The notes beneath the pieces were generated by a model, which made no database searches, was not told the DNA's origin, and was given only the letters and a program-made list of their open reading frames with translations. Of a stretch of 64,000 nt of DNA, positions 1 to 64,000 are shown piece by piece; within the stretch, counting starts at the first letter, position 1; each line of letters opens with the position of its first letter. Origin of the DNA: an uncultured Roseburia sp. (GTDB taxonomy: Bacteria; Bacillota; Clostridia; Lachnospirales; Lachnospiraceae). Position numbers and translations under genes: made by a program. The stretch lies in the NCBI GenBank assembly GCA_947649645.1, contig CANSSP010000014.1:7067-71066 (forward strand), read 5' to 3'.

Positions 1-1227
1 CGGCCTGTTTACCTGGTCATCCCGCAGTGAATAATACCTGTCGCCTTCTCCACGCACCAGCTCCGTAAACTTTAAACCAGTACTGTCCATAAATCCGGGA
101 AGAAAGCATGCGACAAGCTCCATATCCTCCGAAAAATGAAGAATCACATCCTTTGCCGCCTGCATTTTAAGGTCTGCCATCTGTAAGGACCGGTTAAAAT
201 AGGAAGCTGTCATCTTCTGGTTTTTCGTTCCGTGGCGGATCAGCTCCTGCTCCGCCGCAATGGCATCCCCCGCGGAGTAAAAACCTTTTGCCCAGAGCGC
301 GCAGCTGATCGCAACAGAATCGTTCGTGGCAAGCTGCTCCTCGCAAAATGCCGGTTCCCTCAGGCAACGGCCCATAAGGCGTACCAGTTTTTCAGTTATC
401 CGGTCAACGCTTCTCTCGTCAAAAATACCAATCCAGGTGCTCACCGCCCGCTTTATGGAAGAATAGCGGACGAGATTGTTTTCTTCAATCACAGAAAAAA
501 GGTGCAGAAACGCCTCCGGCCGCCCCTCATCCATCGTCTCGCACACCGCCTGTCTTGCCCCCTCCTGAAGACGCGCGGCCAGCAGAAATTTTCCGAGCAC
601 CTCATACAGCTCTTCACTCCTGCCCATGACAATCCCACGGATCAGTTCGTGACTGAGCATCATGGTATTGCCCTCGCCCAGAAGTATGTCTTTTACCGCT
701 TCCACCGCGGCCGTCTCTCCCTTATCAATTTTCGCAGCCAGGATTCCCGCATAGGCAAAGATTTCATTTCTGGCATGATCATAAAATTCCGGCGTGGTAT
801 TTCCCGTCAGAAGGTCTGACAGCGTACACCCGTAAAAATCCAGTCTGGAGTACGCCTGCAGAAGGCGGACACTCTGCCCCACAAACGGCTGATAGCTCTC
901 AGAGCGAAGGCTTCTCCGGTACCACCCTGCCGTCATCTGGAACTGGTTCATCTGATCGAGCGCATAATAAAACTCCTCCTGCAGCTCCGTTGGCACGCAC
1001 ACATTCACCAGAGCCGGGTATTCCTCCCGGTAAAGACTGCTTAAATTGCAGTAAGTCCCGTCTTTTAAAAGCTGCTCCATCCGCCTGCGCGGTTCTTCCG
1101 GGACATAGTAATACCGCCTGTCCGGCAGCAGCTCCTTTTGTGCCTTCGCAAGATGCTCACCTCGCTTCTTTACCCGCGCAATCCATTCGTCGGTTATTTT
1201 TTTCCTCGTCTCATATGTAAAGGCCAT
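1..1227 (-). CDS. Large alpha-helical hypothetical protein; only the N-terminal 409 aa are present (3' end lies beyond the left window edge)
   Basis: It is absent from the ORF track because it runs off the window. My own reverse-strand translation from the ATG at 1227 (MAFTYETRKKITDEWIARVKKRGEHL...) stays open to position 1. AAAGGAG lies about 5 nt upstream. The listed plus-strand ORFs 232-819 and 990-1220 are low-complexity shadows of it. I recognised no catalytic motif. Confidence 0.6.
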   Translation of the reverse strand, partial: MAFTYETRKKITDEWIARVKKRGEHLAKAQKELLPDRRYYYVPEEPRRRMEQLLKDGTYCNLSSLYREEYPALVNVCVPTELQEEFYYALDQMNQFQMTAGWYRRSLRSESYQPFVGQSVRLLQAYSRLDFYGCTLSDLLTGNTTPEFYDHARNEIFAYAGILAAKIDKGETAAVEAVKDILLGEGNTMMLSHELIRGIVMGRSEELYEVLGKFLLAARLQEGARQAVCETMDEGRPEAFLHLFSVIEENNLVRYSSIKRAVSTWIGIFDERSVDRITEKLVRLMGRCLREPAFCEEQLATNDSVAISCALWAKGFYSAGDAIAAEQELIRHGTKNQKMTASYFNRSLQMADLKMQAAKDVILHFSEDMELVACFLPGFMDSTGLKFTELVRGEGDRYYSLRDDQVNRP

Positions 1228-1273
1228 GGCATTTCTCCTTTCTTCCGGCCACAGGACTCTCCCTCTCCTGCTT

Positions 1274-1690
1274 TCAGCCTGTCAGCATCGTCAGCCTTAT
1301 GAATGTAAAAACCATCTCTTCGGTCCAGGGGAGCGCTTCGTTGAGTTCTGTCAGCTCCTCCTCCCCCGCAAATACACGGTAAATCCCGTCCTCAAAGGAC
1401 TGCAGCGCATTTTCCACCGCCTCCTCCTCCATCGCGGGATTCCCGCCGTGAACACCGAATGACACTTTACCGGCAGCCGCCTTCTCCCTGATCGTCTCAT
1501 CGGTCAGGTAAGGCAGGATCTGCCCCTCATCCTTTCTTGCATTGTAATCCCGCACGCCGCACACGGTCAGCGCCGTAATCAGCTCTCTGACGTCTCCCGG
1601 CCGTTTATCGAGCTCAAACGACACCGGGGCCGTCGCCCCGCGTCTTTGTTTTCCCGGCTTTTTCATTCTCGCATAGATTGTAAATGACAT
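1274..1690 (-). CDS. Small hypothetical protein (138 aa), upstream partner of the large helical protein
   Basis: The ORF track gives 1274-1729. The internal ATG (MSFTIYARMKKPG...) is preceded by GGGAGGAAAAGCGA, so I use the start at 1690. The gene ends 46 nt before the next gene on the same strand. I recognised no motif. Confidence 0.55.
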   Translation of the reverse strand: MSFTIYARMKKPGKQRRGATAPVSFELDKRPGDVRELITALTVCGVRDYNARKDEGQILPYLTDETIREKAAAGKVSFGVHGGNPAMEEEAVENALQSFEDGIYRVFAGEEELTELNEALPWTEEMVFTFIRLTMLTG

Positions 1691-1811
1691 TCGCTTTTCC
1701 TCCCTGCATCTTTCCGTTCCCGATTTCATTATAGCAACCTGCTTTTCTCTTTACAAGAAGCATTAATCCAGATCAGCCGTCTTTCCGGCAGACTGACCTT
1801 TGCTCAGATAC

Positions 1812-1851
1812 AAAAAAAGGGGGCCGCCGGTTCATACCGGACCTGGCCCCC
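1812..1851 (-). terminator. Rho-independent terminator downstream of the HAD hydrolase gene
   Basis: The minus strand reads GGGGGCCAGGTCCGGT-ATGA-ACCGGCGGCCCCC followed by TTTTTTTG. This is a GC-rich stem with one bulge plus a U-tract, immediately after the stop codon at 1877. Confidence 0.65.
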
Positions 1852-1876
1852 ATACCCAGATCATTTTCCAAAAACA

Positions 1877-2728
1877 TTACCGATCGGGTATCTCCTCAAT
1901 CAGCCCGAACTTTACAAATGCATGATACAGCCCGTCATCTTCCACGCTCTGTGTGACGTAGTCCGCCATCGCCCTGATCTCCTCGCCGCCATTTCCCATC
2001 GCCACGCCGGTTTCACAATATTCCAGCATGGGTATGTCAATCTTCGCGTCGCCGAAAGCAATCGTATCCTCCCTCTTCGCGCCGATATGGGCCAGCAGAC
2101 GGGAGATGGCATTTCCTTTCGTGATGCCTTTCACGCCGAGATCCCCGAACAGCGCGGTTTCTCCCGCACCTCCCCATGTGCCGTTTTCCATATCCGGAAA
2201 CTGCTCTTTCGTATCCAGATAGTCCTGGTAACTGCCCAGCAGGTAACTGACCTTGTTCAGATCGTCGCGATAAAGATCTGCGCCATAGATCATACCCGGA
2301 AAAACCGTGGCGGCCGTGGCGCCATCGGCGTCCTCTTTCCCTTTTCTCCTGCTGTACTCTCTGATCGCCGGCTGTGCCTTCCTGGCAAAGTCCTCGCTCG
2401 CAAACAAACCATGATTGCTCTCCAGATAGAACTCAAGCCCCCGCTCATGCAGCCAGTCGACAATGCGGCGGCACTGCTCCCGTGTGATCAGCTGATGCAT
2501 GACCACCTTTCCGTGATCCTCCACATAACTGCCGTTTCCGCCGATCATGCCGTCCAGTCCGATATCCCAGAGCTCCTGGTAAACCTCCGCCTTACTCCTG
2601 CCCGTACAGATATAAACACGGTGGCCGTTCCCGCGCGCCGCCCGTATGGCCCTGACGGCTGACTCCGGCAGATTTCCTTCATAATCCACCAGCGTCCCGT
2701 CCACATCCAGAAAAATCACCTTCTGCAT
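1877..2728 (-). CDS. Cof-type HAD-IIB family hydrolase (sugar phosphatase-like)
   Basis: HAD motif I is FLDVDGTL, and motif IV-like GDAKIDIPM lies near the C-terminus. The length (283 aa) and cap region are typical of Cof/YidA-type phosphatases. Confidence 0.85.
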   Translation of the reverse strand: MQKVIFLDVDGTLVDYEGNLPESAVRAIRAARGNGHRVYICTGRSKAEVYQELWDIGLDGMIGGNGSYVEDHGKVVMHQLITREQCRRIVDWLHERGLEFYLESNHGLFASEDFARKAQPAIREYSRRKGKEDADGATAATVFPGMIYGADLYRDDLNKVSYLLGSYQDYLDTKEQFPDMENGTWGGAGETALFGDLGVKGITKGNAISRLLAHIGAKREDTIAFGDAKIDIPMLEYCETGVAMGNGGEEIRAMADYVTQSVEDDGLYHAFVKFGLIEEIPDR

Positions 2729-2815
2729 CTTTTTTCCTCCCGTCTGTTTTTCTTACCTTCTATTATAACGTCTCATCCGGGAGAAAACCAACAAAATCTT
2801 TGCCTGATGTTCGTA

Positions 2816-3193
2816 TTATTGTGCCTTCCAGAGACTGTGCAGATTACAGTAGGCATATACCGCCACAACCTCGTCCCCCTCGCAGAGGGCAAAGCTTACC
2901 TCCGGTTTTTCGCCCGGCTTTAGCGCCTTACGCTGTTCTCCCTGCTTTGTCTGCAGGACGACCCACTCGATATAGTGCTCCGGCATCATCGGATGCTCTG
3001 TCGAACCGACGGAGACTCTGACCAGATTACCCTCCACTTTAAAGACCGGAACGTGCTTCTCCACCGCAGCGTCAGTTGTACCGGGCGTGATCTCTTTCAT
3101 TTTCTGGCCACAGCACATCACGGGAACGCCCGCATCCTTTACCATTGTGACAATATTTCCGCAATGCTCACACAGATAAAATTTCTGTTCCAT
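2816..3193 (-). CDS. dfx: Desulfoferrodoxin (superoxide reductase)
   Basis: An N-terminal desulforedoxin-type Cys cluster is present (CEHCGN...CCGQ). The C-terminal neelaredoxin-type centre has His residues and CNLH. The length is 125 aa. Confidence 0.9.
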   Translation of the reverse strand: MEQKFYLCEHCGNIVTMVKDAGVPVMCCGQKMKEITPGTTDAAVEKHVPVFKVEGNLVRVSVGSTEHPMMPEHYIEWVVLQTKQGEQRKALKPGEKPEVSFALCEGDEVVAVYAYCNLHSLWKAQ

Positions 3194-3280
3194 TCTGATA
3201 TCCTCTCTTTCTGTCCTGGCTTTTCGCCGTCTGTTTTTCCGTCTTTATTATACCCTGTCAGTCTGAAAAAGTATACACTT

Positions 3281-3694
3281 TTATAATACCATAAGCAGCG
3301 TGCCGACGGCGATGAGAACGCAGCCGACGGCCGACTTTACGGTAACTTTTTCATGCAGGAACACAAAAGCCATGATAAGCGTAAATACCACGCTCAGCTT
3401 GTCGATTGGAACGACTTTTGACACCTCTCCGATCTGAAGCGCTTTATAATAACAGAGCCAGGAAGCGCCGGTCGCCATCCCCGATAAGATCAGAAACAGC
3501 CAGCTTTTTCTGCCGATCGCAAAAATCCCGGACTGCGTGTCTGTCAGAAACACCATGCCCCAGGCCATAAGCAGTACCACCGCCGTGCGAATTGCCGTTG
3601 CGAGACTGGAATTAACCCCCTCGATCCCTGTTTTGGCCAGAATTGACGTCAGCGCCGCAAAGACAGACGAAAGAAGAGCAAAAAAGAACCACAT
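3281..3694 (-). CDS. Small EamA/DMT-family membrane transporter
   Basis: The product is a hydrophobic protein with four to five TM helices, starting at the internal MWFFFALLSSVFAALTSILAK. The longer 172-aa ORF would overlap the upstream permease gene that ends at 3696. Confidence 0.7.
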   Translation of the reverse strand: MWFFFALLSSVFAALTSILAKTGIEGVNSSLATAIRTAVVLLMAWGMVFLTDTQSGIFAIGRKSWLFLILSGMATGASWLCYYKALQIGEVSKVVPIDKLSVVFTLIMAFVFLHEKVTVKSAVGCVLIAVGTLLMVL

Positions 3695-3695
3695 T

Positions 3696-4319
3696 TTACC
3701 GCACACCTCCCTGTACCTTCTTTTCAAAAAAGCCGAGCAGACCGTCAAAAAGAACGGCAAGAAGCGCCGATGCGGCGCTGCCCCAGAAAATCTTTGCAAA
3801 ATTCATCGTGCGCAGACCGTCAAAAAGAATTGTGCCAAGACCTCCCGCGTTAATGGACGCCGCAATCACCGCGATGCTCACGGTAGAAACTGAGGCGATA
3901 CGGACTCCCGCTATCAAAGCCGGTTTCGCAAGCGGAAGTTTAATTTTCACCAGAATCTGCATCTTTGTCATTCCCATACCGGCCGCCGCTTCCACAATCC
4001 CAAAGTCAACGCCGTCAAGTCCGGCCAGAAAATTGCGCAGGAGAAGGTATTGGTTATAAATGACAAGGACTACGACCGCCGTTGTTTTTCCGAGCCCTGT
4101 GAGCGGAATCAGAAGGGCAAACATCGCCAGGCTTGGAACCGAATAAATCATGGAAAACAGACCCACCATTGCCTCGGAAACAATACGGGAATACGTGCCA
4201 AGAACCGTCAGCGCTGCCGCGAGCAGAAGCGAGATCAGAAGCGCTGATGCCACAAGCAGAAGATGCTCTGCGACTGCCTCTCCCAGATCGTCAAAATGTT
4301 TTATCAGATAATCCATCAT
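3696..4319 (-). CDS. Osmoprotectant (glycine betaine/choline/carnitine type) ABC transporter permease
   Basis: This is a BPD-type permease of 207 aa. Its start overlaps the ATPase stop by 4 nt. It belongs to a four-gene permease/SBP/ATPase/permease layout typical of OpuC/OpuB. Confidence 0.85.
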   Translation of the reverse strand: MMDYLIKHFDDLGEAVAEHLLLVASALLISLLLAAALTVLGTYSRIVSEAMVGLFSMIYSVPSLAMFALLIPLTGLGKTTAVVVLVIYNQYLLLRNFLAGLDGVDFGIVEAAAGMGMTKMQILVKIKLPLAKPALIAGVRIASVSTVSIAVIAASINAGGLGTILFDGLRTMNFAKIFWGSAASALLAVLFDGLLGFFEKKVQGGVR

Positions 4320-5083
4320 TTCATTTTCTCCCAGAAGCGCTCTTTTTCCCTTGCTGCTTCGACAAGGGACTGCACGAACGCGTCCGCCGGACGCCGGACG
4401 ATCTCCTCCGCCGTCCCGGACTGTACAATTTTTCCCCGATTCATGATTATCACCCGTGTCCCGAGCAGAAAAGCCTCTTCTATATCGTGTGTGACAAACA
4501 GAAATGTTTTTTTCATACCGCCGTGCAGGGCGCGAAGCTCCTCCTGAAGCCTGGCCCGCGTAATGGAATCAACCGCCCCGAACGGCTCGTCAAGCAGCAT
4601 GATTTTCGGGTCGGCCGCCAGCGCTCTGGCAAGGCCGACACGCTGCTGCTGCCCCCCGGAAAGCTGAGAAGGATACCTGTCCTTAAATTCGGCCGGATTT
4701 AAACCGATCAGCTCTAACAGCTCATCCACGCGTGCGCTTATTCTCCCGCTCTCCCACTTTAGCAGCCTGGGAACGGTGGCGATATTCCCGCCGATCGTCA
4801 TATGCGGAAACAGCCCGATCTGCTGAATGACATAGCCGATGTGCCGTCTCACCCCGACCACATCCACCGTACCGGTATCCTCGCCGAACAAAAGGATTTT
4901 TCCGCTGTCGGGTTCGCAGAGACGGTTGATCATCTTAAGAAGCGTCGTTTTTCCGCAGCCCGAAGAGCCCAGAATGGTGATAAACTCCCCTTCCTCCACG
5001 GAAAAGCTGACATGATCAACGGCGCTGTAGCCCGCGCCTTTAAATGTTTTGGTTACATTCTGAAATTCAATTGCGTGTGTCAC
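4316..5083 (-). CDS. Osmoprotectant ABC transporter ATP-binding protein
   Basis: Walker A is GSSGCGKTT, the ABC signature is LSGGQQQRVGLARAL and Walker B is IMLLDEP. No CBS-domain tail is present (255 aa). Confidence 0.9.
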   Translation of the reverse strand: MTHAIEFQNVTKTFKGAGYSAVDHVSFSVEEGEFITILGSSGCGKTTLLKMINRLCEPDSGKILLFGEDTGTVDVVGVRRHIGYVIQQIGLFPHMTIGGNIATVPRLLKWESGRISARVDELLELIGLNPAEFKDRYPSQLSGGQQQRVGLARALAADPKIMLLDEPFGAVDSITRARLQEELRALHGGMKKTFLFVTHDIEEAFLLGTRVIIMNRGKIVQSGTAEEIVRRPADAFVQSLVEAAREKERFWEKMK

Positions 5084-5101
5084 CCTGCGTCTCCTTCGGC
5101 G

Positions 5102-5998
5102 TTACCTCTGGATGGAATCGTAAAATTCTTTCGCCACATCCTCATATTCCTGTTTGTCAATGTCTACTTTTGCGTTGAGCGCAATCATCGTCTCTGTGTC
5201 CAGCTTCGCACTCACCGCATTTAACACCTCTGCAATATCCGGATTTTCCGCAAGCACATCGTTGCGCACGACCGGAGCCATGTAATAAGGCGGCCAGAAA
5301 TGTTTATCATCCTCAAGATACGTAAACTGATCGGCATTTACAAGCTGTGCGTCCGTAGAATACGCGGGACACACATCCGCCTCTCCGTTTGCCAGAATCT
5401 CATATTTTAACCCGCTGTCATAAACCTTGATCGAAGCAAACGGAAATTCACCATATACTTTCGCAAGGCCGGGAAGACCGTCCTCGCGATACTCAAACTC
5501 CCCCTGGGAGCAGACGCGGATTTTGTCGGCATTGGCCTGCAGGTCGGACATGGTATGGATTCCGTACTGCTGCGCCGTCTCGGTGCGGATCGCAAGGCCG
5601 TTGCGGTCGTTCACCTGCGAGGAATCAAGCCATGTCAGCTCAAACTGCTCATCATACGCTGCTTTTACCGTCTCATATACGACATCCGGATCGCTGTTCA
5701 TATCCATCTGAAGAACCGATAGCAGCGCCGTCCCCGTATACTCCGGGTACAGATCAAACTCGTCTCCAATAATGGCCGTGTGGACCACGGAACCGGCGAC
5801 ATTCATATTCCGCTCAACCTTATACCCCGCGTCCTCCAGCGCCAGGGCATATATTTCCCCGACGATCAGACTTTCCGTAAAATCTTTCGATCCGACGCGG
5901 ATGGCTTCTTTCCCACCGTCTCCGCAGCCGGAAAGAAGCGACAATGCTCCGGCCGCCAGAACAACGGCCGCCATCCTTATCTCCTTTGTTTTTCTCAT
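5102..5998 (-). CDS. Glycine betaine/osmoprotectant ABC transporter substrate-binding lipoprotein
   Basis: A signal peptide with lipobox LLSGC is present. The product is of OpuCC/OsmX-like length (298 aa) and sits between the ATPase and a permease. Confidence 0.85.
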   Translation of the reverse strand: MRKTKEIRMAAVVLAAGALSLLSGCGDGGKEAIRVGSKDFTESLIVGEIYALALEDAGYKVERNMNVAGSVVHTAIIGDEFDLYPEYTGTALLSVLQMDMNSDPDVVYETVKAAYDEQFELTWLDSSQVNDRNGLAIRTETAQQYGIHTMSDLQANADKIRVCSQGEFEYREDGLPGLAKVYGEFPFASIKVYDSGLKYEILANGEADVCPAYSTDAQLVNADQFTYLEDDKHFWPPYYMAPVVRNDVLAENPDIAEVLNAVSAKLDTETMIALNAKVDIDKQEYEDVAKEFYDSIQR

Positions 5999-6019
5999 CC
6001 TGTAAATCTCCTTTTATCT

Positions 6020-6652
6020 CTATTTGTATTTCACCATTATTTTCTCCAGAATGCCAAAGAAAAAACCGGTCGAAAGCGACAGGACGGCGACCGAAACACC
6101 GCCGACCAGGAGCAGATCCGTCCTGAGCAGGCCGATTCCCGCAAAAATCACGTCGCCGAGCCCTCCGGCCCCGATCCGTGCAGCCAGCGTCGCACTTGCG
6201 ATAATCTCCACGGCCGCCGTCTTTATCCCGGTAAAAACAAGTGGAAGCGCAAGCGGAAAACGGACCCTCGTCCAGATCTGACCCGGTTTCATTCCAAGCC
6301 CCTCCGCCGTCTCAAGCAGAAACGGCGCGGTTCCTGAAAGTCCCGCCGCCGTGTTTGTCAGAATAGGCGGAACCGCCAGGAGTACCAGCGCCACAGTGGC
6401 AGGCACTCTTCCCGTCCCCATCACCGGCAGCATGAAAAGCAGAACCGCCAGACTCGGAATAATCCGCAAGACCCCGAAAAACAGTGTGACCGGTTTTTGT
6501 GCGCGCTGAAAACGGACACACAAAAAACCGGCCGGCACAGCGATAAAAACCGCAATCAGCAGCGCGCCGGCACTGATCTGAACGTGCTCCGTAAGCATGT
6601 CCAGAAAACGGTCCCCGCTGGTCTTAAAATACGCCGCAATCTGCTCATACAC
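6020..6652 (-). CDS. Osmoprotectant ABC transporter permease (second subunit)
   Basis: This is a BPD-type permease. I place the start at the GTG at 6652, which is preceded by GGAGG 9 nt upstream. The ATG-extended ORF to 6781 would overlap the 3' end of cls and encodes an R/G-rich non-membrane leader. Confidence 0.8.
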   Translation of the reverse strand: MYEQIAAYFKTSGDRFLDMLTEHVQISAGALLIAVFIAVPAGFLCVRFQRAQKPVTLFFGVLRIIPSLAVLLFMLPVMGTGRVPATVALVLLAVPPILTNTAAGLSGTAPFLLETAEGLGMKPGQIWTRVRFPLALPLVFTGIKTAAVEIIASATLAARIGAGGLGDVIFAGIGLLRTDLLLVGGVSVAVLSLSTGFFFGILEKIMVKYK

Positions 6653-6687
6653 AATCGCATCCCTCCTCCCGCACCGCACGCGCCGTC

Positions 6688-8265
6688 TTACATCAGAGGC
6701 GCCACCACCTTCATCAGAAAACCGGTCAGCTTTACCCTCAGTTTTTCCCCGCGGACGGTCTCCTCCGATACCTGCCTGCATTTTGTCACAGTATTTTTAA
6801 AATCTGCCTCTATCTCCGGAATACAGTCCGCATCATACAGATAGACGGCACACTCAAAATGATGGTAGAGACTGCGGTAATCCAGATTGATCGTCCCGAC
6901 AACCGCCTCCCTGTCGTCACAGACAAACACCTTCGCATGGACAAATCCCGGCGTATATTCATAGATTTTCACACCGGATTCCAGCAGCGATAAATAATGC
7001 GTTTTTGCCAGCGCATAGGGAACGGCCTTGTCCGGAATGCCCGGCAGAATCAGAGACACCTCAACGCCCCTCTCCGCGGCAAATTTCAGCGCCGTCTCCA
7101 TCTCCCCGTCCAGAATCAGATACGGTGACATAATGTGGACATACCGGACGGCGCGGTTTAAAAGATCCATATATACCCGCTCACCCACTTTTTCCCCGTC
7201 CAGCGGACAGTCGCCGTAGGGCAGGCAATATCCACGCGCCTGTTCATACGAAGGAACCGGACGGGAAAGAAAACGCTCATACGGCGTCTCCTTCTCATCG
7301 ATACCCCACATCTGCAGAAACATCAGGGTAAAACTCTTTACCGCCTCTCCCTTTAACATGACAGCCGTATCTTTCCAGTGGCCGAACCTTGCTTTCTGGT
7401 TAATGTATTCGTCCGCAAGATTGACTCCTCCACAGAAAGCCGTATGGCCGTCGATCACCATGATTTTTCTGTGATCACGGTAATTGTAATGCGTAGAGAT
7501 AAACGGCGTCACCGGAGCGAACACCTTGCATGAAATGCCCAGCTTCCTAAGGCGCTTCGGGTAATCGTGCGGCAGAAGAGAAAATTCACAGGTCCCGTCA
7601 TACATTACCCTCACGTCCACGCCCTTCGCCGCCTTTTCTGCCAGAATCTCCAGTATCCTGCCCCACATCATGCCCTCATCGACGATAAAATATTCCATGA
7701 AAATAAAATGCTTCGCGTCTTCAAGCTGTTTTAGCATTTCCTCAAACATATCTTCGCCCAGCGGATAATAGCGGACTGCCGTCCTGTCGGACACCGGATG
7801 ACAGCCGCTTCTCTGCATATAACGGCCCAGCGCCGCCGCGCCCGCATTCTCTTTTAAAAAACGCTCCGCCACCTCTTTCCGCTGCAAAACAAGCCCCTTT
7901 GTATCCCTTATAATATAGTTCATGCGATCCCGAAGGGCCCTGTGGCCGATGTCACTCTGTGTATAGGCAAACAATAATACGCCGAACAAGGGCACCAGCA
8001 TAATCACAAACAGCCATGTGATTTTTGCCGTCGGATTGATTCTGCTGTTTAAAAGATAAACAACCATGATAAACGTAAATAATACAGTCCCGCCCAGAAC
8101 ATGCGGCAGAAACGCCTCAAACCACTGGAAAATGCTGAAAAGAATCGACACCTGCAGCATCAGCAGAAGCAGAAACAGGCCGAAACGGCTGAATATGGCA
8201 TGGACAATGCCTCTCTGTCCCTTTTTCAACAGCCTGATTCCCTTGTCTTTATAATTCTTTCGCAT
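6688..8265 (-). CDS. cls: Cardiolipin synthase
   Basis: Two N-terminal TM helices are followed by two HKD phospholipase-D motifs (HRKIMVIDGHTAFCGGVNL and HAKVFVCDDREAVVGTINLD). The start at MRKNYKDKG is preceded by AAAGGAGAG. The predicted promoter lies inside the longer ORF. Confidence 0.9.
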   Translation of the reverse strand: MRKNYKDKGIRLLKKGQRGIVHAIFSRFGLFLLLLMLQVSILFSIFQWFEAFLPHVLGGTVLFTFIMVVYLLNSRINPTAKITWLFVIMLVPLFGVLLFAYTQSDIGHRALRDRMNYIIRDTKGLVLQRKEVAERFLKENAGAAALGRYMQRSGCHPVSDRTAVRYYPLGEDMFEEMLKQLEDAKHFIFMEYFIVDEGMMWGRILEILAEKAAKGVDVRVMYDGTCEFSLLPHDYPKRLRKLGISCKVFAPVTPFISTHYNYRDHRKIMVIDGHTAFCGGVNLADEYINQKARFGHWKDTAVMLKGEAVKSFTLMFLQMWGIDEKETPYERFLSRPVPSYEQARGYCLPYGDCPLDGEKVGERVYMDLLNRAVRYVHIMSPYLILDGEMETALKFAAERGVEVSLILPGIPDKAVPYALAKTHYLSLLESGVKIYEYTPGFVHAKVFVCDDREAVVGTINLDYRSLYHHFECAVYLYDADCIPEIEADFKNTVTKCRQVSEETVRGEKLRVKLTGFLMKVVAPLM

Positions 8266-8313
8266 GCCGTACTCTCCTTTGTATCCGTCCGCTCCCCTAA
8301 GGTCGTGAGCCTT

Positions 8314-8342
8314 ATTATAGCAGAACACCCATTTTTTTACAA
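8314..8342 (-). promoter_or_regulatory. Sigma-A-type promoter for cls
   Basis: The minus strand reads TTGTAA-17 nt-TATAAT. The -10 element lies about 50 nt upstream of the chosen cls start. Confidence 0.45.
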
Positions 8343-8528
8343 GAAAGAATCCCGCAGAGACAAGCCCCCGTCAGAGTGCGGCTGCGTCAGCGGCCATATT
8401 CCCTTTATTGCACCACCAGCGGTCGTTGTGCACTTAAGCAAAAGCCCGACAACGGGAAAAACACCTGCCATAAAATGCGCAGATGTTTTTCAGCAGCTGC
8501 TGTGAACCATTCTTCACAGACCCACAGA

Positions 8529-11189
8529 CTATTTTTTCAAATAAGGAAGCGATCCCTCATAGGCAGAGCTTGCAAGGATGATTTTCAGCATTCGCTTTGC
8601 GCAGGCCTTCAGATCCCCTATGGTAATGGAACACTGCACTTCCTTCTCCGCCGCTCCCACGGAACGGACAATCTCGTCCACATCCTTCTGACTGCCCGGC
8701 ATGATCAGATCATTGCCTGCCTTTATACAGCCCGCGGCGCTGGAGCAATCGTACTTAAACTTCTGCTCCGGATTCATCTCAATACTTCCGGTTGTGCCCC
8801 AGTCGGTCATGACGATTCCCTCAAATCCCCATTCGTCCCTGGCGATCGCCGTCAGCAGATCATAGCTGTTTGCGGTGTGCTCGCCATTGATCAGATTATA
8901 GGAGGTCATAATGGACATCGGCTGAGACGCTTTCACGGCAATCTCAAAACATTTCAGATATATCTCCCGGATCGCGCGCTCTCCCACATGGGAATTGACA
9001 TGCATCCGGTTGTCCTCCTGATTGTTAAACGCAAAGTGCTTGATGGTCGTCCCGACGCCTGGATGCTTCTGCACGCCCATGGTATCCGCAGCCGCACAGA
9101 GCCCCGCCACAAGCGGATCTTCCGAATAATATTCAAAATTCCTGCCGCAGAGTGGATTTCTGTGGATGTTCATGCCGGGCGCCAGCCAGAGCGTCACGCC
9201 GAGCTCTTCCATCTCGCCGCCGACAATATCGCCCGCTTCCTCAATCGCCGCCACGTCCCAGGTCTGCGCGAGCAGCGTTGCGATCGGAATCGCCGTGCAG
9301 TACTGATAATAAGTAACCGCGTCTGCGGGAATCTCTGCCTTCGGCGCTCCGCCGGTGAGAAGCTCCATACCGGGCAGTGCCGCCGCTCCCGTGCCCGGAA
9401 CCTGATCTCCGTTTTTGTCCACCATAAATTCCGTGGAGAGACGCAGACCGGCAGGCCCGTCCGCCAGAACCATATTTCTCACATTACGCTCTTCCATCAA
9501 AATCGGCGTCGTATCTCCAGCCGCTCCCGGACAGACTGCTGACGCCGCCCCGATAACCGAAGTGCCGCCCATGCCGCCCCTTGCGGTTCCGACACAGAGC
9601 TCTGCCATCTCCTCCACGGTAAGCTGTGCCACAAGATCGTCCAGAGACGCCCTGCCGTCCCTCACGTCATCCGCTGTGATCTTCGCGTCTCCTGCCGCGC
9701 CTGTGATATCGGGATTCTCCCCCTGATAAACCGCTTCGACACACGGCACGTCACAGGCCGCGATGCAAAGCCTGGACGCGCTCTCTTTTTCCGCGTCCTC
9801 CCCCTCATAGCCAAACGGAGCCACGCCCTTCGCGGAGAGCGTTTCCATCTCACAATCGAGCGGCAGGCGGCTGGTCAGCTTTTCCGTCACTGCGTCCGCG
9901 TCCAGCACAACTGCGGCGCAGACGTGAGTATGTCTGGAATCGTTCCCCACTCTCACAAAGTAGGTTCCCGCTTCCAGAACCCAGGATGCCTTCTTCTCAT
10001 CATAAGATGCCATACGCGCCGTTGGGTAGGAAATCTCCAGAATCTCACACTCTCCGGGCGCAAGATCCCCCGTCTTTTTATAAGCGGCCAGCTCCTGATA
10101 CGGCTTCTCCAGCGCTCCCTGCGGCGCAGAATAATAGACCTGTACCACTTCCCGGCCAAAATATTCTTTTCCTGTGTTCGTGACCTTCACCTTCACCGAA
10201 ACGTTCTGCGCGTCGGCGGATACTTCTTTTATCTCTGTGGAAAATGTCGTGTAGCCAAGGCCATAACCGAACGGATAGGCGGGCGTCACGTTAAACGTGT
10301 CAAAATAGCGGTAGCCCACATAAATACCTTCTCTGTAGTATTCGTCGTCGACGTCCCCGTTCATATGGCTGAAATCCATCGCGCCCGGATAATCCTCATA
10401 GCACTCCGCCCAGGTGGTGGTAAGTCTGCCGCCCGGCGCCGCTTTTCCGGTCAGCACGTCCGCGAGGGCATATCCGCCGATATTTCCCGCCTGGCTCATC
10501 AAAAGAATTGCGCCGATCCCCTCCACGCTGCGCAGAAACCGGGTATCGATCACGCTTCCCACGTTTAAGACGACGACCAGGTTCTGATACGATTCTGCCA
10601 GAAGACGGATACTTTCTTTTTCCACGTCAAACAGATCATACTCCCCGGCAACCGGCCTTCTGTCCTTCCCCTCGCCGGAATTGCGGGCGAGGACAAAAAT
10701 CGCAGTGTCTGTATCCGTCCCGGCGATGTCTTCCTGCGTCACTGGAATCATGGGCGGCTCCATAAACGGGTCGGTAAACATTTTCATAAAAGCAGCTATA
10801 CCGCCCTTTTCCGCAGCTTTTTTTATCTCCGCAAAATAAGCCGTTCTGGCCGTTTCTACTTTTTCGTCGTACCGGTCCATCCACTCTGCGGTCGTCACGG
10901 TAAACCCGGCCTCCTTAAGTCCCTGTTCCACGTTGACCACAAAACGGCTGTTCACATCGCCGGAACCTGTGCCGCCTTTTACCGTTCTCCTGGCGCCGTT
11001 GCCGAAAACGGCAATCTTCTTCCCCGTGTCCCTGATCGGCAGAACTCCGTTATTTGAGAGCAGCACCATCCCCTGAGATGCTATTTTTCTGGAACGCTCC
11101 ATATTCCGCTTCTCCCGCTCGCTGACCCCGGGATTTGTCGCAGCAAAAAATCTTGCCATCGTCATCACCTCTCTGCTTATTTTATCCAC
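8529..11189 (-). CDS. Glycoside hydrolase family 3 enzyme (beta-glucosidase/xylosidase type) with permuted domain order
   Basis: The GH3 catalytic-domain motifs KHFAFNNQE and GIVMTDWG (nucleophile Asp) lie near the C-terminus. The alpha/beta sandwich domain and the FnIII-like domain (VKVTNTGKEYFGREVVQVYY) come first. The likely true start is the third ATG (MARFF, about 11159), after GAGGTG. Confidence 0.85.
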   Translation of the reverse strand: MDKISREVMTMARFFAATNPGVSEREKRNMERSRKIASQGMVLLSNNGVLPIRDTGKKIAVFGNGARRTVKGGTGSGDVNSRFVVNVEQGLKEAGFTVTTAEWMDRYDEKVETARTAYFAEIKKAAEKGGIAAFMKMFTDPFMEPPMIPVTQEDIAGTDTDTAIFVLARNSGEGKDRRPVAGEYDLFDVEKESIRLLAESYQNLVVVLNVGSVIDTRFLRSVEGIGAILLMSQAGNIGGYALADVLTGKAAPGGRLTTTWAECYEDYPGAMDFSHMNGDVDDEYYREGIYVGYRYFDTFNVTPAYPFGYGLGYTTFSTEIKEVSADAQNVSVKVKVTNTGKEYFGREVVQVYYSAPQGALEKPYQELAAYKKTGDLAPGECEILEISYPTARMASYDEKKASWVLEAGTYFVRVGNDSRHTHVCAAVVLDADAVTEKLTSRLPLDCEMETLSAKGVAPFGYEGEDAEKESASRLCIAACDVPCVEAVYQGENPDITGAAGDAKITADDVRDGRASLDDLVAQLTVEEMAELCVGTARGGMGGTSVIGAASAVCPGAAGDTTPILMEERNVRNMVLADGPAGLRLSTEFMVDKNGDQVPGTGAAALPGMELLTGGAPKAEIPADAVTYYQYCTAIPIATLLAQTWDVAAIEEAGDIVGGEMEELGVTLWLAPGMNIHRNPLCGRNFEYYSEDPLVAGLCAAADTMGVQKHPGVGTTIKHFAFNNQEDNRMHVNSHVGERAIREIYLKCFEIAVKASQPMSIMTSYNLINGEHTANSYDLLTAIARDEWGFEGIVMTDWGTTGSIEMNPEQKFKYDCSSAAGCIKAGNDLIMPGSQKDVDEIVRSVGAAEKEVQCSITIGDLKACAKRMLKIILASSAYEGSLPYLKK

Positions 11190-11287
11190 TGTCGGATAGA
11201 CCTATTGTACCATATTTTTCCGAAAGGTGTGTCTGCTAATTGTGAAAAATGTATAAAAAAATTTCCATCCTTTTATGGATGATCCTT

Positions 11288-13300
11288 TTATTCTGCCTGT
11301 ATCTGTCCGTACTGTTTCCCCTCCCGGTAAGCACGCCACACATTCTCAAAGAAATCATCCTCACAGGGCAGCGGACGCACAGGTCTCCAGAAAAATGTCA
11401 CACGCCCTCTGTCGTACAGGGCCTCCTGCACAAGACCGCCGCGGCTTCCGTCGTCGGGAACAAAAGTAAACAGATCCGGAAGCTCCTCATACGGCTTCTC
11501 TCCGGCGGCATCTGTATACAGAGCGCTCCCACGGCTCTTCCCTCCCTGTTCCACGTAATCCAGCATGGCGCTTAAATATACCTTCTGGCTGATCAGCATA
11601 TCACGCAGACGGTAAACCCAGGGCAGCTCTTTTACGTCACGGGCGCGGACAAGGTCTTTGTAAGAATCCAGCCATTCATCTACCTGCTTTAAATATTGTC
11701 CGATTTCAGTACTGCTGCGGATTGCGGCGCCGCACACACTCATCTGCGCAGAGGCCTCTTTCCAGAGTTTTTTCACATTTCCTTCTTCCCCGGTAAGACA
11801 GGACAACAGTCTGCCCATTTCCACGAGGGCTCCACGCGCCGCCGCGTCAAACCTTAAGGCTTCACTTCCTCTGCCGCTCCGCCGTGCGGCAATATACTGT
11901 GCGGCCCTTGTACTTCCCACCTGTCCGGCATTGAGCGCCGTGCCGCCGGGACGGTAAACTCCATGGCTGGCGCTCACCTCTCCCGCCGCAAAAAATCCTT
12001 CCACATTCGTCTGCCACCAGCAGTCAACGGAGAGCCCGCCGTTGTTGTGCTGCGCGCACAGGTCGATCTCCAGCGGCTGCCACGACAGATCCACGCCCCT
12101 CTCCCTGTAAAATTCCACCGCGGGCGCATTCATGTGGACAAGCCGCTCATAAGGCGTGCCGAAACAGGCCCCGGCGCGTTTTAAATACTCTCCGGCCTCC
12201 GCGCCAAGCGCCTCATAAGAAAAAGCTTTTCCGCACGGATTCATCCGGTAATCCAGATAGACCTTCCGCCCCTTTTTCTTTTCCAGAAAAACCAGAATAT
12301 CAATGATCGAACTCCCGTCCGCCACCTTGCGCACGTCAAAAGGCCACTGATAGCCTTTTAAAAACAGACGGTTTAACAGTTCTGACGGCGTCTGAAAAAA
12401 ATCGGCAAGAAATTCCCGCTCGTCGGTCCCGTCCGCTTTCGCGGAATACATTCTGGGCAGCACCTGCATATAAGTGCCCGACACATTCCAGCGAGGTTTT
12501 ACGGATGAGAGGCCATACTGCCACTCCGTTAAGTTTTTTCCTTTTACGCCGGCCTCAAACGCCAGGCCGCTCGCACCGTAATGGCCTGCAGGATAAACGC
12601 TGCCTGCATACATTCCGGCCGGGCCGCCCGTGGCATATACAATATTTCTGCTCTGCACAAGCACAAAATAATCCTGCTGTGTGCGCGCCGTCGTATCCAG
12701 GCAGAGGAGACCATATACCATATTCCCGTCACTTAAAATCCGGATCACCTGCATATGGTCAAGAAGACACACACCTTTTTCCAAAACAGCCGCTTCCAGG
12801 CGTTCTGTCATCTGTCTGCTGGTATAAGGCCCGACGCTCGTGGCCCGTTTTCCCGGATCGTGATCCGTCTTATAGCCGACATACTCCCCATACCGGTTCT
12901 GCGGAAACGGCACCCCCAGCTCCACAAGCTTAAAAAAGCTCTGTGTCGAAAGGGCTGCTTCGCAGAGCGCAAGATCGCCGTCGACGCACTGCCCCTCAAA
13001 CAGCGTCCGCGCCATCTGGCCCACGCTCTCGCCGTCCGCTCCCGAAAGCGAAAGCTTGTAATATGTCTGTTTATCACTGCCGGTGTTGCGGCTGGTTCCG
13101 GCCAGACGATTTTCCGTCACAATCAGAATATCTTTCTGCCCTGCCTGCAACAGGCGGTCGGCCGCGTTGTAGCCTGCCGCCCCCGTGCCCACGACAACGG
13201 TATTGCACACAAACAGCCGGGCCGAAAAACCTTCGCTCTCAAACCGCATATCCGGCAGACATTTCCCCTGTACCTTTCTCTCGTCCATACTTTTCCTCAT
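11288..13300 (-). CDS. FAD-dependent oxidoreductase (fumarate reductase/L-aspartate oxidase flavoprotein-like)
   Basis: An N-terminal dinucleotide fold is present (VVVGTGAAGYNAADRL) and the protein is a 670-aa flavoprotein-like sequence. It is the last gene of the catabolic locus. Confidence 0.7.
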   Translation of the reverse strand: MRKSMDERKVQGKCLPDMRFESEGFSARLFVCNTVVVGTGAAGYNAADRLLQAGQKDILIVTENRLAGTSRNTGSDKQTYYKLSLSGADGESVGQMARTLFEGQCVDGDLALCEAALSTQSFFKLVELGVPFPQNRYGEYVGYKTDHDPGKRATSVGPYTSRQMTERLEAAVLEKGVCLLDHMQVIRILSDGNMVYGLLCLDTTARTQQDYFVLVQSRNIVYATGGPAGMYAGSVYPAGHYGASGLAFEAGVKGKNLTEWQYGLSSVKPRWNVSGTYMQVLPRMYSAKADGTDEREFLADFFQTPSELLNRLFLKGYQWPFDVRKVADGSSIIDILVFLEKKKGRKVYLDYRMNPCGKAFSYEALGAEAGEYLKRAGACFGTPYERLVHMNAPAVEFYRERGVDLSWQPLEIDLCAQHNNGGLSVDCWWQTNVEGFFAAGEVSASHGVYRPGGTALNAGQVGSTRAAQYIAARRSGRGSEALRFDAAARGALVEMGRLLSCLTGEEGNVKKLWKEASAQMSVCGAAIRSSTEIGQYLKQVDEWLDSYKDLVRARDVKELPWVYRLRDMLISQKVYLSAMLDYVEQGGKSRGSALYTDAAGEKPYEELPDLFTFVPDDGSRGGLVQEALYDRGRVTFFWRPVRPLPCEDDFFENVWRAYREGKQYGQIQAE

Positions 13301-13329
13301 TTCTGTGCCGGCTTTGTGTTCCTTGCACT

Positions 13330-14112
13330 TTACAGCCTCTTAATGTGAAAACCACCGTCCACATCGATATAATTTCCTGTGGTGTAGAGAAAATCATCCC
13401 CCGCAAATGCAGAAACCGCACCCGCGATATCCTCCGGCGTTCCCCAGCGCGCGATCGGAAATGCCCCTTCTGCAATCAGCCTGTCATACTTATCCTTTAC
13501 CGTGCTCGTCATGTCGGTCGCGATCACACCCGGCCGTATCTCATGCACAAAAATCCCCTCTTTGGCAAGGCGGTCCGCATACAGCGTCGTCAGCATGGAC
13601 ATGCCCGCTTTGGATACACAGTATTCGCCGCGATTTATGCTGCTGACCTCCGCGGAACAGGAAGAAATATTGATAATGGTTCCCCGTTTGCGCCCGTTCA
13701 TCTCCTGCGAAATCATCTGTTTTGCCACGGCCTGCGTCAGAAACATTGTCCCTTTCGTATTGATACCGACCACGCGGTCAAAGCTTTCCTCCGTCATCTC
13801 AAGAAGATCGGCCCGGGCAGCCGGAGCCACTCCCGCGTTATTGACCAGAACGTCGATTCTCCCGAACGCTCTCACCGTCTCGTCCACCAGCCGCAGACGG
13901 TCTTCACATTTTCCCACATCCGCCTGCACATACAGATATTCCGTCCCGTCTTCCTTAAGCTCCTTAAGTGCGTCTTTATTCTTCTCCCTGTTCCCGGTGG
14001 CCACAATGACCACCGCAAATCCGTCCCTCCCAAGACGGCGCGCAATCCCAAACCCGATTCCCCGGCTGCTGCCGGTAATGATAGCCGTTTTCTTTGTCAT
14101 GATTCCCTCCAT
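13330..14112 (-). CDS. SDR-family oxidoreductase
   Basis: The cofactor motif TGSSRGIGFGIA and the catalytic motif YCVSKAG (YxxxK) are present. Length is 260 aa. Confidence 0.85.
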   Translation of the reverse strand: MEGIMTKKTAIITGSSRGIGFGIARRLGRDGFAVVIVATGNREKNKDALKELKEDGTEYLYVQADVGKCEDRLRLVDETVRAFGRIDVLVNNAGVAPAARADLLEMTEESFDRVVGINTKGTMFLTQAVAKQMISQEMNGRKRGTIINISSCSAEVSSINRGEYCVSKAGMSMLTTLYADRLAKEGIFVHEIRPGVIATDMTSTVKDKYDRLIAEGAFPIARWGTPEDIAGAVSAFAGDDFLYTTGNYIDVDGGFHIKRL

Positions 14113-14182
14113 GATTCCGCACTGCGGAATCTTAAATTCGCATAAGTACCGTCATCCGGCGCCAAAAAATCCTTCTCACGCT

Positions 14183-15538
14183 TCAGCCCCGGAAATTTGC
14201 GGGCAATGTTTTCTTTGTTTCCAGAAACTCCTGATAAAAAGGCCGGAATGTTTCCGCATCGCGCACCACGCATCCGGTCGGCTTGTGCGCACGGATCAGG
14301 TCGCCGCACATCCCACACGTCATGCAGACACGCCCGGCGTCGATGCGCCCGTTTTTCACGATCTCATTCGCAAAGTCCGGATCTGCAAACGCCATCCTGC
14401 CGAAAAGCATGCCGTCGCACAGCCCTGCTTCCACCGCACCTGCCGTGTACAGATCCGCGTACTGACGCAGATAACTGGGCGCCGAAGCAAAAATGCACAT
14501 TCCGGGAACCGCCTTCTTCACCGCACCGATACCGTTAATCATGCGGTCTATCCCGACAAAGGGATGCTCGTCCGGAAGATATTTTCCCGCATCGTACGGC
14601 CTTGTGACATGTGTGCTCGCATACGGATTTCCCATCGTAAGATTGACAAGACCCAGCCCGTATTCCTCATGTAGCTGACGCACAAGACGCACAGGCTCCG
14701 TCAGATCGGGAGAAAGCCCGCTTTCCGGATTCACGCCGAACCCGTAAGGATAAGGATAACCGTCATAAATCCCCAGACGGCAGGTCACCATAAAAATGTC
14801 ATTTTCATATACTTTTGCCGCCCGGATGCCGTTTTTTAACAGGCGGGTGCGGTTTTCATAACTCCCGCCATATTGTCCCGGACGATGATACGCGGAAGTG
14901 AGCTCCGTCACCAGATAACCATGGCAGGATTTGATATCCACCGCGTCGAATCCTGCTTCTCTTGCCAGCTTCGCCGCCTCTCCGAACTTCTCTTCCAGGC
15001 TTTTTAAATAATCGTCGCTCACAATGCAGGAATCATCTGCCGGACGATATTCCTCCAGCATGGGATTGCGATAGGCGATCAGAGGTGCCGGACGATTGCC
15101 CGGGTTAGAATACCGGCCGCTGTGATTTGCCTGCATCACCAGATACGGAGCATAACCGTTGGCTTTTCTCCCCGCCTCTTTCACCTTTTCCGTCAGCTCC
15201 TTATAACTCTCCAGCGTATCTTTCGTCAGAAGAAGCTGCGTCTGCGAAGACCGCCCTTCTTCCACAATGGAAATCGCCTCAAACCAGATCACGGCGCTTC
15301 CGCCTTCCGCTTCCCTGACATAGCGGCGCGTGGTGTACTCCGACGGGCGTCCGTCCGGCGCAGAGTCCGCGCCCTCCATCGGCGCGATGCCAAGGCGGTT
15401 CGGGAACGTGATGTTTTTCACCGTAAGCGGCTCCGCGAGGATATGCGTATCTGCCGCAAATGGCAGGTGCAGTCCCAGTTCCTTCACTTTCGCCCTGACC
15501 TCGTCGATTGATTTATAGTGAAATCGTTCATGTGCCAT
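14183..15538 (-). CDS. NADH:flavin oxidoreductase (Old Yellow Enzyme family) with a C-terminal Cys cluster
   Basis: OYE-like TIM-barrel motifs are present (PMEGADS, SCHGYLVTEL). A C-terminal cluster reads CMTCGMCGD...GC. Confidence 0.75.
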   Translation of the reverse strand: MAHERFHYKSIDEVRAKVKELGLHLPFAADTHILAEPLTVKNITFPNRLGIAPMEGADSAPDGRPSEYTTRRYVREAEGGSAVIWFEAISIVEEGRSSQTQLLLTKDTLESYKELTEKVKEAGRKANGYAPYLVMQANHSGRYSNPGNRPAPLIAYRNPMLEEYRPADDSCIVSDDYLKSLEEKFGEAAKLAREAGFDAVDIKSCHGYLVTELTSAYHRPGQYGGSYENRTRLLKNGIRAAKVYENDIFMVTCRLGIYDGYPYPYGFGVNPESGLSPDLTEPVRLVRQLHEEYGLGLVNLTMGNPYASTHVTRPYDAGKYLPDEHPFVGIDRMINGIGAVKKAVPGMCIFASAPSYLRQYADLYTAGAVEAGLCDGMLFGRMAFADPDFANEIVKNGRIDAGRVCMTCGMCGDLIRAHKPTGCVVRDAETFRPFYQEFLETKKTLPANFRG

Positions 15539-15562
15539 ACCATTTCCTCCTTTTCCGTCTCC

Positions 15563-16591
15563 CTATGGTTTCACGACGACCTTAATGCTTCCCGCCGCAG
15601 GATCCAGCGCCGTATCGAGCGCCTCCTTAAGCTGTTCCAGCGGAAAGGTGTGCGTGATCAGTTTCTCCATGGGAAGGTCGCGCGCCGCGGCGATGGCGAC
15701 CGGGAAATCCCAGCAATACCCCTGCGCCCCCTGTATCCGTATCTCATGCGTGATCAGACGGCCCGCCGGAAATGTGACCATCGGTTTTTCAAAAATACCG
15801 ATCTGCGTCGCCAGGCCGTTGCGCCTTAACGTCAGAATCGCCTGCAGAAAACAGCTCTCCCTCCCGACGCACTCAAAACTCTTGTCGACGCCCCGGCCGC
15901 CGGTAAGCCTGAAAACTGCTTCGGCCAGATCCGCCGTTGCGCTGTTTACCGTCTCTGTCGCCCCGATCTGGCCCGCAAGCGAAAGACGACTGTCCGAAAT
16001 ATCCGCAATGATCACCTGTGCCGCGCCGCTGCGGCGGCACATCGCGGCCACCATCATACCGATCGCGCCCGCACCGATCACAAGTACACTCTCTCCGAGC
16101 CCGACCTGCGCCCTGCGGACGGCATGCGTTGCAACGGAAAGCGGCTCGATCAGAGCGCCTGTCTCATAGCTTAAATACTCCGGAAGCTCATACACATAAG
16201 GCTCTTTCACAATCACATAATCCGCCATCGCCCCGTCTCCGTTGCGGTAGGTAAAACTGATGTTTTCACAATATCCGTAATCTCCGTGACGGCAGGCGTC
16301 ACATTTTCCACAGACGATACAGGGCTCCACAGTCACACGCTGTCCGCACCTTATTTTCGTGACCGCCTCCCCCACCGCTGCGATATCACCGGAAAATTCA
16401 TGACCGATCGTCACCGGCAGCGGCGCCGATGGATGCAGACCGCGCGCGATGTGCAGATCGCTCCCACAGATTGCGCTCGCCCGCACCTTCACCAGCACCT
16501 CATCCGGTCCCGGTTCTCTGATCTCCCTCTCCAGAAAGCGGACCTTAAACGGCTCATAAACCTCTCCGACCCGGTTGATTCTTCTATTCAT
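15563..16591 (-). CDS. Zinc-dependent alcohol/polyol dehydrogenase (MDR family)
   Basis: The catalytic zinc motif is GHEFSGDIAAVGE and the structural zinc cluster is CGKCDACRHGDYGYC. The Rossmann motif is VIGAGAIGMM. Confidence 0.85.
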   Translation of the reverse strand: MNRRINRVGEVYEPFKVRFLEREIREPGPDEVLVKVRASAICGSDLHIARGLHPSAPLPVTIGHEFSGDIAAVGEAVTKIRCGQRVTVEPCIVCGKCDACRHGDYGYCENISFTYRNGDGAMADYVIVKEPYVYELPEYLSYETGALIEPLSVATHAVRRAQVGLGESVLVIGAGAIGMMVAAMCRRSGAAQVIIADISDSRLSLAGQIGATETVNSATADLAEAVFRLTGGRGVDKSFECVGRESCFLQAILTLRRNGLATQIGIFEKPMVTFPAGRLITHEIRIQGAQGYCWDFPVAIAAARDLPMEKLITHTFPLEQLKEALDTALDPAAGSIKVVVKP

Positions 16592-17436
16592 CTCATTTGT
16601 CTCCTGTCAAAATACTGTTTCAGATAGTCAACGCCTGCTTTTGCCAGCGCATCGGGCTCTTCGTGAACCTGAATCCAGCTTGCATCCAGACTTCCGGCCA
16701 CGAACGTCTCCATTGTGATATGGCCCGCATAATGATATTTTACCAGCAGATCCATCACAGCGTCCCAGGGCACAATGCCTTCCCCGGGCGCTCCCCGGTT
16801 ACTGGCGCACGCATGAAAATGGCTGACCATTCCCGCTCTCAGCGCTTCCTCAAGCGCCCCCGTCAGATCTTTCTCCTCCAGGCAGGCGTGATATGTGTCA
16901 AACAACAGCCCGGCGTTCTGGCAATCCATCTCATCCAGCATCGCAAGAACCTGTCCTGCCGTGTTGGCCACGCTGGTGCGGTAACGGTTCACCGGCTCCA
17001 CTGCAAGCTCCATGCCGCACGCAGACGCCCGGCGCGCAAGCTCTTTTAACCCTGCCACCGCCAGCTCCCATTCCCTTTTTTTATCGTCCTCCGAAAGCCG
17101 GTGTCTCTTGCCACCGCCTGCATACAAAGGTCCGCAGAGCACGGAGGCATTCAGCCGCTCCCCCGCCTTAAGACAGGCGGTCAGATAATCCATCGTATCA
17201 CGCCGTACCTGCCCGTCAAAACTGGAAAGATCCCTTCCCGGCCCTAAAGCTGCGCATAAAGACACCGCAAGGCCGTTTTCCTTTATCTCTTCTTCCAGCG
17301 CCCGGCTGACAACAGGCTGCGTCATCGGCAGTTCGACCGCGGTAAACCCCAGCCGTGCCGCCCGCGCAGGCAGTCCGGAACATGCGTCCGAAAGCTCTCC
17401 CTGCCAGTTCCACAGACTGATTCCCAATTTGTTCAT
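16588..17436 (-). CDS. Sugar phosphate isomerase/epimerase (xylose-isomerase-like TIM barrel)
   Basis: The length and conserved pattern are typical of AP-endonuclease-2/TIM-barrel isomerases (MNKLGISLWNW..., ...FDTYHA...). The stop overlaps the next gene's start by 4 nt. The start is chosen at M13 of the track ORF, but ATG 17463 is also possible. Confidence 0.7.
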   Translation of the reverse strand: MNKLGISLWNWQGELSDACSGLPARAARLGFTAVELPMTQPVVSRALEEEIKENGLAVSLCAALGPGRDLSSFDGQVRRDTMDYLTACLKAGERLNASVLCGPLYAGGGKRHRLSEDDKKREWELAVAGLKELARRASACGMELAVEPVNRYRTSVANTAGQVLAMLDEMDCQNAGLLFDTYHACLEEKDLTGALEEALRAGMVSHFHACASNRGAPGEGIVPWDAVMDLLVKYHYAGHITMETFVAGSLDASWIQVHEEPDALAKAGVDYLKQYFDRRQMR

Positions 17437-17546
17437 ATCTTCTCTCTTTTCTGCGCAGCTCATTTGTGCCAATTCCGAACAGGAAAAACGAGAAACACGT
17501 CTGACAGGCCATAAGATGCTGCGCTGACACAGACCTGTGGTCCGGG

Positions 17547-18560
17547 CTATCTCGTCGACCGGCGTATCACCAGCTCCACCCGCAGTGTATTGCAGACCGG
17601 AACCGGCAGCCTTTCATTTTTTTCCTTATAATCGATCTGATGTATCAGCGTCTGCGCCGCCACGGCCCCCATTTCGTAAAGCGGCTGTGAAACCGTCGAG
17701 AGCGGCGGCTCCACCATCGAAGCCAGCGTTACATTGTCAAACCCCAGCACAGAGACATCTTCCGGAATCCGGATTCCCATATCGTGCAGTGCATGCATGA
17801 TCACAAACGCTTTCGGGTCGCTGCTCGCAAAAATGGCGTCCGGCGGATCCGGCTGTGCCATCATCTCTTTTGTCATTGAATAAAAACTGTCCACACCACA
17901 GTTTTCACGCATAATAAACCGTTCCTCAGGCTCCATTCCATGATCTTTTAAGGCCTGTGCATAGGCGCGGTAACGCTCTCTGTACAAAAAAAGCTGTTCC
18001 CTGCCCTGTGCATAGCTGATGCGCTTATGTCCCGTGCGGATCAGATAGCGCACCGCATCATAGGCCGCCTGATAATTGTCCACGGAAACCGTGTCCAGTG
18101 TACCAATATCCTGCTCTTCAAAGCGGTTGACAAGCACTACCGGAAATCCTTCGTCGCGCAGCCTGTGTATGTACTCCGGATCTCCCATTTTCGAACAGAT
18201 CACAAATCCGTCAATCCAGCGCGCCTTCATTTTCTCCACACAGGCTCTGTCCCTGGCCGGATCCTCATCCGTGTTGCAGAGAACGACGCTGAAGCCGTTT
18301 TTCCAGGCCGTATCCTCCACCCCTTTTGTAATCTCCGGAAAAATAAGGTTTTCAATAGAGGGAACCATGATGCAGAGCGTATTGCTGCGCCCCCTCTTTA
18401 AATTCTGCGCCACTGCATTTGGCCGGTAATTTGTCTGCCGGATTGCTTCCAGCACCCGCTTTCTGGTCTCCTCATTCACGACACTTTTCCCGTTTACCAC
18501 CCTGGAAACCGTGCTGATGGATACCCCCGCAATATTTGCGACTTCCTTGATATTGGTCAT
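17547..18560 (-). CDS. LacI-family transcriptional regulator
   Basis: The N-terminal HTH is MTNIKEVANIAGVSISTVSRVVNG. It is followed by a periplasmic-binding-protein-like sugar-binding core. GGGAAGGGAAG precedes the ATG. Confidence 0.9.
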   Translation of the reverse strand: MTNIKEVANIAGVSISTVSRVVNGKSVVNEETRKRVLEAIRQTNYRPNAVAQNLKRGRSNTLCIMVPSIENLIFPEITKGVEDTAWKNGFSVVLCNTDEDPARDRACVEKMKARWIDGFVICSKMGDPEYIHRLRDEGFPVVLVNRFEEQDIGTLDTVSVDNYQAAYDAVRYLIRTGHKRISYAQGREQLFLYRERYRAYAQALKDHGMEPEERFIMRENCGVDSFYSMTKEMMAQPDPPDAIFASSDPKAFVIMHALHDMGIRIPEDVSVLGFDNVTLASMVEPPLSTVSQPLYEMGAVAAQTLIHQIDYKEKNERLPVPVCNTLRVELVIRRSTR

Positions 18561-18602
18561 CTTCCCTTCCCCCTGGCTTTTGTATGGCACATCCGCCGGC
18601 TG

Positions 18603-20270
18603 TCAGTCCTTGTCCCAGTAAACCGTCGCGCCGCGGTGTGCGGAGGTAGCGCACTTCCGATAAAGATGCAGCCATCCGGATGCCGGTTTTCTGACCGGTT
18701 TCCATTCCGCCTTGCGGCGATGCAGTTCTTCTTCGCTCACATCTACATTCAGAGTACGGGCCTCAATATCAATATAGACCATATCTTTGTCCCGAATCAA
18801 GGCCAAATTACCTCCCTCAGACGCTTCCGGGCTCACATGGCCAATGGCAAGCCCTCCGGTCGCGCCGCTGAAGCGTCCGTCGGAGACAAGGGCAATCCGG
18901 CTGCCAAGCCCCTTTCCAAGCACCGCCGCCATAAACGTCTCCATATGCGGCATCCCCGGGCTCCCCTTCGGCCCCTCATAGCGGATGATCACCACATCTC
19001 CCGCCGTGATCTCATCCCGCAGAATGGCCTGCCAGGCGTCGTCCTGGGAATCATAGCATTTCGCCGGACCGGAAAACTTCCAGGCATCCTCGGAAACCGC
19101 GCTGAACTTGACAATGGCACTGTCCGTTCCGATATTGCCGTGCAGCACGGCCAGACCGCCCTGTGCATGGATGGGCGCTTTTACCGGATGAATCACTTCC
19201 TTATTGTTATTCTCCGAAATCGCCGCCTTCTCCTCTATTGTTCCGAACATTCCCTTCGCCGCCGTGTCAAAAAGACCTGCCGCCGCCAGCTCTTTTACCA
19301 CGGCGCCCAGACCGCCTGCCGCCTCAAATTCCTCCATCGTATAAGTCGGATGATTTGGGTAAATCGTACTGAGCACCGGAATCCTGCGGCTGATCTCATC
19401 AAATGTCTCCGGTGTAATCTCAAAATCCATCTGCCTGGCGAGCGCAGGAATATGCAGCACGCTGTTCGTACTGCCTCCCGTCGCCATCATATAGCGGACC
19501 ACATTCTCAAAGCTTCCCTGACTTAAAATATCGGACGGGCAGATTTTTTTTCTCCATGCCTCCATCACCTGGCGCGCCGCCTGACGCGCCAGATCATGCC
19601 ATTTTTCGGTCTGACTCCGGCAGCTTGCATTCCCGTGCGGGGTAAATCCCAGTATTTCCGCCATCGCACACATTGTATTTGCCGTTCCCATAAAAGGACA
19701 CGCGCCCGGCGTCGGACAGGCGTTTCGTACCACCTCTTTATATTCTTCCCGTGTGATGCTTCCCTCTTTATAGGCCGCATAAGCCTGTTTGGTGTGGGTC
19801 AGCGTCAGCATTTTTCCGCCCGGAAGACGCCCTGCGGCCATATACCCACCGGTAAACATCACCGTAGGAATATTCACCCTCAACGCCCCCATCAGCATGC
19901 CCGGCACTACCTTATCACACGTCGCCATGATCACCATGCCCTCTAACATATTCAGCTCCGCAACCGTCTCCACCTCTGAAGACACCAGATCTCTGGCCGG
20001 CAGGGTATAGCGGTCCCCCGGCGTATTGCTGCAGATGCCGTCACACACACCGCTGACCGGAAGCTCCAGAGCCAGCCCGCCGGCGTCATAAATCTCCTTT
20101 TTCATCTCCGCGATCAGCTCTCTGTCAAACGGAAAATGTCCCGGGTTCATCTCGTTCCATGCATTGATCAGCCCGATCACAGGACGCCCGGCATCTTCTT
20201 CCGATATCCCCATCGCATACAACAATGTATTGCGGTGATCAAGCGACTCCTCATTCCATTCCCGTATCAT
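18603..20270 (-). CDS. IlvD/Edd-family dehydratase (sugar-acid/dihydroxy-acid dehydratase)
   Basis: The family motif [11 protein letters not shown] is present, along with C-terminal [15 protein letters not shown] blocks. Length is 555 aa. Confidence 0.85.
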
Positions 20271-20296
20271 ATCATTCCTCCTTCATTCTCCTCACG

Positions 20297-21004
20297 CTAA
20301 CCTCCCAGATATGCCTTCCTGATCTCATCCGACCCCAGCAGTTCCTCCCCGGAACCGGACAGGCTGATTCTGCCGTTTTCGAGCACGTAAGCATAATCGG
20401 AAACGCCCAGCGCCATCGCCGCGTTCTGCTCGACCAAAAGCACCGTAATCCCCAGATCGTGAATCTCACGGATAAGGTCATAAATCTGATTTACAATTAT
20501 CGGCGCAAGCCCCATCGACGGTTCGTCGAGCAGAAGAATCTTCGGCCGGCTCATCAGCCCGCGCGCCACTGCCAGCATCTGCTGTTCACCGCCGGAGAGC
20601 GTGCCCGCAAACTGATCTTTCCGCTGCTCCAGAATCGGAAACCGCTGATACTGCTCCGCGAGGTCTTCTTCCAGTTTTTTCCCCCGGAACAGATAGCCGC
20701 CCACGAGCAGGTTGTCGCGGATGGTAAGACCCGAAAAACATTTTCTTCCCTCTGGCACATGTACGATCCCCGCGCCAACAATTTTATCCGGCTTTTTCGG
20801 AAGCGGCCGCCCCTGAAATGCAATGCTTCCGGCCCGCGCGCTGACAAGACCGGAGACGGTGCGCAGAAGCGTCGTCTTTCCGGCGCCGTTTGCCCCGATG
20901 ATGGAGACAATCTGTCCCTCGCGCACCTCGGCGCTGACCCCGCGCAGCGCCTCGACGTGTCCATAACTGACCGAAAGGTCTGTGATCTTTAACAACGGCT
21001 CCAT
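20297..21004 (-). CDS. Liv-type (HAAT family) ABC transporter ATP-binding protein, LivF-like
   Basis: Walker A is GANGAGKTT, the signature is LSGGEQQMLAVARGL and Walker B is ILLLDEP. The start at MEPLLKITDL follows GGAAGGAGG. The longer track ORF would overlap the LivG-like gene. Confidence 0.85.
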   Translation of the reverse strand: MEPLLKITDLSVSYGHVEALRGVSAEVREGQIVSIIGANGAGKTTLLRTVSGLVSARAGSIAFQGRPLPKKPDKIVGAGIVHVPEGRKCFSGLTIRDNLLVGGYLFRGKKLEEDLAEQYQRFPILEQRKDQFAGTLSGGEQQMLAVARGLMSRPKILLLDEPSMGLAPIIVNQIYDLIREIHDLGITVLLVEQNAAMALGVSDYAYVLENGRISLSGSGEELLGSDEIRKAYLGG

Positions 21005-21005
21005 C

Positions 21006-21770
21006 CTAGTCCTCCTTCCCCAGATATGCTTCGATAACCTCCTGGTTCTGCCGCACCTCGTCCGGAGTCCCCACCGCAATGGTTTTACCGAAATTCTGGA
21101 CATGTATCAGATCGGAAATACTCATCACAAGCTCGAGCCTATGTTCGATCAGAAGAATCGCAAAGCCGATCTGCTTTGAAACCCTCCGGATGAGCTCCGT
21201 CAGTTCCCCGACCTCTGTCGGATTTAATCCCGCCGCCGGCTCGTCCAAAAGCAGTGTTTTCGGCTCGCACATCAGCGCGCGGGCGATCTCTATCCGGCGC
21301 TGCATGCCATAAGAAAGGTTTTCCGGACGTTCGTTTAAATAATCTTTCATGCCCACGATCTCCAGATACTTCTCGCACAGCTCTCTCCCGCGCTTTTCCT
21401 CCGCAAGGCGCTTTGGCGTCGGGAGCAGCCCTCCCAGAACCGTATATCTGCTCTGCGGGTCAAAAGCGCACATGACATTTTCCTGCACGGTAAGCCCCTG
21501 GAAAAGCCGGATATTCTGAAACGTCCGGCCCATACCCAGCCTGGTAATTTTATACTGCTCCAGCCTGGTGATCTGTGTTCCGTTCAGATATACCTCCCCG
21601 CTGTCCGCGGTATACACACCGGAAATCGTATTGAAAATAGTCGTCTTTCCCGCACCGTTCGGCCCGATAATGCCGTGAATTTCCCCGGCGTCAGCCTCAA
21701 TGGAAAAGTCCTGGATCGCCTTTACGCCTCCAAAGCTTTTATGAATATTTTTTACCTCCAGCAACGCCAT
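21006..21770 (-). CDS. Liv-type ABC transporter ATP-binding protein, LivG-like
   Basis: Walker A is GPNGAGKTT, the signature is LSYGMQRRIEIARAL and Walker B is LLLDEPAAG. Confidence 0.85.
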   Translation of the reverse strand: MALLEVKNIHKSFGGVKAIQDFSIEADAGEIHGIIGPNGAGKTTIFNTISGVYTADSGEVYLNGTQITRLEQYKITRLGMGRTFQNIRLFQGLTVQENVMCAFDPQSRYTVLGGLLPTPKRLAEEKRGRELCEKYLEIVGMKDYLNERPENLSYGMQRRIEIARALMCEPKTLLLDEPAAGLNPTEVGELTELIRRVSKQIGFAILLIEHRLELVMSISDLIHVQNFGKTIAVGTPDEVRQNQEVIEAYLGKED

Positions 21771-21771
21771 C

Positions 21772-22653
21772 TCATCTTTCCTCCTTCCGTCTCCCGCCGC
21801 CCGTCAGTCTGCCGATGCTTTTCTTTAGATTACCGGGCGTAAGCTCCCACTCTCCCAAAAGGCCGGAGGGCTTGAAATTCAGAATCAGAAGCACCAGAAC
21901 CGCGTATACGACATAGCGGTAATTCTGCAGGCCGCGAAGCATCTGCGGCAGCGCACTTAAAATAAATGCCCCCAGTGTGGAACCCGTCAGCGAATTTACG
22001 CCTCCGAAAAACACCATAATTACCCAGTCGGCGCTCTTTTTCCAGCCAAACCCGGTGGGATCCACATAAGACATATAAAAAACGTACAGCGCTCCCGAAT
22101 AGGCCGTCAGCGCAACGCTTAAGAGAAACGCCGTCATTTTGACGCGGATCACATTGATCCCCATGGCTTTTGCCGCCAGCTCATCCCCACGCAGTGCGAT
22201 GCACTGACGCCCGTATTTGCTGGTCTTAAAAAACGCCACGAGCAGGATGGCGACAACGGCGGAAACGCAGGCCAGCGGCAGTCCCACCCTGCGCGGGACG
22301 CCCGTCAGACCGGAAGCCCCGCCCGTCAGAAACGTCATACGGTTTAACAGCGCTCCGATCGCTTCCCCGAAACCCAATGTGACAAGCGAAATATAGTCGC
22401 GCCGTAAGCGCACGACGGGATAACCGATCAGATATCCCACTGCCACCGCCATCAGAACCGACAGCACAACCGCAAGCGCAAAATTCATGTGAAGCCTCAC
22501 GACCAGAAGGCCGGACGCATATGCGCCGATTGCCATAAACGCCGCCTGTCCAAGGCTGAACATTCCGGTCAGCCCGGTCAGTACATAGACGCCGGCAACG
22601 GCAATCAGTGTGATAAATACCTGTGTAAGAATGTTTGACACAAGTGCCGACAT
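21772..22653 (-). CDS. Liv-type ABC transporter permease, LivM-like
   Basis: This is a polytopic membrane protein of 293 aa. It sits 1 nt from the downstream ATPase gene. Confidence 0.85.
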   Translation of the reverse strand: MSALVSNILTQVFITLIAVAGVYVLTGLTGMFSLGQAAFMAIGAYASGLLVVRLHMNFALAVVLSVLMAVAVGYLIGYPVVRLRRDYISLVTLGFGEAIGALLNRMTFLTGGASGLTGVPRRVGLPLACVSAVVAILLVAFFKTSKYGRQCIALRGDELAAKAMGINVIRVKMTAFLLSVALTAYSGALYVFYMSYVDPTGFGWKKSADWVIMVFFGGVNSLTGSTLGAFILSALPQMLRGLQNYRYVVYAVLVLLILNFKPSGLLGEWELTPGNLKKSIGRLTGGGRRKEER

Positions 22654-22665
22654 AGTAATCCCTCC

Positions 22666-23538
22666 TTACGCTTTTTCCTGCACGTTGCTGCCTGCAATCC
22701 CCTGCGGACGGACCAGCAGAAACAGCAGCATAATCGCGAACGTTGCAATCGTTGAGTAACCGGAGCCAAGCAGAGACAACAGAATCGTCTCCAGGATCCC
22801 CAGCAGAAAAGCCCCTGCGATCGCCCCCGGCAGACTTCCCAGCCCGCCGATGACCGAGGCGATAAACCCTTTGACCACCAGGCTCCCGAGCGACGGATAC
22901 AGGGTATATTTAATGCCTAAGAACACGCCTGCGATGCCGGCGAGAACACCGGAAATCACAAAGGCAGACTGAATCATCCGGGTGGAATTGATTCCCATCA
23001 GCTGCGCCGTATCGCGGTCAAATGAGACCGCCCGCAGCGCGCGTCCCAGGCGGGTATTCTGAATCACAAAGGCGAGCACAAGCAACACCGCCACACTGAT
23101 GACAAACATCATCACATCGGTAGTGGAAATCACCAGACTGCCGATCCCGATCGTGGGATTATTAAAAAAAGACGGAAAATTGAAAAAATTGGAACCGACC
23201 CTGATCGTCACAAGGCCTTCATACAAAGTGCCCAGCGTAATCGAAGACACGAAAAAGTAAGTCGCGGAAGAATGGTTCTTTAAAATCCGGCGAAAGCCCA
23301 CAAACTCGCCGAACAACGCCACAACAGCGCCCGCCGCCCCTGCCGCCAGCAGCGTCGGAAAAAGTCCCAGCCCCTTATCCGCCACCAGGAAGTAGGAAAT
23401 AAACGCACAGGCGGTCATTGTGGCTCCATGAGAAAAATTAGAGAATTTCAATACGTTAAATATCAAGGCAAAGCCTGTCGCAATCAATGCGTAAACCGAT
23501 CCGGTCGCTATGCCGTTTAAAATAATTTGCAGCGACAT
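22666..23538 (-). CDS. Liv-type ABC transporter permease, LivH-like
   Basis: This is a polytopic membrane protein of 290 aa, occupying the LivH-like position upstream of the LivM-like permease. Confidence 0.85.
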   Translation of the reverse strand: MSLQIILNGIATGSVYALIATGFALIFNVLKFSNFSHGATMTACAFISYFLVADKGLGLFPTLLAAGAAGAVVALFGEFVGFRRILKNHSSATYFFVSSITLGTLYEGLVTIRVGSNFFNFPSFFNNPTIGIGSLVISTTDVMMFVISVAVLLVLAFVIQNTRLGRALRAVSFDRDTAQLMGINSTRMIQSAFVISGVLAGIAGVFLGIKYTLYPSLGSLVVKGFIASVIGGLGSLPGAIAGAFLLGILETILLSLLGSGYSTIATFAIMLLFLLVRPQGIAGSNVQEKA

Positions 23539-23649
23539 CTGTTTTCCTCCCTGCTGTCCCTTTTGTCAGACCGGGCCGCCATCCCTGTCTGTGGCGATGA
23601 CGGCCCGCTTCCTTATACGGGCGGCATTTCTGCGGCCCAGCTGCCATGT

Positions 23650-24933
23650 TTAATTGCCTGCATATTCCTCCAGCATAACCGGTGTCTGATTGTCATACGT
23701 ATACATAAACATTCCCATCCCGGCCGGCATATGGCTTGCCGGGTCCATGGTAATCTTACCGGTCAGTCCTTCAAAATCTTTTACATTCGCAATGGTATCG
23801 CGAAGCGCGTCTGCATCCTCAAGCCCCGCTTTCTCAATGCAGGCTTTTGCAACCATCACAATATCGTATCCGAGGAAATACTTGTTGACAGCGCTCACCT
23901 TGTCTTCAATTTTCGCAACCATCTCCGAAGTCTTCTCATCGTTCACATCGATATTATTGATGTAATAAATATTGGAGCAGTCCCCGCCGAACGTCGTATT
24001 GAAAGGAGGCGCCGCATCCAGCCCGTTTATAATCTTGCCTTTAAATCCCAGCTCTGAAGCCGCCGTGCAGATCGCCACAAGCTGCTGTGTGTAATTCGGA
24101 CAGTAAATGGCGTCAACCCCTGCAGACACGATCGGCTGCAGCAGCGTCTTGTAATCGGTATCTGCCGCGCCATATGCCACGATCAGGCTCTCGTCGACCG
24201 TAATTCCCTGGTCTTTGAGTGTGTCAAGGAACGGATTGAGCAGAGATACGGAATAACTGTTCTCCTGATTGTAAAGGACACCAAACGTCTTAAGCCCGTT
24301 CTTCACGGCGAAAGAAGCCATGATATCTCCCTGTGTGTTCGCGTTCGGCTGGAAACAGAACATATTCTTATAAGCCGTCCCGTCTTCCTTTAACTGACAT
24401 GCCGGGTCCATCGCCAGACCCATGACAGGCACATCGTAATCCTCGGAGGTTTCCTTGATTGCATTGGCAATGTTCGCCACCGGAGGACCGACGATAATCG
24501 AAACATTATCGACCGTCACCGCAGTGATATAAGCATTCACCGCTTCTGTGACATCGCCCTTTGTGTCGTAAGTTTTCATTACCAGCGTTTTCCCGTTCAC
24601 GCCGCCGCTTGCATTGATTTCATCTACAGCGTCCTGGGCACCGGTCTGAACCGAAATCCCAAGAGCAGAGGTGGATCCGGTGATATCCTGGAGACAGCCG
24701 ATAAGGATTTCACCGTCTCCCGCCGCGGGCTGTGAAGCTTCCGTTCCGGAAGCAGACGCGTCGGCATCTTCCCCCATGTCTCCTGCGTCCGCGCCGTCTT
24801 CTCCCCCGGCATCGTTGCCCGCGCTGCCCTGATCTGCACTGCCGGAACCTGTTTTTCCCGGATCCCCGCCGCAGGCAGCCATCCCAAATGCCATTGCAAG
24901 CGCAAGTGTCACAGCAAGTAGTTTTTTCTTCAT
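23650..24933 (-). CDS. Liv-type (type I periplasmic binding fold) substrate-binding lipoprotein with a long acidic linker
   Basis: The start at MKKKLLAVTLALAMAFGMAACGG carries a lipobox. A roughly 60-aa G/D/A/S-rich linker follows, then the binding domain. AAAAGGAGAG precedes the ATG. Confidence 0.8.
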   Translation of the reverse strand: MKKKLLAVTLALAMAFGMAACGGDPGKTGSGSADQGSAGNDAGGEDGADAGDMGEDADASASGTEASQPAAGDGEILIGCLQDITGSTSALGISVQTGAQDAVDEINASGGVNGKTLVMKTYDTKGDVTEAVNAYITAVTVDNVSIIVGPPVANIANAIKETSEDYDVPVMGLAMDPACQLKEDGTAYKNMFCFQPNANTQGDIMASFAVKNGLKTFGVLYNQENSYSVSLLNPFLDTLKDQGITVDESLIVAYGAADTDYKTLLQPIVSAGVDAIYCPNYTQQLVAICTAASELGFKGKIINGLDAAPPFNTTFGGDCSNIYYINNIDVNDEKTSEMVAKIEDKVSAVNKYFLGYDIVMVAKACIEKAGLEDADALRDTIANVKDFEGLTGKITMDPASHMPAGMGMFMYTYDNQTPVMLEEYAGN

Positions 24934-25021
24934 AAGTATCTCTCCTTTTCTTCTATTCTTTACCACACAAGACGGTGTGCCATGCGGCGTTCACCCTCCT
25001 GTGCAATAAGAGACATTTGCG

Positions 25022-25047
25022 AATTATTGCAAACGTTTGCAATAATT
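25022..25047. promoter_or_regulatory. Perfect 26-bp palindromic LacI-family/CcpA cre-type operator in the leader of the ABC-catabolic operon
   Basis: AATTATTGCAAACGTTTGCAATAATT is its own reverse complement. The core TTGCAAACGTTTGCA fits the cre consensus WTGNAANCGNWNNCW. It lies about 55-80 nt downstream of the predicted -10 element. Confidence 0.55.
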
Positions 25048-25105
25048 TTGAAAAAAGAAAGCAAAACCTTCCAATCCACCTAAGGATTGCTTTTGCCTTG
25101 CATAA

Positions 25106-25134
25106 ATACTAACACTCTTACTATTTTTTGTCAA
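25106..25134 (-). promoter_or_regulatory. Sigma-A-type promoter of the Liv-type ABC / catabolic operon
   Basis: The minus strand reads TTGACA-17 nt (AAAAATAGTAAGAGTGT)-TAGTAT, about 170 nt upstream of the substrate-binding-protein ATG. Confidence 0.5.
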
Positions 25135-25252
25135 TATATAATTAATTCACAGAATATTTGTCAGTTTTTCAGGTATTCTGCATAACTGCTCTGGCATATT
25201 CTCCTCTCTGCTTTCTACATACAGAATCTATTATTTTATGGAGAAAATGCCA

Positions 25253-25270
25253 GAATTGCAAACGTTTTCC
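25253..25270. promoter_or_regulatory. Second, imperfect copy of the operator half-site
   Basis: GAATTGCAAACGTTTTCC shares the ATTGCAAACGTTT core with the 26-bp palindrome. It lies about 120 nt upstream of the -35 element. Confidence 0.3.
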
Positions 25271-25308
25271 ATTTTTTCCTGGTTTTTCCACCGCCTTTTC
25301 TTTTCTGT

Positions 25309-26205
25309 TTACTCCGAAAGTCTCTCCTCTTTTTTCCGGATATCTTCCGCAAGATACTCTCGCAGCATACGCGCCTCCGGCCGGCCGCACCCCTGCGCCG
25401 ACAGACTGAAAACCATGCGAAATTCTGCAGTCGGCCACACCCTGACCGCTCTTACATCCGCCGAAACATGCCGCTTTGCCACCTGTCCCATAATCATCGC
25501 CACACCCATCTTTTCTTTCACCAGCCCGGCGATTGTTTCCCCCGATGCTCCGGTATAGACAACCCTTGGCTCAAACCCTGCCCGGCGGCATAGTCTGATG
25601 CTCTGTCCCCGCAGATCCGTGCCCGCATTCAGCAGCAAAAAGCGCTCTTCCGAAAATTCTTTCAGCGGTACCGGCTCCTTAAGATGCGCCAGGGGATGTC
25701 CTTCCCACACAAGCAGCGCCAGCTCGTCCGTGCCCAGTGTTATGCTGTGCGGCTGCAGTTCCTCTGTCGTCTCCGTCCGATAAATTGCCGCGTCACACTG
25801 TTTCCCGGCAGACAGCATCTTTAAGGTGGCATTGTCCTCCTCGCTCAGCAAAATCTTTATTTCGGGATGACGCTCTGTAAACGCACGCAGCCGTTCCGAA
25901 AAACCATAATATCCCAGCACCGGCAGCACTGCAATATGCAGCAGAGCCGGCTGATATCTCACGGCTTTAAGCATCCGCTCATACTGCTCCATCAATGCGC
26001 GCGCTTCCGGCAGCAGCCGCTCTCCGGCAGGCGTGAGCACGGCCTTTCGGTGCCGCCGCTCAAACAGCTGCGCCCCCAGATCCCGTTCCAGACGCGCGAT
26101 CTGCTTTGAGACCGACGACTGCGTCGTGTATAAAGCCTCTGCCGCCTCCGAAAAACTCCCGCTCTCCGCAACACGAAAAAAAAATGTAAGTCTTTCCAGT
26201 TCCAT
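25309..26205 (-). CDS. LysR-family transcriptional regulator
   Basis: The N-terminal wHTH is FFFRVAESGSFSEAAEALYTTQSSVSKQIARLE, followed by a substrate-binding domain. It is divergent from the isomerase-like gene. Confidence 0.9.
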   Translation of the reverse strand: MELERLTFFFRVAESGSFSEAAEALYTTQSSVSKQIARLERDLGAQLFERRHRKAVLTPAGERLLPEARALMEQYERMLKAVRYQPALLHIAVLPVLGYYGFSERLRAFTERHPEIKILLSEEDNATLKMLSAGKQCDAAIYRTETTEELQPHSITLGTDELALLVWEGHPLAHLKEPVPLKEFSEERFLLLNAGTDLRGQSIRLCRRAGFEPRVVYTGASGETIAGLVKEKMGVAMIMGQVAKRHVSADVRAVRVWPTAEFRMVFSLSAQGCGRPEARMLREYLAEDIRKKEERLSE

Positions 26206-26253
26206 ATCATCCCCCTATTCCATTTTGTGAATCAAACATAGCACGAAACGGAA

Positions 26254-26282
26254 TTGCCTGTAAAGAGATTGTGTCTTACAAT
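26254..26282 (+). promoter_or_regulatory. Candidate sigma-A promoter for the isomerase-like gene
   Basis: TTGCCT-17 nt-TACAAT on the plus strand, about 160 nt upstream of ATG 26440. Confidence 0.4.
26268..26282. promoter_or_regulatory. Candidate LysR-type T-N11-A box
   Basis: ATTGTGTCTTACAAT is an interrupted dyad (ATTGT-N5-ACAAT) that satisfies T-N11-A. It lies in the divergent intergenic region and overlaps the candidate -10 element. Confidence 0.3.
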
Positions 26283-26307
26283 AACTGTAAACAGACAAAA
26301 AGATAAC

Positions 26308-26374
26308 GTGTGAAAAAACTGCCATGCTTATTTTTCACACACAGATTTGCGCGGGAGCGTCGCAAATCTGTGTG
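26308..26374 (+). promoter_or_regulatory. Two abutting strong hairpins in the 5' leader of the isomerase-like gene
   Basis: Hairpin 1 is GTGTGAAAAA-N13-TTTTTCACAC (26308-26340). Hairpin 2 is CACACAGATTTGCG-N9-CGCAAATCTGTGTG (26338-26374), with perfect 14-bp arms. The two share 3 nt. Neither is followed by a U-tract. Confidence 0.45.
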
Positions 26375-26439
26375 ACGGCAGACGCAGACCTGTAATCCTG
26401 CGCGCCCCGTCGCATTTACGCTCCGGAATGGAGGTTGCC

Positions 26440-27711
26440 ATGAAAAAAATATACGCTTTTTTTACCGCACGCAGATACTGGAAAGAGGAAAAAGAACTGA
26501 CAGACGCCTTTCTTGCGATCGCCGGGCTCATTTCCGGAGAAAATACCCGGGATTGTTTTCTGATCGAGGACGGAAATGGAATGGATAAACTGCCGGAGGC
26601 AGACTGTCTTATCGCCATTCCCATGAGCGGCGCCGTCCAGCGGGATGTTCTTAAGGCGGCAGACCGCTATCCGTGCGTCGTTCTGTGGGCAGCTTATATC
26701 CGCGGCGGGCAGCTTTCCGAGACAGTGACAAACGAAATGCTGCGCCACAACGCGGCCCCTGCCTTTATGGACTGCTGGGCGGTACTGCGCCGCACGCACA
26801 GACATAGTTATCCTGCCTTAAGCGTCAGGGAGCTTAAGGACATACTGCGAATCCATGAGGCTTACTGTCATGTAAAAAAATCCAGACTTCTTGTGATCGG
26901 CGATACGGAACCATGGGTAATCAGCAGCAGCAGAAATTCTGCCATTTATGAGGAGCGTTTCGGCCTGACGATTGAACACGTTCCACAGAAAGAAATCGCA
27001 GACCGCTACCGCTCGACGACGGATGCCGACGGTTCGTTTTATTATGATTACTTCCTGCGGCACGCGCACGACTGCAGGGAACCCGATGATCAGGATATCC
27101 GCAACGCCGCAAGGATGGCTTCCGCGCTCGCAGAAACCTTAAACGCTCACGACGCACAGGGCTGTGCGCTCGCCTGCTTTCGTCTGCTCGCGGAAGGAAC
27201 CAACCTCTGCCTGGGTGTAAGCTACATCAACGACTGCACCGACAAAATCGTCTCCTGCGAAGGAGATATGGACAGTGCCGTCACCATGCTTCTGATGAAA
27301 AAACTCACAGACAGCGGCCTCTGGATGGCCAATCCGGCATTCAATCCCGATAAGTCCATCCATTTCTCCCACTGCACTGCACCCGTACATGCCTGCGGCA
27401 GCGCGCTGCCGGTCATTCTGCGCAGTCACCATGAGAGCGGCATCGGCGTCAGCCTGCAGGTTGATCTGCCGCTTCACCAGACCGTCACTGCCTGCCGTAT
27501 CTCCGATGAAGCATCCTCTGTCACGATTCACACAGGAGAATCCATAGAAGGACCCTATGCGTGCGCCTGCCGTACCCAGATGCATGTAAAATTAAAAGAT
27601 CCCGATCACTACCTGCGCACCGCCCTGGGCTGTCACCAGGTCTTTGCATTTGAAGACATCTCCCGGCAGATGGCGCAGCTCGCAGAATTGTTTTCGCTGA
27701 AAATACTGTAA
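26440..27711 (+). CDS. Sugar isomerase-like protein (L-fucose/L-arabinose isomerase family resemblance, tentative)
   Basis: The ATG at 26440 is preceded by GGAGG 5 nt upstream. The 423-aa soluble protein has a C-terminal block (VSCEGDMDSAVTMLLMK) that resembles the conserved metal-site region of FucI/AraA-like isomerases. The family call is from memory and has not been searched. Confidence 0.5.
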   Translation: MKKIYAFFTARRYWKEEKELTDAFLAIAGLISGENTRDCFLIEDGNGMDKLPEADCLIAIPMSGAVQRDVLKAADRYPCVVLWAAYIRGGQLSETVTNEMLRHNAAPAFMDCWAVLRRTHRHSYPALSVRELKDILRIHEAYCHVKKSRLLVIGDTEPWVISSSRNSAIYEERFGLTIEHVPQKEIADRYRSTTDADGSFYYDYFLRHAHDCREPDDQDIRNAARMASALAETLNAHDAQGCALACFRLLAEGTNLCLGVSYINDCTDKIVSCEGDMDSAVTMLLMKKLTDSGLWMANPAFNPDKSIHFSHCTAPVHACGSALPVILRSHHESGIGVSLQVDLPLHQTVTACRISDEASSVTIHTGESIEGPYACACRTQMHVKLKDPDHYLRTALGCHQVFAFEDISRQMAQLAELFSLKIL

Positions 27712-27740
27712 TTCAGAGAATCAGAAAAATCCATATGATA

Positions 27741-27787
27741 AAAAAGAGTGCAAAGCCGCTGAAATTCAGCGGACTTTACACTCTTTT
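27741..27787. terminator. Bidirectional rho-independent terminator between convergent genes
   Basis: AAAAAAGAGTGCAAAGCCGCTGAA-A-TTCAGCGGACTTTACACTCTTTT forms a stem of about 19 bp with two mismatches. It is flanked by an A-run and a T-run, so it can terminate both the plus-strand gene and the minus-strand operon. Confidence 0.65.
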
Positions 27788-27867
27788 GGGTATGATGCGC
27801 AATCACTATTTATTCTGCTATCTTTCCTGTCGCCAGAAAGGATGTCGCATGCAGTGTATAAAATTGC

Positions 27868-29136
27868 TTACGTAAACGCCAGTTCATCCTCGTCAGCGTC
27901 TTCTTCCTGCGTCTGTTCGTTCTCTTCCGCCTCCGTCTCAAAATCAAAATCGGTGACAACCTCTGCCTCTTTCGCATCCGTCTGCTCCGGTGCAGCCGCC
28001 TTTCTGACAAACGCCACGACCTGATCCTTCTTTTCCTTCAGCCATACGAGCATTTTTTCCAGTCTGCGCTTCAAAGGGTGAATCACATTTTCCTCAAGAA
28101 CCGGCATCGCGTTTTCCTTAACCCAGCGGACGGCCGGTCTGTATATCTTATTTGCAAACACGCCGATTACGTCCGCGATCACCTTTTTTACCTTTTCCGC
28201 CGCCGATTTCACATGTGGCTTTGCCTCTTCCAGCGCCTTTTTTACGTACGGAATCGCTTTCTTTACGGACTCATAAGCAATATCGCTGACAGCCAGGAGC
28301 GCAAGAATGCTTAAAACAGTCGTGGAAGCAATCACCGTCAGCGCTCCCAGTCCCTGTAAAATCCCAAGCCCCGTAATCGCCGCCGCACACAGAAGAACGA
28401 GTCCTGTTACCGTGACCGCAAGCGCCGCCGGAATAGCCATCCAGACATAATCCATCGCCTTGTCCCCTTCACTCTCTGCGGTGTGAACCGCCGCAGCCGC
28501 AGCCGCTTCCTCCGCAGATATCTGCGGCTGTTCGCTTAAAAGCAGCGCTGCCGAGAGAATCATGAGATCTTCCCTGGCCTCGTCCGTAATACCGGCTGCA
28601 GCGCCCTCCGCCGTCTCCAGAATCGGTGTCCAGGATTCGTCTTTTGCCGCCCGCTTTACCGTATCGCGGATCCCTTCCCTGTCTTCCGGAAGGATGGATT
28701 CCAGCTCGGACCGCAGCGTCTCCAGCTCGCCTGCCGTAGCATTTGCCGCCAGCCCCTGCTCCGTATCGTGTGTCTTTGTCAGCATCTCCCTGACAAAATC
28801 CAGATCCATTCCCTGCTCTTTTAATTCCTCTTTCGAATATTCCAGATTCCTGAGCCCTGCCACATATTTCAGATCCGAAATCCTGCGAAACTGCGCCGCG
28901 ATATCTTTCCCGCACTGCTCGTCGATCTCCTCAAACACCGCGATGCGCACATCTCTTCCGGAATACTTCTTTTCCAGCCGGTCTGCCTCCGAATTGATCT
29001 CGTGAACCATCCTGCGGATCGACTCCGTCTGGTCTGCGATCGCATCCCCTAAGACTGCACGGATCGCCTCCTCCACGGAACATCCCTGATTCCTGTTTTT
29101 TGCCATCTCTTCCAGTTTACTGTTTATCTCGCTCAT
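27868..29136 (-). CDS. Membrane protein with helical N-domain, central TM cluster and acidic C-terminal tail (last gene of the AAA+/GTPase operon)
   Basis: The start at MSEINSKLEEMAK follows AGAGGAGGAA. The hydrophobic stretch MDYVWMAIPAALAVTVTGLVLLCAAAITGLGILQGLGALTVIASTTVLSILALLAV predicts two to three TM helices. The C-terminus is EAEENEQTQEEDADEDELAFT. I recognised no family. Confidence 0.7.
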   Translation of the reverse strand: MSEINSKLEEMAKNRNQGCSVEEAIRAVLGDAIADQTESIRRMVHEINSEADRLEKKYSGRDVRIAVFEEIDEQCGKDIAAQFRRISDLKYVAGLRNLEYSKEELKEQGMDLDFVREMLTKTHDTEQGLAANATAGELETLRSELESILPEDREGIRDTVKRAAKDESWTPILETAEGAAAGITDEAREDLMILSAALLLSEQPQISAEEAAAAAAVHTAESEGDKAMDYVWMAIPAALAVTVTGLVLLCAAAITGLGILQGLGALTVIASTTVLSILALLAVSDIAYESVKKAIPYVKKALEEAKPHVKSAAEKVKKVIADVIGVFANKIYRPAVRWVKENAMPVLEENVIHPLKRRLEKMLVWLKEKKDQVVAFVRKAAAPEQTDAKEAEVVTDFDFETEAEENEQTQEEDADEDELAFT

Positions 29137-29164
29137 AGATGATTCCTCCTCTCTGTTTAATCGT

Positions 29165-29193
29165 AGTATATACAATCAACATCTAAATGTCAA
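29165..29193 (-). promoter_or_regulatory. Internal sigma-A promoter in front of the last operon gene
   Basis: The minus strand reads TTGACA-17 nt (TTTAGATGTTGATTGTA)-TATACT, about 30 nt upstream of ATG 29136. Confidence 0.5.
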
Positions 29194-29217
29194 TCTTTTA
29201 TTTGTATTTTATTTAGA
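29176..29217. repeat. Copy A of a duplicated AT-rich promoter-proximal motif
   Basis: TCAACATCTAAATGTCAATCTTTTATTTGTATTTTATTTAGA shares four blocks with copy B at 36058-36094: TCAACA, AAATGTC, TTTTAT and a 15-nt identical run TGTATTTTATTTAGA. Confidence 0.6.
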
Positions 29218-30952
29218 TATTTTTTAATTTTTCTATTTCCATTTTGATAAAAGCATCCAGCCGGTTGTCGTAACGGCTTTTCCCGTCCTCTGCATCACTC
29301 TCACAGGATGCGCTGCTAAAGCCCGCTCTCAGGGAAGACTGGCTGTACCTGGCGATCTCCTCCGCATTCGTCTCGCTGAACACCTTCATTTTTCGAAATT
29401 CCCGAAGGAGAACCTCCGACAGATGCTCTCTGTCATATGCCTCCTTCGCCTCCCTGTCCGCCGTTCCGCCATAATCCAGATACAGTCTCCTGAACCCGGC
29501 AGATACCAGCGCACTCGCATCTGCCCCGGTCATAAACCTTTTTTCCGCCGTCGCGATCGCGATAAGCTCATCAACCGCGGCTTCCGCCACAGGCTGCACA
29601 TGCACCCGCTCCGGTTTTTGCAGATGCACCATCAGAATCCCACGCAGCTCTTTCTCCGTCGGCATCGATGTAAAGAAGCATTCGTCAAAACGGCCTTTCC
29701 GGAAAAACTCCGGCGGCAGTCCGGCAATGCTGTTTGCCGTGGCGATAATGTAGCAGGAGCTCTTCTTCTCCTGAAGCCAGGTCAGAAAACTGCCTGTCAT
29801 ACGCTTTAAATAAGCGCTGTCGCCATTCCCTCCCCCGCCGGAGCCTGCAAATCCCTTCTCAATCTCGTCGATCCACAAAATGCACGGCGCCATCTCCTCC
29901 GCCTGTCTTTGTGCATTGCGCAGATTCCGCTCGCTGTCGCCCACATGGCCGCCCATCATGCGCCCCATCTCAAGCCGGATCAGCGGCATCTTGAGCTCTG
30001 CAGCCGCATACTGCGCAAACAATGATTTTCCGGTTCCCGGAAGTCCCATGATAAGGATTCCCTTCGGCACGTCAACCCCCTGCTTTCCGGCCTCCTGAAG
30101 GCTGCTCATAATTCTGCCGCTCTCGCGCAGATACTGTTCCAGCCTCTCCATATTCGCCATGTCCACGTGCCTGACCATCTTCCACTCCAGAAGCTTGTCT
30201 TTTTCCAGAAGCTTTCCCTTTTCACTGCCGATCAGTTCAAGAATCCGCTTACGCTGCGGGTCAAATGCCTCCTCACCGTACATCCGCTCTGCCCGCTGCA
30301 TCAGATAGTCCATCTCAAAACACTGGAATCCCTGCAGATAAGAAACGATCTCATGTTTAAAATTTTCTTCGATCTTCAGATTCCGTCTGGCCAGAAGCTC
30401 CTCCACGTTTTCGCGGATTTCAACGGGCCCGGGCTTTTCCCCGTGAATCACGTGCACGTAAGGAAAAAGTCCATCCGGCAGATTTTCGATTCTGTCCACG
30501 GTAAGGAGGATGAGCATCCTCCCGTCTGCGCTTTCCGTCTTAAGAAAACGGGACAGCGCAGACACACAGCGGATCTGGTTTTCCCGGTCAAACTGCTGAA
30601 AATCTTCAACGATAAGAAAACCCGCCATATGCTCCCCGGCCAGTTTTTCCAGTGCAACGGCGGCGTAACTCGCCGGATGTACATCGGCAAGTCCAAGCAC
30701 GTCGTCTGGAAGTCTGCGCTGGATATTCAGTCCCTGACAGACGACAGGGGCATACACGACTTTTCCCGACACCGTTTTTTCTCCGTACCGCAATATCATA
30801 TACGGAGCCGTCTTCCCCTTAAAATAATTCCTGTACAAAAGCTCCGTCACAGGCTCCCATTCCTGCCGGTGCCCCATCTCCAGAACAATTCCACACTTAC
30901 CGCTGGAATATACCTGATATATCTCCTCCGCCATCTTCTCCGCTGCGCGCAT
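29213..30952 (-). CDS. Classical-clade AAA+ ATPase with an uncharacterised ~290-aa N-terminal region
   Basis: Walker A is GLPGTGKS, Walker B is ILWIDEIEK and sensor 1 is IIATAN. The second region of homology, LPPEFFRKGRFDECFFTSMPTEKELRGIL, carries Arg fingers. AGGAGAA lies 7 nt before the ATG. Confidence 0.85.
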   Translation of the reverse strand: MRAAEKMAEEIYQVYSSGKCGIVLEMGHRQEWEPVTELLYRNYFKGKTAPYMILRYGEKTVSGKVVYAPVVCQGLNIQRRLPDDVLGLADVHPASYAAVALEKLAGEHMAGFLIVEDFQQFDRENQIRCVSALSRFLKTESADGRMLILLTVDRIENLPDGLFPYVHVIHGEKPGPVEIRENVEELLARRNLKIEENFKHEIVSYLQGFQCFEMDYLMQRAERMYGEEAFDPQRKRILELIGSEKGKLLEKDKLLEWKMVRHVDMANMERLEQYLRESGRIMSSLQEAGKQGVDVPKGILIMGLPGTGKSLFAQYAAAELKMPLIRLEMGRMMGGHVGDSERNLRNAQRQAEEMAPCILWIDEIEKGFAGSGGGGNGDSAYLKRMTGSFLTWLQEKKSSCYIIATANSIAGLPPEFFRKGRFDECFFTSMPTEKELRGILMVHLQKPERVHVQPVAEAAVDELIAIATAEKRFMTGADASALVSAGFRRLYLDYGGTADREAKEAYDREHLSEVLLREFRKMKVFSETNAEEIARYSQSSLRAGFSSASCESDAEDGKSRYDNRLDAFIKMEIEKLKNI

Positions 30953-30998
30953 CGCTCTCTTCTCCTTCCTGACACCCCGGATAACTCCGCCATGCGGG

Positions 30999-31898
30999 TT
31001 ACTGTAACAACGACAAAAGCAGCAAACCTGCCGCAGCCGCAGCCAGAATCCAGACAGGCAGATTCCATCGTCTCCGGGGCAGCGCCGGTTCCTCCTGCCT
31101 GTTCTTCACCTCTGTCCGCAGCTGTTCCGTCCGCCGCACCAGCGCCTCCCGCTCTTTTTTTCTCTTCTCTTCTTCCGCAGACTCCCGCTCCAGCTGTACT
31201 TTCAGACTGCCCTCTTCCGCAGACTCCGTCCGATACAAAATCGCCACATCCTCCGTCACCGTCGTCATCCCGTCCGGAAAGAGATCCAGCATTTTTTTTG
31301 CATCCTCCACGCACAACAGCCCTGTCGCGGCCGGCCTCTGCAGGCCCTCTTTCCACAGCTTCTCATCTGCCGCTTCCGAACTCTTTATGATATTCCATTT
31401 TTCTCTCCGGCGGCCTGCGTCCACACAGGTCCCGCAGCCGGCAGGAGGCGGGGCCTCCGATTTGGACAATACGGTTCTGGCCGCAGATTCCCGCAAATTT
31501 GTGCCGTACTCCACACCCTGGATTTCACACAGCTCTTTTTTGAGCGGTTCAAACAGCTCATCCTCCCTCCGGTACTGCCGGATGTCTTTTCCGGTAAAGC
31601 CAAATGCCAGCACACAGTACTGTCTGCGGAACGCGCCTCCTGTAAAAGCTGTCCCCAGAAGTTCTTCCTGCTCTCCCGCCACGGCGGTTACATAGATCGC
31701 ATCGTCAAGAAAACCGGAAAACCAGCACCGCTGCCGTTGTGCCGCCCCATATCGTTTCGCCGTGGACAGCATGCGTCTTGAAATCGTCTTCATGATATCC
31801 CGGTGCACGTCAAGGCCCGGGTCGCATCTGCGGATAAGGTAATCTCCCTCATCCCCCTTTTTTCTCGCGTTTGCATATATCCAGAAATACACCGCCAT
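30999..31898 (-). CDS. Hypothetical protein, paralogue B (C-terminal coiled coil plus TM anchor)
   Basis: It starts MAVYFWIYANARKKGDEGDY after GGAGGTAGGC. It shares two conserved blocks with the upstream gene product. It ends with a charged coiled coil and the hydrophobic tail WNLPVWILAAAAAGLLLLSLLQ. Confidence 0.7.
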   Translation of the reverse strand: MAVYFWIYANARKKGDEGDYLIRRCDPGLDVHRDIMKTISRRMLSTAKRYGAAQRQRCWFSGFLDDAIYVTAVAGEQEELLGTAFTGGAFRRQYCVLAFGFTGKDIRQYRREDELFEPLKKELCEIQGVEYGTNLRESAARTVLSKSEAPPPAGCGTCVDAGRRREKWNIIKSSEAADEKLWKEGLQRPAATGLLCVEDAKKMLDLFPDGMTTVTEDVAILYRTESAEEGSLKVQLERESAEEEKRKKEREALVRRTEQLRTEVKNRQEEPALPRRRWNLPVWILAAAAAGLLLLSLLQ

Positions 31899-31927
31899 GC
31901 CTACCTCCTATGCCAGAACTTCTTTCC

Positions 31928-33139
31928 CTACTCTGCGTCGTCTTCTCCTCTGAGCCGCAGAACCGCCCTGCGCAGCATACAATTGGTCTGAAGCAGTTTC
32001 TTTTCGGCGACCTGCTCCTCCATTGACTGAAGCAGCAAAGGCAGCTCTTTGCCAGCCGGCAGCTTTCTGTCCTCCTGCCGGAAGATCCACAGCCGCATAC
32101 AACAGAAATAAAAAAGCTGTTCCGCGACTTCCCCTGTCCGTTTCATCTTCTGCACCGCCTTATGCGCCACGGCAACCTCTTCCGGCCACAGTTCGCTCTT
32201 ACAGTGTTCGGCACACACCCTGATTTCCCTGCGCTTTACTTTTCCATACCGGGACTTTCTTAAATCCACTACCAGATCTGCCGCCGTCCGGGACGGCCTG
32301 CCAGAGCTTCTCTCTCCGTCCGCGCCCAAGGCCTGTGATGCGGCACTTTCTCCTGCAGGTCCGGAACGCTCTTTCCTGTACACTTCTGCCGCGGTATCCT
32401 TCACCGCCGCTGTCTTTTCCGCTCTGACCAGGATGCCGCTCGCTCTTAATTTTTTCCTGTCGTCCTCGCTCAGTCCCGATGCCGGAAACTGCTGCGGACG
32501 CAGTTCTCCCGTCACTGTGACAATTCCGTCCGGAAACACTCCCAGAAGTTTTTTTGCATCCGCCTCGCTCAAAATTCCCGTCATTACAGGCCTCTGCAGA
32601 CTCATCTGCCACAGCGTGGCATCCACATCCGGCGAACTGGGAACTATATTGCCGCGTGCATCATGCCTGGCCGCATCAGACACCGTCTCCCGATATGCCC
32701 CGTAATCCTGCCGTTCCAGCGGCCCCTCCGCCGTCCCTTTCCCGTCCGTCTGCTGTATCTGGCTTAAAATCTTCTCCAGCGGCTTGAAAACACGCAGATC
32801 CCTGCGCACAAGTCCGATATCATCTCCGTCAAACCCCAGCGCAAATACGCCGTACTGCCTCCTGAAGCCACCCCCATCCAGGGACATCGCCAGAAGCTCT
32901 TCCTGCCTTCCCGCCGCGGCCACCACAAAAAACCGTATCTTTTTATCAAGAAAACCGGAAAACCAGCAAATCTGCGCCTCTGCCTCCCCATAACGCTTTG
33001 ACGTGGAGAGCATGCAGCGCGAAAGGGAAATCATCTGCGTCCGGTATTTTGTAAACTGCGGATCACAAAACCGCACCTGATAATCTCCGCTGTCCCCTTT
33101 TCTCTTTGCGTTTGCATAAATCCATCCATATACCGCCAT
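31928..33139 (-). CDS. Hypothetical protein, paralogue A (soluble C-terminal extension)
   Basis: The start is chosen at the ATG giving MAVYGWIYANAKRKGDSGDY, with GGAGG 5 nt upstream. The track ORF begins 12 nt earlier at a GTG. The N-terminal ~130 aa and the LW..LQRP..TG.L...DAKK.L..FPDG..TVT block are shared with paralogue B. Confidence 0.7.
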   Translation of the reverse strand: MAVYGWIYANAKRKGDSGDYQVRFCDPQFTKYRTQMISLSRCMLSTSKRYGEAEAQICWFSGFLDKKIRFFVVAAAGRQEELLAMSLDGGGFRRQYGVFALGFDGDDIGLVRRDLRVFKPLEKILSQIQQTDGKGTAEGPLERQDYGAYRETVSDAARHDARGNIVPSSPDVDATLWQMSLQRPVMTGILSEADAKKLLGVFPDGIVTVTGELRPQQFPASGLSEDDRKKLRASGILVRAEKTAAVKDTAAEVYRKERSGPAGESAASQALGADGERSSGRPSRTAADLVVDLRKSRYGKVKRREIRVCAEHCKSELWPEEVAVAHKAVQKMKRTGEVAEQLFYFCCMRLWIFRQEDRKLPAGKELPLLLQSMEEQVAEKKLLQTNCMLRRAVLRLRGEDDAE

Positions 33140-33183
33140 TTCTGCCTCCACGCATCTTTATCTCTTTTCTTCCGGCCGATCGT

Positions 33184-34353
33184 TTACCGGAAAAATTCTT
33201 CAAGCGGAATCCGCTCTCCTTTTTCGTCCACAAGACAGGCGTAACTGCCCGACCCTACATAATCCAGAATGTCCTGTGAATACTTCTTAAGCGTATTGTT
33301 CTGTTTCATTCTTTCCTGCTCGACTTTCAGCTCTCCGATCTCTTCTTTTGCTTTCTGGATCTGAAATTCCAGCCTGCGGATATCTTCCCTCTCCATTTTC
33401 AGGATTTTTAAAAGCCTTGTCTGGAACTGGTTTGCAATCGCCCCTTTTTTCTCCATTTTGTTGAAAACTGCCAGCTCCTGTTCTGCAATGGCCGCGTCAA
33501 TCTTTGCATTTTCTTCCTGTTCCCACTCTTTTCCCGCCTCTGACAAAGCATAACCGACCGTGAGCATCAGAGGAATCTCAAATCCCTCGGGCGCAAACCC
33601 GGCAACGATATTGTTTCTCTCTTCACTCAGCCGGATATCGCGCCCGAGCGTGGAGTGGCAGCATAAAATTTTACGGCCGCATTTCAGCAGCTCGTTTGCC
33701 TTGAGAAATGAAACAATCTCTTCGAGTTTGCGGTTATCATCGTCATACTTGATGTAATCGGACTGCGTGACGTAAAAAAGAACCGGCGTCTCGTCGCCAC
33801 TGCCCCTGAGCTCCTTCGTCTTTTCCATCAGTGTGTTGATATGCGAAACCTCCTCGCTGATATCAATCCTTTTGAGCGCCTTTTTTTCTCCCGTCAGGCT
33901 GCCGTCCCTGATGGAAATAAAATCGTTGATCAGCTCTCCCGAAATAATATAAATCAGCAGCGTCGCACGTTCCAGCATCTCAAAAAAATGTTCCCAGTCC
34001 CCGTCGTCATAATCCGTCGTCCGCAAAGACCCGCGATAGTCCATCCAGCGGATCTGGCAAAGCTTCTCACCGTTTCTGCGGAATGCAAAATCATAGATAT
34101 GATCGTCCGTGCTGCCGACCGGAAGCGTCCCCTTAATCATATCCCTGTACTTCTCGGCAAAATCGTGAATATCGCCCCCTGCAGAATTGCCGCTCGCAAT
34201 CAGGTCAAACCGGATATCGCCGCCCAGGGCAACCCCTCCGTCCATTGCCATTTTAAAAAAGGTATTGCAGGCCGCCACGGTCTTTCCGCTTCCCGAGCCC
34301 CCTGTGGCAAGGATATTTGCCCTTTTATTTCCAAAAAACTGAATCTTTTCCAT
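33184..34353 (-). CDS. P-loop NTPase with GTPase-like motifs and a C-terminal coiled coil
   Basis: G1/Walker A is GGSGSGKT (aa 18-25). A G3-like motif is WMDYRG and a G4-like motif is VTQSDY. The C-terminal ~110 aa are heptad-rich and charged (IRRLEFQIQKAKEEIGELKVEQERMKQ). Confidence 0.7.
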   Translation of the reverse strand: MEKIQFFGNKRANILATGGSGSGKTVAACNTFFKMAMDGGVALGGDIRFDLIASGNSAGGDIHDFAEKYRDMIKGTLPVGSTDDHIYDFAFRRNGEKLCQIRWMDYRGSLRTTDYDDGDWEHFFEMLERATLLIYIISGELINDFISIRDGSLTGEKKALKRIDISEEVSHINTLMEKTKELRGSGDETPVLFYVTQSDYIKYDDDNRKLEEIVSFLKANELLKCGRKILCCHSTLGRDIRLSEERNNIVAGFAPEGFEIPLMLTVGYALSEAGKEWEQEENAKIDAAIAEQELAVFNKMEKKGAIANQFQTRLLKILKMEREDIRRLEFQIQKAKEEIGELKVEQERMKQNNTLKKYSQDILDYVGSGSYACLVDEKGERIPLEEFFR

Positions 34354-34394
34354 GTCGTGTTCCTCTCTTCTTTCCGTACCAGAAATACTGTTCT

Positions 34395-34913
34395 CTATGA
34401 TTCCAGCCTTTTATGGATGTCTTCGATCATTTTATCGCAGTTCTCGATAAACATCTCCAGCATGACATACTCTTTTAGTTTCTCCTTTTTCAGCTCCGCA
34501 ATTCTCTCAGCCTGCTCCAGCAGATATCCGCGCATTTCCTGCGTGTCTTTCTGCTCCGGCGATGCCGCTGCCAGCCGGACCTTCCACTCGATCAGCATCT
34601 CGTTCTCCTTCCTGAGATAAGAGTCTGCCGCAGAATCTTCCTTTTCCGTCAGCATCCTTACCTTTGGCACAGGCTCCATGGAAAGACAACGCTTTTTATA
34701 TTCCCCCAGCATCGCAGGCGTGATCTTGTCAAAGCACCGGAGCACCTCATCCTCCGCAATCTGATACCCCTCTTTGTTGGACTTTAACAGAGCCTTCAGC
34801 CTGATATCAGGATCGTCGATCATCTTTTTAATTTTTTTGCTCAGATACTGCTTATTCCCTCCCGTGATCTCCGAAAGCATCCCCACGGTAAACATAAATG
34901 TCTCGTCAAGCAT
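34395..34913 (-). CDS. Small HTH-like / coiled-coil protein
   Basis: The start at MLDETFMFTVGML follows GGAG 8 nt upstream and overlaps the upstream stop by 8 nt. The upstream part of the longer track ORF is R-rich and overlaps the preceding gene. The N-terminus (FTVGMLSEITGGNKQYLSKKIKKM) looks like an HTH. The C-terminus is a coiled coil. Confidence 0.6.
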   Translation of the reverse strand: MLDETFMFTVGMLSEITGGNKQYLSKKIKKMIDDPDIRLKALLKSNKEGYQIAEDEVLRCFDKITPAMLGEYKKRCLSMEPVPKVRMLTEKEDSAADSYLRKENEMLIEWKVRLAAASPEQKDTQEMRGYLLEQAERIAELKKEKLKEYVMLEMFIENCDKMIEDIHKRLES

Positions 34914-35994
34914 CTTCAGACTCCGTTTCATCATCCCATTCTTTATCAGTGAGGTTCCATGCGTCCTCTCTCTCCGGCTCCAGCGCCTTCTGCCTCTCCG
35001 TCCCGGGGAAAAAGAACCGCAGAAAATCTTCTTTTTCCGGCAGGCCGATATCCTGCTTTTCTTTACAGTGCTTCCACAGGGAATGCAGGCCGACCACTGC
35101 CACCGTACACACAATGGCAGGCTCAAGCAGGACGGTCAGAACCTTTGCCGCGGCAAATACGGCTGCCACTGCCGCCAGAACCTTTGTATTTTTCTTTGAA
35201 AAAATCCGTCCCAGATATGCCTGCATCTGACGCGTCACACTTCCCGCGTCCTCCCCTTCTCTGATCATCGCGGCGGCGGAGACACAGACCGGAATGACCT
35301 GTTCCCATAAAAGCTCCTGCTCTTCTTTTGTAAACGGTTCTTCCCTGTCGCAGAAAATCATCTCCGACAACAGAAAGTTTGTCAGAAATCGAATGTCGCG
35401 GTCGATTTCTCCCCGCGACGGACTTGTAAATTCCGCCGGCCGGCCCACACCGATCTCCGCCAGGATTCTGCGCGTCTCATCATCATAGCCGGCTCCTGCA
35501 TAGCGCATCAGAGACACCACGTCTGCAAACAGCTCCTGCATCTCGCCGTCTGACACATCAGCGTCTGCCCGCGCCCACCTGGTCTCGTATTCCCGGTCAA
35601 ACATCTGTTTTAATCTTTCACCGGAATCCCCGTCGACAAACCGCAGAAAATGATAGCAGCTTAAGAGCTTCACATTCAGAAGATACCGGTACTGTTCCGC
35701 ACTATCCATCTCCAGCTCGCTGATTACATTGTCAAGCATCTCCGCGCCCTGCCAGGGTTCCAGCGGCTCCGATACCACAGCGGCTCCCACAAAAGCGGCA
35801 TATTGCTGCTCACTCTGTCTCCAGGCCGCGGCACGCCGGTAAAACACGGCCTGATGGTCGACCAGGTCTTTTTTCTCTTCTCTGTGAAATTCCACATATT
35901 TCTGCAGTGCAAAATCTTCGGCGCGGGCTTTGGGATGCTCTCTCTTATAAAGCAGCCACTCGTTCAAAATCGCTCCGATCTCTTTCTCCTCCAT
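34906..35994 (-). CDS. Membrane protein with helical N-domain, TM hairpin and acidic C-terminal tail (first gene of the operon)
   Basis: The start at MEEKEIGAILNEW follows GGGAGGGG. Two adjacent hydrophobic helices are present (VLAAVAAVFAAAKVLTVLL and AIVCTVAVVGLHSLW). The tail is ...NLTDKEWDDETESEDA. Confidence 0.65.
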   Translation of the reverse strand: MEEKEIGAILNEWLLYKREHPKARAEDFALQKYVEFHREEKKDLVDHQAVFYRRAAAWRQSEQQYAAFVGAAVVSEPLEPWQGAEMLDNVISELEMDSAEQYRYLLNVKLLSCYHFLRFVDGDSGERLKQMFDREYETRWARADADVSDGEMQELFADVVSLMRYAGAGYDDETRRILAEIGVGRPAEFTSPSRGEIDRDIRFLTNFLLSEMIFCDREEPFTKEEQELLWEQVIPVCVSAAAMIREGEDAGSVTRQMQAYLGRIFSKKNTKVLAAVAAVFAAAKVLTVLLEPAIVCTVAVVGLHSLWKHCKEKQDIGLPEKEDFLRFFFPGTERQKALEPEREDAWNLTDKEWDDETESEDA

Positions 35995-36033
35995 TACGAC
36001 CCCTCCCGTCGGACAACGCTCTTCTTCTTTTTT

Positions 36034-36061
36034 ATTATAATGGGATGTCAAAAAAAGTCAA
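36034..36061 (-). promoter_or_regulatory. Sigma-A promoter of the seven-gene operon
   Basis: The minus strand reads TTGACT-16 nt-TATAAT, about 40 nt upstream of ATG 35994. Confidence 0.55.
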
Positions 36062-36094
36062 CAGAAATGTCGTTTTATATGTATTTTATTTAGA
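36058..36094. repeat. Copy B of the duplicated AT-rich promoter-proximal motif
   Basis: TCAACAGAAATGTCGTTTTATATGTATTTTATTTAGA aligns with copy A at 29176-29217. Two small indels separate four identical blocks. Confidence 0.6.
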
Positions 36095-36210
36095 CAGATA
36101 AAATAAAACAACCTTAAAACACGGTACAGTGGCTGCGGACAGAAACGGCCGCGTTTTTTTAGACGCAGAAACTCCGGCAAAAAAATTTCTGCCGGAGTTT
36201 CGCAATTCGT

Positions 36211-38424
36211 CTATCGGCCGGTCTCATACCGAAATGCTGCCACGAGGCAGTCTGCGGCATTTCGCCCGACAAATACTTCAAACATCCCAGGTTGTGCCGC
36301 AAATTGAAGATCGCTGTCGTAAAATTTCAGCATTTCCTCCGTAACCTCAAAAATCACTTCTTTCTTTTCGCCCGGCTCCAGATCAATTTTCTGAAATCCC
36401 TTTAATTCCTTCGCCGGCCGGACCACGCTGGCCGCCACATCGTGCAGATAAAGCTGGACTACCTCCTGCCCGGCCACATCTCCGGTATTTTTAACCGCAG
36501 CACCCACTGTCAGCGTCTCACCACGGCGCAGCACCGTATCACTGAGCTTAAGATCAGAATATTCCGCCGTATGATAGGACAGGCCGTAACCAAACGGGTA
36601 AAGCGGCTCGTTCGGGCAATCCAGATAACGGCTCACAAAACGACCGCTGTGTGAGGATGCATCCGCCGGCCGCCCCGTGCGGAATGCGCCATAATAGACC
36701 GGAACCTGGCCCGATGCAAAGGGAAAGCCAACCGTCAGACGCGCACAGGGGTTACATCTGCCCCACAGCAGATCCGCGATTCCGTGCGCGCCTTCCGTAC
36801 CTGGAAACCAGCATTCCAGTATCGCATCCACGGAATCTTTCCAGTCGGCGAGCACCAGCGGACGGCCGTTAAACAACAGAACAACCGATTTTTTTGCATG
36901 CACTAAAACGCGCTCCATCCATGCACGCTGCACGGCGGGCAGCGTCAGATCGGTCCGGCTTCCGCTCTCTCCGCTCTGCAGCATATGTTCTCCCACGGCA
37001 AACACTACCACGTCGGCCCATTTTGCCAGCGCAATCGATTTTTCAAGCTCTTCTTCGGCAGAGTTTTCCAGCGTCGGTCCCAGCTTAAAGTAAGAACCAA
37101 AATCGCCGAGACTCTCATAGTCATCCAGCATCTCACACCCTGCCGTCGTGGCAAAGGTGTCTTCGGAAAGCACTTCGGCAAAAGCAGTCTTTAACGTCAC
37201 CACCGCATCCCTGTCACCGTGGACCGCCCACATGCCGTTTAAGTCCTTACTGTCCGCATAGGGCCCCATCAGTGCAATCTTCTGCCCGCTTTTCAAAGGA
37301 AGCACCTGATTTTCATTGCGCAGAAGCACCATGCATTTCTGTACCGCAGTGCGTGCCGCGCTGCGGTTTTCTTCATTACAGGCCAGACATTCTGCTTTCT
37401 CCGCGTCGATTCCCCTGTATGGATCTTCAAACAGCCCGAGTCTGTTCTTAAGCGCCAGGACACGCCAGACCGCTTCGTCCAGCTTTTTCACATCAAGGCT
37501 CCCGTCATTTAAAAGCGGCTCAAGCTGATTTGCATAACAGGGGGTTTTCATATCAATATCCACCGTGGCGTTCATCGCCAGTTTTGCGGCCTCATAGTCG
37601 TCCTCCGCAACGCCGTGGGCGATCAGCTCCTGAATCGCGGCGTAGTCGGTAATCAGCACCCCGTCAAACCCCCACTGCCGGCGCAGCACTTCTTCCATAA
37701 GCCACCGGTTCGCCGTCGCCGGAATCCCCTCTACCGTGTTAAAGGAAGTCATCACCATCTCACAGCCCGCATCTACGGCAGCTTTATACGGCGGAAGATA
37801 TTCCTGTACAAAACGCCAGCGCGACATATCCACCGTATTGTACTCTCTTCCCGCCTCAACCGCACCGTAACCGGCAAAATGCTTTACGCAGCTTGCCAGA
37901 TTCTCCCCGGGAACCATTTCTCCCTGAAAGCCTTCTACCATCGCGCGCGCAAATACCCCGTTCAGCCAGGGATCTTCCCCCGGAGATTCCATACAGCGTC
38001 CCCACCGCGCGTCGCGCACCACGTCCACCATCGGTGCAAACGTCACATGCGCGCCGTCCGGCGCCGCCTCCCTGGCAGTCCTTCTGCTGCATGACTTCAC
38101 AAGCTCTGTATCCCAGCTGCAGGCCAGTCCCAAAGGCATGGGATAAACCGTCTTATACCCATATACGATATCCGCCATAAACAAAAGAGGAATACGGCTG
38201 TTCTCCATATGACGTTTCTGAATCTCCCTGACCTTATCTGCCCCCAGTACATTGAGCGCCGACCCGGCGTTCTGCACGGCCCACGGCTCGATTCCCAGCT
38301 TCTCCTGCGGGCCGGTAGCCAGATCCGAGGCCCCGAAAAAATCTCCCGAAAGCTGTATGAGCTGGCCGATTTTTTCCCGCACTGTCATTGACTGCAAAAG
38401 TTCCCGTAATTTTTTTTCTTCCAT
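36211..38424 (-). CDS. bglX: GH3 beta-glucosidase, BglX-like (canonical domain order)
   Basis: The N-terminus MTVREKIGQLIQ, the motifs KHFAGYGA and GVLITDYAAI (nucleophile Asp), and a C-terminal FnIII-like domain (VKNTGDVAGQEVVQLYL) are present. Length is 737 aa. Confidence 0.9.
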   Translation of the reverse strand: MEEKKLRELLQSMTVREKIGQLIQLSGDFFGASDLATGPQEKLGIEPWAVQNAGSALNVLGADKVREIQKRHMENSRIPLLFMADIVYGYKTVYPMPLGLACSWDTELVKSCSRRTAREAAPDGAHVTFAPMVDVVRDARWGRCMESPGEDPWLNGVFARAMVEGFQGEMVPGENLASCVKHFAGYGAVEAGREYNTVDMSRWRFVQEYLPPYKAAVDAGCEMVMTSFNTVEGIPATANRWLMEEVLRRQWGFDGVLITDYAAIQELIAHGVAEDDYEAAKLAMNATVDIDMKTPCYANQLEPLLNDGSLDVKKLDEAVWRVLALKNRLGLFEDPYRGIDAEKAECLACNEENRSAARTAVQKCMVLLRNENQVLPLKSGQKIALMGPYADSKDLNGMWAVHGDRDAVVTLKTAFAEVLSEDTFATTAGCEMLDDYESLGDFGSYFKLGPTLENSAEEELEKSIALAKWADVVVFAVGEHMLQSGESGSRTDLTLPAVQRAWMERVLVHAKKSVVLLFNGRPLVLADWKDSVDAILECWFPGTEGAHGIADLLWGRCNPCARLTVGFPFASGQVPVYYGAFRTGRPADASSHSGRFVSRYLDCPNEPLYPFGYGLSYHTAEYSDLKLSDTVLRRGETLTVGAAVKNTGDVAGQEVVQLYLHDVAASVVRPAKELKGFQKIDLEPGEKKEVIFEVTEEMLKFYDSDLQFAAQPGMFEVFVGRNAADCLVAAFRYETGR

Positions 38425-38595
38425 ATGCTGCTTTACTCCTTCCAGATTTCCTGTTATTTCAATTTTAACACATCTGGACAGACAGTAAATTCTTTTTTGA
38501 AAAACACACTATTTCTTTCACAGAAAAATGACCCATAAGCATAGCCCCCGGAGGGCGCGATATAAACCCCCCGGAAATCAGCTATCCTGCGCAGA

Positions 38596-40215
38596 TTAAT
38601 TGATACTCAGTCCTGCGCTCGCATATCCCGCGACTGTCTGAATCAAAGACAGACCGCCTGACGTTGCCGAATATACCAGCATCAGCCGTGTCTGAGCCGT
38701 TACCGGAATATTGAGTCCCGTAAGTGCACCGTTTAACAGTGTCCCAACGGATATAATTCCAGTAAGTGACGGTGCAAGGCTGATCAATGTTCCTGCAATC
38801 GGCGTAAATACATTGTTCGGTGTCGTTGACTGATAAATCTGTACATTTACCGTGACAGTAGATCCTAACAGGGAAAGTGCCGCTGTTGTACTAAAAAATG
38901 CGCTGAACGAGGTTATGATACCGGCACGCGGAACCTGAAATGCAAAGTTTGAAAGCGTTCCGCTGGCATTTGTGATATCAATTGTGGAGCCCAGCACCGT
39001 AAGGCCCTGCGCACTGCTTCCAAAGCCAACAAATGCAGGGAGTCCCGCAAGACCTCCGGCGATTGTGGTCATGGTAATCGGAAGCCCCGATGCGAACGGA
39101 ATGATCGCTCCCGTACCTGCAACGCCAGCAGGCCCTGTTGCTCCCGTCGCTCCTGTTGCTCCCGTTGCTCCTGTTGCCCCTGTCGCTCCGTCTGCTCCCG
39201 TTGCCCCTGTCGCCCCGGTAGGACCCGTTGCTCCTATGGCTCCGTCTGCTCCTGTCGCCCCTGTCGGGCCCGTTGCTCCTGTTGCTCCTGTCGCTCCTGT
39301 CGGGCCCGTCGCTCCGTCTGCTCCTGTTGCTCCTGTCGCTCCCGTTGCTCCTGTCGCTCCGTCTGCTCCCGTCGCCCCTGTCGGGCCCGTTGCTCCTATG
39401 GCTCCGTCTGCTCCTGTTGCTCCTGTCGGGCCCGTCGCTCCGTCTGCTCCCGTTGCTCCCGTTGCTCCCGTCGGGCCGTCTGCTCCCGTTGCTCCTGTCG
39501 CCCCTGTCGCTCCGTCTGCTCCTGTTGCCCCGGTCGGGCCCGTCGCTCCGTCTGCTCCCGTTGCTCCTGTCGCTCCCGTTGCCCCTGTCGGACCTGTTGC
39601 TCCCATCGGGCCTTCATCTCCCGGACATCCTTTCGGCCCCTGCACTCCGATCGGGCCGGTCACTCCCTGTGCACCCTGCGGCCCAGTCACTCCCTGCGGC
39701 CCCATGGCTCCCGTCGCTCCTGTCGCTCCCGTCGGGCCCGGAATGCCTCTCGGTCCCTGCGGGCCGATATCTCCCTGTGGGCCGACTGCTCCGGCCGGTC
39801 CCACTGGCCCGGCCGGTCCCTGCGGGCCGATATCTCCCTTAGGACCTTCACATCCCGGATCCCCTTTCGGACCAATGTCTCCACGAACCCCCTGAATACC
39901 CTGAATACCCTGCGGCCCTGCGTATCCTCTCGGACCTGCACATCCTCTCGGGCCTGTATTTCCGGTAGGCCCTACCGGTCCCGTATTTCCTCTGGGCCCT
40001 CTTGCACCAGGAGCACCGGGAGCCCCCTGCGGCCCCATCGGTCCCGGATCACCTCTGTCACCCTTGGGACCGGGACAGCCGGTGTCCCCCTGGATACCCT
40101 GCGGCCCTATTGGCCCCGGATCACCCTTGGGGCCGGCAGGACCACGTTCACAGCAGTGCGGATAACATTGATTCTGACAACAATTATATGAATTATTCTG
40201 ATTCATCCCAGACAT
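38596..40215 (-). CDS. Collagen-like triple-helix repeat protein with a BclA-type C-terminal globular domain (spore/exosporium surface glycoprotein-like)
   Basis: A Cys-rich N-terminus ([11 protein letters not shown]) is followed by about 360 aa of uninterrupted G-X-Y triplets. A ~150-aa beta-rich C-terminal domain ([33 protein letters not shown]...) resembles the BclA C1q/TNF-like domain. Confidence 0.85.
39060..39600 (-). repeat. Near-perfect tandem 9-nt (GxT-triplet) repeat tract inside the collagen-like gene
   Basis: [19 protein letters not shown] units are reiterated over about 180 codons. The nucleotide-level repeats are of the form ggcccgtcgctccgtctgctcc. Confidence 0.85.
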
Positions 40216-40293
40216 ATCCTTCCTGATTTTATAGAAAAAGAACTGAAAAAGTATCTTTTTCTACAAATATTTTATGCAGCTGTGAAATACCCG

Positions 40294-41373
40294 CTACTTT
40301 TTTTCAGAGGAAACTTCAAAATACTGTTTATTGTAAAGATATGCCCTCGAATAAGGCTTACAGGCTCCTGCCTTCTCATTGTATGCTCCTGCCGTCTGTA
40401 AATCTCCCAATTTGTCATAACATACACACAACTGTAAATAAGGGATATAATCATAACAATCGGGCAGCATAAACCCACCGGAATATTCATTTTTCGGCAT
40501 ATTCAGTGCCGTTTTATACCAATAAATGGCATGATTGTACATTCCATGCTCCAGAAAATATTTCCCGATCTCACAACACAGTTCCGCTCTGGGCAGATCA
40601 AAGCTCATACTGCGCAAAAGTGCATTCAATGCCGATTGTTCCTGCCCCAGCCGGTAATAACAATCGGCACAGACAGAACACGCCTCTATTTTATTTTCAA
40701 TCCATCCCTCTTCCGAAAGCAGGAACTCTTCTAACACCTGAACAGCTTCTTTGTATTGGCTGTGATAGTATAGCTCCCTGCCATAATAATATTGCTGCCG
40801 TGGCTCCAGACGCTTCCCGTCCGCAATCATCTTCTGGTATATTTTCAGATTCCGATCCGGATCTTTTGCCTTCATTTTTTTATGGCTGATCGCGATGTCA
40901 GAATAAATAACCCTGCCTGCTGGCGGAATCACTTCGTGAACTGCACCCATCCAGCGGTATTGTCCGCTGTTTCTGATCCACCTTTCCCTAAAATAAGAAA
41001 AACAAGGTTTCCCTGCTTCATCAAAAGAAGTGTTATATTTCATCATTACAATATCCGTATCCGATGATAGTGTCTCTTTTAACTGCAGAAATTTATCCCT
41101 TTCCACTTCCTCCAGAATATCATCGGCATCCATCCACATACAATAGTCCATTGACGCTCTGGAAAAAGAAACGTTTCTGGCGTCTGAAAAATCATCTTTC
41201 CATGGATACGAAAAGACTTTTGATGTATAACCGGACACAATCTCCACCGTCCGATCCGTCGACCCTGTATCTACAACTATAATTTCATCCACCAGTTCCG
41301 CCACACTGTCAAGACACCGTGCAATGCACATTTCTTCGTTTCTGACGATCATACAAAGGCTGATTGTCGGCAT
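40294..41373 (-). CDS. Family 2 glycosyltransferase fused to TPR repeats
   Basis: The start at MPTISLCMIVRNEE follows GAGAGGAGGG. GT2 motifs are DTGSTDRT and the DxD motif WMDADD. The C-terminal half has TPR-like repeats (YYRLGQEQSALNALLRS...). Confidence 0.8.
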   Translation of the reverse strand: MPTISLCMIVRNEEMCIARCLDSVAELVDEIIVVDTGSTDRTVEIVSGYTSKVFSYPWKDDFSDARNVSFSRASMDYCMWMDADDILEEVERDKFLQLKETLSSDTDIVMMKYNTSFDEAGKPCFSYFRERWIRNSGQYRWMGAVHEVIPPAGRVIYSDIAISHKKMKAKDPDRNLKIYQKMIADGKRLEPRQQYYYGRELYYHSQYKEAVQVLEEFLLSEEGWIENKIEACSVCADCYYRLGQEQSALNALLRSMSFDLPRAELCCEIGKYFLEHGMYNHAIYWYKTALNMPKNEYSGGFMLPDCYDYIPYLQLCVCYDKLGDLQTAGAYNEKAGACKPYSRAYLYNKQYFEVSSEKK

Positions 41374-41393
41374 ATTATTCCCTCCTCTCTGAC

Positions 41394-42125
41394 CTATTGT
41401 CGACAAAGTTTTTCTATACTCAGATTCATGTTGATTCTGGAAGCGCCCTCCGACGAATGCCACGCAAAGAACAGCGCAGAGGCGGCCGGTATCTCTATTA
41501 TAAAATATCTCGAAAGCACCACCATCTCCTTTCGCCTTGCTGCCTCTGCATATGAGGCATATGCAGTCTGCCTGCAGTCATTAAATACCGGTGTGATTTT
41601 TATGAACCCATGCCTTTTCATCACCGCAGATATATAATAACTGACAGCATAGTAGCCCGGCGTCAGTGCGACAGAATATGGATCGCAGAGAGAGATATTC
41701 TGAGTACTATCCGGTATCTCGATTTTGAGCGGAAGACTGGCACTCTCCGGCAAAATCAGCTCCCGGCCCAGAAACGACGCAAAAATACTGTTTTGCGGAT
41801 AACCCGGAGGCCCCGCCGGTCCGCGTGCGCCAGGTTCGCCTCTCGGTCCCTGCGGACCGGTTGCTCCCTGTGGCCCCTGCGGGCCTGTGACTCCCTGCGG
41901 GCCGGTTTCTCCGCGCTCGCCAGGACAGCCTGGCGGACCAGGTTCGCCTCTCGGTCCCTGCGGGCCCATCGGCCCCTCCCCTGCTCCCATCCTCCCCGCT
42001 TCGCAGGAATCGGAGGGATGATATTCCTCCTGTACTGTGATACAATTCCCATTTCTCATACCGGACCGATTCGGCGGATGAAACATCCGGTTTGACATAA
42101 AGTTATTCACCTGAAACCACCTCAT
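41394..42125 (-). CDS. Short collagen-like protein with a distinct C-terminal globular domain
   Basis: About 20 G-X-Y triplets ([34 protein letters not shown]...) are followed by a ~125-aa beta-rich domain. The start is uncertain: GTG and ATG alternatives lie within the first 10 codons. Confidence 0.7.
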
Positions 42126-42282
42126 TCATTACTATGCACCTCCCGCAGATCCTCACAGCCCGCCCTGCGGGCTCTTAAGTGAAGTATTGCAGACACTTTC
42201 ACAGTAAATTATATGCATGGAAAATCAATTCGTTTTAAATGCCCTTCTTCCTGTCCTAAAAATCGCAGCGTGAAACTTTGCC

Positions 42283-42335
42283 ACAAATAAAACCGGCCAC
42301 AGAAACCAGATTTTTGATCTGGCTCCTGTGGCCGG
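42283..42335 (-). terminator. Rho-independent terminator after the ABM-domain gene
   Basis: The minus strand reads CCGGCCACAGGAGCCAGATCAAAAATCTGGTTTCTGTGGCCGG followed by TTTTATTT. The stem has 10-bp and 6-bp segments. Confidence 0.7.
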
Positions 42336-42348
42336 TTCGGATTTTCCT

Positions 42349-42681
42349 CTATTCTCTTATAAACCTGCGATCTGTCTCCGGCATGCCTTCCTCGTCAGCC
42401 ACGTACCGCTCTGCCTTCATGTGAAGATCATACTTTAATCTGAGTCCTGCAATCGTCTCCATCATGGGCGACGCATGATGCCGGTCAATCGCCTGCTGGT
42501 CTTCCCAGACGTCAACGAGCAGAATTGTCTCCGGATCCGCCATACTAACAAAATAGTCGTACCGCAGATTACCTTCTTCCCTGCGGATTGCCTCCGCTGT
42601 CCCGCTGCTCTCCATCTCTTCCGCAAATCTTCGCGCCGCCCCGTTTTTCCCTGTATAATATATATTTACCGTGATCTGCAT
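42349..42681 (-). CDS. ABM-domain (antibiotic biosynthesis monooxygenase-like) protein
   Basis: This is a 110-aa ferredoxin-like fold pattern (TVNIYY...LRYDYF...LLVDVWEDQQAIDRHHASP) typical of ABM/quinol monooxygenase-like proteins. Confidence 0.75.
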   Translation of the reverse strand: MQITVNIYYTGKNGAARRFAEEMESSGTAEAIRREEGNLRYDYFVSMADPETILLVDVWEDQQAIDRHHASPMMETIAGLRLKYDLHMKAERYVADEEGMPETDRRFIRE

Positions 42682-42710
42682 ATCCTTCTCCTCCCGTCTG
42701 TCTGCTTAAA

Positions 42711-43313
42711 TTATTCATCCGGCTGCTGCCCGTCATGCGCCTTCCACTGGCAGTCCGTCATCTGCAGTCCGGAAAAAACTGCCTTAAAAGAAGATTCCTC
42801 CGGCGAGCAGGCGTAAATGCCAAATCGGATCTTTCCCGCCGCGGCTGACATATGGCAGATGCGCATCTGATGAAACGTCACTCCGTCCTCAGAACACTCG
42901 ATACAGTAATCCTCCTCCCTCCGGCTGAACCGGTACCACATGGATTTCACCGAGGCCCCGATCTCTGTTGTCGCCCAGTCCGAATACCCGTTGTTTGTCA
43001 CCACACTTCCCAGGTGCTGATATTTCTCGTTTTCATATTCGACGGAAGCTTTCAGCCAGTTTTCGCTGTCGAGATACATGACAATGCCACACTGGTCAAA
43101 GCGATGATGGCTTTCGCCAAACTCCGTCCTGACCACAAAGCTGAAATACCTTTCCTCCGTCTCCATCTGCAGTACAGGCGCATTGTCATTCTGAAAATGA
43201 TAATACGTCCTCTGCCACAGATCCGTATATGGCTTTGTGACTATCTCGATTTTTTCCTGTCCGATTTTATAACTTTCAGGCTCCCTCGTCCATCTGAATC
43301 TGTTGAAATCCAT
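42711..43313 (-). CDS. DUF1349-family (concanavalin-like) protein
   Basis: It is 200 aa long. The N-terminus (FRWTREPESYKIGQEKIEIVTKPYTDLWQRTYY) matches my recollection of the DUF1349 signature. This has not been searched. Confidence 0.65.
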   Translation of the reverse strand: MDFNRFRWTREPESYKIGQEKIEIVTKPYTDLWQRTYYHFQNDNAPVLQMETEERYFSFVVRTEFGESHHRFDQCGIVMYLDSENWLKASVEYENEKYQHLGSVVTNNGYSDWATTEIGASVKSMWYRFSRREEDYCIECSEDGVTFHQMRICHMSAAAGKIRFGIYACSPEESSFKAVFSGLQMTDCQWKAHDGQQPDE

Positions 43314-43343
43314 TTTACAGTCCCTCCCTTATATCCTCTGTCC

Positions 43344-43658
43344 TCACTCCCGCTCTCTCACCGTCACACAGACCTTGTCACCCGGCTGTTTTCCGATTTT
43401 CGCGCGGATCTCTTTTCTGATGCCGATGATATAGCAGACGCTGCCGTCTGCATTTTTCACCCCCATATTTACAACGCTGCCGTCGTACGGCTCTCCGTCA
43501 AACGTGACATGCACCTTTGCCCGTCCTCTGCCAAATTCCTCCCTGACATCGTAGGGAAAAACCACATACGCGCCGCCCTTTTTCTCCGCCTCATAAATCT
43601 CCGATTCATATTCATAAACTTTGCCGTTCACTCTCTTCTCCCTCCTGCCATGTTTCAT
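43344..43658 (-). CDS. DUF1905-family small protein
   Basis: The core GGAYVVFPYDVREEFGRGRAKVHVTFDGEPYDGSVVNMG is typical of DUF1905. An alternative GTG start at 43631 has the better RBS (GGAGGG 8 nt upstream). Confidence 0.65.
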   Translation of the reverse strand: MKHGRREKRVNGKVYEYESEIYEAEKKGGAYVVFPYDVREEFGRGRAKVHVTFDGEPYDGSVVNMGVKNADGSVCYIIGIRKEIRAKIGKQPGDKVCVTVRERE

Positions 43659-43791
43659 CCTTCCGGAAACTTTTGCGGCCACAGTGCCATTTTTCGCCCA
43701 CACGCGCACACATCCCCGCTGCCGGATTTTGTTCCACAGGAAAGGCAGATACCTCCGTGTCTTAAAGCAGTCCCCTCCCTGTGAAAGTAAT

Positions 43792-43829
43792 ATAAAATCC
43801 CGCAGAAACAGAAATCTGCCTCTGCGGGA
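43792..43829 (-). terminator. Rho-independent terminator after the secreted-protein gene
   Basis: The minus strand reads TCCCGCAGA-N14-TCTGCGGGA followed by TTTTAT. Confidence 0.6.
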
Positions 43830-43857
43830 ATACCCGGAACAATTCCGCTCCGCCGCG

Positions 43858-44556
43858 TCACTTCACACGCATAAAATGTGCCACCGATTTATCTTTTTTG
43901 GAAAAATAACTCGTCTTGCCAAACGGTACGCTTCCTTTCCAGTATTTTGCGTCATTCTTACTGCCGCCCAGCTTCGTACTGCCTCCGACCCCGATACAAA
44001 GCCCCTTGTAAGTCGAAGGGTATGTGACTTTTACCTTGATGCTGGCATCCTTGATATACGCCTCGCATCCGTCGCTGTCACGGTATTTTTTGGCCTTCGA
44101 GTATTTCCAGTTCTGAGGACGCGTCACCGTCACATGATAGCTGTTTTTTCCTTCCAGATTCGCCCCGGTATCGTAGTCCGTGACTGTATACCACCGGTAT
44201 CCGCCCAGCGCTCCTTTGTGGCTGCGGGCATAATCGGAGTTGACCAGCTTATGCACCTCATTTGCCTTCATATCCCACTTCAATGTAAATTTTACCGTGA
44301 ACGTAAGCTCTTTATACCCTTTTTTTGAGGAATTTCTGATCTTTACGTCCGTGACCTTCGCCTTCTGCTTTTTCATCCCGATTCCCGCGTACACCGATTT
44401 ATAGGTAATCGTCTTATCCTTCTTCAGATCCCATTTTACATTCAGCTTTGACATATAATTCTTCGTCGCCGCCTGTGTCTGCACCGGAATCGCCGCAAAC
44501 AGACACACGAATGCAAGGACCATCGCCACAACGCTCTTTTTTTTCTTCCGAAGCAT
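43858..44556 (-). CDS. Secreted Lys-rich hypothetical protein
   Basis: The start at MLRKKKKSVVAMVLAFVCLFAAIPVQTQA is a signal peptide with an AxA-like cleavage site. It follows AGGAGGTAGAAAG. I recognised no family. Confidence 0.6.
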   Translation of the reverse strand: MLRKKKKSVVAMVLAFVCLFAAIPVQTQAATKNYMSKLNVKWDLKKDKTITYKSVYAGIGMKKQKAKVTDVKIRNSSKKGYKELTFTVKFTLKWDMKANEVHKLVNSDYARSHKGALGGYRWYTVTDYDTGANLEGKNSYHVTVTRPQNWKYSKAKKYRDSDGCEAYIKDASIKVKVTYPSTYKGLCIGVGGSTKLGGSKNDAKYWKGSVPFGKTSYFSKKDKSVAHFMRVK

Positions 44557-44606
44557 CTTTCTACCTCCTGCATCCAGCTTTTCCACTATAGACCTATATA
44601 GATTTT

Positions 44607-44635
44607 AGTTTACTCTTCCGGCTGCAGATTGTCAA
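44607..44635 (-). promoter_or_regulatory. Candidate promoter of the secreted-protein gene
   Basis: The minus strand reads TTGACA-17 nt-TAAACT, located between the sspE stop and the next gene. Confidence 0.4.
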
Positions 44636-44680
44636 TGTTTCTGTTCCGGTTATCCGGGAAATTTCCACGGTCCGCCGCTT

Positions 44681-46879
44681 TTATAAAAACTTTGTAATCC
44701 GTTCCTCAACGGCGCTCCTGGTCGCAAGAAACCGCTTTCTTAAAACCTCCGCGATATCCTCCTCCCCAAACACAGGGCCCGATGTCTCGATGTTCAGCCC
44801 ATAAGTTCCGGTCTGATTACAGAACTGAATGTAAAAATCAAGTCTCTGACCGGAAATCGTCAGATTGGACTGCTTTGTGATTAAGGCAAAATTCAGCGGG
44901 GAATTAAATATGCTGCTCTTATCACTCCGCTCCTTTTTCTTTTCCGCCCGCTCCATATCCTTATATGTCTGTGCGAGGCTGCCGACCGGCACGATATGAT
45001 GTTCCTCAAGCGCACAGGCCTGGTCGCAGAACGTGTGCAGAACTGCCTCGGTGCACAAATCCCTGTACGTCTTTGCCAGATAAAACTGGCAGATACTCTT
45101 TCGCATCACGCTTTTGGGTATCACGCTCGTCGCCAGAAGAAGCGTCTTTTCATCGGAAAATCCCGGCATGGCAAAAACCTTCTCCTTCATCTCAAAAAGC
45201 CACTCCCGGTCCGCGCCCGTGCGGATCGACTTTAAAATACGCTCCATATCCTCCATCATGTTTTCGTTCTGGTCCTTATCGTATCTGCCCGAAAAAACAG
45301 CGATCCAGTACCAGGCCTCCAGAAGCTGCGAAATGCCTTTATCGTGATAATAAACGTCGTCGAAGAACAGATACCCAAGCAGCACAAGCACCAGATTGTA
45401 ATTGACTTCCGTAATCTTTCGCACGCCGCACCGCGTCTGCAGAAAGAAACACGCGCGGTCGATTCCTCTGCACACTCCCTTATAGTTTGCCCAGATCTGC
45501 TCCGCGTCAAGCTGTAAAATCTTTTCACGTTTGATATAGACGATATCGTTCCGTGAAACATCATACCCCGGAAAATGGCTCACCAGCGAAAGAATATTTA
45601 AAAATGCCTCCGTGTATTTCACATTGAGCTGATTGCGCTTCCCGTCCAGACAGCCGAGATACTCCGCGGCCGAATAGTACGGATTGGCTTTATAAAACGC
45701 CCGGAAATAAGTATCCATATTTTCCGGCAGGAGATTCAGGTCATACTCCCCGGGCGTCTGGATATACCCGACGATCGCGTCAGAAAGATTCTTGTTCCCG
45801 GCCGTCCGGCTCTTTGCCGCCCGCGCCAGGATCAGCTCAAACGTGCTCAGGGCAATGCCTCCCATATTCAGATTTTCATAAATATCAATCGCCCGGTTCC
45901 GGTTGGAATCGTCCACGATGATCTGATGCAGATCCATGTTTGTGATGCAGGACATCAGGTACTGCCGCATCCGGTCCGCCCAGTGTGTTTCTCCCATTTC
46001 CATCCACTTCTCCTGCAGCCTCTCCCGCGAAACACTTCCGTCCACAATGATTTCTTCCAGATAATCCGGCTCGATATGCGTCTCCACAAACGCTCTCCGT
46101 TCCCCGGACGATAAGAGGACGTCAAACTCCTGCTCCATCCTGAAATGCACGACATCCTCGACGATATTTTTAAGCACCGTCTTAAGCCGCGTCTCACTGC
46201 TGTCATTGCCGCTGCCGATCAGAAGATACAGGGGAATCAGATAGGCGTCGTTCTGCATGCAGAACTTTGTAATCCGCTGTGGTTTTGCAGTATGCGGCGC
46301 GTACGGCTCCTCCGTCTTTTCATCAAACGAATATTTTTCTATATATTCGACAATGTCCCCGGTCAGAAAATCCGGCACATCGCTCTCCGGATTCCCTGGA
46401 AAAAACGAAAGGCATTTTAAATGAAACAGATCATTGCGCCCGTTCAGATTTTCAATCGTGGGAATTTTTAAGAAAAAACGGTTTCGCAGATCGGTCGAAA
46501 TCAGTTTCTTGTAATCGCAGCAGAGCCTGCCGCTCCCCAGATAATCATAGTAAAGCAGATTGGAGAAAACATTGGTGAGCGCGGTGAGACGCTGCTGCCC
46601 GTCCAGCAGCGCATACACCGTCTCGTCCGGATTCCGGTCCGACAGATCCGGCTCATCTTTACGCCCCGGAATCCTGCAGCCGTAATCCGAAATCTTCGCT
46701 TCCAGCAGAAGGACGCTTCCGATCGGCATTTTGGCCAGGACAGACGCGATCAGGGATCTCTGTTTTTCCACGCCCCACACAAACCCGCGCTGAAAATCCG
46801 GCAGCAGCAGCTCCCTGTTCTGTATCATCTCCGTCAGTTTTTTCAAATTGGTATTTGTCGCTTTCTCCAGCTTTACCAT
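44681..46879 (-). CDS. sspE: SspE-like phosphorothioate-sensing restriction component (DUF262 NTPase domain plus DUF1524/HNH-like nuclease domain)
   Basis: N-terminal DUF262 motifs are LLLPDFQRGFVW and LLDGQQRLTAL. A C-terminal His-Me finger-like block reads EEHHIVPVGSL...NSPLNFALITKQSN. The gene follows sspA with a 3-nt gap. Confidence 0.8.
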   Translation of the reverse strand: MVKLEKATNTNLKKLTEMIQNRELLLPDFQRGFVWGVEKQRSLIASVLAKMPIGSVLLLEAKISDYGCRIPGRKDEPDLSDRNPDETVYALLDGQQRLTALTNVFSNLLYYDYLGSGRLCCDYKKLISTDLRNRFFLKIPTIENLNGRNDLFHLKCLSFFPGNPESDVPDFLTGDIVEYIEKYSFDEKTEEPYAPHTAKPQRITKFCMQNDAYLIPLYLLIGSGNDSSETRLKTVLKNIVEDVVHFRMEQEFDVLLSSGERRAFVETHIEPDYLEEIIVDGSVSRERLQEKWMEMGETHWADRMRQYLMSCITNMDLHQIIVDDSNRNRAIDIYENLNMGGIALSTFELILARAAKSRTAGNKNLSDAIVGYIQTPGEYDLNLLPENMDTYFRAFYKANPYYSAAEYLGCLDGKRNQLNVKYTEAFLNILSLVSHFPGYDVSRNDIVYIKREKILQLDAEQIWANYKGVCRGIDRACFFLQTRCGVRKITEVNYNLVLVLLGYLFFDDVYYHDKGISQLLEAWYWIAVFSGRYDKDQNENMMEDMERILKSIRTGADREWLFEMKEKVFAMPGFSDEKTLLLATSVIPKSVMRKSICQFYLAKTYRDLCTEAVLHTFCDQACALEEHHIVPVGSLAQTYKDMERAEKKKERSDKSSIFNSPLNFALITKQSNLTISGQRLDFYIQFCNQTGTYGLNIETSGPVFGEEDIAEVLRKRFLATRSAVEERITKFL

Positions 46880-46882
46880 CCT

Positions 46883-48088
46883 CTATCCCTCCGCAATTTC
46901 CCGCGCCGCCCGCACCAGAGCGTCCACTTCCTCCTCCGTCGTATACCTTCCCACGCTCGCCCGCACCACCCCTGCAAAACTTTCGCTGTGCAGATATCTG
47001 TGGATGAGCGGAGCGCACTGATACCCTGCCCGCACCGCAATGTGAAAATCCTTATCCAGAATCATCGCCGTCTCCTCCGCCGTATATCCCCGGATATTAA
47101 ACGCGACGATCCCCGTCTGCTCCCCGGGGCCTCCGGCCCTGTACACCACAGCTCCCGGTATTTCCTCCAGCCCTCCAGCAAGGCGCGCCGACAGCGCGCG
47201 CTCCCTTTGCAGAAACACGTCCGCGTTCCCCGCCGCCGCTGCCGTCTGTCTTATTTCCCGCACAGCGGCGCACAGCCCCGCCGCACCGGCCGTATTGCTG
47301 CTGCCCGGCTCAAATCCGCCCGGCGTGCGCATATCCATCCAAAGGCTGAGCGAATCGCTTCCCGTCCCGCCTGCCAGATATGGCCGCAGGGCAGCGGCGC
47401 TTAAATTTAAGAATCCTCCCGTCCCCGCGGGACCGCAGAGCGTTTTATGCCCGGCAAAAATATAAAAGTCCACCGCCATATTAAAAAGCTTCACCGGGAC
47501 AACGCCCAGCGCCTGCGCCCCGTCCACCGCCACCAGCGCTCCGGCATCCTTCGCCAGCGCGGCAATCTCCGCAACCGGAAGAATACATCCCACAACGTTG
47601 CTGACATGCGTGACCGCCACTACGGCCGGTCTTTTTTTCCGGAACTGGTACGCAATATGCTCTGTATCCGGAAGAAGCGTTCTCCGGTCCACCGCAAGCT
47701 CCTCAATCACAAAACCATGCTGCGCGCCGAGATGAAAAAGCACCCGCATCACCGCATTATGCTCGTAGGGCGACACATAGACCACATCACAGCTCCTCCA
47801 GGAAATCCCGCCGAAAATCTGATTGCACGCGACGGTCGCGGAAGGCGTGAGCACCACCTGTGCATCTTCCCCCGCGCCAGCCAGCGCTTTTATCTCCTCT
47901 TTTGCAGAAAGAATTACCTCATCCGCCTTCCTGGCGAGCGCATAAGATCCCCGCCCCGCATTTACGGCATATCCACGGTTCGCCGCGTCCACTGCGCGGC
48001 AGACGGCCTCCGGCTTCGGAAATGCAGCCGCCGCATTATCAAGATAGATCCACTGTTTCATTCTCCGCCTCATCTTTCGCACATACAT
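46883..48088 (-). CDS. sspA: Cysteine desulfurase (class V aminotransferase fold), SspA/DndA-like
   Basis: The PLP-lysine motif is FAGHKTLCGPAGTGG. The catalytic-Cys loop is RAGYQCAPL, like SufS/CsdA. An alternative start at M10 (48061) has the better RBS. Confidence 0.8.
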   Translation of the reverse strand: MYVRKMRRRMKQWIYLDNAAAAFPKPEAVCRAVDAANRGYAVNAGRGSYALARKADEVILSAKEEIKALAGAGEDAQVVLTPSATVACNQIFGGISWRSCDVVYVSPYEHNAVMRVLFHLGAQHGFVIEELAVDRRTLLPDTEHIAYQFRKKRPAVVAVTHVSNVVGCILPVAEIAALAKDAGALVAVDGAQALGVVPVKLFNMAVDFYIFAGHKTLCGPAGTGGFLNLSAAALRPYLAGGTGSDSLSLWMDMRTPGGFEPGSSNTAGAAGLCAAVREIRQTAAAAGNADVFLQRERALSARLAGGLEEIPGAVVYRAGGPGEQTGIVAFNIRGYTAEETAMILDKDFHIAVRAGYQCAPLIHRYLHSESFAGVVRASVGRYTTEEEVDALVRAAREIAEG

Positions 48089-48105
48089 CTCTGAATTTAA
48101 AGAGT

Positions 48106-51100
48106 CTATGTCAGTATTTCTTCGAGCAGTTCCGCAAGGACCGCAGCCTTCTGACCCGGGGCAAGCGCTTCCCCGAAATCTTCCATCGCCTCTGCCATCA
48201 CGTTTTTTAAGTATCTGCTCGTCGTATCCGTCGTATCCGCGTCAAAATATTTCTCAATCTCTCTCCCGTCCGCGTCTCTTAATAAAACAGACCTGCACCC
48301 TGCGGCTTCCGCCGTCCGCGCTCCCGCCTCCTGAATCCGCGCGCGGACGGCGGAAAGCTCCTCTAAAAAAGCTTCCGGCGTGTCATCCCTCCAGTCCTCG
48401 ATATAAACATCCAGCACAATCTTTGACAGCCGCGCGGCAATCTCCGTCTCGTCATACGTCTTAAGACTGCCGATATACTTTAACAGGCGCTCTTCCGCAG
48501 TGCCCAGAACATATTTTCTGACGGTCAGGCTCTGTTCCCATTCCTCTAAACGCGCCTTTAAACTGCCGTCCCCGCAGACGCCAAACACAGCCTTCGCATC
48601 TTTCGCCGCACGGCGTCTGAGCACGTCGATCCGCCCGTCCAGCAGCTCCTTAGCGTGCTCCAGTCTCTTAAGAACTTCCTCATAAACACCCCGGTCTGCA
48701 CATTTTTCCTCTGTCAGAAACATTTCAGGAAAACGGTCGAACAAAAGCTCTCTTGGATTGATCTCGGCGCGTTTGATCACACGGCGCAGCGCATGGATCC
48801 CGGCGCGCTCTGCCTCAGGAAAATCCATCGTCACCATGGCGCACTGCGGCAGGGAGCGATACCATCTCTGCACGCAGCGGGTAATCCCGGCAATTCGCTC
48901 CTGTCCTGTGTCCGCGTGAATCTTATTTCTGCAGAAAAGATGTTCCAGCCCCGCGAGATAGGCTTCCTTTTCCGCCGTCTCCTGCTCTAAATACAATTCA
49001 TAATTTCCGGGCGCTTCGTTGACTTTATTTAAAATCTCATAATCTGCCCCGATCTCCCGGCCCCCGGAATAGACGACAGCCGCAGCCTCCAGATCGGCAA
49101 GATTTTTTGCCAGAAACAGGGGTATCACACCTTTTCGCACGCCGTAATCCCTGCCGGAAAGCCGCGTGTAAAGCTTTTCAAACGAGACGCGTTTTCCCGC
49201 GCACTCCCCCAGAAAACGGCCGATTTCCCCACAGACCTCACGATACCCCGCGTCCTCCCTGGTGTAAAAAAATGCGGCCCGGTAAATCATGGCCTCCGGG
49301 CTTGTCCCCTGCCCGTATGAATCGAGATCCCCGTGCTCGAGAATTTTTTTCACCACTTTATTGCGGGCGCGCAGATACTGTGGCCCCACTTTCCGGATAT
49401 TGAGCAGTTCATGGTTCACCTTTGGCGAAAAACCGTAATAGTCCTCGCAGACGGCGCTTAAAAGGCTTCCAAAAGCCGCCGCGCTCTTAACGCGCGCCGG
49501 AGGCCGGCCCGCCCTTAAAACCTGTACGTGGCCGTTCCAGGGAAGGTACGTCTCCTGCATCCTGGCTCCCAGTTCCGACGCGATATCCTCCTCATACAGG
49601 GAAAGTTCCTGCGCCAGAAGCCGGTTTCCGTCCACAAACCGCTCATCCGCCGCAAGCTCGCGCACAGCGTGGTATTTCCTGGCCAGCAGGTCGGCCGCAA
49701 ACGGCCTGTCCGGCAAAAGAAGCAGGATGCGCGCATCCCCGAGGCGGTCCAGGTGGCTTCTTAAACTTTCCAGGAGATCATTTTCGTCTCCCTCTCTCCA
49801 GATCACTACAACGATCTTTCCGTCCGAAAAGGACTCTTCAAACAGATATTCTGCAGAAGAAAGACCCAGAAATTCCTGTTTTTCCAGAAAAACATACTGA
49901 AAATAACGCGTCATCGCATATTTCAGATTGTACTTTCTGGGAATCTCATATTTTATTCCAGGCGCAGCGTCCAGAATATCACAGACACGGCCCCGGTTTT
50001 CATACTCCGACGCCTTCTTTAAAATCTCCTTTTCGATATTTACGCCGACACGACTGCGGAAGGCATAGGCGCCGACACTGCTGCGGTATACGATTATCTC
50101 CTTTTCCACAAGCGACCTCATCGCCTGCCGGACACTCTCCTCATCCATTGACAGGGACAGGCAGACCGTACCCTCGCGCGCCGGAAGCTCTTCCTCGCGG
50201 CGAATCATGCGAATGACGGCGAGCGCCTTTACAACGGCACGCTCCGTCTCGTCGGAAAGGCGCTCCAGCGCATTTTCAGCCTTTGCCCATTCCCGGTGAA
50301 TCGACGGCTGATCTGCCGCATCCCGAAACAACGGCGTAAAATAATCGTAAAGCCGGTCGACTCCGACCAGCGCGTCGGCTTCCCTCTGCAGGATCCACCC
50401 CAGACTCCCCTGCCCTTCCCCGGCAAGAAACGTAAAAACCGTGCGCTCATTCTGCGCAACCCGCTCGCTGATGCGCAGCAGCGCATAACAGGACAGCGGC
50501 GTCATCGGAAAACACTTCTTTCCGATCGTCTCGAAAAAATCTTTCTCGGAAAACAGACGGCTGAAACACGGCATCTCCCTTGATCTGCACAAAAACTCCC
50601 GGTAACCGGTCTGCCGCAGAAGATCACGGTACGCCCTGGAAAACTGTGGTTCCCGCCGGATAAGCGCATCGGCAATCAGCTCATAATCATTCTGCGCCGA
50701 GACCACAAATTCCACTTCCGTGAGCCTTCCTTCCACACCGCGGAAGGCATTTTTCGCCGCCTCCGGTATCCCTTTCTTATACGCGCGGACACTCTTGTGG
50801 GCGGCCAGCGTGAGAAACAGGACCGGCTCCCCGCTCTCGGCCAGCTCACATATGTCCTGGAGCGTCCGCATATCGTTTGAAAAGCCTTCCTCCGGGTGGC
50901 CTTCGATATATTTGCTGAACTCATCAAATACAATATATATTCCGGCATATCCATATTCCTCTGTCAGCATACGTCCGATTTTCCGGTAAATCCCCATTGC
51001 ATCCATCGTAAGCATGGGTGCAAACACGTTTCCAGCGGTGAGCGCCGGATAAATTTTCCTGAAAAAGGCAAGCGCCTCCCTCTTCTTTTTCGCGAGCGCC

Positions 51101-51699
51101 GTTTCAAATGCCTCCGGCGTGGTTCCCTGCTCCTTTAGCAGCATCCCAAACTTCTGATACGTTTCCGGATAAGCACGTTCCCAGAGCTTCACCGCGGTGA
51201 GCGCCTCCGAATAGTAACTGTCCGGCGCAATATCGGCAAGCCCCTCACGCAGCAGGGCCTCCCGCAGCGCGATCACAAACGCCTGGTTTAACCCGGCGCC
51301 GGATACCGGATTTACAAGAACCGCAAGATACTTTTTTCCCGCGTCCCACACGGCGCGTGTGCGCCTGGCCACACACCGTTCCCCCGCATTTTCCAGGCGC
51401 CGCAGCAGCGCCTCGTTTTCCCCCGAAGCTCCCGAAAGAAGCGACAGAAGCACCAGCAGAAGATGTGATTTTCCTTTTCCGTAAGGGCCAATCAGAATGG
51501 TGGCGCGCCCTTTGCCCTTCCCCGACACGGCAGAAAGATACCGGTCGAGAATCGCAGCCGAAGAACGGGTTGGAATGTAGCTGCCAATCCGCTCATAGTT
51601 TCCGAGGTCAAGCTGCAGATTGACAGACTTTCTGAAATTTTCATTTGTCCGTATCAGCCCGATACACTGCCTCATCCGCATAAAATCCTCCATCTTCAC
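48106..51699 (-). CDS. sspC: Large P-loop ATPase, SspC-like (BrxC/PglY-type DUF499 resemblance)
   Basis: Walker A is GPYGKGKSH and Walker B is IYIVFDEFSKY. Length is 1197 aa. The start region overlaps the sspB stop (GTGA). Alternative ATG starts lie at 51693 and 51681. The assignment rests mainly on operon context. Confidence 0.65.
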   Translation of the reverse strand: MKMEDFMRMRQCIGLIRTNENFRKSVNLQLDLGNYERIGSYIPTRSSAAILDRYLSAVSGKGKGRATILIGPYGKGKSHLLLVLLSLLSGASGENEALLRRLENAGERCVARRTRAVWDAGKKYLAVLVNPVSGAGLNQAFVIALREALLREGLADIAPDSYYSEALTAVKLWERAYPETYQKFGMLLKEQGTTPEAFETALAKKKREALAFFRKIYPALTAGNVFAPMLTMDAMGIYRKIGRMLTEEYGYAGIYIVFDEFSKYIEGHPEEGFSNDMRTLQDICELAESGEPVLFLTLAAHKSVRAYKKGIPEAAKNAFRGVEGRLTEVEFVVSAQNDYELIADALIRREPQFSRAYRDLLRQTGYREFLCRSREMPCFSRLFSEKDFFETIGKKCFPMTPLSCYALLRISERVAQNERTVFTFLAGEGQGSLGWILQREADALVGVDRLYDYFTPLFRDAADQPSIHREWAKAENALERLSDETERAVVKALAVIRMIRREEELPAREGTVCLSLSMDEESVRQAMRSLVEKEIIVYRSSVGAYAFRSRVGVNIEKEILKKASEYENRGRVCDILDAAPGIKYEIPRKYNLKYAMTRYFQYVFLEKQEFLGLSSAEYLFEESFSDGKIVVVIWREGDENDLLESLRSHLDRLGDARILLLLPDRPFAADLLARKYHAVRELAADERFVDGNRLLAQELSLYEEDIASELGARMQETYLPWNGHVQVLRAGRPPARVKSAAAFGSLLSAVCEDYYGFSPKVNHELLNIRKVGPQYLRARNKVVKKILEHGDLDSYGQGTSPEAMIYRAAFFYTREDAGYREVCGEIGRFLGECAGKRVSFEKLYTRLSGRDYGVRKGVIPLFLAKNLADLEAAAVVYSGGREIGADYEILNKVNEAPGNYELYLEQETAEKEAYLAGLEHLFCRNKIHADTGQERIAGITRCVQRWYRSLPQCAMVTMDFPEAERAGIHALRRVIKRAEINPRELLFDRFPEMFLTEEKCADRGVYEEVLKRLEHAKELLDGRIDVLRRRAAKDAKAVFGVCGDGSLKARLEEWEQSLTVRKYVLGTAEERLLKYIGSLKTYDETEIAARLSKIVLDVYIEDWRDDTPEAFLEELSAVRARIQEAGARTAEAAGCRSVLLRDADGREIEKYFDADTTDTTSRYLKNVMAEAMEDFGEALAPGQKAAVLAELLEEILT

Positions 51700-52568
51700 C
51701 TTCTGTAATACGCTTCTGCCGCCTCATACTGCGTCAACTCTTCCGCAGGATAGACCATATTTAACCCCGCGGTACGGTTTACCGTAACCCGTCCCCGCGC
51801 CTCCAGACGCTCCAGAAGCTCCGCCAGAGCGTTTCTCTTTAACTGCAGCAATCTGCCCGGCCCGTTCTCCATGATGAGCAGTTCATCGATCCCGATTGAT
51901 TTTTTCCCTCTCACACACTGTTCCATCAGACAGAGCACAACGTCCTCCGGCAGGCGTCCCGGATCAGGCTGTTTTCTGCAGTATTTTCCGTCTGCAGGCT
52001 CTAACAGACCCAGAACCGCAAACGGACTGACATTTTTATCCTCCGGCGTGCCTCCGCTTTCCCCTTTATCCAGATACATATGCACAATCGCGTCGCAGTC
52101 GTCCTCAACGGACTTTTCCGCAGGGACCGTTGTCCCTGCCTCTCTGGCCGCCGCGGCTGCCAGCCCCCGCATCTCCTCTGCAAGCTGTCTGCGCTCAAAT
52201 TCTTCATAGCCGAACCGGTTGAAAAAAAGATTCCAGGCCGTCGCCTGCGCCCGGTTCGACGCAATCCGGCAGTGAAGCAGCCAGAGAGTAAACGGATCTT
52301 CTGTGTATGGATCCCGCGCAAAAATCAGCTCGCCCATATCGGTCAGAAAAACACCGTCCTTTGCCGTCTCCCTCGTCAGCCCGGCACACCTAAGCCAGTA
52401 GCGGATGGCCTTTGCCATGTTCGGTCCTACGCCGAGTGCGTCCGCTCCGTAATTCTGCGCAAACACCCTGGGATTTTTCCTCACTTCGTTCAGTCCCTTG
52501 TTAAGCCAGCCCTCTCTGAGCGTAAAGGTCTCATGCCCCTTAAAGCGGATTCCCTTTATTCCTGCCAC
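51696..52568 (-). CDS. sspB: DUF4007-family protein, SspB-like (nickase component)
   Basis: The DUF4007 signature FKGHETFTLREGWLNKGL lies at the N-terminus. The start is placed at the GTG at 52568, with AAAGGAG 7 nt upstream. The track ATG at 52664 would overlap sspD by 125 nt. Confidence 0.8.
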   Translation of the reverse strand: MAGIKGIRFKGHETFTLREGWLNKGLNEVRKNPRVFAQNYGADALGVGPNMAKAIRYWLRCAGLTRETAKDGVFLTDMGELIFARDPYTEDPFTLWLLHCRIASNRAQATAWNLFFNRFGYEEFERRQLAEEMRGLAAAAAREAGTTVPAEKSVEDDCDAIVHMYLDKGESGGTPEDKNVSPFAVLGLLEPADGKYCRKQPDPGRLPEDVVLCLMEQCVRGKKSIGIDELLIMENGPGRLLQLKRNALAELLERLEARGRVTVNRTAGLNMVYPAEELTQYEAAEAYYRR

Positions 52569-54315
52569 GGCCCGTCTCCTTTCTTCTGATCGTAAGTACC
52601 TTCCGCATATAGCAGCCTCCTGTAAAATGGCTGACGCACTCCCCGCAGCGCGTACACTTTTCATCCGATATCCGGTACGCCGTGCCGTCTTTTTCCGCTT
52701 TCACCGACAGCGCATTATGGCGGCAGACACTCTCGCACGCAAGACAGCCCATACACATCTGGTATTTCGTAATCTGGCAGTATATACGCTCACCCGCCGT
52801 CTTTACGTCCACAGCTCCCGCGATCCGGTGATTTACGATCGTCACCTTAAACATCCGCGCGCCGATACGCCCCTGGAGTTTTAGCAGAATCCCGCCTTTT
52901 TTATCCAGAACAAAAACTTCCCCGAGCCGCTCCCTGCCCATGTCGGAATTTAAATACCCAAACGGCCGGAACAGTTCATAAAGCGCCTCTGAAACCGGAC
53001 GCTGAAGTTCATAGTGAAGGGTGTTTTCCTCCGCCGCGCACGGCTGAAACGCAACAATCGATCTGTCTGCGTAGGCAACCCCGCTGCCTCCCTGTCTGGC
53101 CTTCCAGAAACCGCCGTCCACATATTCCTCCGCGTCTGCCTTTCCGATCCCTTTTGCAAACGAAACCAGAAGGCGGCGGAACTGTTCCGTCTGCACAGGC
53201 AGATGCACTCTGGATAAAAATTCGGACCAGCCGCTGTTGTTCGGACAGCACCAGCATCCCACCCTGGCATAGCCCAGACGGTAACCCTCGTTAAAATCGA
53301 TGCCGCGCGTCAGAAGATACAGCCACACGTCAAAATCCATCCAGTCGATAATGGGCGACGCAATCCGCTGTTTGGTGATCTTCGGACTGTCCGTCTCGCG
53401 CTCATACCGGCTCCGGTTTCGCGACTCGCTGCGCCTTATCCCATAAAAGGTGAGGATCCGGCTCCTGTCGCGGTAAAGGGAACGGATTTTTTTCTGAATA
53501 ACGCCCGTCTTAAAAACAGTACAGCACCACCGCATCACCCTGCTCGGCGGACCGATCAGCTCACAGAGCGTTTCAAAGTCTTTTTCCCTGTTCCTCGCCG
53601 TAAGCAGCGGCGTCTTCGGATGTTCCTTTTTAAACCGTTCCACATATTCATAGGTAAACGGAAATTCCAGCGTCGTATCCCCGAATATATGCATCACCTG
53701 CGGACTGCTCAGGGCCCGCATCAGAAGATCCGAAGTCACTGTCGAATCCTTTCCGCCGCTGAAAGAGACAAACAGATCTGCTGTCCCGGAGCCCACCGCC
53801 ACCGTCCGGATATAATCCGCCGCCTCCTCTGTCATTCGCTCGAAACGCCCGCGGTTTGCCTCAGTAAACCGTCTGATCAGCCGGTCGAAAACATCGTAAT
53901 CATTTACGGGCTTCAGCTTTTCGTATGTCTCTCTCACCGCGCCCGCATCTACTTTTTTCAGATCTCTGACCGAAAACGGAATCCTCCTTCCGTCCACAAA
54001 ATAATGGTTTCCTGCCCCGTTCCACACTGCCGCTTCCCTGAAGCAGAACGGATCCCCGATGAGAATCTCTAACAGAAGCCGCTCCTCCGGAAAAACCGGA
54101 CGGACATCCGCGGAGAGGGACCGGGCTTTACCTCCGCACAGAGGACAGCAATCCTCATACAGTGGAACCTTACAGCTTTCGCACCAGTAGATGACAGATG
54201 AAGCCTCCGCTCTCCCGCCACACGTGGGGCACACGCTCGTCTCACAGCGCAGCCCGGTGCACAAAAGGTCATGCCCCGTCTTTTCGTCTCTGTTGCGGCA
54301 TATGTATGTAATCAT
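52540..54315 (-). CDS. sspD: PAPS-reductase/ATP-pyrophosphatase family protein with Zn-ribbon and 4Fe-4S ferredoxin domains, SspD/DndC-like
   Basis: The PP-loop is FSGGKDST. N-terminal Zn-ribbon Cys pairs are CPTCGG...CESC...CPLCGG. The C-terminal clusters are CMGCLACESVC and CTRCGECV. Confidence 0.85.
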   Translation of the reverse strand: MITYICRNRDEKTGHDLLCTGLRCETSVCPTCGGRAEASSVIYWCESCKVPLYEDCCPLCGGKARSLSADVRPVFPEERLLLEILIGDPFCFREAAVWNGAGNHYFVDGRRIPFSVRDLKKVDAGAVRETYEKLKPVNDYDVFDRLIRRFTEANRGRFERMTEEAADYIRTVAVGSGTADLFVSFSGGKDSTVTSDLLMRALSSPQVMHIFGDTTLEFPFTYEYVERFKKEHPKTPLLTARNREKDFETLCELIGPPSRVMRWCCTVFKTGVIQKKIRSLYRDRSRILTFYGIRRSESRNRSRYERETDSPKITKQRIASPIIDWMDFDVWLYLLTRGIDFNEGYRLGYARVGCWCCPNNSGWSEFLSRVHLPVQTEQFRRLLVSFAKGIGKADAEEYVDGGFWKARQGGSGVAYADRSIVAFQPCAAEENTLHYELQRPVSEALYELFRPFGYLNSDMGRERLGEVFVLDKKGGILLKLQGRIGARMFKVTIVNHRIAGAVDVKTAGERIYCQITKYQMCMGCLACESVCRHNALSVKAEKDGTAYRISDEKCTRCGECVSHFTGGCYMRKVLTIRRKETGRGRNKGNPL

Positions 54316-54358
54316 ATTTTTCTTTCTTTCTGAGAATATTTTTCTTTCTGACTGAGAA
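54315..54358 (-). repeat. Tandem 22-nt direct repeat forming the sspD 5' leader
   Basis: On the plus strand, TATTTTTCTTTCTTTCTGAGAA (54315-54336) is directly followed by TATTTTTCTTTCTGACTGAGAA (54337-54358). Identity is 20/22. The first copy abuts the sspD start codon. Confidence 0.65.
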
Positions 54359-54369
54359 AATATAGACTT

Positions 54370-54398
54370 ATTATATTCTGATTTTCTAAGAATTTCAA
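54370..54398 (-). promoter_or_regulatory. Sigma-A promoter of the ssp operon
   Basis: The minus strand reads TTGAAA-17 nt (TTCTTAGAAAATCAGAA)-TATAAT, about 55 nt upstream of the sspD ATG. Confidence 0.55.
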
Positions 54399-54687
54399 TA
54401 GATATTTTTCTTTGTTCCTGTTATAAAATAACTTGTATGGTAAAACAGATTCTGCACCGATATCCCCCATCACTTTTATGGCGTCCGGACACTCTGCCGT
54501 GCCAGGCACTCTCGCAGTGATCTTTCCCACTGACACACAGATGTGCTCTCGCGGAGGGAGATTTCACAAAAATCAATTATGCCCGTCTTTGCTGTCTGTT
54601 TCCTTTCTTTTGCCGTGAAACGGTTAAATTTATTCGGCTGACCGTATCTAATTACAGCGATAGAACATAAAGAAAGGGTGAATGAAC

Positions 54688-54966
54688 ATGTCAGAGTATA
54701 TTTCTGCCCCGGAAGCAGCGGAGAAATGGGGCATTTCAGAAAGACGGGTGCAAAAGCTATGTGAGGAAAACCGTATACCCGGCGTGGCAAAATTCAGCAG
54801 TATGTGGCTGATACCAAAGGACGCTTTTGCCGCTTATATCTTTGCCTGGATTTTTCCGACGGTTTTGCTGGTTGTGTCTTATCTATTTTGGCAGCTTTTA
54901 GTGTGGTTAAATCAAGATACGGCCCTGAATTGCTTGACAGGTTCTGGTATCCCCCATACTTTATGA
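54688..54966 (+). CDS. Small HTH DNA-binding protein with a hydrophobic C-terminal extension
   Basis: MSEYISAPEAAEKWGISERRVQKLCEENRIPGVAKFSSMWLIPKDA is a common excisionase/MerR-like HTH module in Clostridia. After IPKDA, the sequence becomes hydrophobic (YIFAWIFPTVLLVVSYLFWQLLVWL). AAGGGTG lies 7 nt before the second ATG. Confidence 0.55.
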   Translation: MSEYISAPEAAEKWGISERRVQKLCEENRIPGVAKFSSMWLIPKDAFAAYIFAWIFPTVLLVVSYLFWQLLVWLNQDTALNCLTGSGIPHTL

Positions 54967-55974
54967 GCCGGTCTGCCCGCCTTCCGGCAAATGAGACTGG
55001 AGAAACGTTCTGACCGCACCGTAATACGCATCGGGATCAATATCCTGTGACTGCGCGTGCCCGGCTCCCTCAACGATCAGAAGCTCCTTGTCACACGCCG
55101 CCGCTTCGTAAAGCTGCTCCGACATTTCCACGGAAATCATGGCGTCTGAATCCCCATGAATAAAGAGCGTCGGCGTTGCGCTCTTTTTTACCGCATCAAG
55201 GGCGGACGCGTCTTTCAGGTCATACCCGCCGCGCAGTTTTAAAAGAATACGGGCCGTGTCCACAACCGGAAACGCGGGAAGATGAAACCACTCTTTCGCT
55301 TTCTCCCCGAACATGGAACAGGCGTCCGTGTAAGCGCAGTCCGAAACTACCGCCCTGACATTTGCAGGCAGCGCTTCATCTCCCGTCATCATCAGCGCCG
55401 TCGCCGCCCCCATGGACTGCCCGTGCAGCACAATCTGCGCGTCTTTGTCACAGGAGAGAATATATTGGATCCACAGCATACAGTCAAAATGATCGGTCCA
55501 TCCCATTCCGATAAAGTCGCCCTCACTCTCCCCCTGGCAGCGCAGGTCGGGCACAAGGATATGGTAACCCTCCGTGGCATACCAGTAGGCAAACGGGTAC
55601 ATCTCCTCTTTCCACCCGGTATAGCCATGCAGAAGAATGACCCACCTGTGGCTCTCTTTCTCTGCCGGAAACTCCGCAGCGATCAGCCGGTATCCGTCCC
55701 CGGTATTTATGGCAGGTTTCTTAAGCTGCACGCTTCGAAACCATTTTTGCGCGTCGGTCAGCGCCGTCCGGCGGTTTTCCTCGATCTTCGGCGTCTGCGC
55801 CAGCGCCGCATAACTCTCTTCGGTAATCCGTTCAAACGCCTCCAGTTTCTCCATAAAAGAAGGCACCAGGGCTGCGCTCACAAGCATATTCACCGCAGTC
55901 AGATACCCTGCCACAAGCAGAAACACAACCACACCTGCAACGATTCTTCGCCTTTTCTTATTCTTTCTCATCAT
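54961..55974 (-). CDS. Membrane-anchored alpha/beta hydrolase
   Basis: An N-terminal TM anchor (IVAGVVVFLLVAGYL) is present. The nucleophile elbow is HGQSMGA, with Asp and His in the C-terminal region. The start is chosen at MMRKNKKRRR. Confidence 0.8.
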   Translation of the reverse strand: MMRKNKKRRRIVAGVVVFLLVAGYLTAVNMLVSAALVPSFMEKLEAFERITEESYAALAQTPKIEENRRTALTDAQKWFRSVQLKKPAINTGDGYRLIAAEFPAEKESHRWVILLHGYTGWKEEMYPFAYWYATEGYHILVPDLRCQGESEGDFIGMGWTDHFDCMLWIQYILSCDKDAQIVLHGQSMGAATALMMTGDEALPANVRAVVSDCAYTDACSMFGEKAKEWFHLPAFPVVDTARILLKLRGGYDLKDASALDAVKKSATPTLFIHGDSDAMISVEMSEQLYEAAACDKELLIVEGAGHAQSQDIDPDAYYGAVRTFLQSHLPEGGQTGS

Positions 55975-56134
55975 CGCATCCACTACCCTTTTCTTTTGTT
56001 CTGAAAATAGTTTATCACGGTGTAGTTTCCTTTTCAACACGAAACGTCCCCTGCCCCGCCGCCAATATTTTCCACAACATTCTTTCTTAAAAAATTGCAG
56101 CATACCGGGCAGGCGGAGGAAGCACTATTTCCGC

Positions 56135-56163
56135 TTGTCATTCCCTCCTGTTTGTTGTATATT
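56135..56163 (+). promoter_or_regulatory. Sigma-A promoter of argG
   Basis: TTGTCA-17 nt-TATATT on the plus strand, about 50 nt upstream of the ATG. Confidence 0.5.
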
Positions 56164-56213
56164 ATTGTGGAGCTTGTATTTCAAATTTTATACAACAGAA
56201 AGGATTATTTTCC

Positions 56214-57431
56214 ATGAAAGAAAAAGTGATTTTAGCCTACTCCGGCGGACTCGATACAACCGCCATTATTCCCTGGCTAAAGGAAAACTACGACTACGAT
56301 GTTGTCTGCTGCTGCATCGACTGCGGCCAGGAAGAAGAACTTGACGGCCTGGAAGAGCGGGCCACCTCCTGCGGTGCCTCAAAACTCTACATCGTGGACA
56401 TCATCGACGAATTCTGTGACGACTACATTATGCCGTGCGTTGAAGCCAACGCAGTCTATGAAAACAAATATCTGCTCGGAACATCCATGGCCCGCCCGCT
56501 GATCGCAAAAAAACTGGTGGAGATCGCAAGAAAAGAAGGTGCGGCGGCCATCTGCCACGGCGCTACCGGAAAAGGCAACGATCAGATCCGTTTTGAACTG
56601 GGCATCAAGGCGCTTGCGCCGGATTTAAAGATTATCGCCGCGTGGAGAGACGACAAGTGGACGATGCAGTCCCGCCAGGATGAGATCGATTACTGCCGCG
56701 CACACGGCATTGACCTCCCGTTTTCCGCCGACTCCAGCTACAGCCGGGACCGCAATATCTGGCACATCAGCCACGAAGGGCTTGAGCTGGAAGACCCGGC
56801 GTGTGAACCCGATTATGACCACCTGCTTGTACTCGGCGTCTCTCCGGAAAAGGCGCCGGAAGAAGGCGAATATGTGACGATGACATTTGAAAAAGGTATT
56901 CCCACATCCGTAAACGGAAAAGCCATGAAAGTTTCCGATATCATCCGTGAATTGAACCGCCTGGGCGGCAGACACGGCATCGGCATTGTCGATATTGTGG
57001 AAAACCGCGTTGTCGGCATGAAATCCCGCGGCGTATATGAAACGCCCGGCGGAACGATTCTGATGGAAGCGCACCAGCAGCTCGAGGAGCTTGTCTTAGA
57101 CCGCGCAACCATGGATGTGAAAAAAGATATGGGCAATAAACTGGCACAGATCGTCTACGAAGGAAAATGGTTTACACCACTTTGCGATGCCGTAAAGGCG
57201 TTTGTGTCATCTACCCAGCAATATGTAACCGGCGAAGTAAAGTTTAAACTGTACAAGGGTAATATCATCAAAGCCGGAACCACTTCCCCGTACTCTCTCT
57301 ACAGCGAGTCTCTCGCAAGCTTTACTACGGGCGAACTCTATGACCACCACGACGCCGAAGGCTTTATCACGCTGTTCGGGCTTCCTTTAAAAGTCCGCGC
57401 GCTGAAACACAGAGAGCAGGAAAACCAGTAA
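56214..57431 (+). CDS. argG: Argininosuccinate synthase
   Basis: The N-type ATP-pyrophosphatase motif AYSGGLDTT is present. Conserved blocks include GATGKGNDQIRFE and SRDRNIWHISHEG. Length is 405 aa. Confidence 0.95.
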   Translation: MKEKVILAYSGGLDTTAIIPWLKENYDYDVVCCCIDCGQEEELDGLEERATSCGASKLYIVDIIDEFCDDYIMPCVEANAVYENKYLLGTSMARPLIAKKLVEIARKEGAAAICHGATGKGNDQIRFELGIKALAPDLKIIAAWRDDKWTMQSRQDEIDYCRAHGIDLPFSADSSYSRDRNIWHISHEGLELEDPACEPDYDHLLVLGVSPEKAPEEGEYVTMTFEKGIPTSVNGKAMKVSDIIRELNRLGGRHGIGIVDIVENRVVGMKSRGVYETPGGTILMEAHQQLEELVLDRATMDVKKDMGNKLAQIVYEGKWFTPLCDAVKAFVSSTQQYVTGEVKFKLYKGNIIKAGTTSPYSLYSESLASFTTGELYDHHDAEGFITLFGLPLKVRALKHREQENQ

Positions 57432-57445
57432 CAATAAATAAAATA

Positions 57446-57484
57446 TAAAAAATGCGGCACATCGTATCGTGCCGCATTTTTTTA
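57446..57484. terminator. Bidirectional rho-independent terminator between argG and the SCP2 gene
   Basis: AAAAAATGCGGCAC-ATCGTATC-GTGCCGCATTTTTTT has a 9-bp stem flanked by an A-run and a T-run. Confidence 0.75.
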
Positions 57485-58045
57485 TCTCTTTTTCTTTGCC
57501 TTTCCACCCTTCCACTTATTGTTTTTGGGTTTTACAGACACTTCCTTCACAGGCGTCGTCTCGCCCGCTTCCTCTGCAGCTTCCGCCGGAGCCTCTTCTT
57601 TTACACAAACCGTCTCCTCCGCTTTTTCTTCCGTGGAAACCGTACCGTCCTCTGCCGCCTCTTCGGTGACATCGGCTGCCGGAACTGCTTCCTCTGCAGC
57701 TTCCGCCTCTACCGCCACATCCGCCGGAACCGTCAGTTTTTTCAGGAGAAGGGCTTTGTCCAGACTTCCCTGCACCTTTAACTTCCCTGTGGTGTAGGCT
57801 AAAACCGGATCCAGCGCGCCGGTGCCAAGCCTGATCAATGTCTTTGCCGTCATCGTAAACAGCACGTCTCTGTCATAATACTCATAGGGCTCTATTTTTA
57901 CCTGCCCGTCGCTGATCTCCAGGTAGAATGCACCTTCCGCCTCCCCCGTGATATTAAACTGATAAGCCAGATGTCCCTCAATGCCGCTCGCATCCGCTCT
58001 TCCGTATGTCTGTCTTGCCTTTTCCACTAACTCTTCATAAGTCAT
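57482..58045 (-). CDS. SCP2 (sterol-carrier-like) domain protein with an E/A-rich tail and a Lys-rich C-terminus
   Basis: The N-terminal ~105 aa fit the SCP2 pattern (FNITGEAEGAFYLEISDGQVKIEPYE...AYTTGKLKVQGSLDKALLL). The start overlaps the MocR stop by 4 nt. Confidence 0.7.
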   Translation of the reverse strand: MTYEELVEKARQTYGRADASGIEGHLAYQFNITGEAEGAFYLEISDGQVKIEPYEYYDRDVLFTMTAKTLIRLGTGALDPVLAYTTGKLKVQGSLDKALLLKKLTVPADVAVEAEAAEEAVPAADVTEEAAEDGTVSTEEKAEETVCVKEEAPAEAAEEAGETTPVKEVSVKPKNNKWKGGKAKKKR

Positions 58046-59460
58046 TTCTGTTCCTCCTTTAAAATACAGTCTAAAATAAAAAGTCCCTGCCCCATCTCTG
58101 CCTCGTCTGGTTTTCCATATCCGAAAAGCAGTCTGGGACCTCTCTCCCCGCCACAGATTTCCGATCCCAGCATATACTCCGAAAGGCCGGAAATCCGCAC
58201 GCCCCTTTCCTCTGCTCTCCGGCAGAGTTCCTTCTCCCCCATCGCCGTCCTGACTTCCACAAGTATGTGCAGTCCCGCACTCTCCCCGCCGATGTGTCCT
58301 GCCCAGTCCCTCTTTTTGAGTTCTCTGAGCAGAAAATCACGTTTATCGCGGTATACACCACGCATTTTATTGAGATGACGTTCAAAATAGCCGTCTCCGA
58401 TAAACATACACAACGTCTCCTGCTGCACCCTCGGCACAGTCACCGAATAAAAGCCGCAGACCCTCTGATACCGCTCCAGAAGTACCGGCGGCAGGACCAT
58501 GTAACTGATACGCAGAGACGGTGCGATACTTTTTGAAAAAGTCCCAAGATAAATCACCTTTTCATGACAGTCTATGCTTTGCAGCGACGGAATCGGTCTG
58601 CCCCGGTAACGAAATTCACTGTCATGGTCGTCCTCAATCAGAAACCGCCCCTCATCCGCCGCCGCCCACTCTAAAAGCTTTATCCGCTGATTCAGCGGCA
58701 TGACAGTTCCCATCGGAAACTGATGGGAGGGCATGACATAGACAAGATCCACTCCCGCTCTCTGCGCCTCCTCACAGACAGCCCCTTTCCCACCGGCACA
58801 GAATGTCTTCACGCGATATCCGGCATTGCAGAATGTACGGTATGCCTGCGGGTAACCAGGATTTTCCATCAGCACTGTCCTGCCCGCTCCCAGTATCTGC
58901 GTCAGAAGAAGCTGTAAATATTCATTTCCCGCTCCCAGAATGAGATCGGCGGCTCTGCAGTTAACCCCTCTGGCCTGATGCAGATAGCGGGCAATGACAT
59001 TCCGCAGCGCATATTCCCCCTGTCTGTCGCCTGCCTCAAGCAGTTCCTCCGTATCGTCAGACAAAACAGTCCGGTTTATCTTCCGCAGGATATGAAACGG
59101 AAAAGCTCTCGTATCGACCGCGTTTGGAGAAAAATCCACTTTCACCCGCTCACGTCCGTGCGCAGCCTCTGTCTGCGGATGGGAAACACTCTGTCTGAGC
59201 CGATACAGTCCGGTAATATCACACACAAAAAAACCCCGGCAGGGTTCCGCACTGATATATCCTTCTGCCAGGAGCTGTTCGTAAGCCATCTCCACCGTAC
59301 TCCGGCTGACCGCAAGATTTTCAGCCAGAAGACGCGTGGACGGTAATTTCTCTCCCCTGCGGATTCTGCCCTCCGCAATTTCATCCCTGATATAGCCATA
59401 GATCTTCTCATAGAGGGGAGCCTTTCCTCCCCCCTGCAGATCTATCATAAATTCAATCAT
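58042..59460 (-). CDS. MocR/GntR-family regulator with a fused class I aminotransferase-like domain
   Basis: The GntR wHTH is GEKLPSTRLLAENLAVSRSTVEMAYEQL. An aminotransferase fold follows, with the PLP-Lys motif GTFSKSIAPSLRISY. Confidence 0.85.
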   Translation of the reverse strand: MIEFMIDLQGGGKAPLYEKIYGYIRDEIAEGRIRRGEKLPSTRLLAENLAVSRSTVEMAYEQLLAEGYISAEPCRGFFVCDITGLYRLRQSVSHPQTEAAHGRERVKVDFSPNAVDTRAFPFHILRKINRTVLSDDTEELLEAGDRQGEYALRNVIARYLHQARGVNCRAADLILGAGNEYLQLLLTQILGAGRTVLMENPGYPQAYRTFCNAGYRVKTFCAGGKGAVCEEAQRAGVDLVYVMPSHQFPMGTVMPLNQRIKLLEWAAADEGRFLIEDDHDSEFRYRGRPIPSLQSIDCHEKVIYLGTFSKSIAPSLRISYMVLPPVLLERYQRVCGFYSVTVPRVQQETLCMFIGDGYFERHLNKMRGVYRDKRDFLLRELKKRDWAGHIGGESAGLHILVEVRTAMGEKELCRRAEERGVRISGLSEYMLGSEICGGERGPRLLFGYGKPDEAEMGQGLFILDCILKEEQK

Positions 59461-60335
59461 GCCTGTGGCTTGCTGTTCTTAATCTCTTCCACAATCATCT
59501 GCTTGAGATCAAAAGCTTTGTCTTTCATCTTATGGGAAGCCATCGACGAGCTCTGAATATTGGAAATACACTTGGACGCCACATCATATTTTTTAAAGTG
59601 GTAAGACATCACCGCGAGCAGATAATCCAGCGTGCACTGATCCATCCCGCAGATCGGGAACATCTCGGAAGACATCGCTTTTAAAAAGCCTTCGTACGCC
59701 TGCTCATAAAATGCTTCTTCCTGTTCTTTGCACTCCCTGCGCATCTGCTCTGTCTCTGGCTTTGTCTCATCAAGCGATTCTGCCTTACCGCGATAAAGCC
59801 ACGCAAGATTCAGACAGGTATATGCCTTCTCGCTGGTTTTTCCCTTTTTTACCATCGTATTGATAAGAGACAGCTTGTAGCGGTCAATTGCCATATCGTA
59901 TGTAATCAGAGGCGGATCGGCCTCCCCCGACGGCTTGTAGCTGGCGCAGATCTGCTCGCGGACCAGCCTCGCCTGACCGCTGGTAATATGTTCAAAATAC
60001 ATATGCATCGCCGTATAACCACAATTGGGGCATGATGCGACCTTGTATTTTAATGTATCTATCCCCTCAAAATGCGGACGGAGATCCATGTCCGGCTCCT
60101 GACGCTTTATGCGGCCGCTCTTGACCATTTTGGACTTGAACACCTTGTCGCAGACAGGACAGCGAAGCGTCTTATCCAGAAGAAACGTATCCTCCGTCGG
60201 TATCTCTGCTTCCTTCTTCTCTGTCAGAGCTTTCTCCGTCTCTTTTTTCTCCGCCTCTTTTTTCTCCTCATCAAATATTTTCTTCGAGCCGTCCACCTTT
60301 ATGCCAAATTTTTCGAGACCAGAAAATAAATTCAT
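59457..60335 (-). CDS. DUF2225-family zinc-ribbon/TPR-like protein
   Basis: Zn-ribbon pairs CPVCDKVF...CPNCGY are followed by a helical repeat region. The start is ambiguous between M28 (60347) and M32 (60335) of the track ORF. Confidence 0.65.
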   Translation of the reverse strand: MNLFSGLEKFGIKVDGSKKIFDEEKKEAEKKETEKALTEKKEAEIPTEDTFLLDKTLRCPVCDKVFKSKMVKSGRIKRQEPDMDLRPHFEGIDTLKYKVASCPNCGYTAMHMYFEHITSGQARLVREQICASYKPSGEADPPLITYDMAIDRYKLSLINTMVKKGKTSEKAYTCLNLAWLYRGKAESLDETKPETEQMRRECKEQEEAFYEQAYEGFLKAMSSEMFPICGMDQCTLDYLLAVMSYHFKKYDVASKCISNIQSSSMASHKMKDKAFDLKQMIVEEIKNSKPQA

Positions 60336-60464
60336 ATCAATAACCATGCCTTTCCTGATTCCTGCAGCTGCCGCAGGAATCCATTCTAATCTGATATAAG
60401 ATGAGGTATGCGGAAGCGATTTCCACACTTTCCATCCCAGGTAACATCAGCCCGCAGACTGACT

Positions 60465-62132
60465 CTATGACACCGGAAGCCTGAATGAACTTTTCAGCGA
60501 TACAATCCGGTTAAAAACGAGATGCCCCGGCGCAGAATCCTTCACATCCACACAAAAGAACCCCTGTCTGACAAACTGGAAGCTGTCATACGCCTCAGCC
60601 CCCGCCAGGCTTTCCTCAAGCACACAATTTTCGAGTACCGTAAGTGAATCGGGATTTAAATTCAGACTCCCGTCCTCATTATACACCCCTTTTTCCTCAT
60701 CCACAATATTCTCGTACAGACGTACTTTTGCCCCGACGGCGTGTTCTGCGCTGACCCAGTGAATTGTTCCCTTAACCTTCCGTCCGTCCGGGCTGTTGCC
60801 GCCCCGTGAAGCCGGATCGTAGGTGCAGTGAATCTCTGTCACTTTTCCGTCTGCATCCTTTTCAAAACGATTGCATTTCACAAAGTATGCGTTCATCAGA
60901 CGCACCTCGTTTCCGGGAAACATCCTGAAATACTTTTTCGGAGGCTCCTCCATAAAATCCTCGCGCTCGATATAGAGCTCTCTGGTAAACGGAACCTTCC
61001 TGCTCCCAAGTTCCTCGTTTTCCGGATTGTTCACGGCGTCAAGATATTCCGTCTCACCTTCCGGGTAATTGTCGATAATCACTTTCACAGGGTCTAAAAC
61101 CGCCATCCTGCGCGGCTTTTTCAACTTCAGATCTTCACGGATGCAATATTCAAGCATCGCGTAATCCACCGAGCTGTTCGCCTTTGCCACACCGCACAGT
61201 TCCACAAACATTTTTAAGGATTCCGGGGTAAATCCCCTTCTGCGCAGAGCCGCGATCGAGACGAGACGCGGATCGTCCCACCCGTCCACAATTCCCTCTT
61301 CCACCAGACGCTTGATATACCGCTTTCCGGTGACAACATTGGTCAGATACAGCTTGGCAAACTCAATCTGCTGTGGCGGCATCTCATACTCCAGCTCACG
61401 GACCACCCAGTCGTAGAGCGGCCTGTGGTCTTCAAATTCCAGCGTACAGATGGAGTGCGTGATCCCCTCTATCGCGTCCTCAATGGGATGCGCAAAATCG
61501 TACATCGGATAAATGCACCACGCGTCTTTCGTGCGATGGTGATGCATATGCGCCACACGATAGATAACCGGGTCCCTCATATTGATATTGGACGAGGCCA
61601 TATCGATCTTTGCGCGCAGTACCTTTGCCCCATCCTCCACCACGCCGTTTTTCATATCCTCAAACAGCGCCAGATTCTCTTCTATGCTGCGCCCGCGATA
61701 CGGATCATTCCTTCCCGGCTCCGTCAGCGTGCCACGATAGGCCCGGATCTCCTCCGCCGTCAGATCAGACACATAAGCCTTTCCTTTCCGGATCAGCTTC
61801 ACTGCAGCCTCGTACATCTGCCCGAAATAGTCGGACGCAAAGTAAAGACGGTCTTCCCAGTCGGCGCCAAGCCATCGGATATCTTCTTCGATCGCTTCCA
61901 CAAATTCACTCCGCTCTTTGGTCGGATTGGTATCGTCAAAGCGCAGATTAAACTTTCCATTATATTTCTGTGCCAGCCCGTAATTTAACAAAATCGATTT
62001 GGCATGGCCAATGTGCAGATAACCGTTCGGCTCCGGCGGGAATCTCGTGTGAACCTCTCTGCAGTGCCCCTCACTGATATCCTTATCGATAATCTGCTCA
62101 ATAAAATTTCTCGAAACTGTCTCGTTGTCCAT
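60465..62132 (-). CDS. glnS: Glutamine--tRNA ligase
   Basis: The class I HIGH motif is present ([14 protein letters not shown]). The GlnRS-type catalytic and beta-barrel anticodon-binding regions give a 555-aa protein. Confidence 0.93.
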
Positions 62133-62280
62133 AAATATCCTCCCATGCCGGCACGCTTAAAAAGCGCGCCAAAAGGCAACTCATGATCTATCATACATGA
62201 TACCGTAAAAAGGTGCAAGTATAATATAGCATGAATTGCCTCTCATTGCGAATTATTTCTCATATTTTGTCTGTAACAGA

Positions 62281-63057
62281 CTACAATGCATAATCAACCG
62301 AACCGCCAACCGCTTTTTCCGCGTCCGTTTTAAGGTAATCTGCACGCTCGGAAAAAATCGCATAATCTATCTTCTTTAAAAGCTCGCTCCAGGTCGGCGC
62401 CGTCACCGTTATGGTGTTCTCTCTGTCCGCAGCCGATACCGAACCGTCCCACTTGCCGGGTTTTTCCTTTCGCTGCTCCGCACGCTCCGCCGCCGCTTCT
62501 CTGGCCGCCTTTTTGCGGTCCGCACTCTCCTTCTCCTTCTTCTCCGTGATACGCTCGCGCTGCTTTATCAGCGATTTATCAATCACGGCAAACAGAGACG
62601 CCGTTCCCTTGTCGTCGAACGTCATGCCGAACGACCGGACTTTATCCGCATTCGCCCCAAGGCTTTTCTTCATCTGCGTCATCTGCGTTGTGGCACCGCT
62701 CAGGATCGCCTCATACTTCTTGCGGTAAGATTCATCCTCCGCCATTTTTTCGATCTTGTCCGAATCGATGAGCACAAGCAGCTCTCTGGAACTCTGATAC
62801 ATTCCTTTGTTGCGCTCGGCCTCCTCTTTCTTGTCCGGGGAGACCAAAACAAACTCCATATTTGAATACTTTGCCTTCAGCTTCTCGTAGTACTTCGCCG
62901 CCTTCTCCGAAAGCTCCGGCTCGCCGATCGTGCGTCCGGTTACTTTTCCTTTTTTCCCCGTCTTATCCGTACTCTCATTTTTCTTCGTCTGCTCCGTGCG
63001 GTACTGGTAATCCGCCATGTAAGAACCCACGGCGCTGTTGCTGCTGATCTGTCCCAT
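62281..63057 (-). CDS. Lys/Glu-rich hypothetical protein
   Basis: It is a clean 258-aa ORF with a plausible protein-like composition. I recognised no motif. Confidence 0.55.
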   Translation of the reverse strand: MGQISSNSAVGSYMADYQYRTEQTKKNESTDKTGKKGKVTGRTIGEPELSEKAAKYYEKLKAKYSNMEFVLVSPDKKEEAERNKGMYQSSRELLVLIDSDKIEKMAEDESYRKKYEAILSGATTQMTQMKKSLGANADKVRSFGMTFDDKGTASLFAVIDKSLIKQRERITEKKEKESADRKKAAREAAAERAEQRKEKPGKWDGSVSAADRENTITVTAPTWSELLKKIDYAIFSERADYLKTDAEKAVGGSVDYAL

Positions 63058-63261
63058 ATGCTTCCTCCCTGAAATGGCCAGGTAATCCTGCCCTAAGTCT
63101 GATAACTCCGTTTATCTGGTATTATTATCGGCAGATTCTTCCAAAAAAATTACAGCTTTGCGTGATCCAAAGTCAATAAATTGTACAGTTGAAAAAAAGT
63201 ACCTTTTCTCTTATAATGAAGTCATCTGATCTATTATTTTACATAATCAAAGGAGATTGCT

Positions 63262-64000
63262 ATGAGATTAATCACACGTTCCGACTTTGACGGCCTTGCC
63301 TGCGGCGTGCTTTTGAAAGAAGCGGGCGTTATCGACCACTGGAAATTTGCCCATCCGAAAGATCTGCAGGACGGTCTGGTAGAAGTCACCGAAGACGACT
63401 GCCTGGCCAATGTTCCCTTCGTGGAAGGCTGTGGTTTATGGTTTGACCATCACTCCAGCGAGCATGAGAGGCTGGAACTGGAAGGCAGATACAAAGGCGA
63501 AAGCCGCATGACACCTTCCTGCGCCCGCATCATTTATGAATATTACGGCGGAGAGGAGCGCTTTCCCGGTTTCGGCGAGATGATGGCCGCAGTGGACAAA
63601 GTGGATTCCGGAAACCTCACCATCGACGAGATCCAGAACCCTGCCGGATGGATTCTGATCGGATTTCTGATGGATCCCAGAACCGGCCTCGGGAGATGGC
63701 ACGATTTTAAGATATCCAACTATCAGCTTATGGAAATGCTGATCGAAGACTGCCGCACCATGACTGTCTCCGAGATCCTGGCACTTCCGGATATTAAAGA
63801 ACGCATTAAAGTCTACTTCGAACAGACGGAAAAATTTATGGAAATGGTAAAAGCACATACCAGAGTGGACGGAAACGTCATTATCTCCGATTTAAGGGGC
63901 GTTGATCCTATCTACTCCGGCAACCGTTTCTTAATCTACAGCATGTACCCTGAACAGAACATCTCCGCCTGGATTGTAAGCGGACGCGGCGGAAAGGGCT
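63262..64000 (+). CDS. DHH-family phosphoesterase-like protein (partial; continues past the right window edge)
   Basis: It is absent from the ORF track. My translation from ATG 63262 (AAAGGAG 7 nt upstream) gives MRLITRSDFDGLACGVLLKEAG...GLWFDHHSSE, with DHH motif I (DFDG) and motif III (DHH). The frame is open to position 64000. Confidence 0.7.
   Translation, partial: MRLITRSDFDGLACGVLLKEAGVIDHWKFAHPKDLQDGLVEVTEDDCLANVPFVEGCGLWFDHHSSEHERLELEGRYKGESRMTPSCARIIYEYYGGEERFPGFGEMMAAVDKVDSGNLTIDEIQNPAGWILIGFLMDPRTGLGRWHDFKISNYQLMEMLIEDCRTMTVSEILALPDIKERIKVYFEQTEKFMEMVKAHTRVDGNVIISDLRGVDPIYSGNRFLIYSMYPEQNISAWIVSGRGGKG

Follow-up and report, generated by a model that had tools for sequence, protein, structure and literature searches.

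The closest described relatives of the locus analysed here are the DO-GTPase/GAP1 conflict systems, a GTPase-centric class that has been defined only computationally (Kaur, Burroughs, Iyer & Aravind 2020, PMC7159879). Their typical layout comprises one or two GTPases, then a partner that can carry a C-terminal transmembrane (TM) segment, plus further TM components (PMC7159879). In addition, a survey of PSP genes places DO-GTPase2 next to psp operons and describes an 'inactive classical AAA + classical AAA' protein beside PspA or TM-Snf7, including in a Clostridium (PMC11237479). Within the 64-kb stretch of DNA that was analysed (the window), a cassette of seven genes, g1 to g7 in order of transcription, copies the layout of the GTPase-centric conflict systems. 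The original prediction was that this cassette fits no named system; in that form the view does not hold, because the homology of g3 to DO-GTPases and the shared layout point to a new branch of a described kind rather than to something unrelated to known systems.

Gene order, rarity and neighbourhood

The seven genes are co-directional and occupy positions 27868-35994 of the minus strand, on which all features below are given. Their products are 362, 172, 389, 403, 299, 579 and 422 aa long, a GGAGG-like ribosome-binding site precedes each gene, the g1/g2 junction is an 8-nt overlap, and the later gaps are 41, 44, 29, 46 and 76 nt; reading frames, coordinates, lengths and spacing thus agree with the original prediction. 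Likewise, the bidirectional terminator that it proposed is found as an intrinsic hairpin at 27742..27787 (-30.5 kcal/mol, z = -9.8) with an A-run and a T-run on its sides. DNA homology to related loci spans 27989-35761 and ends at the cassette edges, and the GC content of the cassette equals that of its surroundings. Recurrence of the gene order in all complete related loci, together with DNA-level homology that ends at the edges, shows the cassette to be a real unit, beyond chance.

When gene order was compared across Clostridia, the arrangement g1-g2-g3(-g3')-g4-g5-g6-g7 proved invariant in all complete related loci, down to ~31% identity, and the flanks were always different. Proteins of related cassettes are 30-60% identical, and the closest relative of the window cassette, P0001, is 93% identical. 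One locus (L005) is missing g7, and a second GTPase copy, g3', is present in L003/L025, L009, L010, L021/L027 and L023. Pairwise comparisons show the fastest evolution in g1, g4 and g5 and the slowest in g2 and g6. Among 185,579 species genomes searched, the cassette was found at 14 loci, all in Lachnospiraceae or Oscillospiraceae MAGs, and it was absent from the viral contigs and phage genomes searched; an exhaustive search of 1.84 billion proteins returned only 51 relatives of the g4/g5 pair. The cassette belongs to gut Clostridia and is both strictly conserved and extremely rare, to the point that population-level signals cannot be read from it.

No flanking gene is conserved between loci. 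An Ssp-like locus lies 8.6 kb from the window cassette, exactly the distance originally given for an Ssp defence locus. Elsewhere the neighbours include McrB (L011), integrase fragments and an nSTAND/DUF815 ATPase (L003), ParE (L005), and a PAPS-reductase/ParB pair, an M78 peptidase and P4 cII (L001), and the set of 91 flank ORFs also contains PDC-S02 and a type II R-M system; these defence or mobile-element neighbours are raw occurrences, and several flanks are made up of plain metabolic genes. The window copy has collagen-like genes, which are specific to the window, and glycosyltransferase genes nearby, and its flanks are free of integrase, relaxase, replication and tRNA att signatures. A more distant arrangement is seen at L012, where a g3-like GTPase and a g4/g5-like protein directly follow a caspase-like Peptidase_C14 and a small hydrophobic protein of 124 aa, in a neighbourhood that includes FRG and Macro domains.

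The proteins and their control

The GTPase g3 (33184..34353, 389 aa) combines a G domain of the Arf/Ras type with a long coiled-coil hairpin, and at its C-terminus it has a conserved PLxxFF motif. The motifs first read from it (GGSGSGKT, DYRG and TQSD) are all present. G1, G3, G4 and G5 are canonical and conserved among relatives, with G4 being the canonical TKSD in the family consensus and TQSD in the window copy and P0001. The top Foldseek matches of its AF2 model (pLDDT 85.6) are Arf, Ras, Arl and Rag, and longer-range fold matches extend to atlastin, GBP and mitofusin; motifs and model together identify g3 as a true GTPase of Arf/Ras-like fold. Its placement within the DO-GTPase superfamily, as a divergent member, follows from profile alignment with two GTPases of Anabaena pANA01, one of which clears Pfam DO-GTPase1/2 at 57 bits. 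In hhalign, g3 reaches a probability of 97.9% with that protein (E = 5e-13) and of 98.9% with the paralogue of that protein (E = 4e-17), a level at which homology to DO-GTPases is strongly indicated; several g3 family members also give sub-threshold DO-GTPase matches. The distant pANA01 DO-GTPase is the only plasmid match for g3. Since g3 lacks the Ras-type catalytic Gln after DxxG, it probably needs a partner or dimerisation to hydrolyse GTP.

Directly downstream, in the position of GAP1, is g4 (31928..33139), a soluble protein of 403 aa with a novel N-domain of about 130 aa, then a second conserved block (about 165-215) and, beyond a polar linker, a C-domain that is helical. Its proposed paralogy to g5 (30999..31898, 299 aa) is borne out by 50% identity over 215 aa (E = 8e-65). 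At its C-terminus g5 has one TM helix, a tail anchor, and a C-terminal or near-C-terminal TM segment is present in 7/7 g5 homologues scanned, followed in that of L007 by about 39 further residues. None of 23 g4/g5 members matches a Pfam family, GAP1 included, and neither protein is detectably homologous to GAP1 or the Anabaena downstream protein; profile searches gave no Roadblock, longin or DENN signal in either. The AF2 model of g4 (pLDDT 49.7) is too poor to judge fold likeness.

The second NTPase, g6 (29213..30952, 579 aa), is a classical-clade AAA+ ATPase (Pfam AAA, 91.5 bits) with a Cdc48/VAT-like AAA domain at about 289-514. It has Walker A and B and, in its second region of homology, two arginines, and the predicted GLPGTGKS, ILWIDEIEK, ATAN and RKGRFD are all found. 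Its best PDB relatives are VAT, Cdc48 and p97 (E = 1.7e-42), and it matches phrog_8638 at 7e-64 over residues 126-488. A degenerate AAA module probably precedes the active domain at about 20-250, as suggested by a weak colinear alignment of the two (E = 0.015). The pore-loop-1 position is His or Leu rather than aromatic, so that processive unfolding is not assured. Proteins like g6 are found in phages and on a C. butyricum megaplasmid, adjoining a WYL regulator and recombinases. Among defence systems, IetAS (Gao et al. 2020) deserves mention in that the PADLOC IetA models match the AAA domain of g6 at 1e-17; however, this identity was rejected, as g6 scores 60 bits with NCBIfam IteA, whose cut-off is 510, the likeness is of the generic kind seen throughout the classical AAA clade, and the cassette has no IetS protease partner. 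The cassette as such is absent from PADLOC.

Two further membrane proteins open and close the set. In g1 (34906..35994, 362 aa) a helical N-domain leads to a hydrophobic hairpin of 38 aa (residues 270-307), and the tail is acidic. Likewise, g7 (27868..29136, 422 aa) starts with a helical N-domain, which is followed by a hydrophobic cluster of 60 aa (about 230-291), by a helical region that is basic and amphipathic, and finally by a tail that is strongly acidic. Of these two proteins, g1 is possibly a distant paralogue of g7 (hhalign E = 6e-4, probability 28%). No family match was obtained for g1 in Pfam, PADLOC, NCBIfam, PHROGs or PDB, nor a significant one for g7 in the first four, and profile searches found no SLATT or other pore-former signature in g1, g5 or g7. 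Across the whole cassette, the AAA+ domain of g6 is all that Pfam, NCBIfam and PHROGs recognise, and no component matches a validated defence protein. Five of the seven products were originally called unassignable; g1, g4, g5 and g7 do remain outside any described family, and g3 can be placed with the DO-GTPases. The description of a self-contained, membrane-associated module with two NTPases holds: gene order is fixed, a GTPase and a classical-clade AAA+ accompany three membrane-anchored proteins, and the hydrophobic segments and acidic tails of g1, g5 and g7 are kept across all homologues.

The remaining protein, g2 (34395..34913, 172 aa), has a coiled-coil C-terminus and a probable winged-HTH N-domain. 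It is among the two best-conserved proteins in each pairwise comparison (60% mean column identity). Faint matches to HTH_Crp_2 (in 5) and MarR_2 (in 3) came from 30 scanned g1/g2/g7 sequences, 12 of them g2; TcaR matches g2 just as faintly, at 0.042, and its top PDB matches, non-significant, are MarR and MerR regulators. We consider g2 a candidate regulator of two conserved AT-rich elements. The first, O1 (TCTAAATAAAATACATATAAAA, 36073..36094), precedes by 11 nt the -35 box of P1, the promoter of g1-g6 (TTGACT-16-TATAAT, 36034..36061); this promoter had been predicted and is the top promoter-like site of the region, with 11/12 sigma-70 consensus positions. The second, O2 (TCTAAATAAAATACAAATAAAA, 29196..29217), precedes by 2 nt the -35 box of P2, the promoter of g7 (TTGACA-17-TATACT, 29165..29193; 11/12 positions). 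With up to 3 mismatches the O1/O2 pattern has only these 2 matches in the window and 0 in 100 shuffles. In most related loci a TTGACA-type promoter with this same AT-rich element before it stands upstream of g7; the core AAA[AG]TA[CT]ATATAA is conserved before both g1 and g7 in related loci, and 23/34 element matches fall near both promoters, in about 1.4% of the sequence searched.

O1 is a putative operator or, alternatively, an UP element. That the elements serve only as UP elements of strong constitutive promoters, with g2 a structural or adaptor subunit rather than a transcription factor, strikes us as doubtful. They are A/T-rich, lie at roughly -38 to -58 and abut near-consensus -35/-10 boxes that would need no activator, the HTH call for g2 is based on non-significant matches alone, and g2 is translationally coupled to g1 through the 8-nt overlap. 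However, the core persists between loci even where protein identity is down to 30-40%, often in tandem copies 9-11 nt apart, and is found nowhere else in the window; furthermore, some loci replace it with a promoter-overlapping palindrome, TCTAAATAAAC-N7-GTTTATTTAGA, of a kind typical of operator sites.

Possible functions

From this context we infer, tentatively and at somewhat less than an even chance, that the cassette is an undescribed branch of the DO-GTPase conflict systems, one that acts at the cytoplasmic membrane, is gated by the GTPase and executed by the AAA+ protein, and is probably directed against phages or mobile elements. Two co-regulated transcription units, g1-g6 and g7, would each be governed by a near-consensus promoter and the same AT-rich element, to which the winged-HTH/coiled-coil protein g2 may bind. 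The switch would be g3, with its Arf/Ras-like G domain on a coiled-coil stalk, and the fast-evolving g4 (soluble) and g5 (tail-anchored) would take the role of GAP1, tethering g3 to the membrane, regulating its nucleotide state and probably sensing the trigger. The activated GTPase complex could then license g6, a Cdc48-like AAA+ with a putatively inactive N-terminal tier, which would engage the acidic C-terminal tails of g1 and g7; remodelling or unfolding of their cytosolic domains would free the hydrophobic hairpins, disrupt the membrane and abort infection. If this is true, the branch pairs a divergent DO-GTPase switch with a Cdc48-like ATPase and membrane proteins, in a class known only from computational prediction.

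We counted in favour of a conflict role the integrity of the module, with order fixed at such low identity and DNA homology confined to it; the DO-GTPase identity of g3 and the parallels to the layouts in PMC7159879; the partner swapping at L012 with a caspase-like Peptidase_C14, FRG and Macro; island-like behaviour, namely rarity, changing flanks and defence or mobile genes near several loci; the occurrence of g6-like proteins on a megaplasmid and in phages; and the fast evolution of g1, g4 and g5 together with a cis element kept at both promoters. We counted against it that the DO-GTPase systems are themselves only predicted, that GAP1 homology is lacking in g4/g5 and a SLATT or pore-former signature in g1, g5 and g7, and that several flanks are metabolic, pore-loop-1 of g6 is non-aromatic and viral contigs and phage genomes yielded no cassette. 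Both NTPase types also occur beside Psp/Snf7 membrane-stress genes, and a non-immune membrane role fits this equally well.

The main rival, which we regard as unlikely, is an accessory membrane-stress or remodelling machine, in which g3 and g6 would assemble, disassemble or repair a membrane scaffold of g1, g7 and g5, by analogy with PspA/Snf7 and Vps4-like ATPases or with atlastin/dynamin-type GTPases, and in which g2 would mediate induction by envelope stress. The gene neighbourhoods of the PSP survey (PMC11237479), the two-tier architecture that g6 seems to share, the membrane anchoring of 3/7 proteins, the fold matches of g3 to atlastin, GBP and mitofusin and the charge polarity of g7 beyond its TM cluster, basic helical region then acidic tail as in ESCRT-III, are all consistent with it. 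However, 30 g1/g2/g7 and 23 g4/g5 sequences gave 0 PspA, Snf7, flotillin or dynamin matches at E <= 1, a patchy presence in 14 of 185,579 species is unusual for stress homeostasis, the context changes at each locus, and the related pair of a GTPase and a g4/g5-like protein adjoins a caspase-like peptidase, with FRG and Macro domains. Least probable, and in our view improbable, is mobile-element cargo with another selfish or developmental role (competitor exclusion, addiction, or a lineage-specific sporulation or cell-surface function), its NTPases acting on element-specific substrates: discrete boundaries in unrelated contexts, the integrase fragments, ParE, P4 cII, M78 peptidase and transposase-type neighbours of some loci, the megaplasmid and phage relatives of g6 and the collagen-like and glycosyltransferase genes of the window fit this, but the window copy is flanked by no mobility signature and matches its surroundings in GC content, flanking genes are never conserved, 0 copies came from viral contigs or phage genomes and the sole plasmid match of g3 is a distant one, and the collagen-like neighbours are specific to the window.

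Comparison with known systems

It is informative to compare the cassette with several kinds of machinery. Like the Cdc48/p97/VAT unfoldases, its best PDB relatives, g6 has Walker A and B motifs and a two-arginine second region of homology, but it has only one active ATPase domain, its pore-loop-1 is non-aromatic, and it lacks an N domain of the Cdc48 type as well as MIT and protease domains. In its apparent degenerate N-terminal tier and active C-terminal tier it resembles the 'inactive classical AAA + classical AAA' proteins (PMC11237479), although no PspA or Snf7 partner was detected for it. The two paralogous partners adjoining g3 recall MglA/MglB, Rag/Ragulator and the Streptomyces conservons, a resemblance that is organisational only; g4 and g5 gave no Roadblock, longin or DENN signal. 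The G domain itself is Arf/Ras/Rag-like as in small-GTPase modules, the missing Gln implying partner-supplied or dimer-dependent hydrolysis, and the helical hairpin stalk is a feature shared with atlastin, GBP and mitofusin.

The DO-GTPase systems differ from the cassette in several respects. Specifically, g3 falls below the Pfam DO-GTPase thresholds and lacks the N-terminal zinc ribbon, its partner is a paralogue pair without detectable similarity to GAP1-N, -M or -C, and there is no GASH, FNIII, SLATT, tubulin or HSP70 component. The cassette constantly includes a Cdc48-like classical AAA+ together with g1, g2 and g7, none of which is reported for DO-GTPase systems, and its content is fixed between loci, in contrast to their variable effector sets. 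Nonetheless, the likenesses are extensive: g3 is homologous to DO-GTPases at an hhalign probability of 98-99%, the GTPase comes in one or two paralogous copies, the conserved gene directly downstream encodes a partner that can end in a TM helix and has polar extensions, further TM proteins accompany them, the neighbourhood is mobile and its distribution patchy, and a related variant of the cassette is associated with a caspase-like peptidase.

Organization and regulation of the cassette

The seven minus-strand genes of the cassette are arranged as the original prediction described them, with every open reading frame and its length confirmed: in order of transcription they are g1 (34906–35994, 362 aa), g2 (34395–34913, 172 aa), g3 (33184–34353, 389 aa), g4 (31928–33139, 403 aa), g5 (30999–31898, 299 aa), g6 (29213–30952, 579 aa) and g7 (27868–29136, 422 aa). 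Each has a GGAGG-like ribosome-binding site 5′ of it, and the spacing is as first described, an 8-nt overlap of g1 and g2 followed by gaps of 41, 44, 29, 46 and 76 nt. The promoter proposed ahead of g1 (P1, TTGACT-16-TATAAT, 36061–36034) matches 11 of 12 consensus positions, and the proposed terminator hairpin (27742–27787; −30.5 kcal/mol, z = −9.8) has A- and T-runs on either side. This bidirectional terminator is common to g7 and a convergent plus-strand open reading frame (26347–27711, about 423–454 aa), which has no Pfam match at E ≤ 0.001 and is not kept beside the cassette in other loci. Hydrophobic segments are present in g1 (270–307), g5 (278–299) and g7 (about 230–291), as are the acidic tails of g1 and g7.

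A 22-nt AT-rich element, TCTAAATAAAATACA[T/A]ATAAAA, has exactly two copies in the 64-kb window (0 matches in shuffles), both on the minus strand. The first copy (36073–36094) lies just upstream of the −35 box of P1, and the second (29196–29217) just upstream of that of a near-consensus second promoter, P2 (TTGACA-17-TATACT, 29193–29165, minus strand), in the gap between g6 and g7. With the same element before both promoters, the cassette thus appears to form two co-regulated transcription units. The core of the element, AAA[AG]TA[CT]ATATAA, reappears ahead of g1 and g7 even where protein identity between loci is only 30–40%; 23 of the 34 core matches in the 288 kb searched fall within 160 nt upstream of one of these genes, all 23 in gene orientation. 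Copies are also present at g1 and/or g7 in related loci L001, L003, L009, L010, L022, L023 and L024 and are often in tandem with a spacing of 9–11 nt, and in L011, L021 and L017 a palindrome, TCTAAATAAAC-N7-GTTTATTTAGA, overlaps the g1 promoter instead. The obvious candidate to bind the element is g2, a probable winged-HTH/coiled-coil protein; alternatively, an AT-rich sequence so placed could be a plain UP element. An Rfam scan of 25000–39000 returned no family.

The GTPase, its putative partners and the AAA+ ATPase

By its motifs and predicted structure, g3 is a genuine TRAFAC-class GTPase with an Arf/Ras-like fold. Its G1 (GxxxxGKT), G3 (DYRG) and G4 (TK[SA]D) motifs and a C(H)STLG block are conserved among 15–18 family members, and the AF2 model (pLDDT 85.6) has a long helical hairpin after the G domain, with Arf, Arl, Ras and Rag as the top Foldseek matches and longer matches to atlastin, GBP and mitofusin. 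Sequence and profile searches of the PDB gave nothing significant, and there are no relatives among IMG/VR viral contigs or INPHARED phages. In the window protein and its closest relative (P0001, 93% identical), G4 reads TQSD, with the guanine-contacting Lys replaced by Gln; all other family members have TK[SA]D. Two adjacent g3-type genes are present in L003/L025, L009, L010, L021/L027 and L023, and a single copy in the window and the other loci. Where there are two (L003:8348-9526, L021:3540-4625 and L023:7355-8533), the first often has an eroded G3 (DYNN in L021, DYPS in L023), which suggests a pseudo-GTPase partner in a putative heterodimer.

The relationship of g3 to the DO-GTPases emerges from profile comparison. 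The window protein does not match the Pfam DO-GTPase models at E ≤ 1, and among 18 family members scanned, three match DO-GTPase2 (best 3.8e-4, 20.6 bits, cut-off 27) and two match DO-GTPase1 below threshold, so that none reaches the gathering score for DO-GTPase1 or DO-GTPase2 (PF19975/PF19993). A tblastn search of plasmids with g3 matched one protein, on pANA01 of Anabaena sp. 90 (E = 2e-5), and this protein adjoins a paralogue scoring 57 bits on Pfam DO-GTPase1/2. When aligned by hhalign, the g3 family profile matches the Pfam-positive protein (WP_015081677) with a probability of 97.9% (E = 5e-13) and its neighbor (WP_015081676) with 98.9% (E = 4e-17), and WxDYRG, TKxD and SLG blocks are common to the family and both Anabaena proteins. 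DO-GTPases are stated to have a conserved Walker B glutamate (PMC7159879); in the g3 family the Walker B strand reads [WYL]xDYRG, in which the Asp is near-invariant and no Glu is conserved, and the Pfam-positive Anabaena protein has SWSDYRGS at this position. The Anabaena pair (L030, 58804–77598, NC_019428.1), one copy above the Pfam threshold and one below, is accompanied by genes for an HTH protein, Hsp70, a CHAT-domain protein and a C39 peptidase and by two dynamin-family genes. GTPase-centric systems are stated to be nearly absent from cyanobacteria (Kaur et al., PMC7159879).

The predicted paralogy of g4 and g5 is borne out by 50% identity across the first 215 residues (E = 8e-65). Both proteins have long polar linkers, g5 is tail-anchored, neither matches anything in Pfam, PADLOC, NCBIfam, PHROGs or the PDB, and neither is homologous to g3. 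When 1.84 billion representative proteins were searched exhaustively by HMMER with their N-region, only 51 matches appeared, about 40 of them strong, and the family is therefore essentially confined to the cassette. Across loci g4 ranges from 363 to 558 aa, and in the homologue at L005:6471-8147 the linker contains a low-complexity tandem peptide repeat (GIEKGYRIGKEYGIEKGDGIEKRYGIGKEDG...). Several leads were rejected: an apparent g4 pseudogene in L006 is a 100-N scaffold gap; the AF2 model of g4, from 7 sequences, is poor (pLDDT 49.7), and the matches that Foldseek gave for it, TagF among them (best E = 0.3), were dismissed as meaningless; and P0062 (1534 aa), which matches the second g4/g5 block 13 times via ‘ARLWDL..ERPVATVLEGH’, is an nSTAND1 and WD40 protein with a coincidental WD-repeat motif match.

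In the exhaustive search the weakest match was P0067 (E = 3.7e-4), which retains the motif GDYxxRxCD and lies in a partner-swapped relative, L012 (7522–11017, Logan ERR11591917). There a g3-family GTPase (360 aa; GGRGFGKT, WLDYPG, TKAD and CTLG) is followed by this g4/g5-like protein (338 aa), and the locus has no AAA+, g1, g2 or g7. A caspase-like Peptidase_C14 and a small hydrophobic protein of 124 aa precede the GTPase, with FRG, Macro and a 1185-aa gene further upstream. This pairing therefore points to the GTPase and a g4/g5-type protein as a core dyad to which different output modules can be joined, and exchangeable output modules around a dyad are typical of conflict systems.

The remaining NTPase, g6, is by sequence a classical-clade AAA+ ATPase. 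It scores 91.5 bits on Pfam AAA (PF00004; cut-off 21.2), its best solved relatives are VAT, Cdc48 and p97 (1.7e-42, PDB), and GLPGTGKS, ILWIDEIEK and ATANS...FFRKGRFD, which comprise Walker A and B, sensor 1 and the two SRH arginines, do not vary; His or Leu, in place of an aromatic residue, occupies the pore-loop position. A colinear alignment of the first 250 residues with the AAA domain places ‘FLIVEDFQ’ over Walker B and pairs ‘LILLTVDRIENLPDGLFPYV’ with the sensor-1/SRH region; these residues may be read as a degenerate AAA tier, weakly so given the alignment statistics (E = 0.015). Such an ‘inactive classical AAA + classical AAA’ architecture has been listed beside PspA/Snf7 (PMC11237479). 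The closest g6-like ATPases outside the cassette have part of this N-terminal domain; they adjoin a WYL regulator and recombinases on a C. butyricum megaplasmid (L031, NZ_CP073278.1), adjoin TnpB and an integrase on Calditerrivibrio pCALNI01 (L032) and lie near lysis genes in Agrobacterium phage JP1 (L029). The phage profile phrog_8638 matches g6 at 7e-64; phage matches were rejected as a sign of phage origin, as they are generic AAA ATPases with uninformative neighbors.

The other proteins have yielded little to database comparison. Neither g1 nor g7 has a match in Pfam, PADLOC, NCBIfam or PHROGs, PDB sequence and profile searches with g1 and g2 gave nothing significant, and a member-wise Pfam scan of 30 g1, g2 and g7 sequences gave only sub-threshold HTH hints; for g2 itself the winged-HTH signals are no more than faint. 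The TM segments of g1, g5 and g7 are conserved among homologues, and g1 and g7 may be distant paralogues, as an hhalign comparison hints (E = 6e-4, probability 28%). Comparison of related cassettes shows g2 and g6 to be the best conserved of their proteins and g1, g4 and g5 the least (between L011 and L021, identity is 82% for g2, 81% for g6, 72% for g1, 67% for g5 and 54% for g4). Such differences are consistent with a constant engine whose sensor or effector surfaces evolve fast, and would be consistent with relaxed constraint as well.

Distribution and genomic neighborhood

The cassette is rare and its composition nearly fixed. Only 14 clusters of g3 relatives are present in a 5.8-billion-protein index, a scan of one genome per species (185,579 species) found 14 cassette loci, all with the same gene order, and a metagenome scan with a broadened GTPase alignment added only two further copies of the same cassette. 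The order g1-g2-g3(-second g3)-g4-g5-g6-g7, whose conservation was a check proposed with the original prediction, is identical in every related contig long enough to judge, and g7 is missing from one lineage (L005/L006). All 14 loci are in MAGs, many from mouse or chicken gut, labeled mostly as Lachnospiraceae, Roseburia, Eubacterium, Limivivens and Oscillibacter; the exceptions are two unclassified ‘bacterium’ MAGs and one Bacteroides fragilis. In this last case (L020/L011, JAMPFK010000018.1) the MAG title reads ‘Bacteroides fragilis’, but NCBI names the encoded protein Blautia sp. and all relatives are Clostridia genomes; the contig is probably mislabeled or mis-binned.

DNA similarity between the window and the other loci is restricted to 27989–35761, and flanking genes differ everywhere. 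Downstream in the window, the convergent open reading frame is followed by a LysR regulator and an amino-acid ABC transporter. Upstream are a GH3 glycosidase and, at 38596–42125, two collagen-triple-helix proteins (539 and 243 aa) on either side of a GT2 glycosyltransferase with TPR repeats, which looks like an exosporium or surface-fiber gene set and is not kept beside the cassette at other loci. The Ssp defense locus that had been placed 8.6 kb away is there as an Ssp-like phosphorothioation locus (44681–54315), recognized by Pfam domains only. Its genes encode PAPS_reduct + 4Fe-4S (591 aa), DUF4007 (322 aa), a 1197-aa protein with a faint DUF6079 match, Aminotran_5 (401 aa) and GmrSD_N (732 aa), a domain content consistent with SspDBCA plus SspE. 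Within 10 kb of the cassette at other loci are McrB (L011), integrase fragments and an nSTAND-like ATPase (L003), ParE (L005) and a PAPS-reductase/ParB pair, M78 peptidase and P4 cII (L001), and the 91 flank ORFs of related loci within this distance include a type II R-M system and PDC-S02; this is a raw tally of neighbors, and other cassette flanks are metabolic.

Possible function and relation to known systems

We tentatively favor the view that the cassette belongs with the GTPase-centric conflict systems, as a new branch of them. In such a system, g3 would be a DO-GTPase-like switch that g4 and g5 regulate and tether to the membrane; the switch would gate the Cdc48-like g6, and g6 would engage the acidic tails that g1 and g7 carry and remodel both proteins, with the effect of compromising the membrane, while g2 would autoregulate P1 and P2. 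If the AAA+ protein does act on membrane proteins, this would constitute either a new form of effector activation in bacterial immunity or a new membrane-remodeling machine.

The chief alternative, though a less likely one, is an accessory machine for membrane stress or remodeling. The cassette joins a DO-GTPase to an apparently two-tier classical AAA+ protein, each earlier seen separately beside membrane-stress genes of the Psp/Snf7 kind; however, no PspA_IM30 or Snf7 match was detected in cassette proteins or their homologues at E ≤ 1, and the cassette is distributed as accessory island genes are. Rather less probable is a new membrane-acting immune machine, in which a DO-GTPase switch with a novel heterodimeric, half tail-anchored regulator would license a Cdc48-like AAA+ unfoldase to pull the acidic tails of dedicated membrane proteins, yielding lethal pores or scaffolds. 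If true, it would give prokaryotes a counterpart of GBP/atlastin-type or ESCRT-III/Vps4-type membrane immunity and be the first functional link between a DO-GTPase switch and an unfoldase, and four protein families (g1, g4/g5, g7 and in part g2) would have undescribed folds. Most doubtful is that the cassette is mobile-element cargo with some other function. The window has unremarkable GC content and no tRNA, and the cassette is flanked by no integrase and by no direct repeats of the kind that would suggest an insertion. The flanking GH3 protein has no exact copy on record at which an empty site might be seen.

Whether or not the cassette proves to be such a conflict system, four of its seven proteins, members of orphan families, are without relatives outside the system. 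It is very rare, known only from uncultured gut Clostridia and of putative function; what we observe is limited to the parts list, the homologies, features of topology, the cis element and the distribution, and all interactions and the biological role are what we infer. To our knowledge, no member of the large predicted class of DO-GTPase-centered systems has ever been tested experimentally. The cassette is a compact, fixed-composition version of them with two mutable NTPase sites, a cis element and candidate effectors, and so offers a tractable entry to GTPase switches.

Among known systems, IetAS is a poor match, as g6 scores 60 bits on the NCBIfam IteA model against a cut-off of 510 and the cassette has no IetS protease gene. 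PADLOC-DB v2.0 gives only generic IetA and TRIP13 AAA matches to g6 and nothing better than E = 0.011 for the other six proteins, no Pfam, NCBIfam or PHROGs model covers the cassette beyond the g6 AAA+ domain, and a search of the accessible literature library for a defense system combining a GTPase and an AAA+ protein found nothing described beyond PMC7159879 and PMC11237479, and no paper there on the cassette itself. The original prediction that the cassette belongs to no named system therefore holds for the PADLOC-DB v2.0 models, from which it is absent, but g3 ties it to the described DO-GTPase class, and it is therefore not categorically new.

GTPase-centric conflict systems are defined by one or two paralogous DO-GTPases (Kaur et al. 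2020, PMC7159879), and the cassette GTPase is likewise duplicated in some loci. In those systems a GAP1 partner lies downstream, to which C-terminal TM segments or polar extensions are often fused (PMC7159879); similarly, g4 and g5 directly follow the GTPase gene or genes, in the GAP1 position, with their polar linkers and, in g5, a tail anchor. TM components, present in 67% of GTPase-centric systems (PMC7159879), have their like in the membrane-proximal g1, g5 and g7, and the mobile, patchy neighborhood is also shared. In sequence, however, no similarity to GAP1 (GAP1-N1/N2, GAP1-M or GAP1-C) is detectable in g4 or g5: none of 23 family members matches any GAP1 model at E ≤ 1, and hhalign gives a probability of 0.2% for the Anabaena protein downstream of the DO-GTPases. 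Whereas 60% of DO-GTPase members carry N-terminal zinc ribbon(s) (PMC7159879), g3 has none, its alignments showing no Cys cluster before a P-loop that starts within about 20 residues of the N-terminus, and no cassette protein has a Pfam match to GASH or FNIII-repeat components. The constant AAA+ protein, g1, g2 and g7 also set the cassette apart from DO-GTPase/GAP1 systems as described. Finally, DO-GTPase systems deploy variable effectors, including caspase-like peptidases (PMC7159879), whereas the content of the cassette is constant, and only the distant L012 swaps in a caspase-like peptidase.
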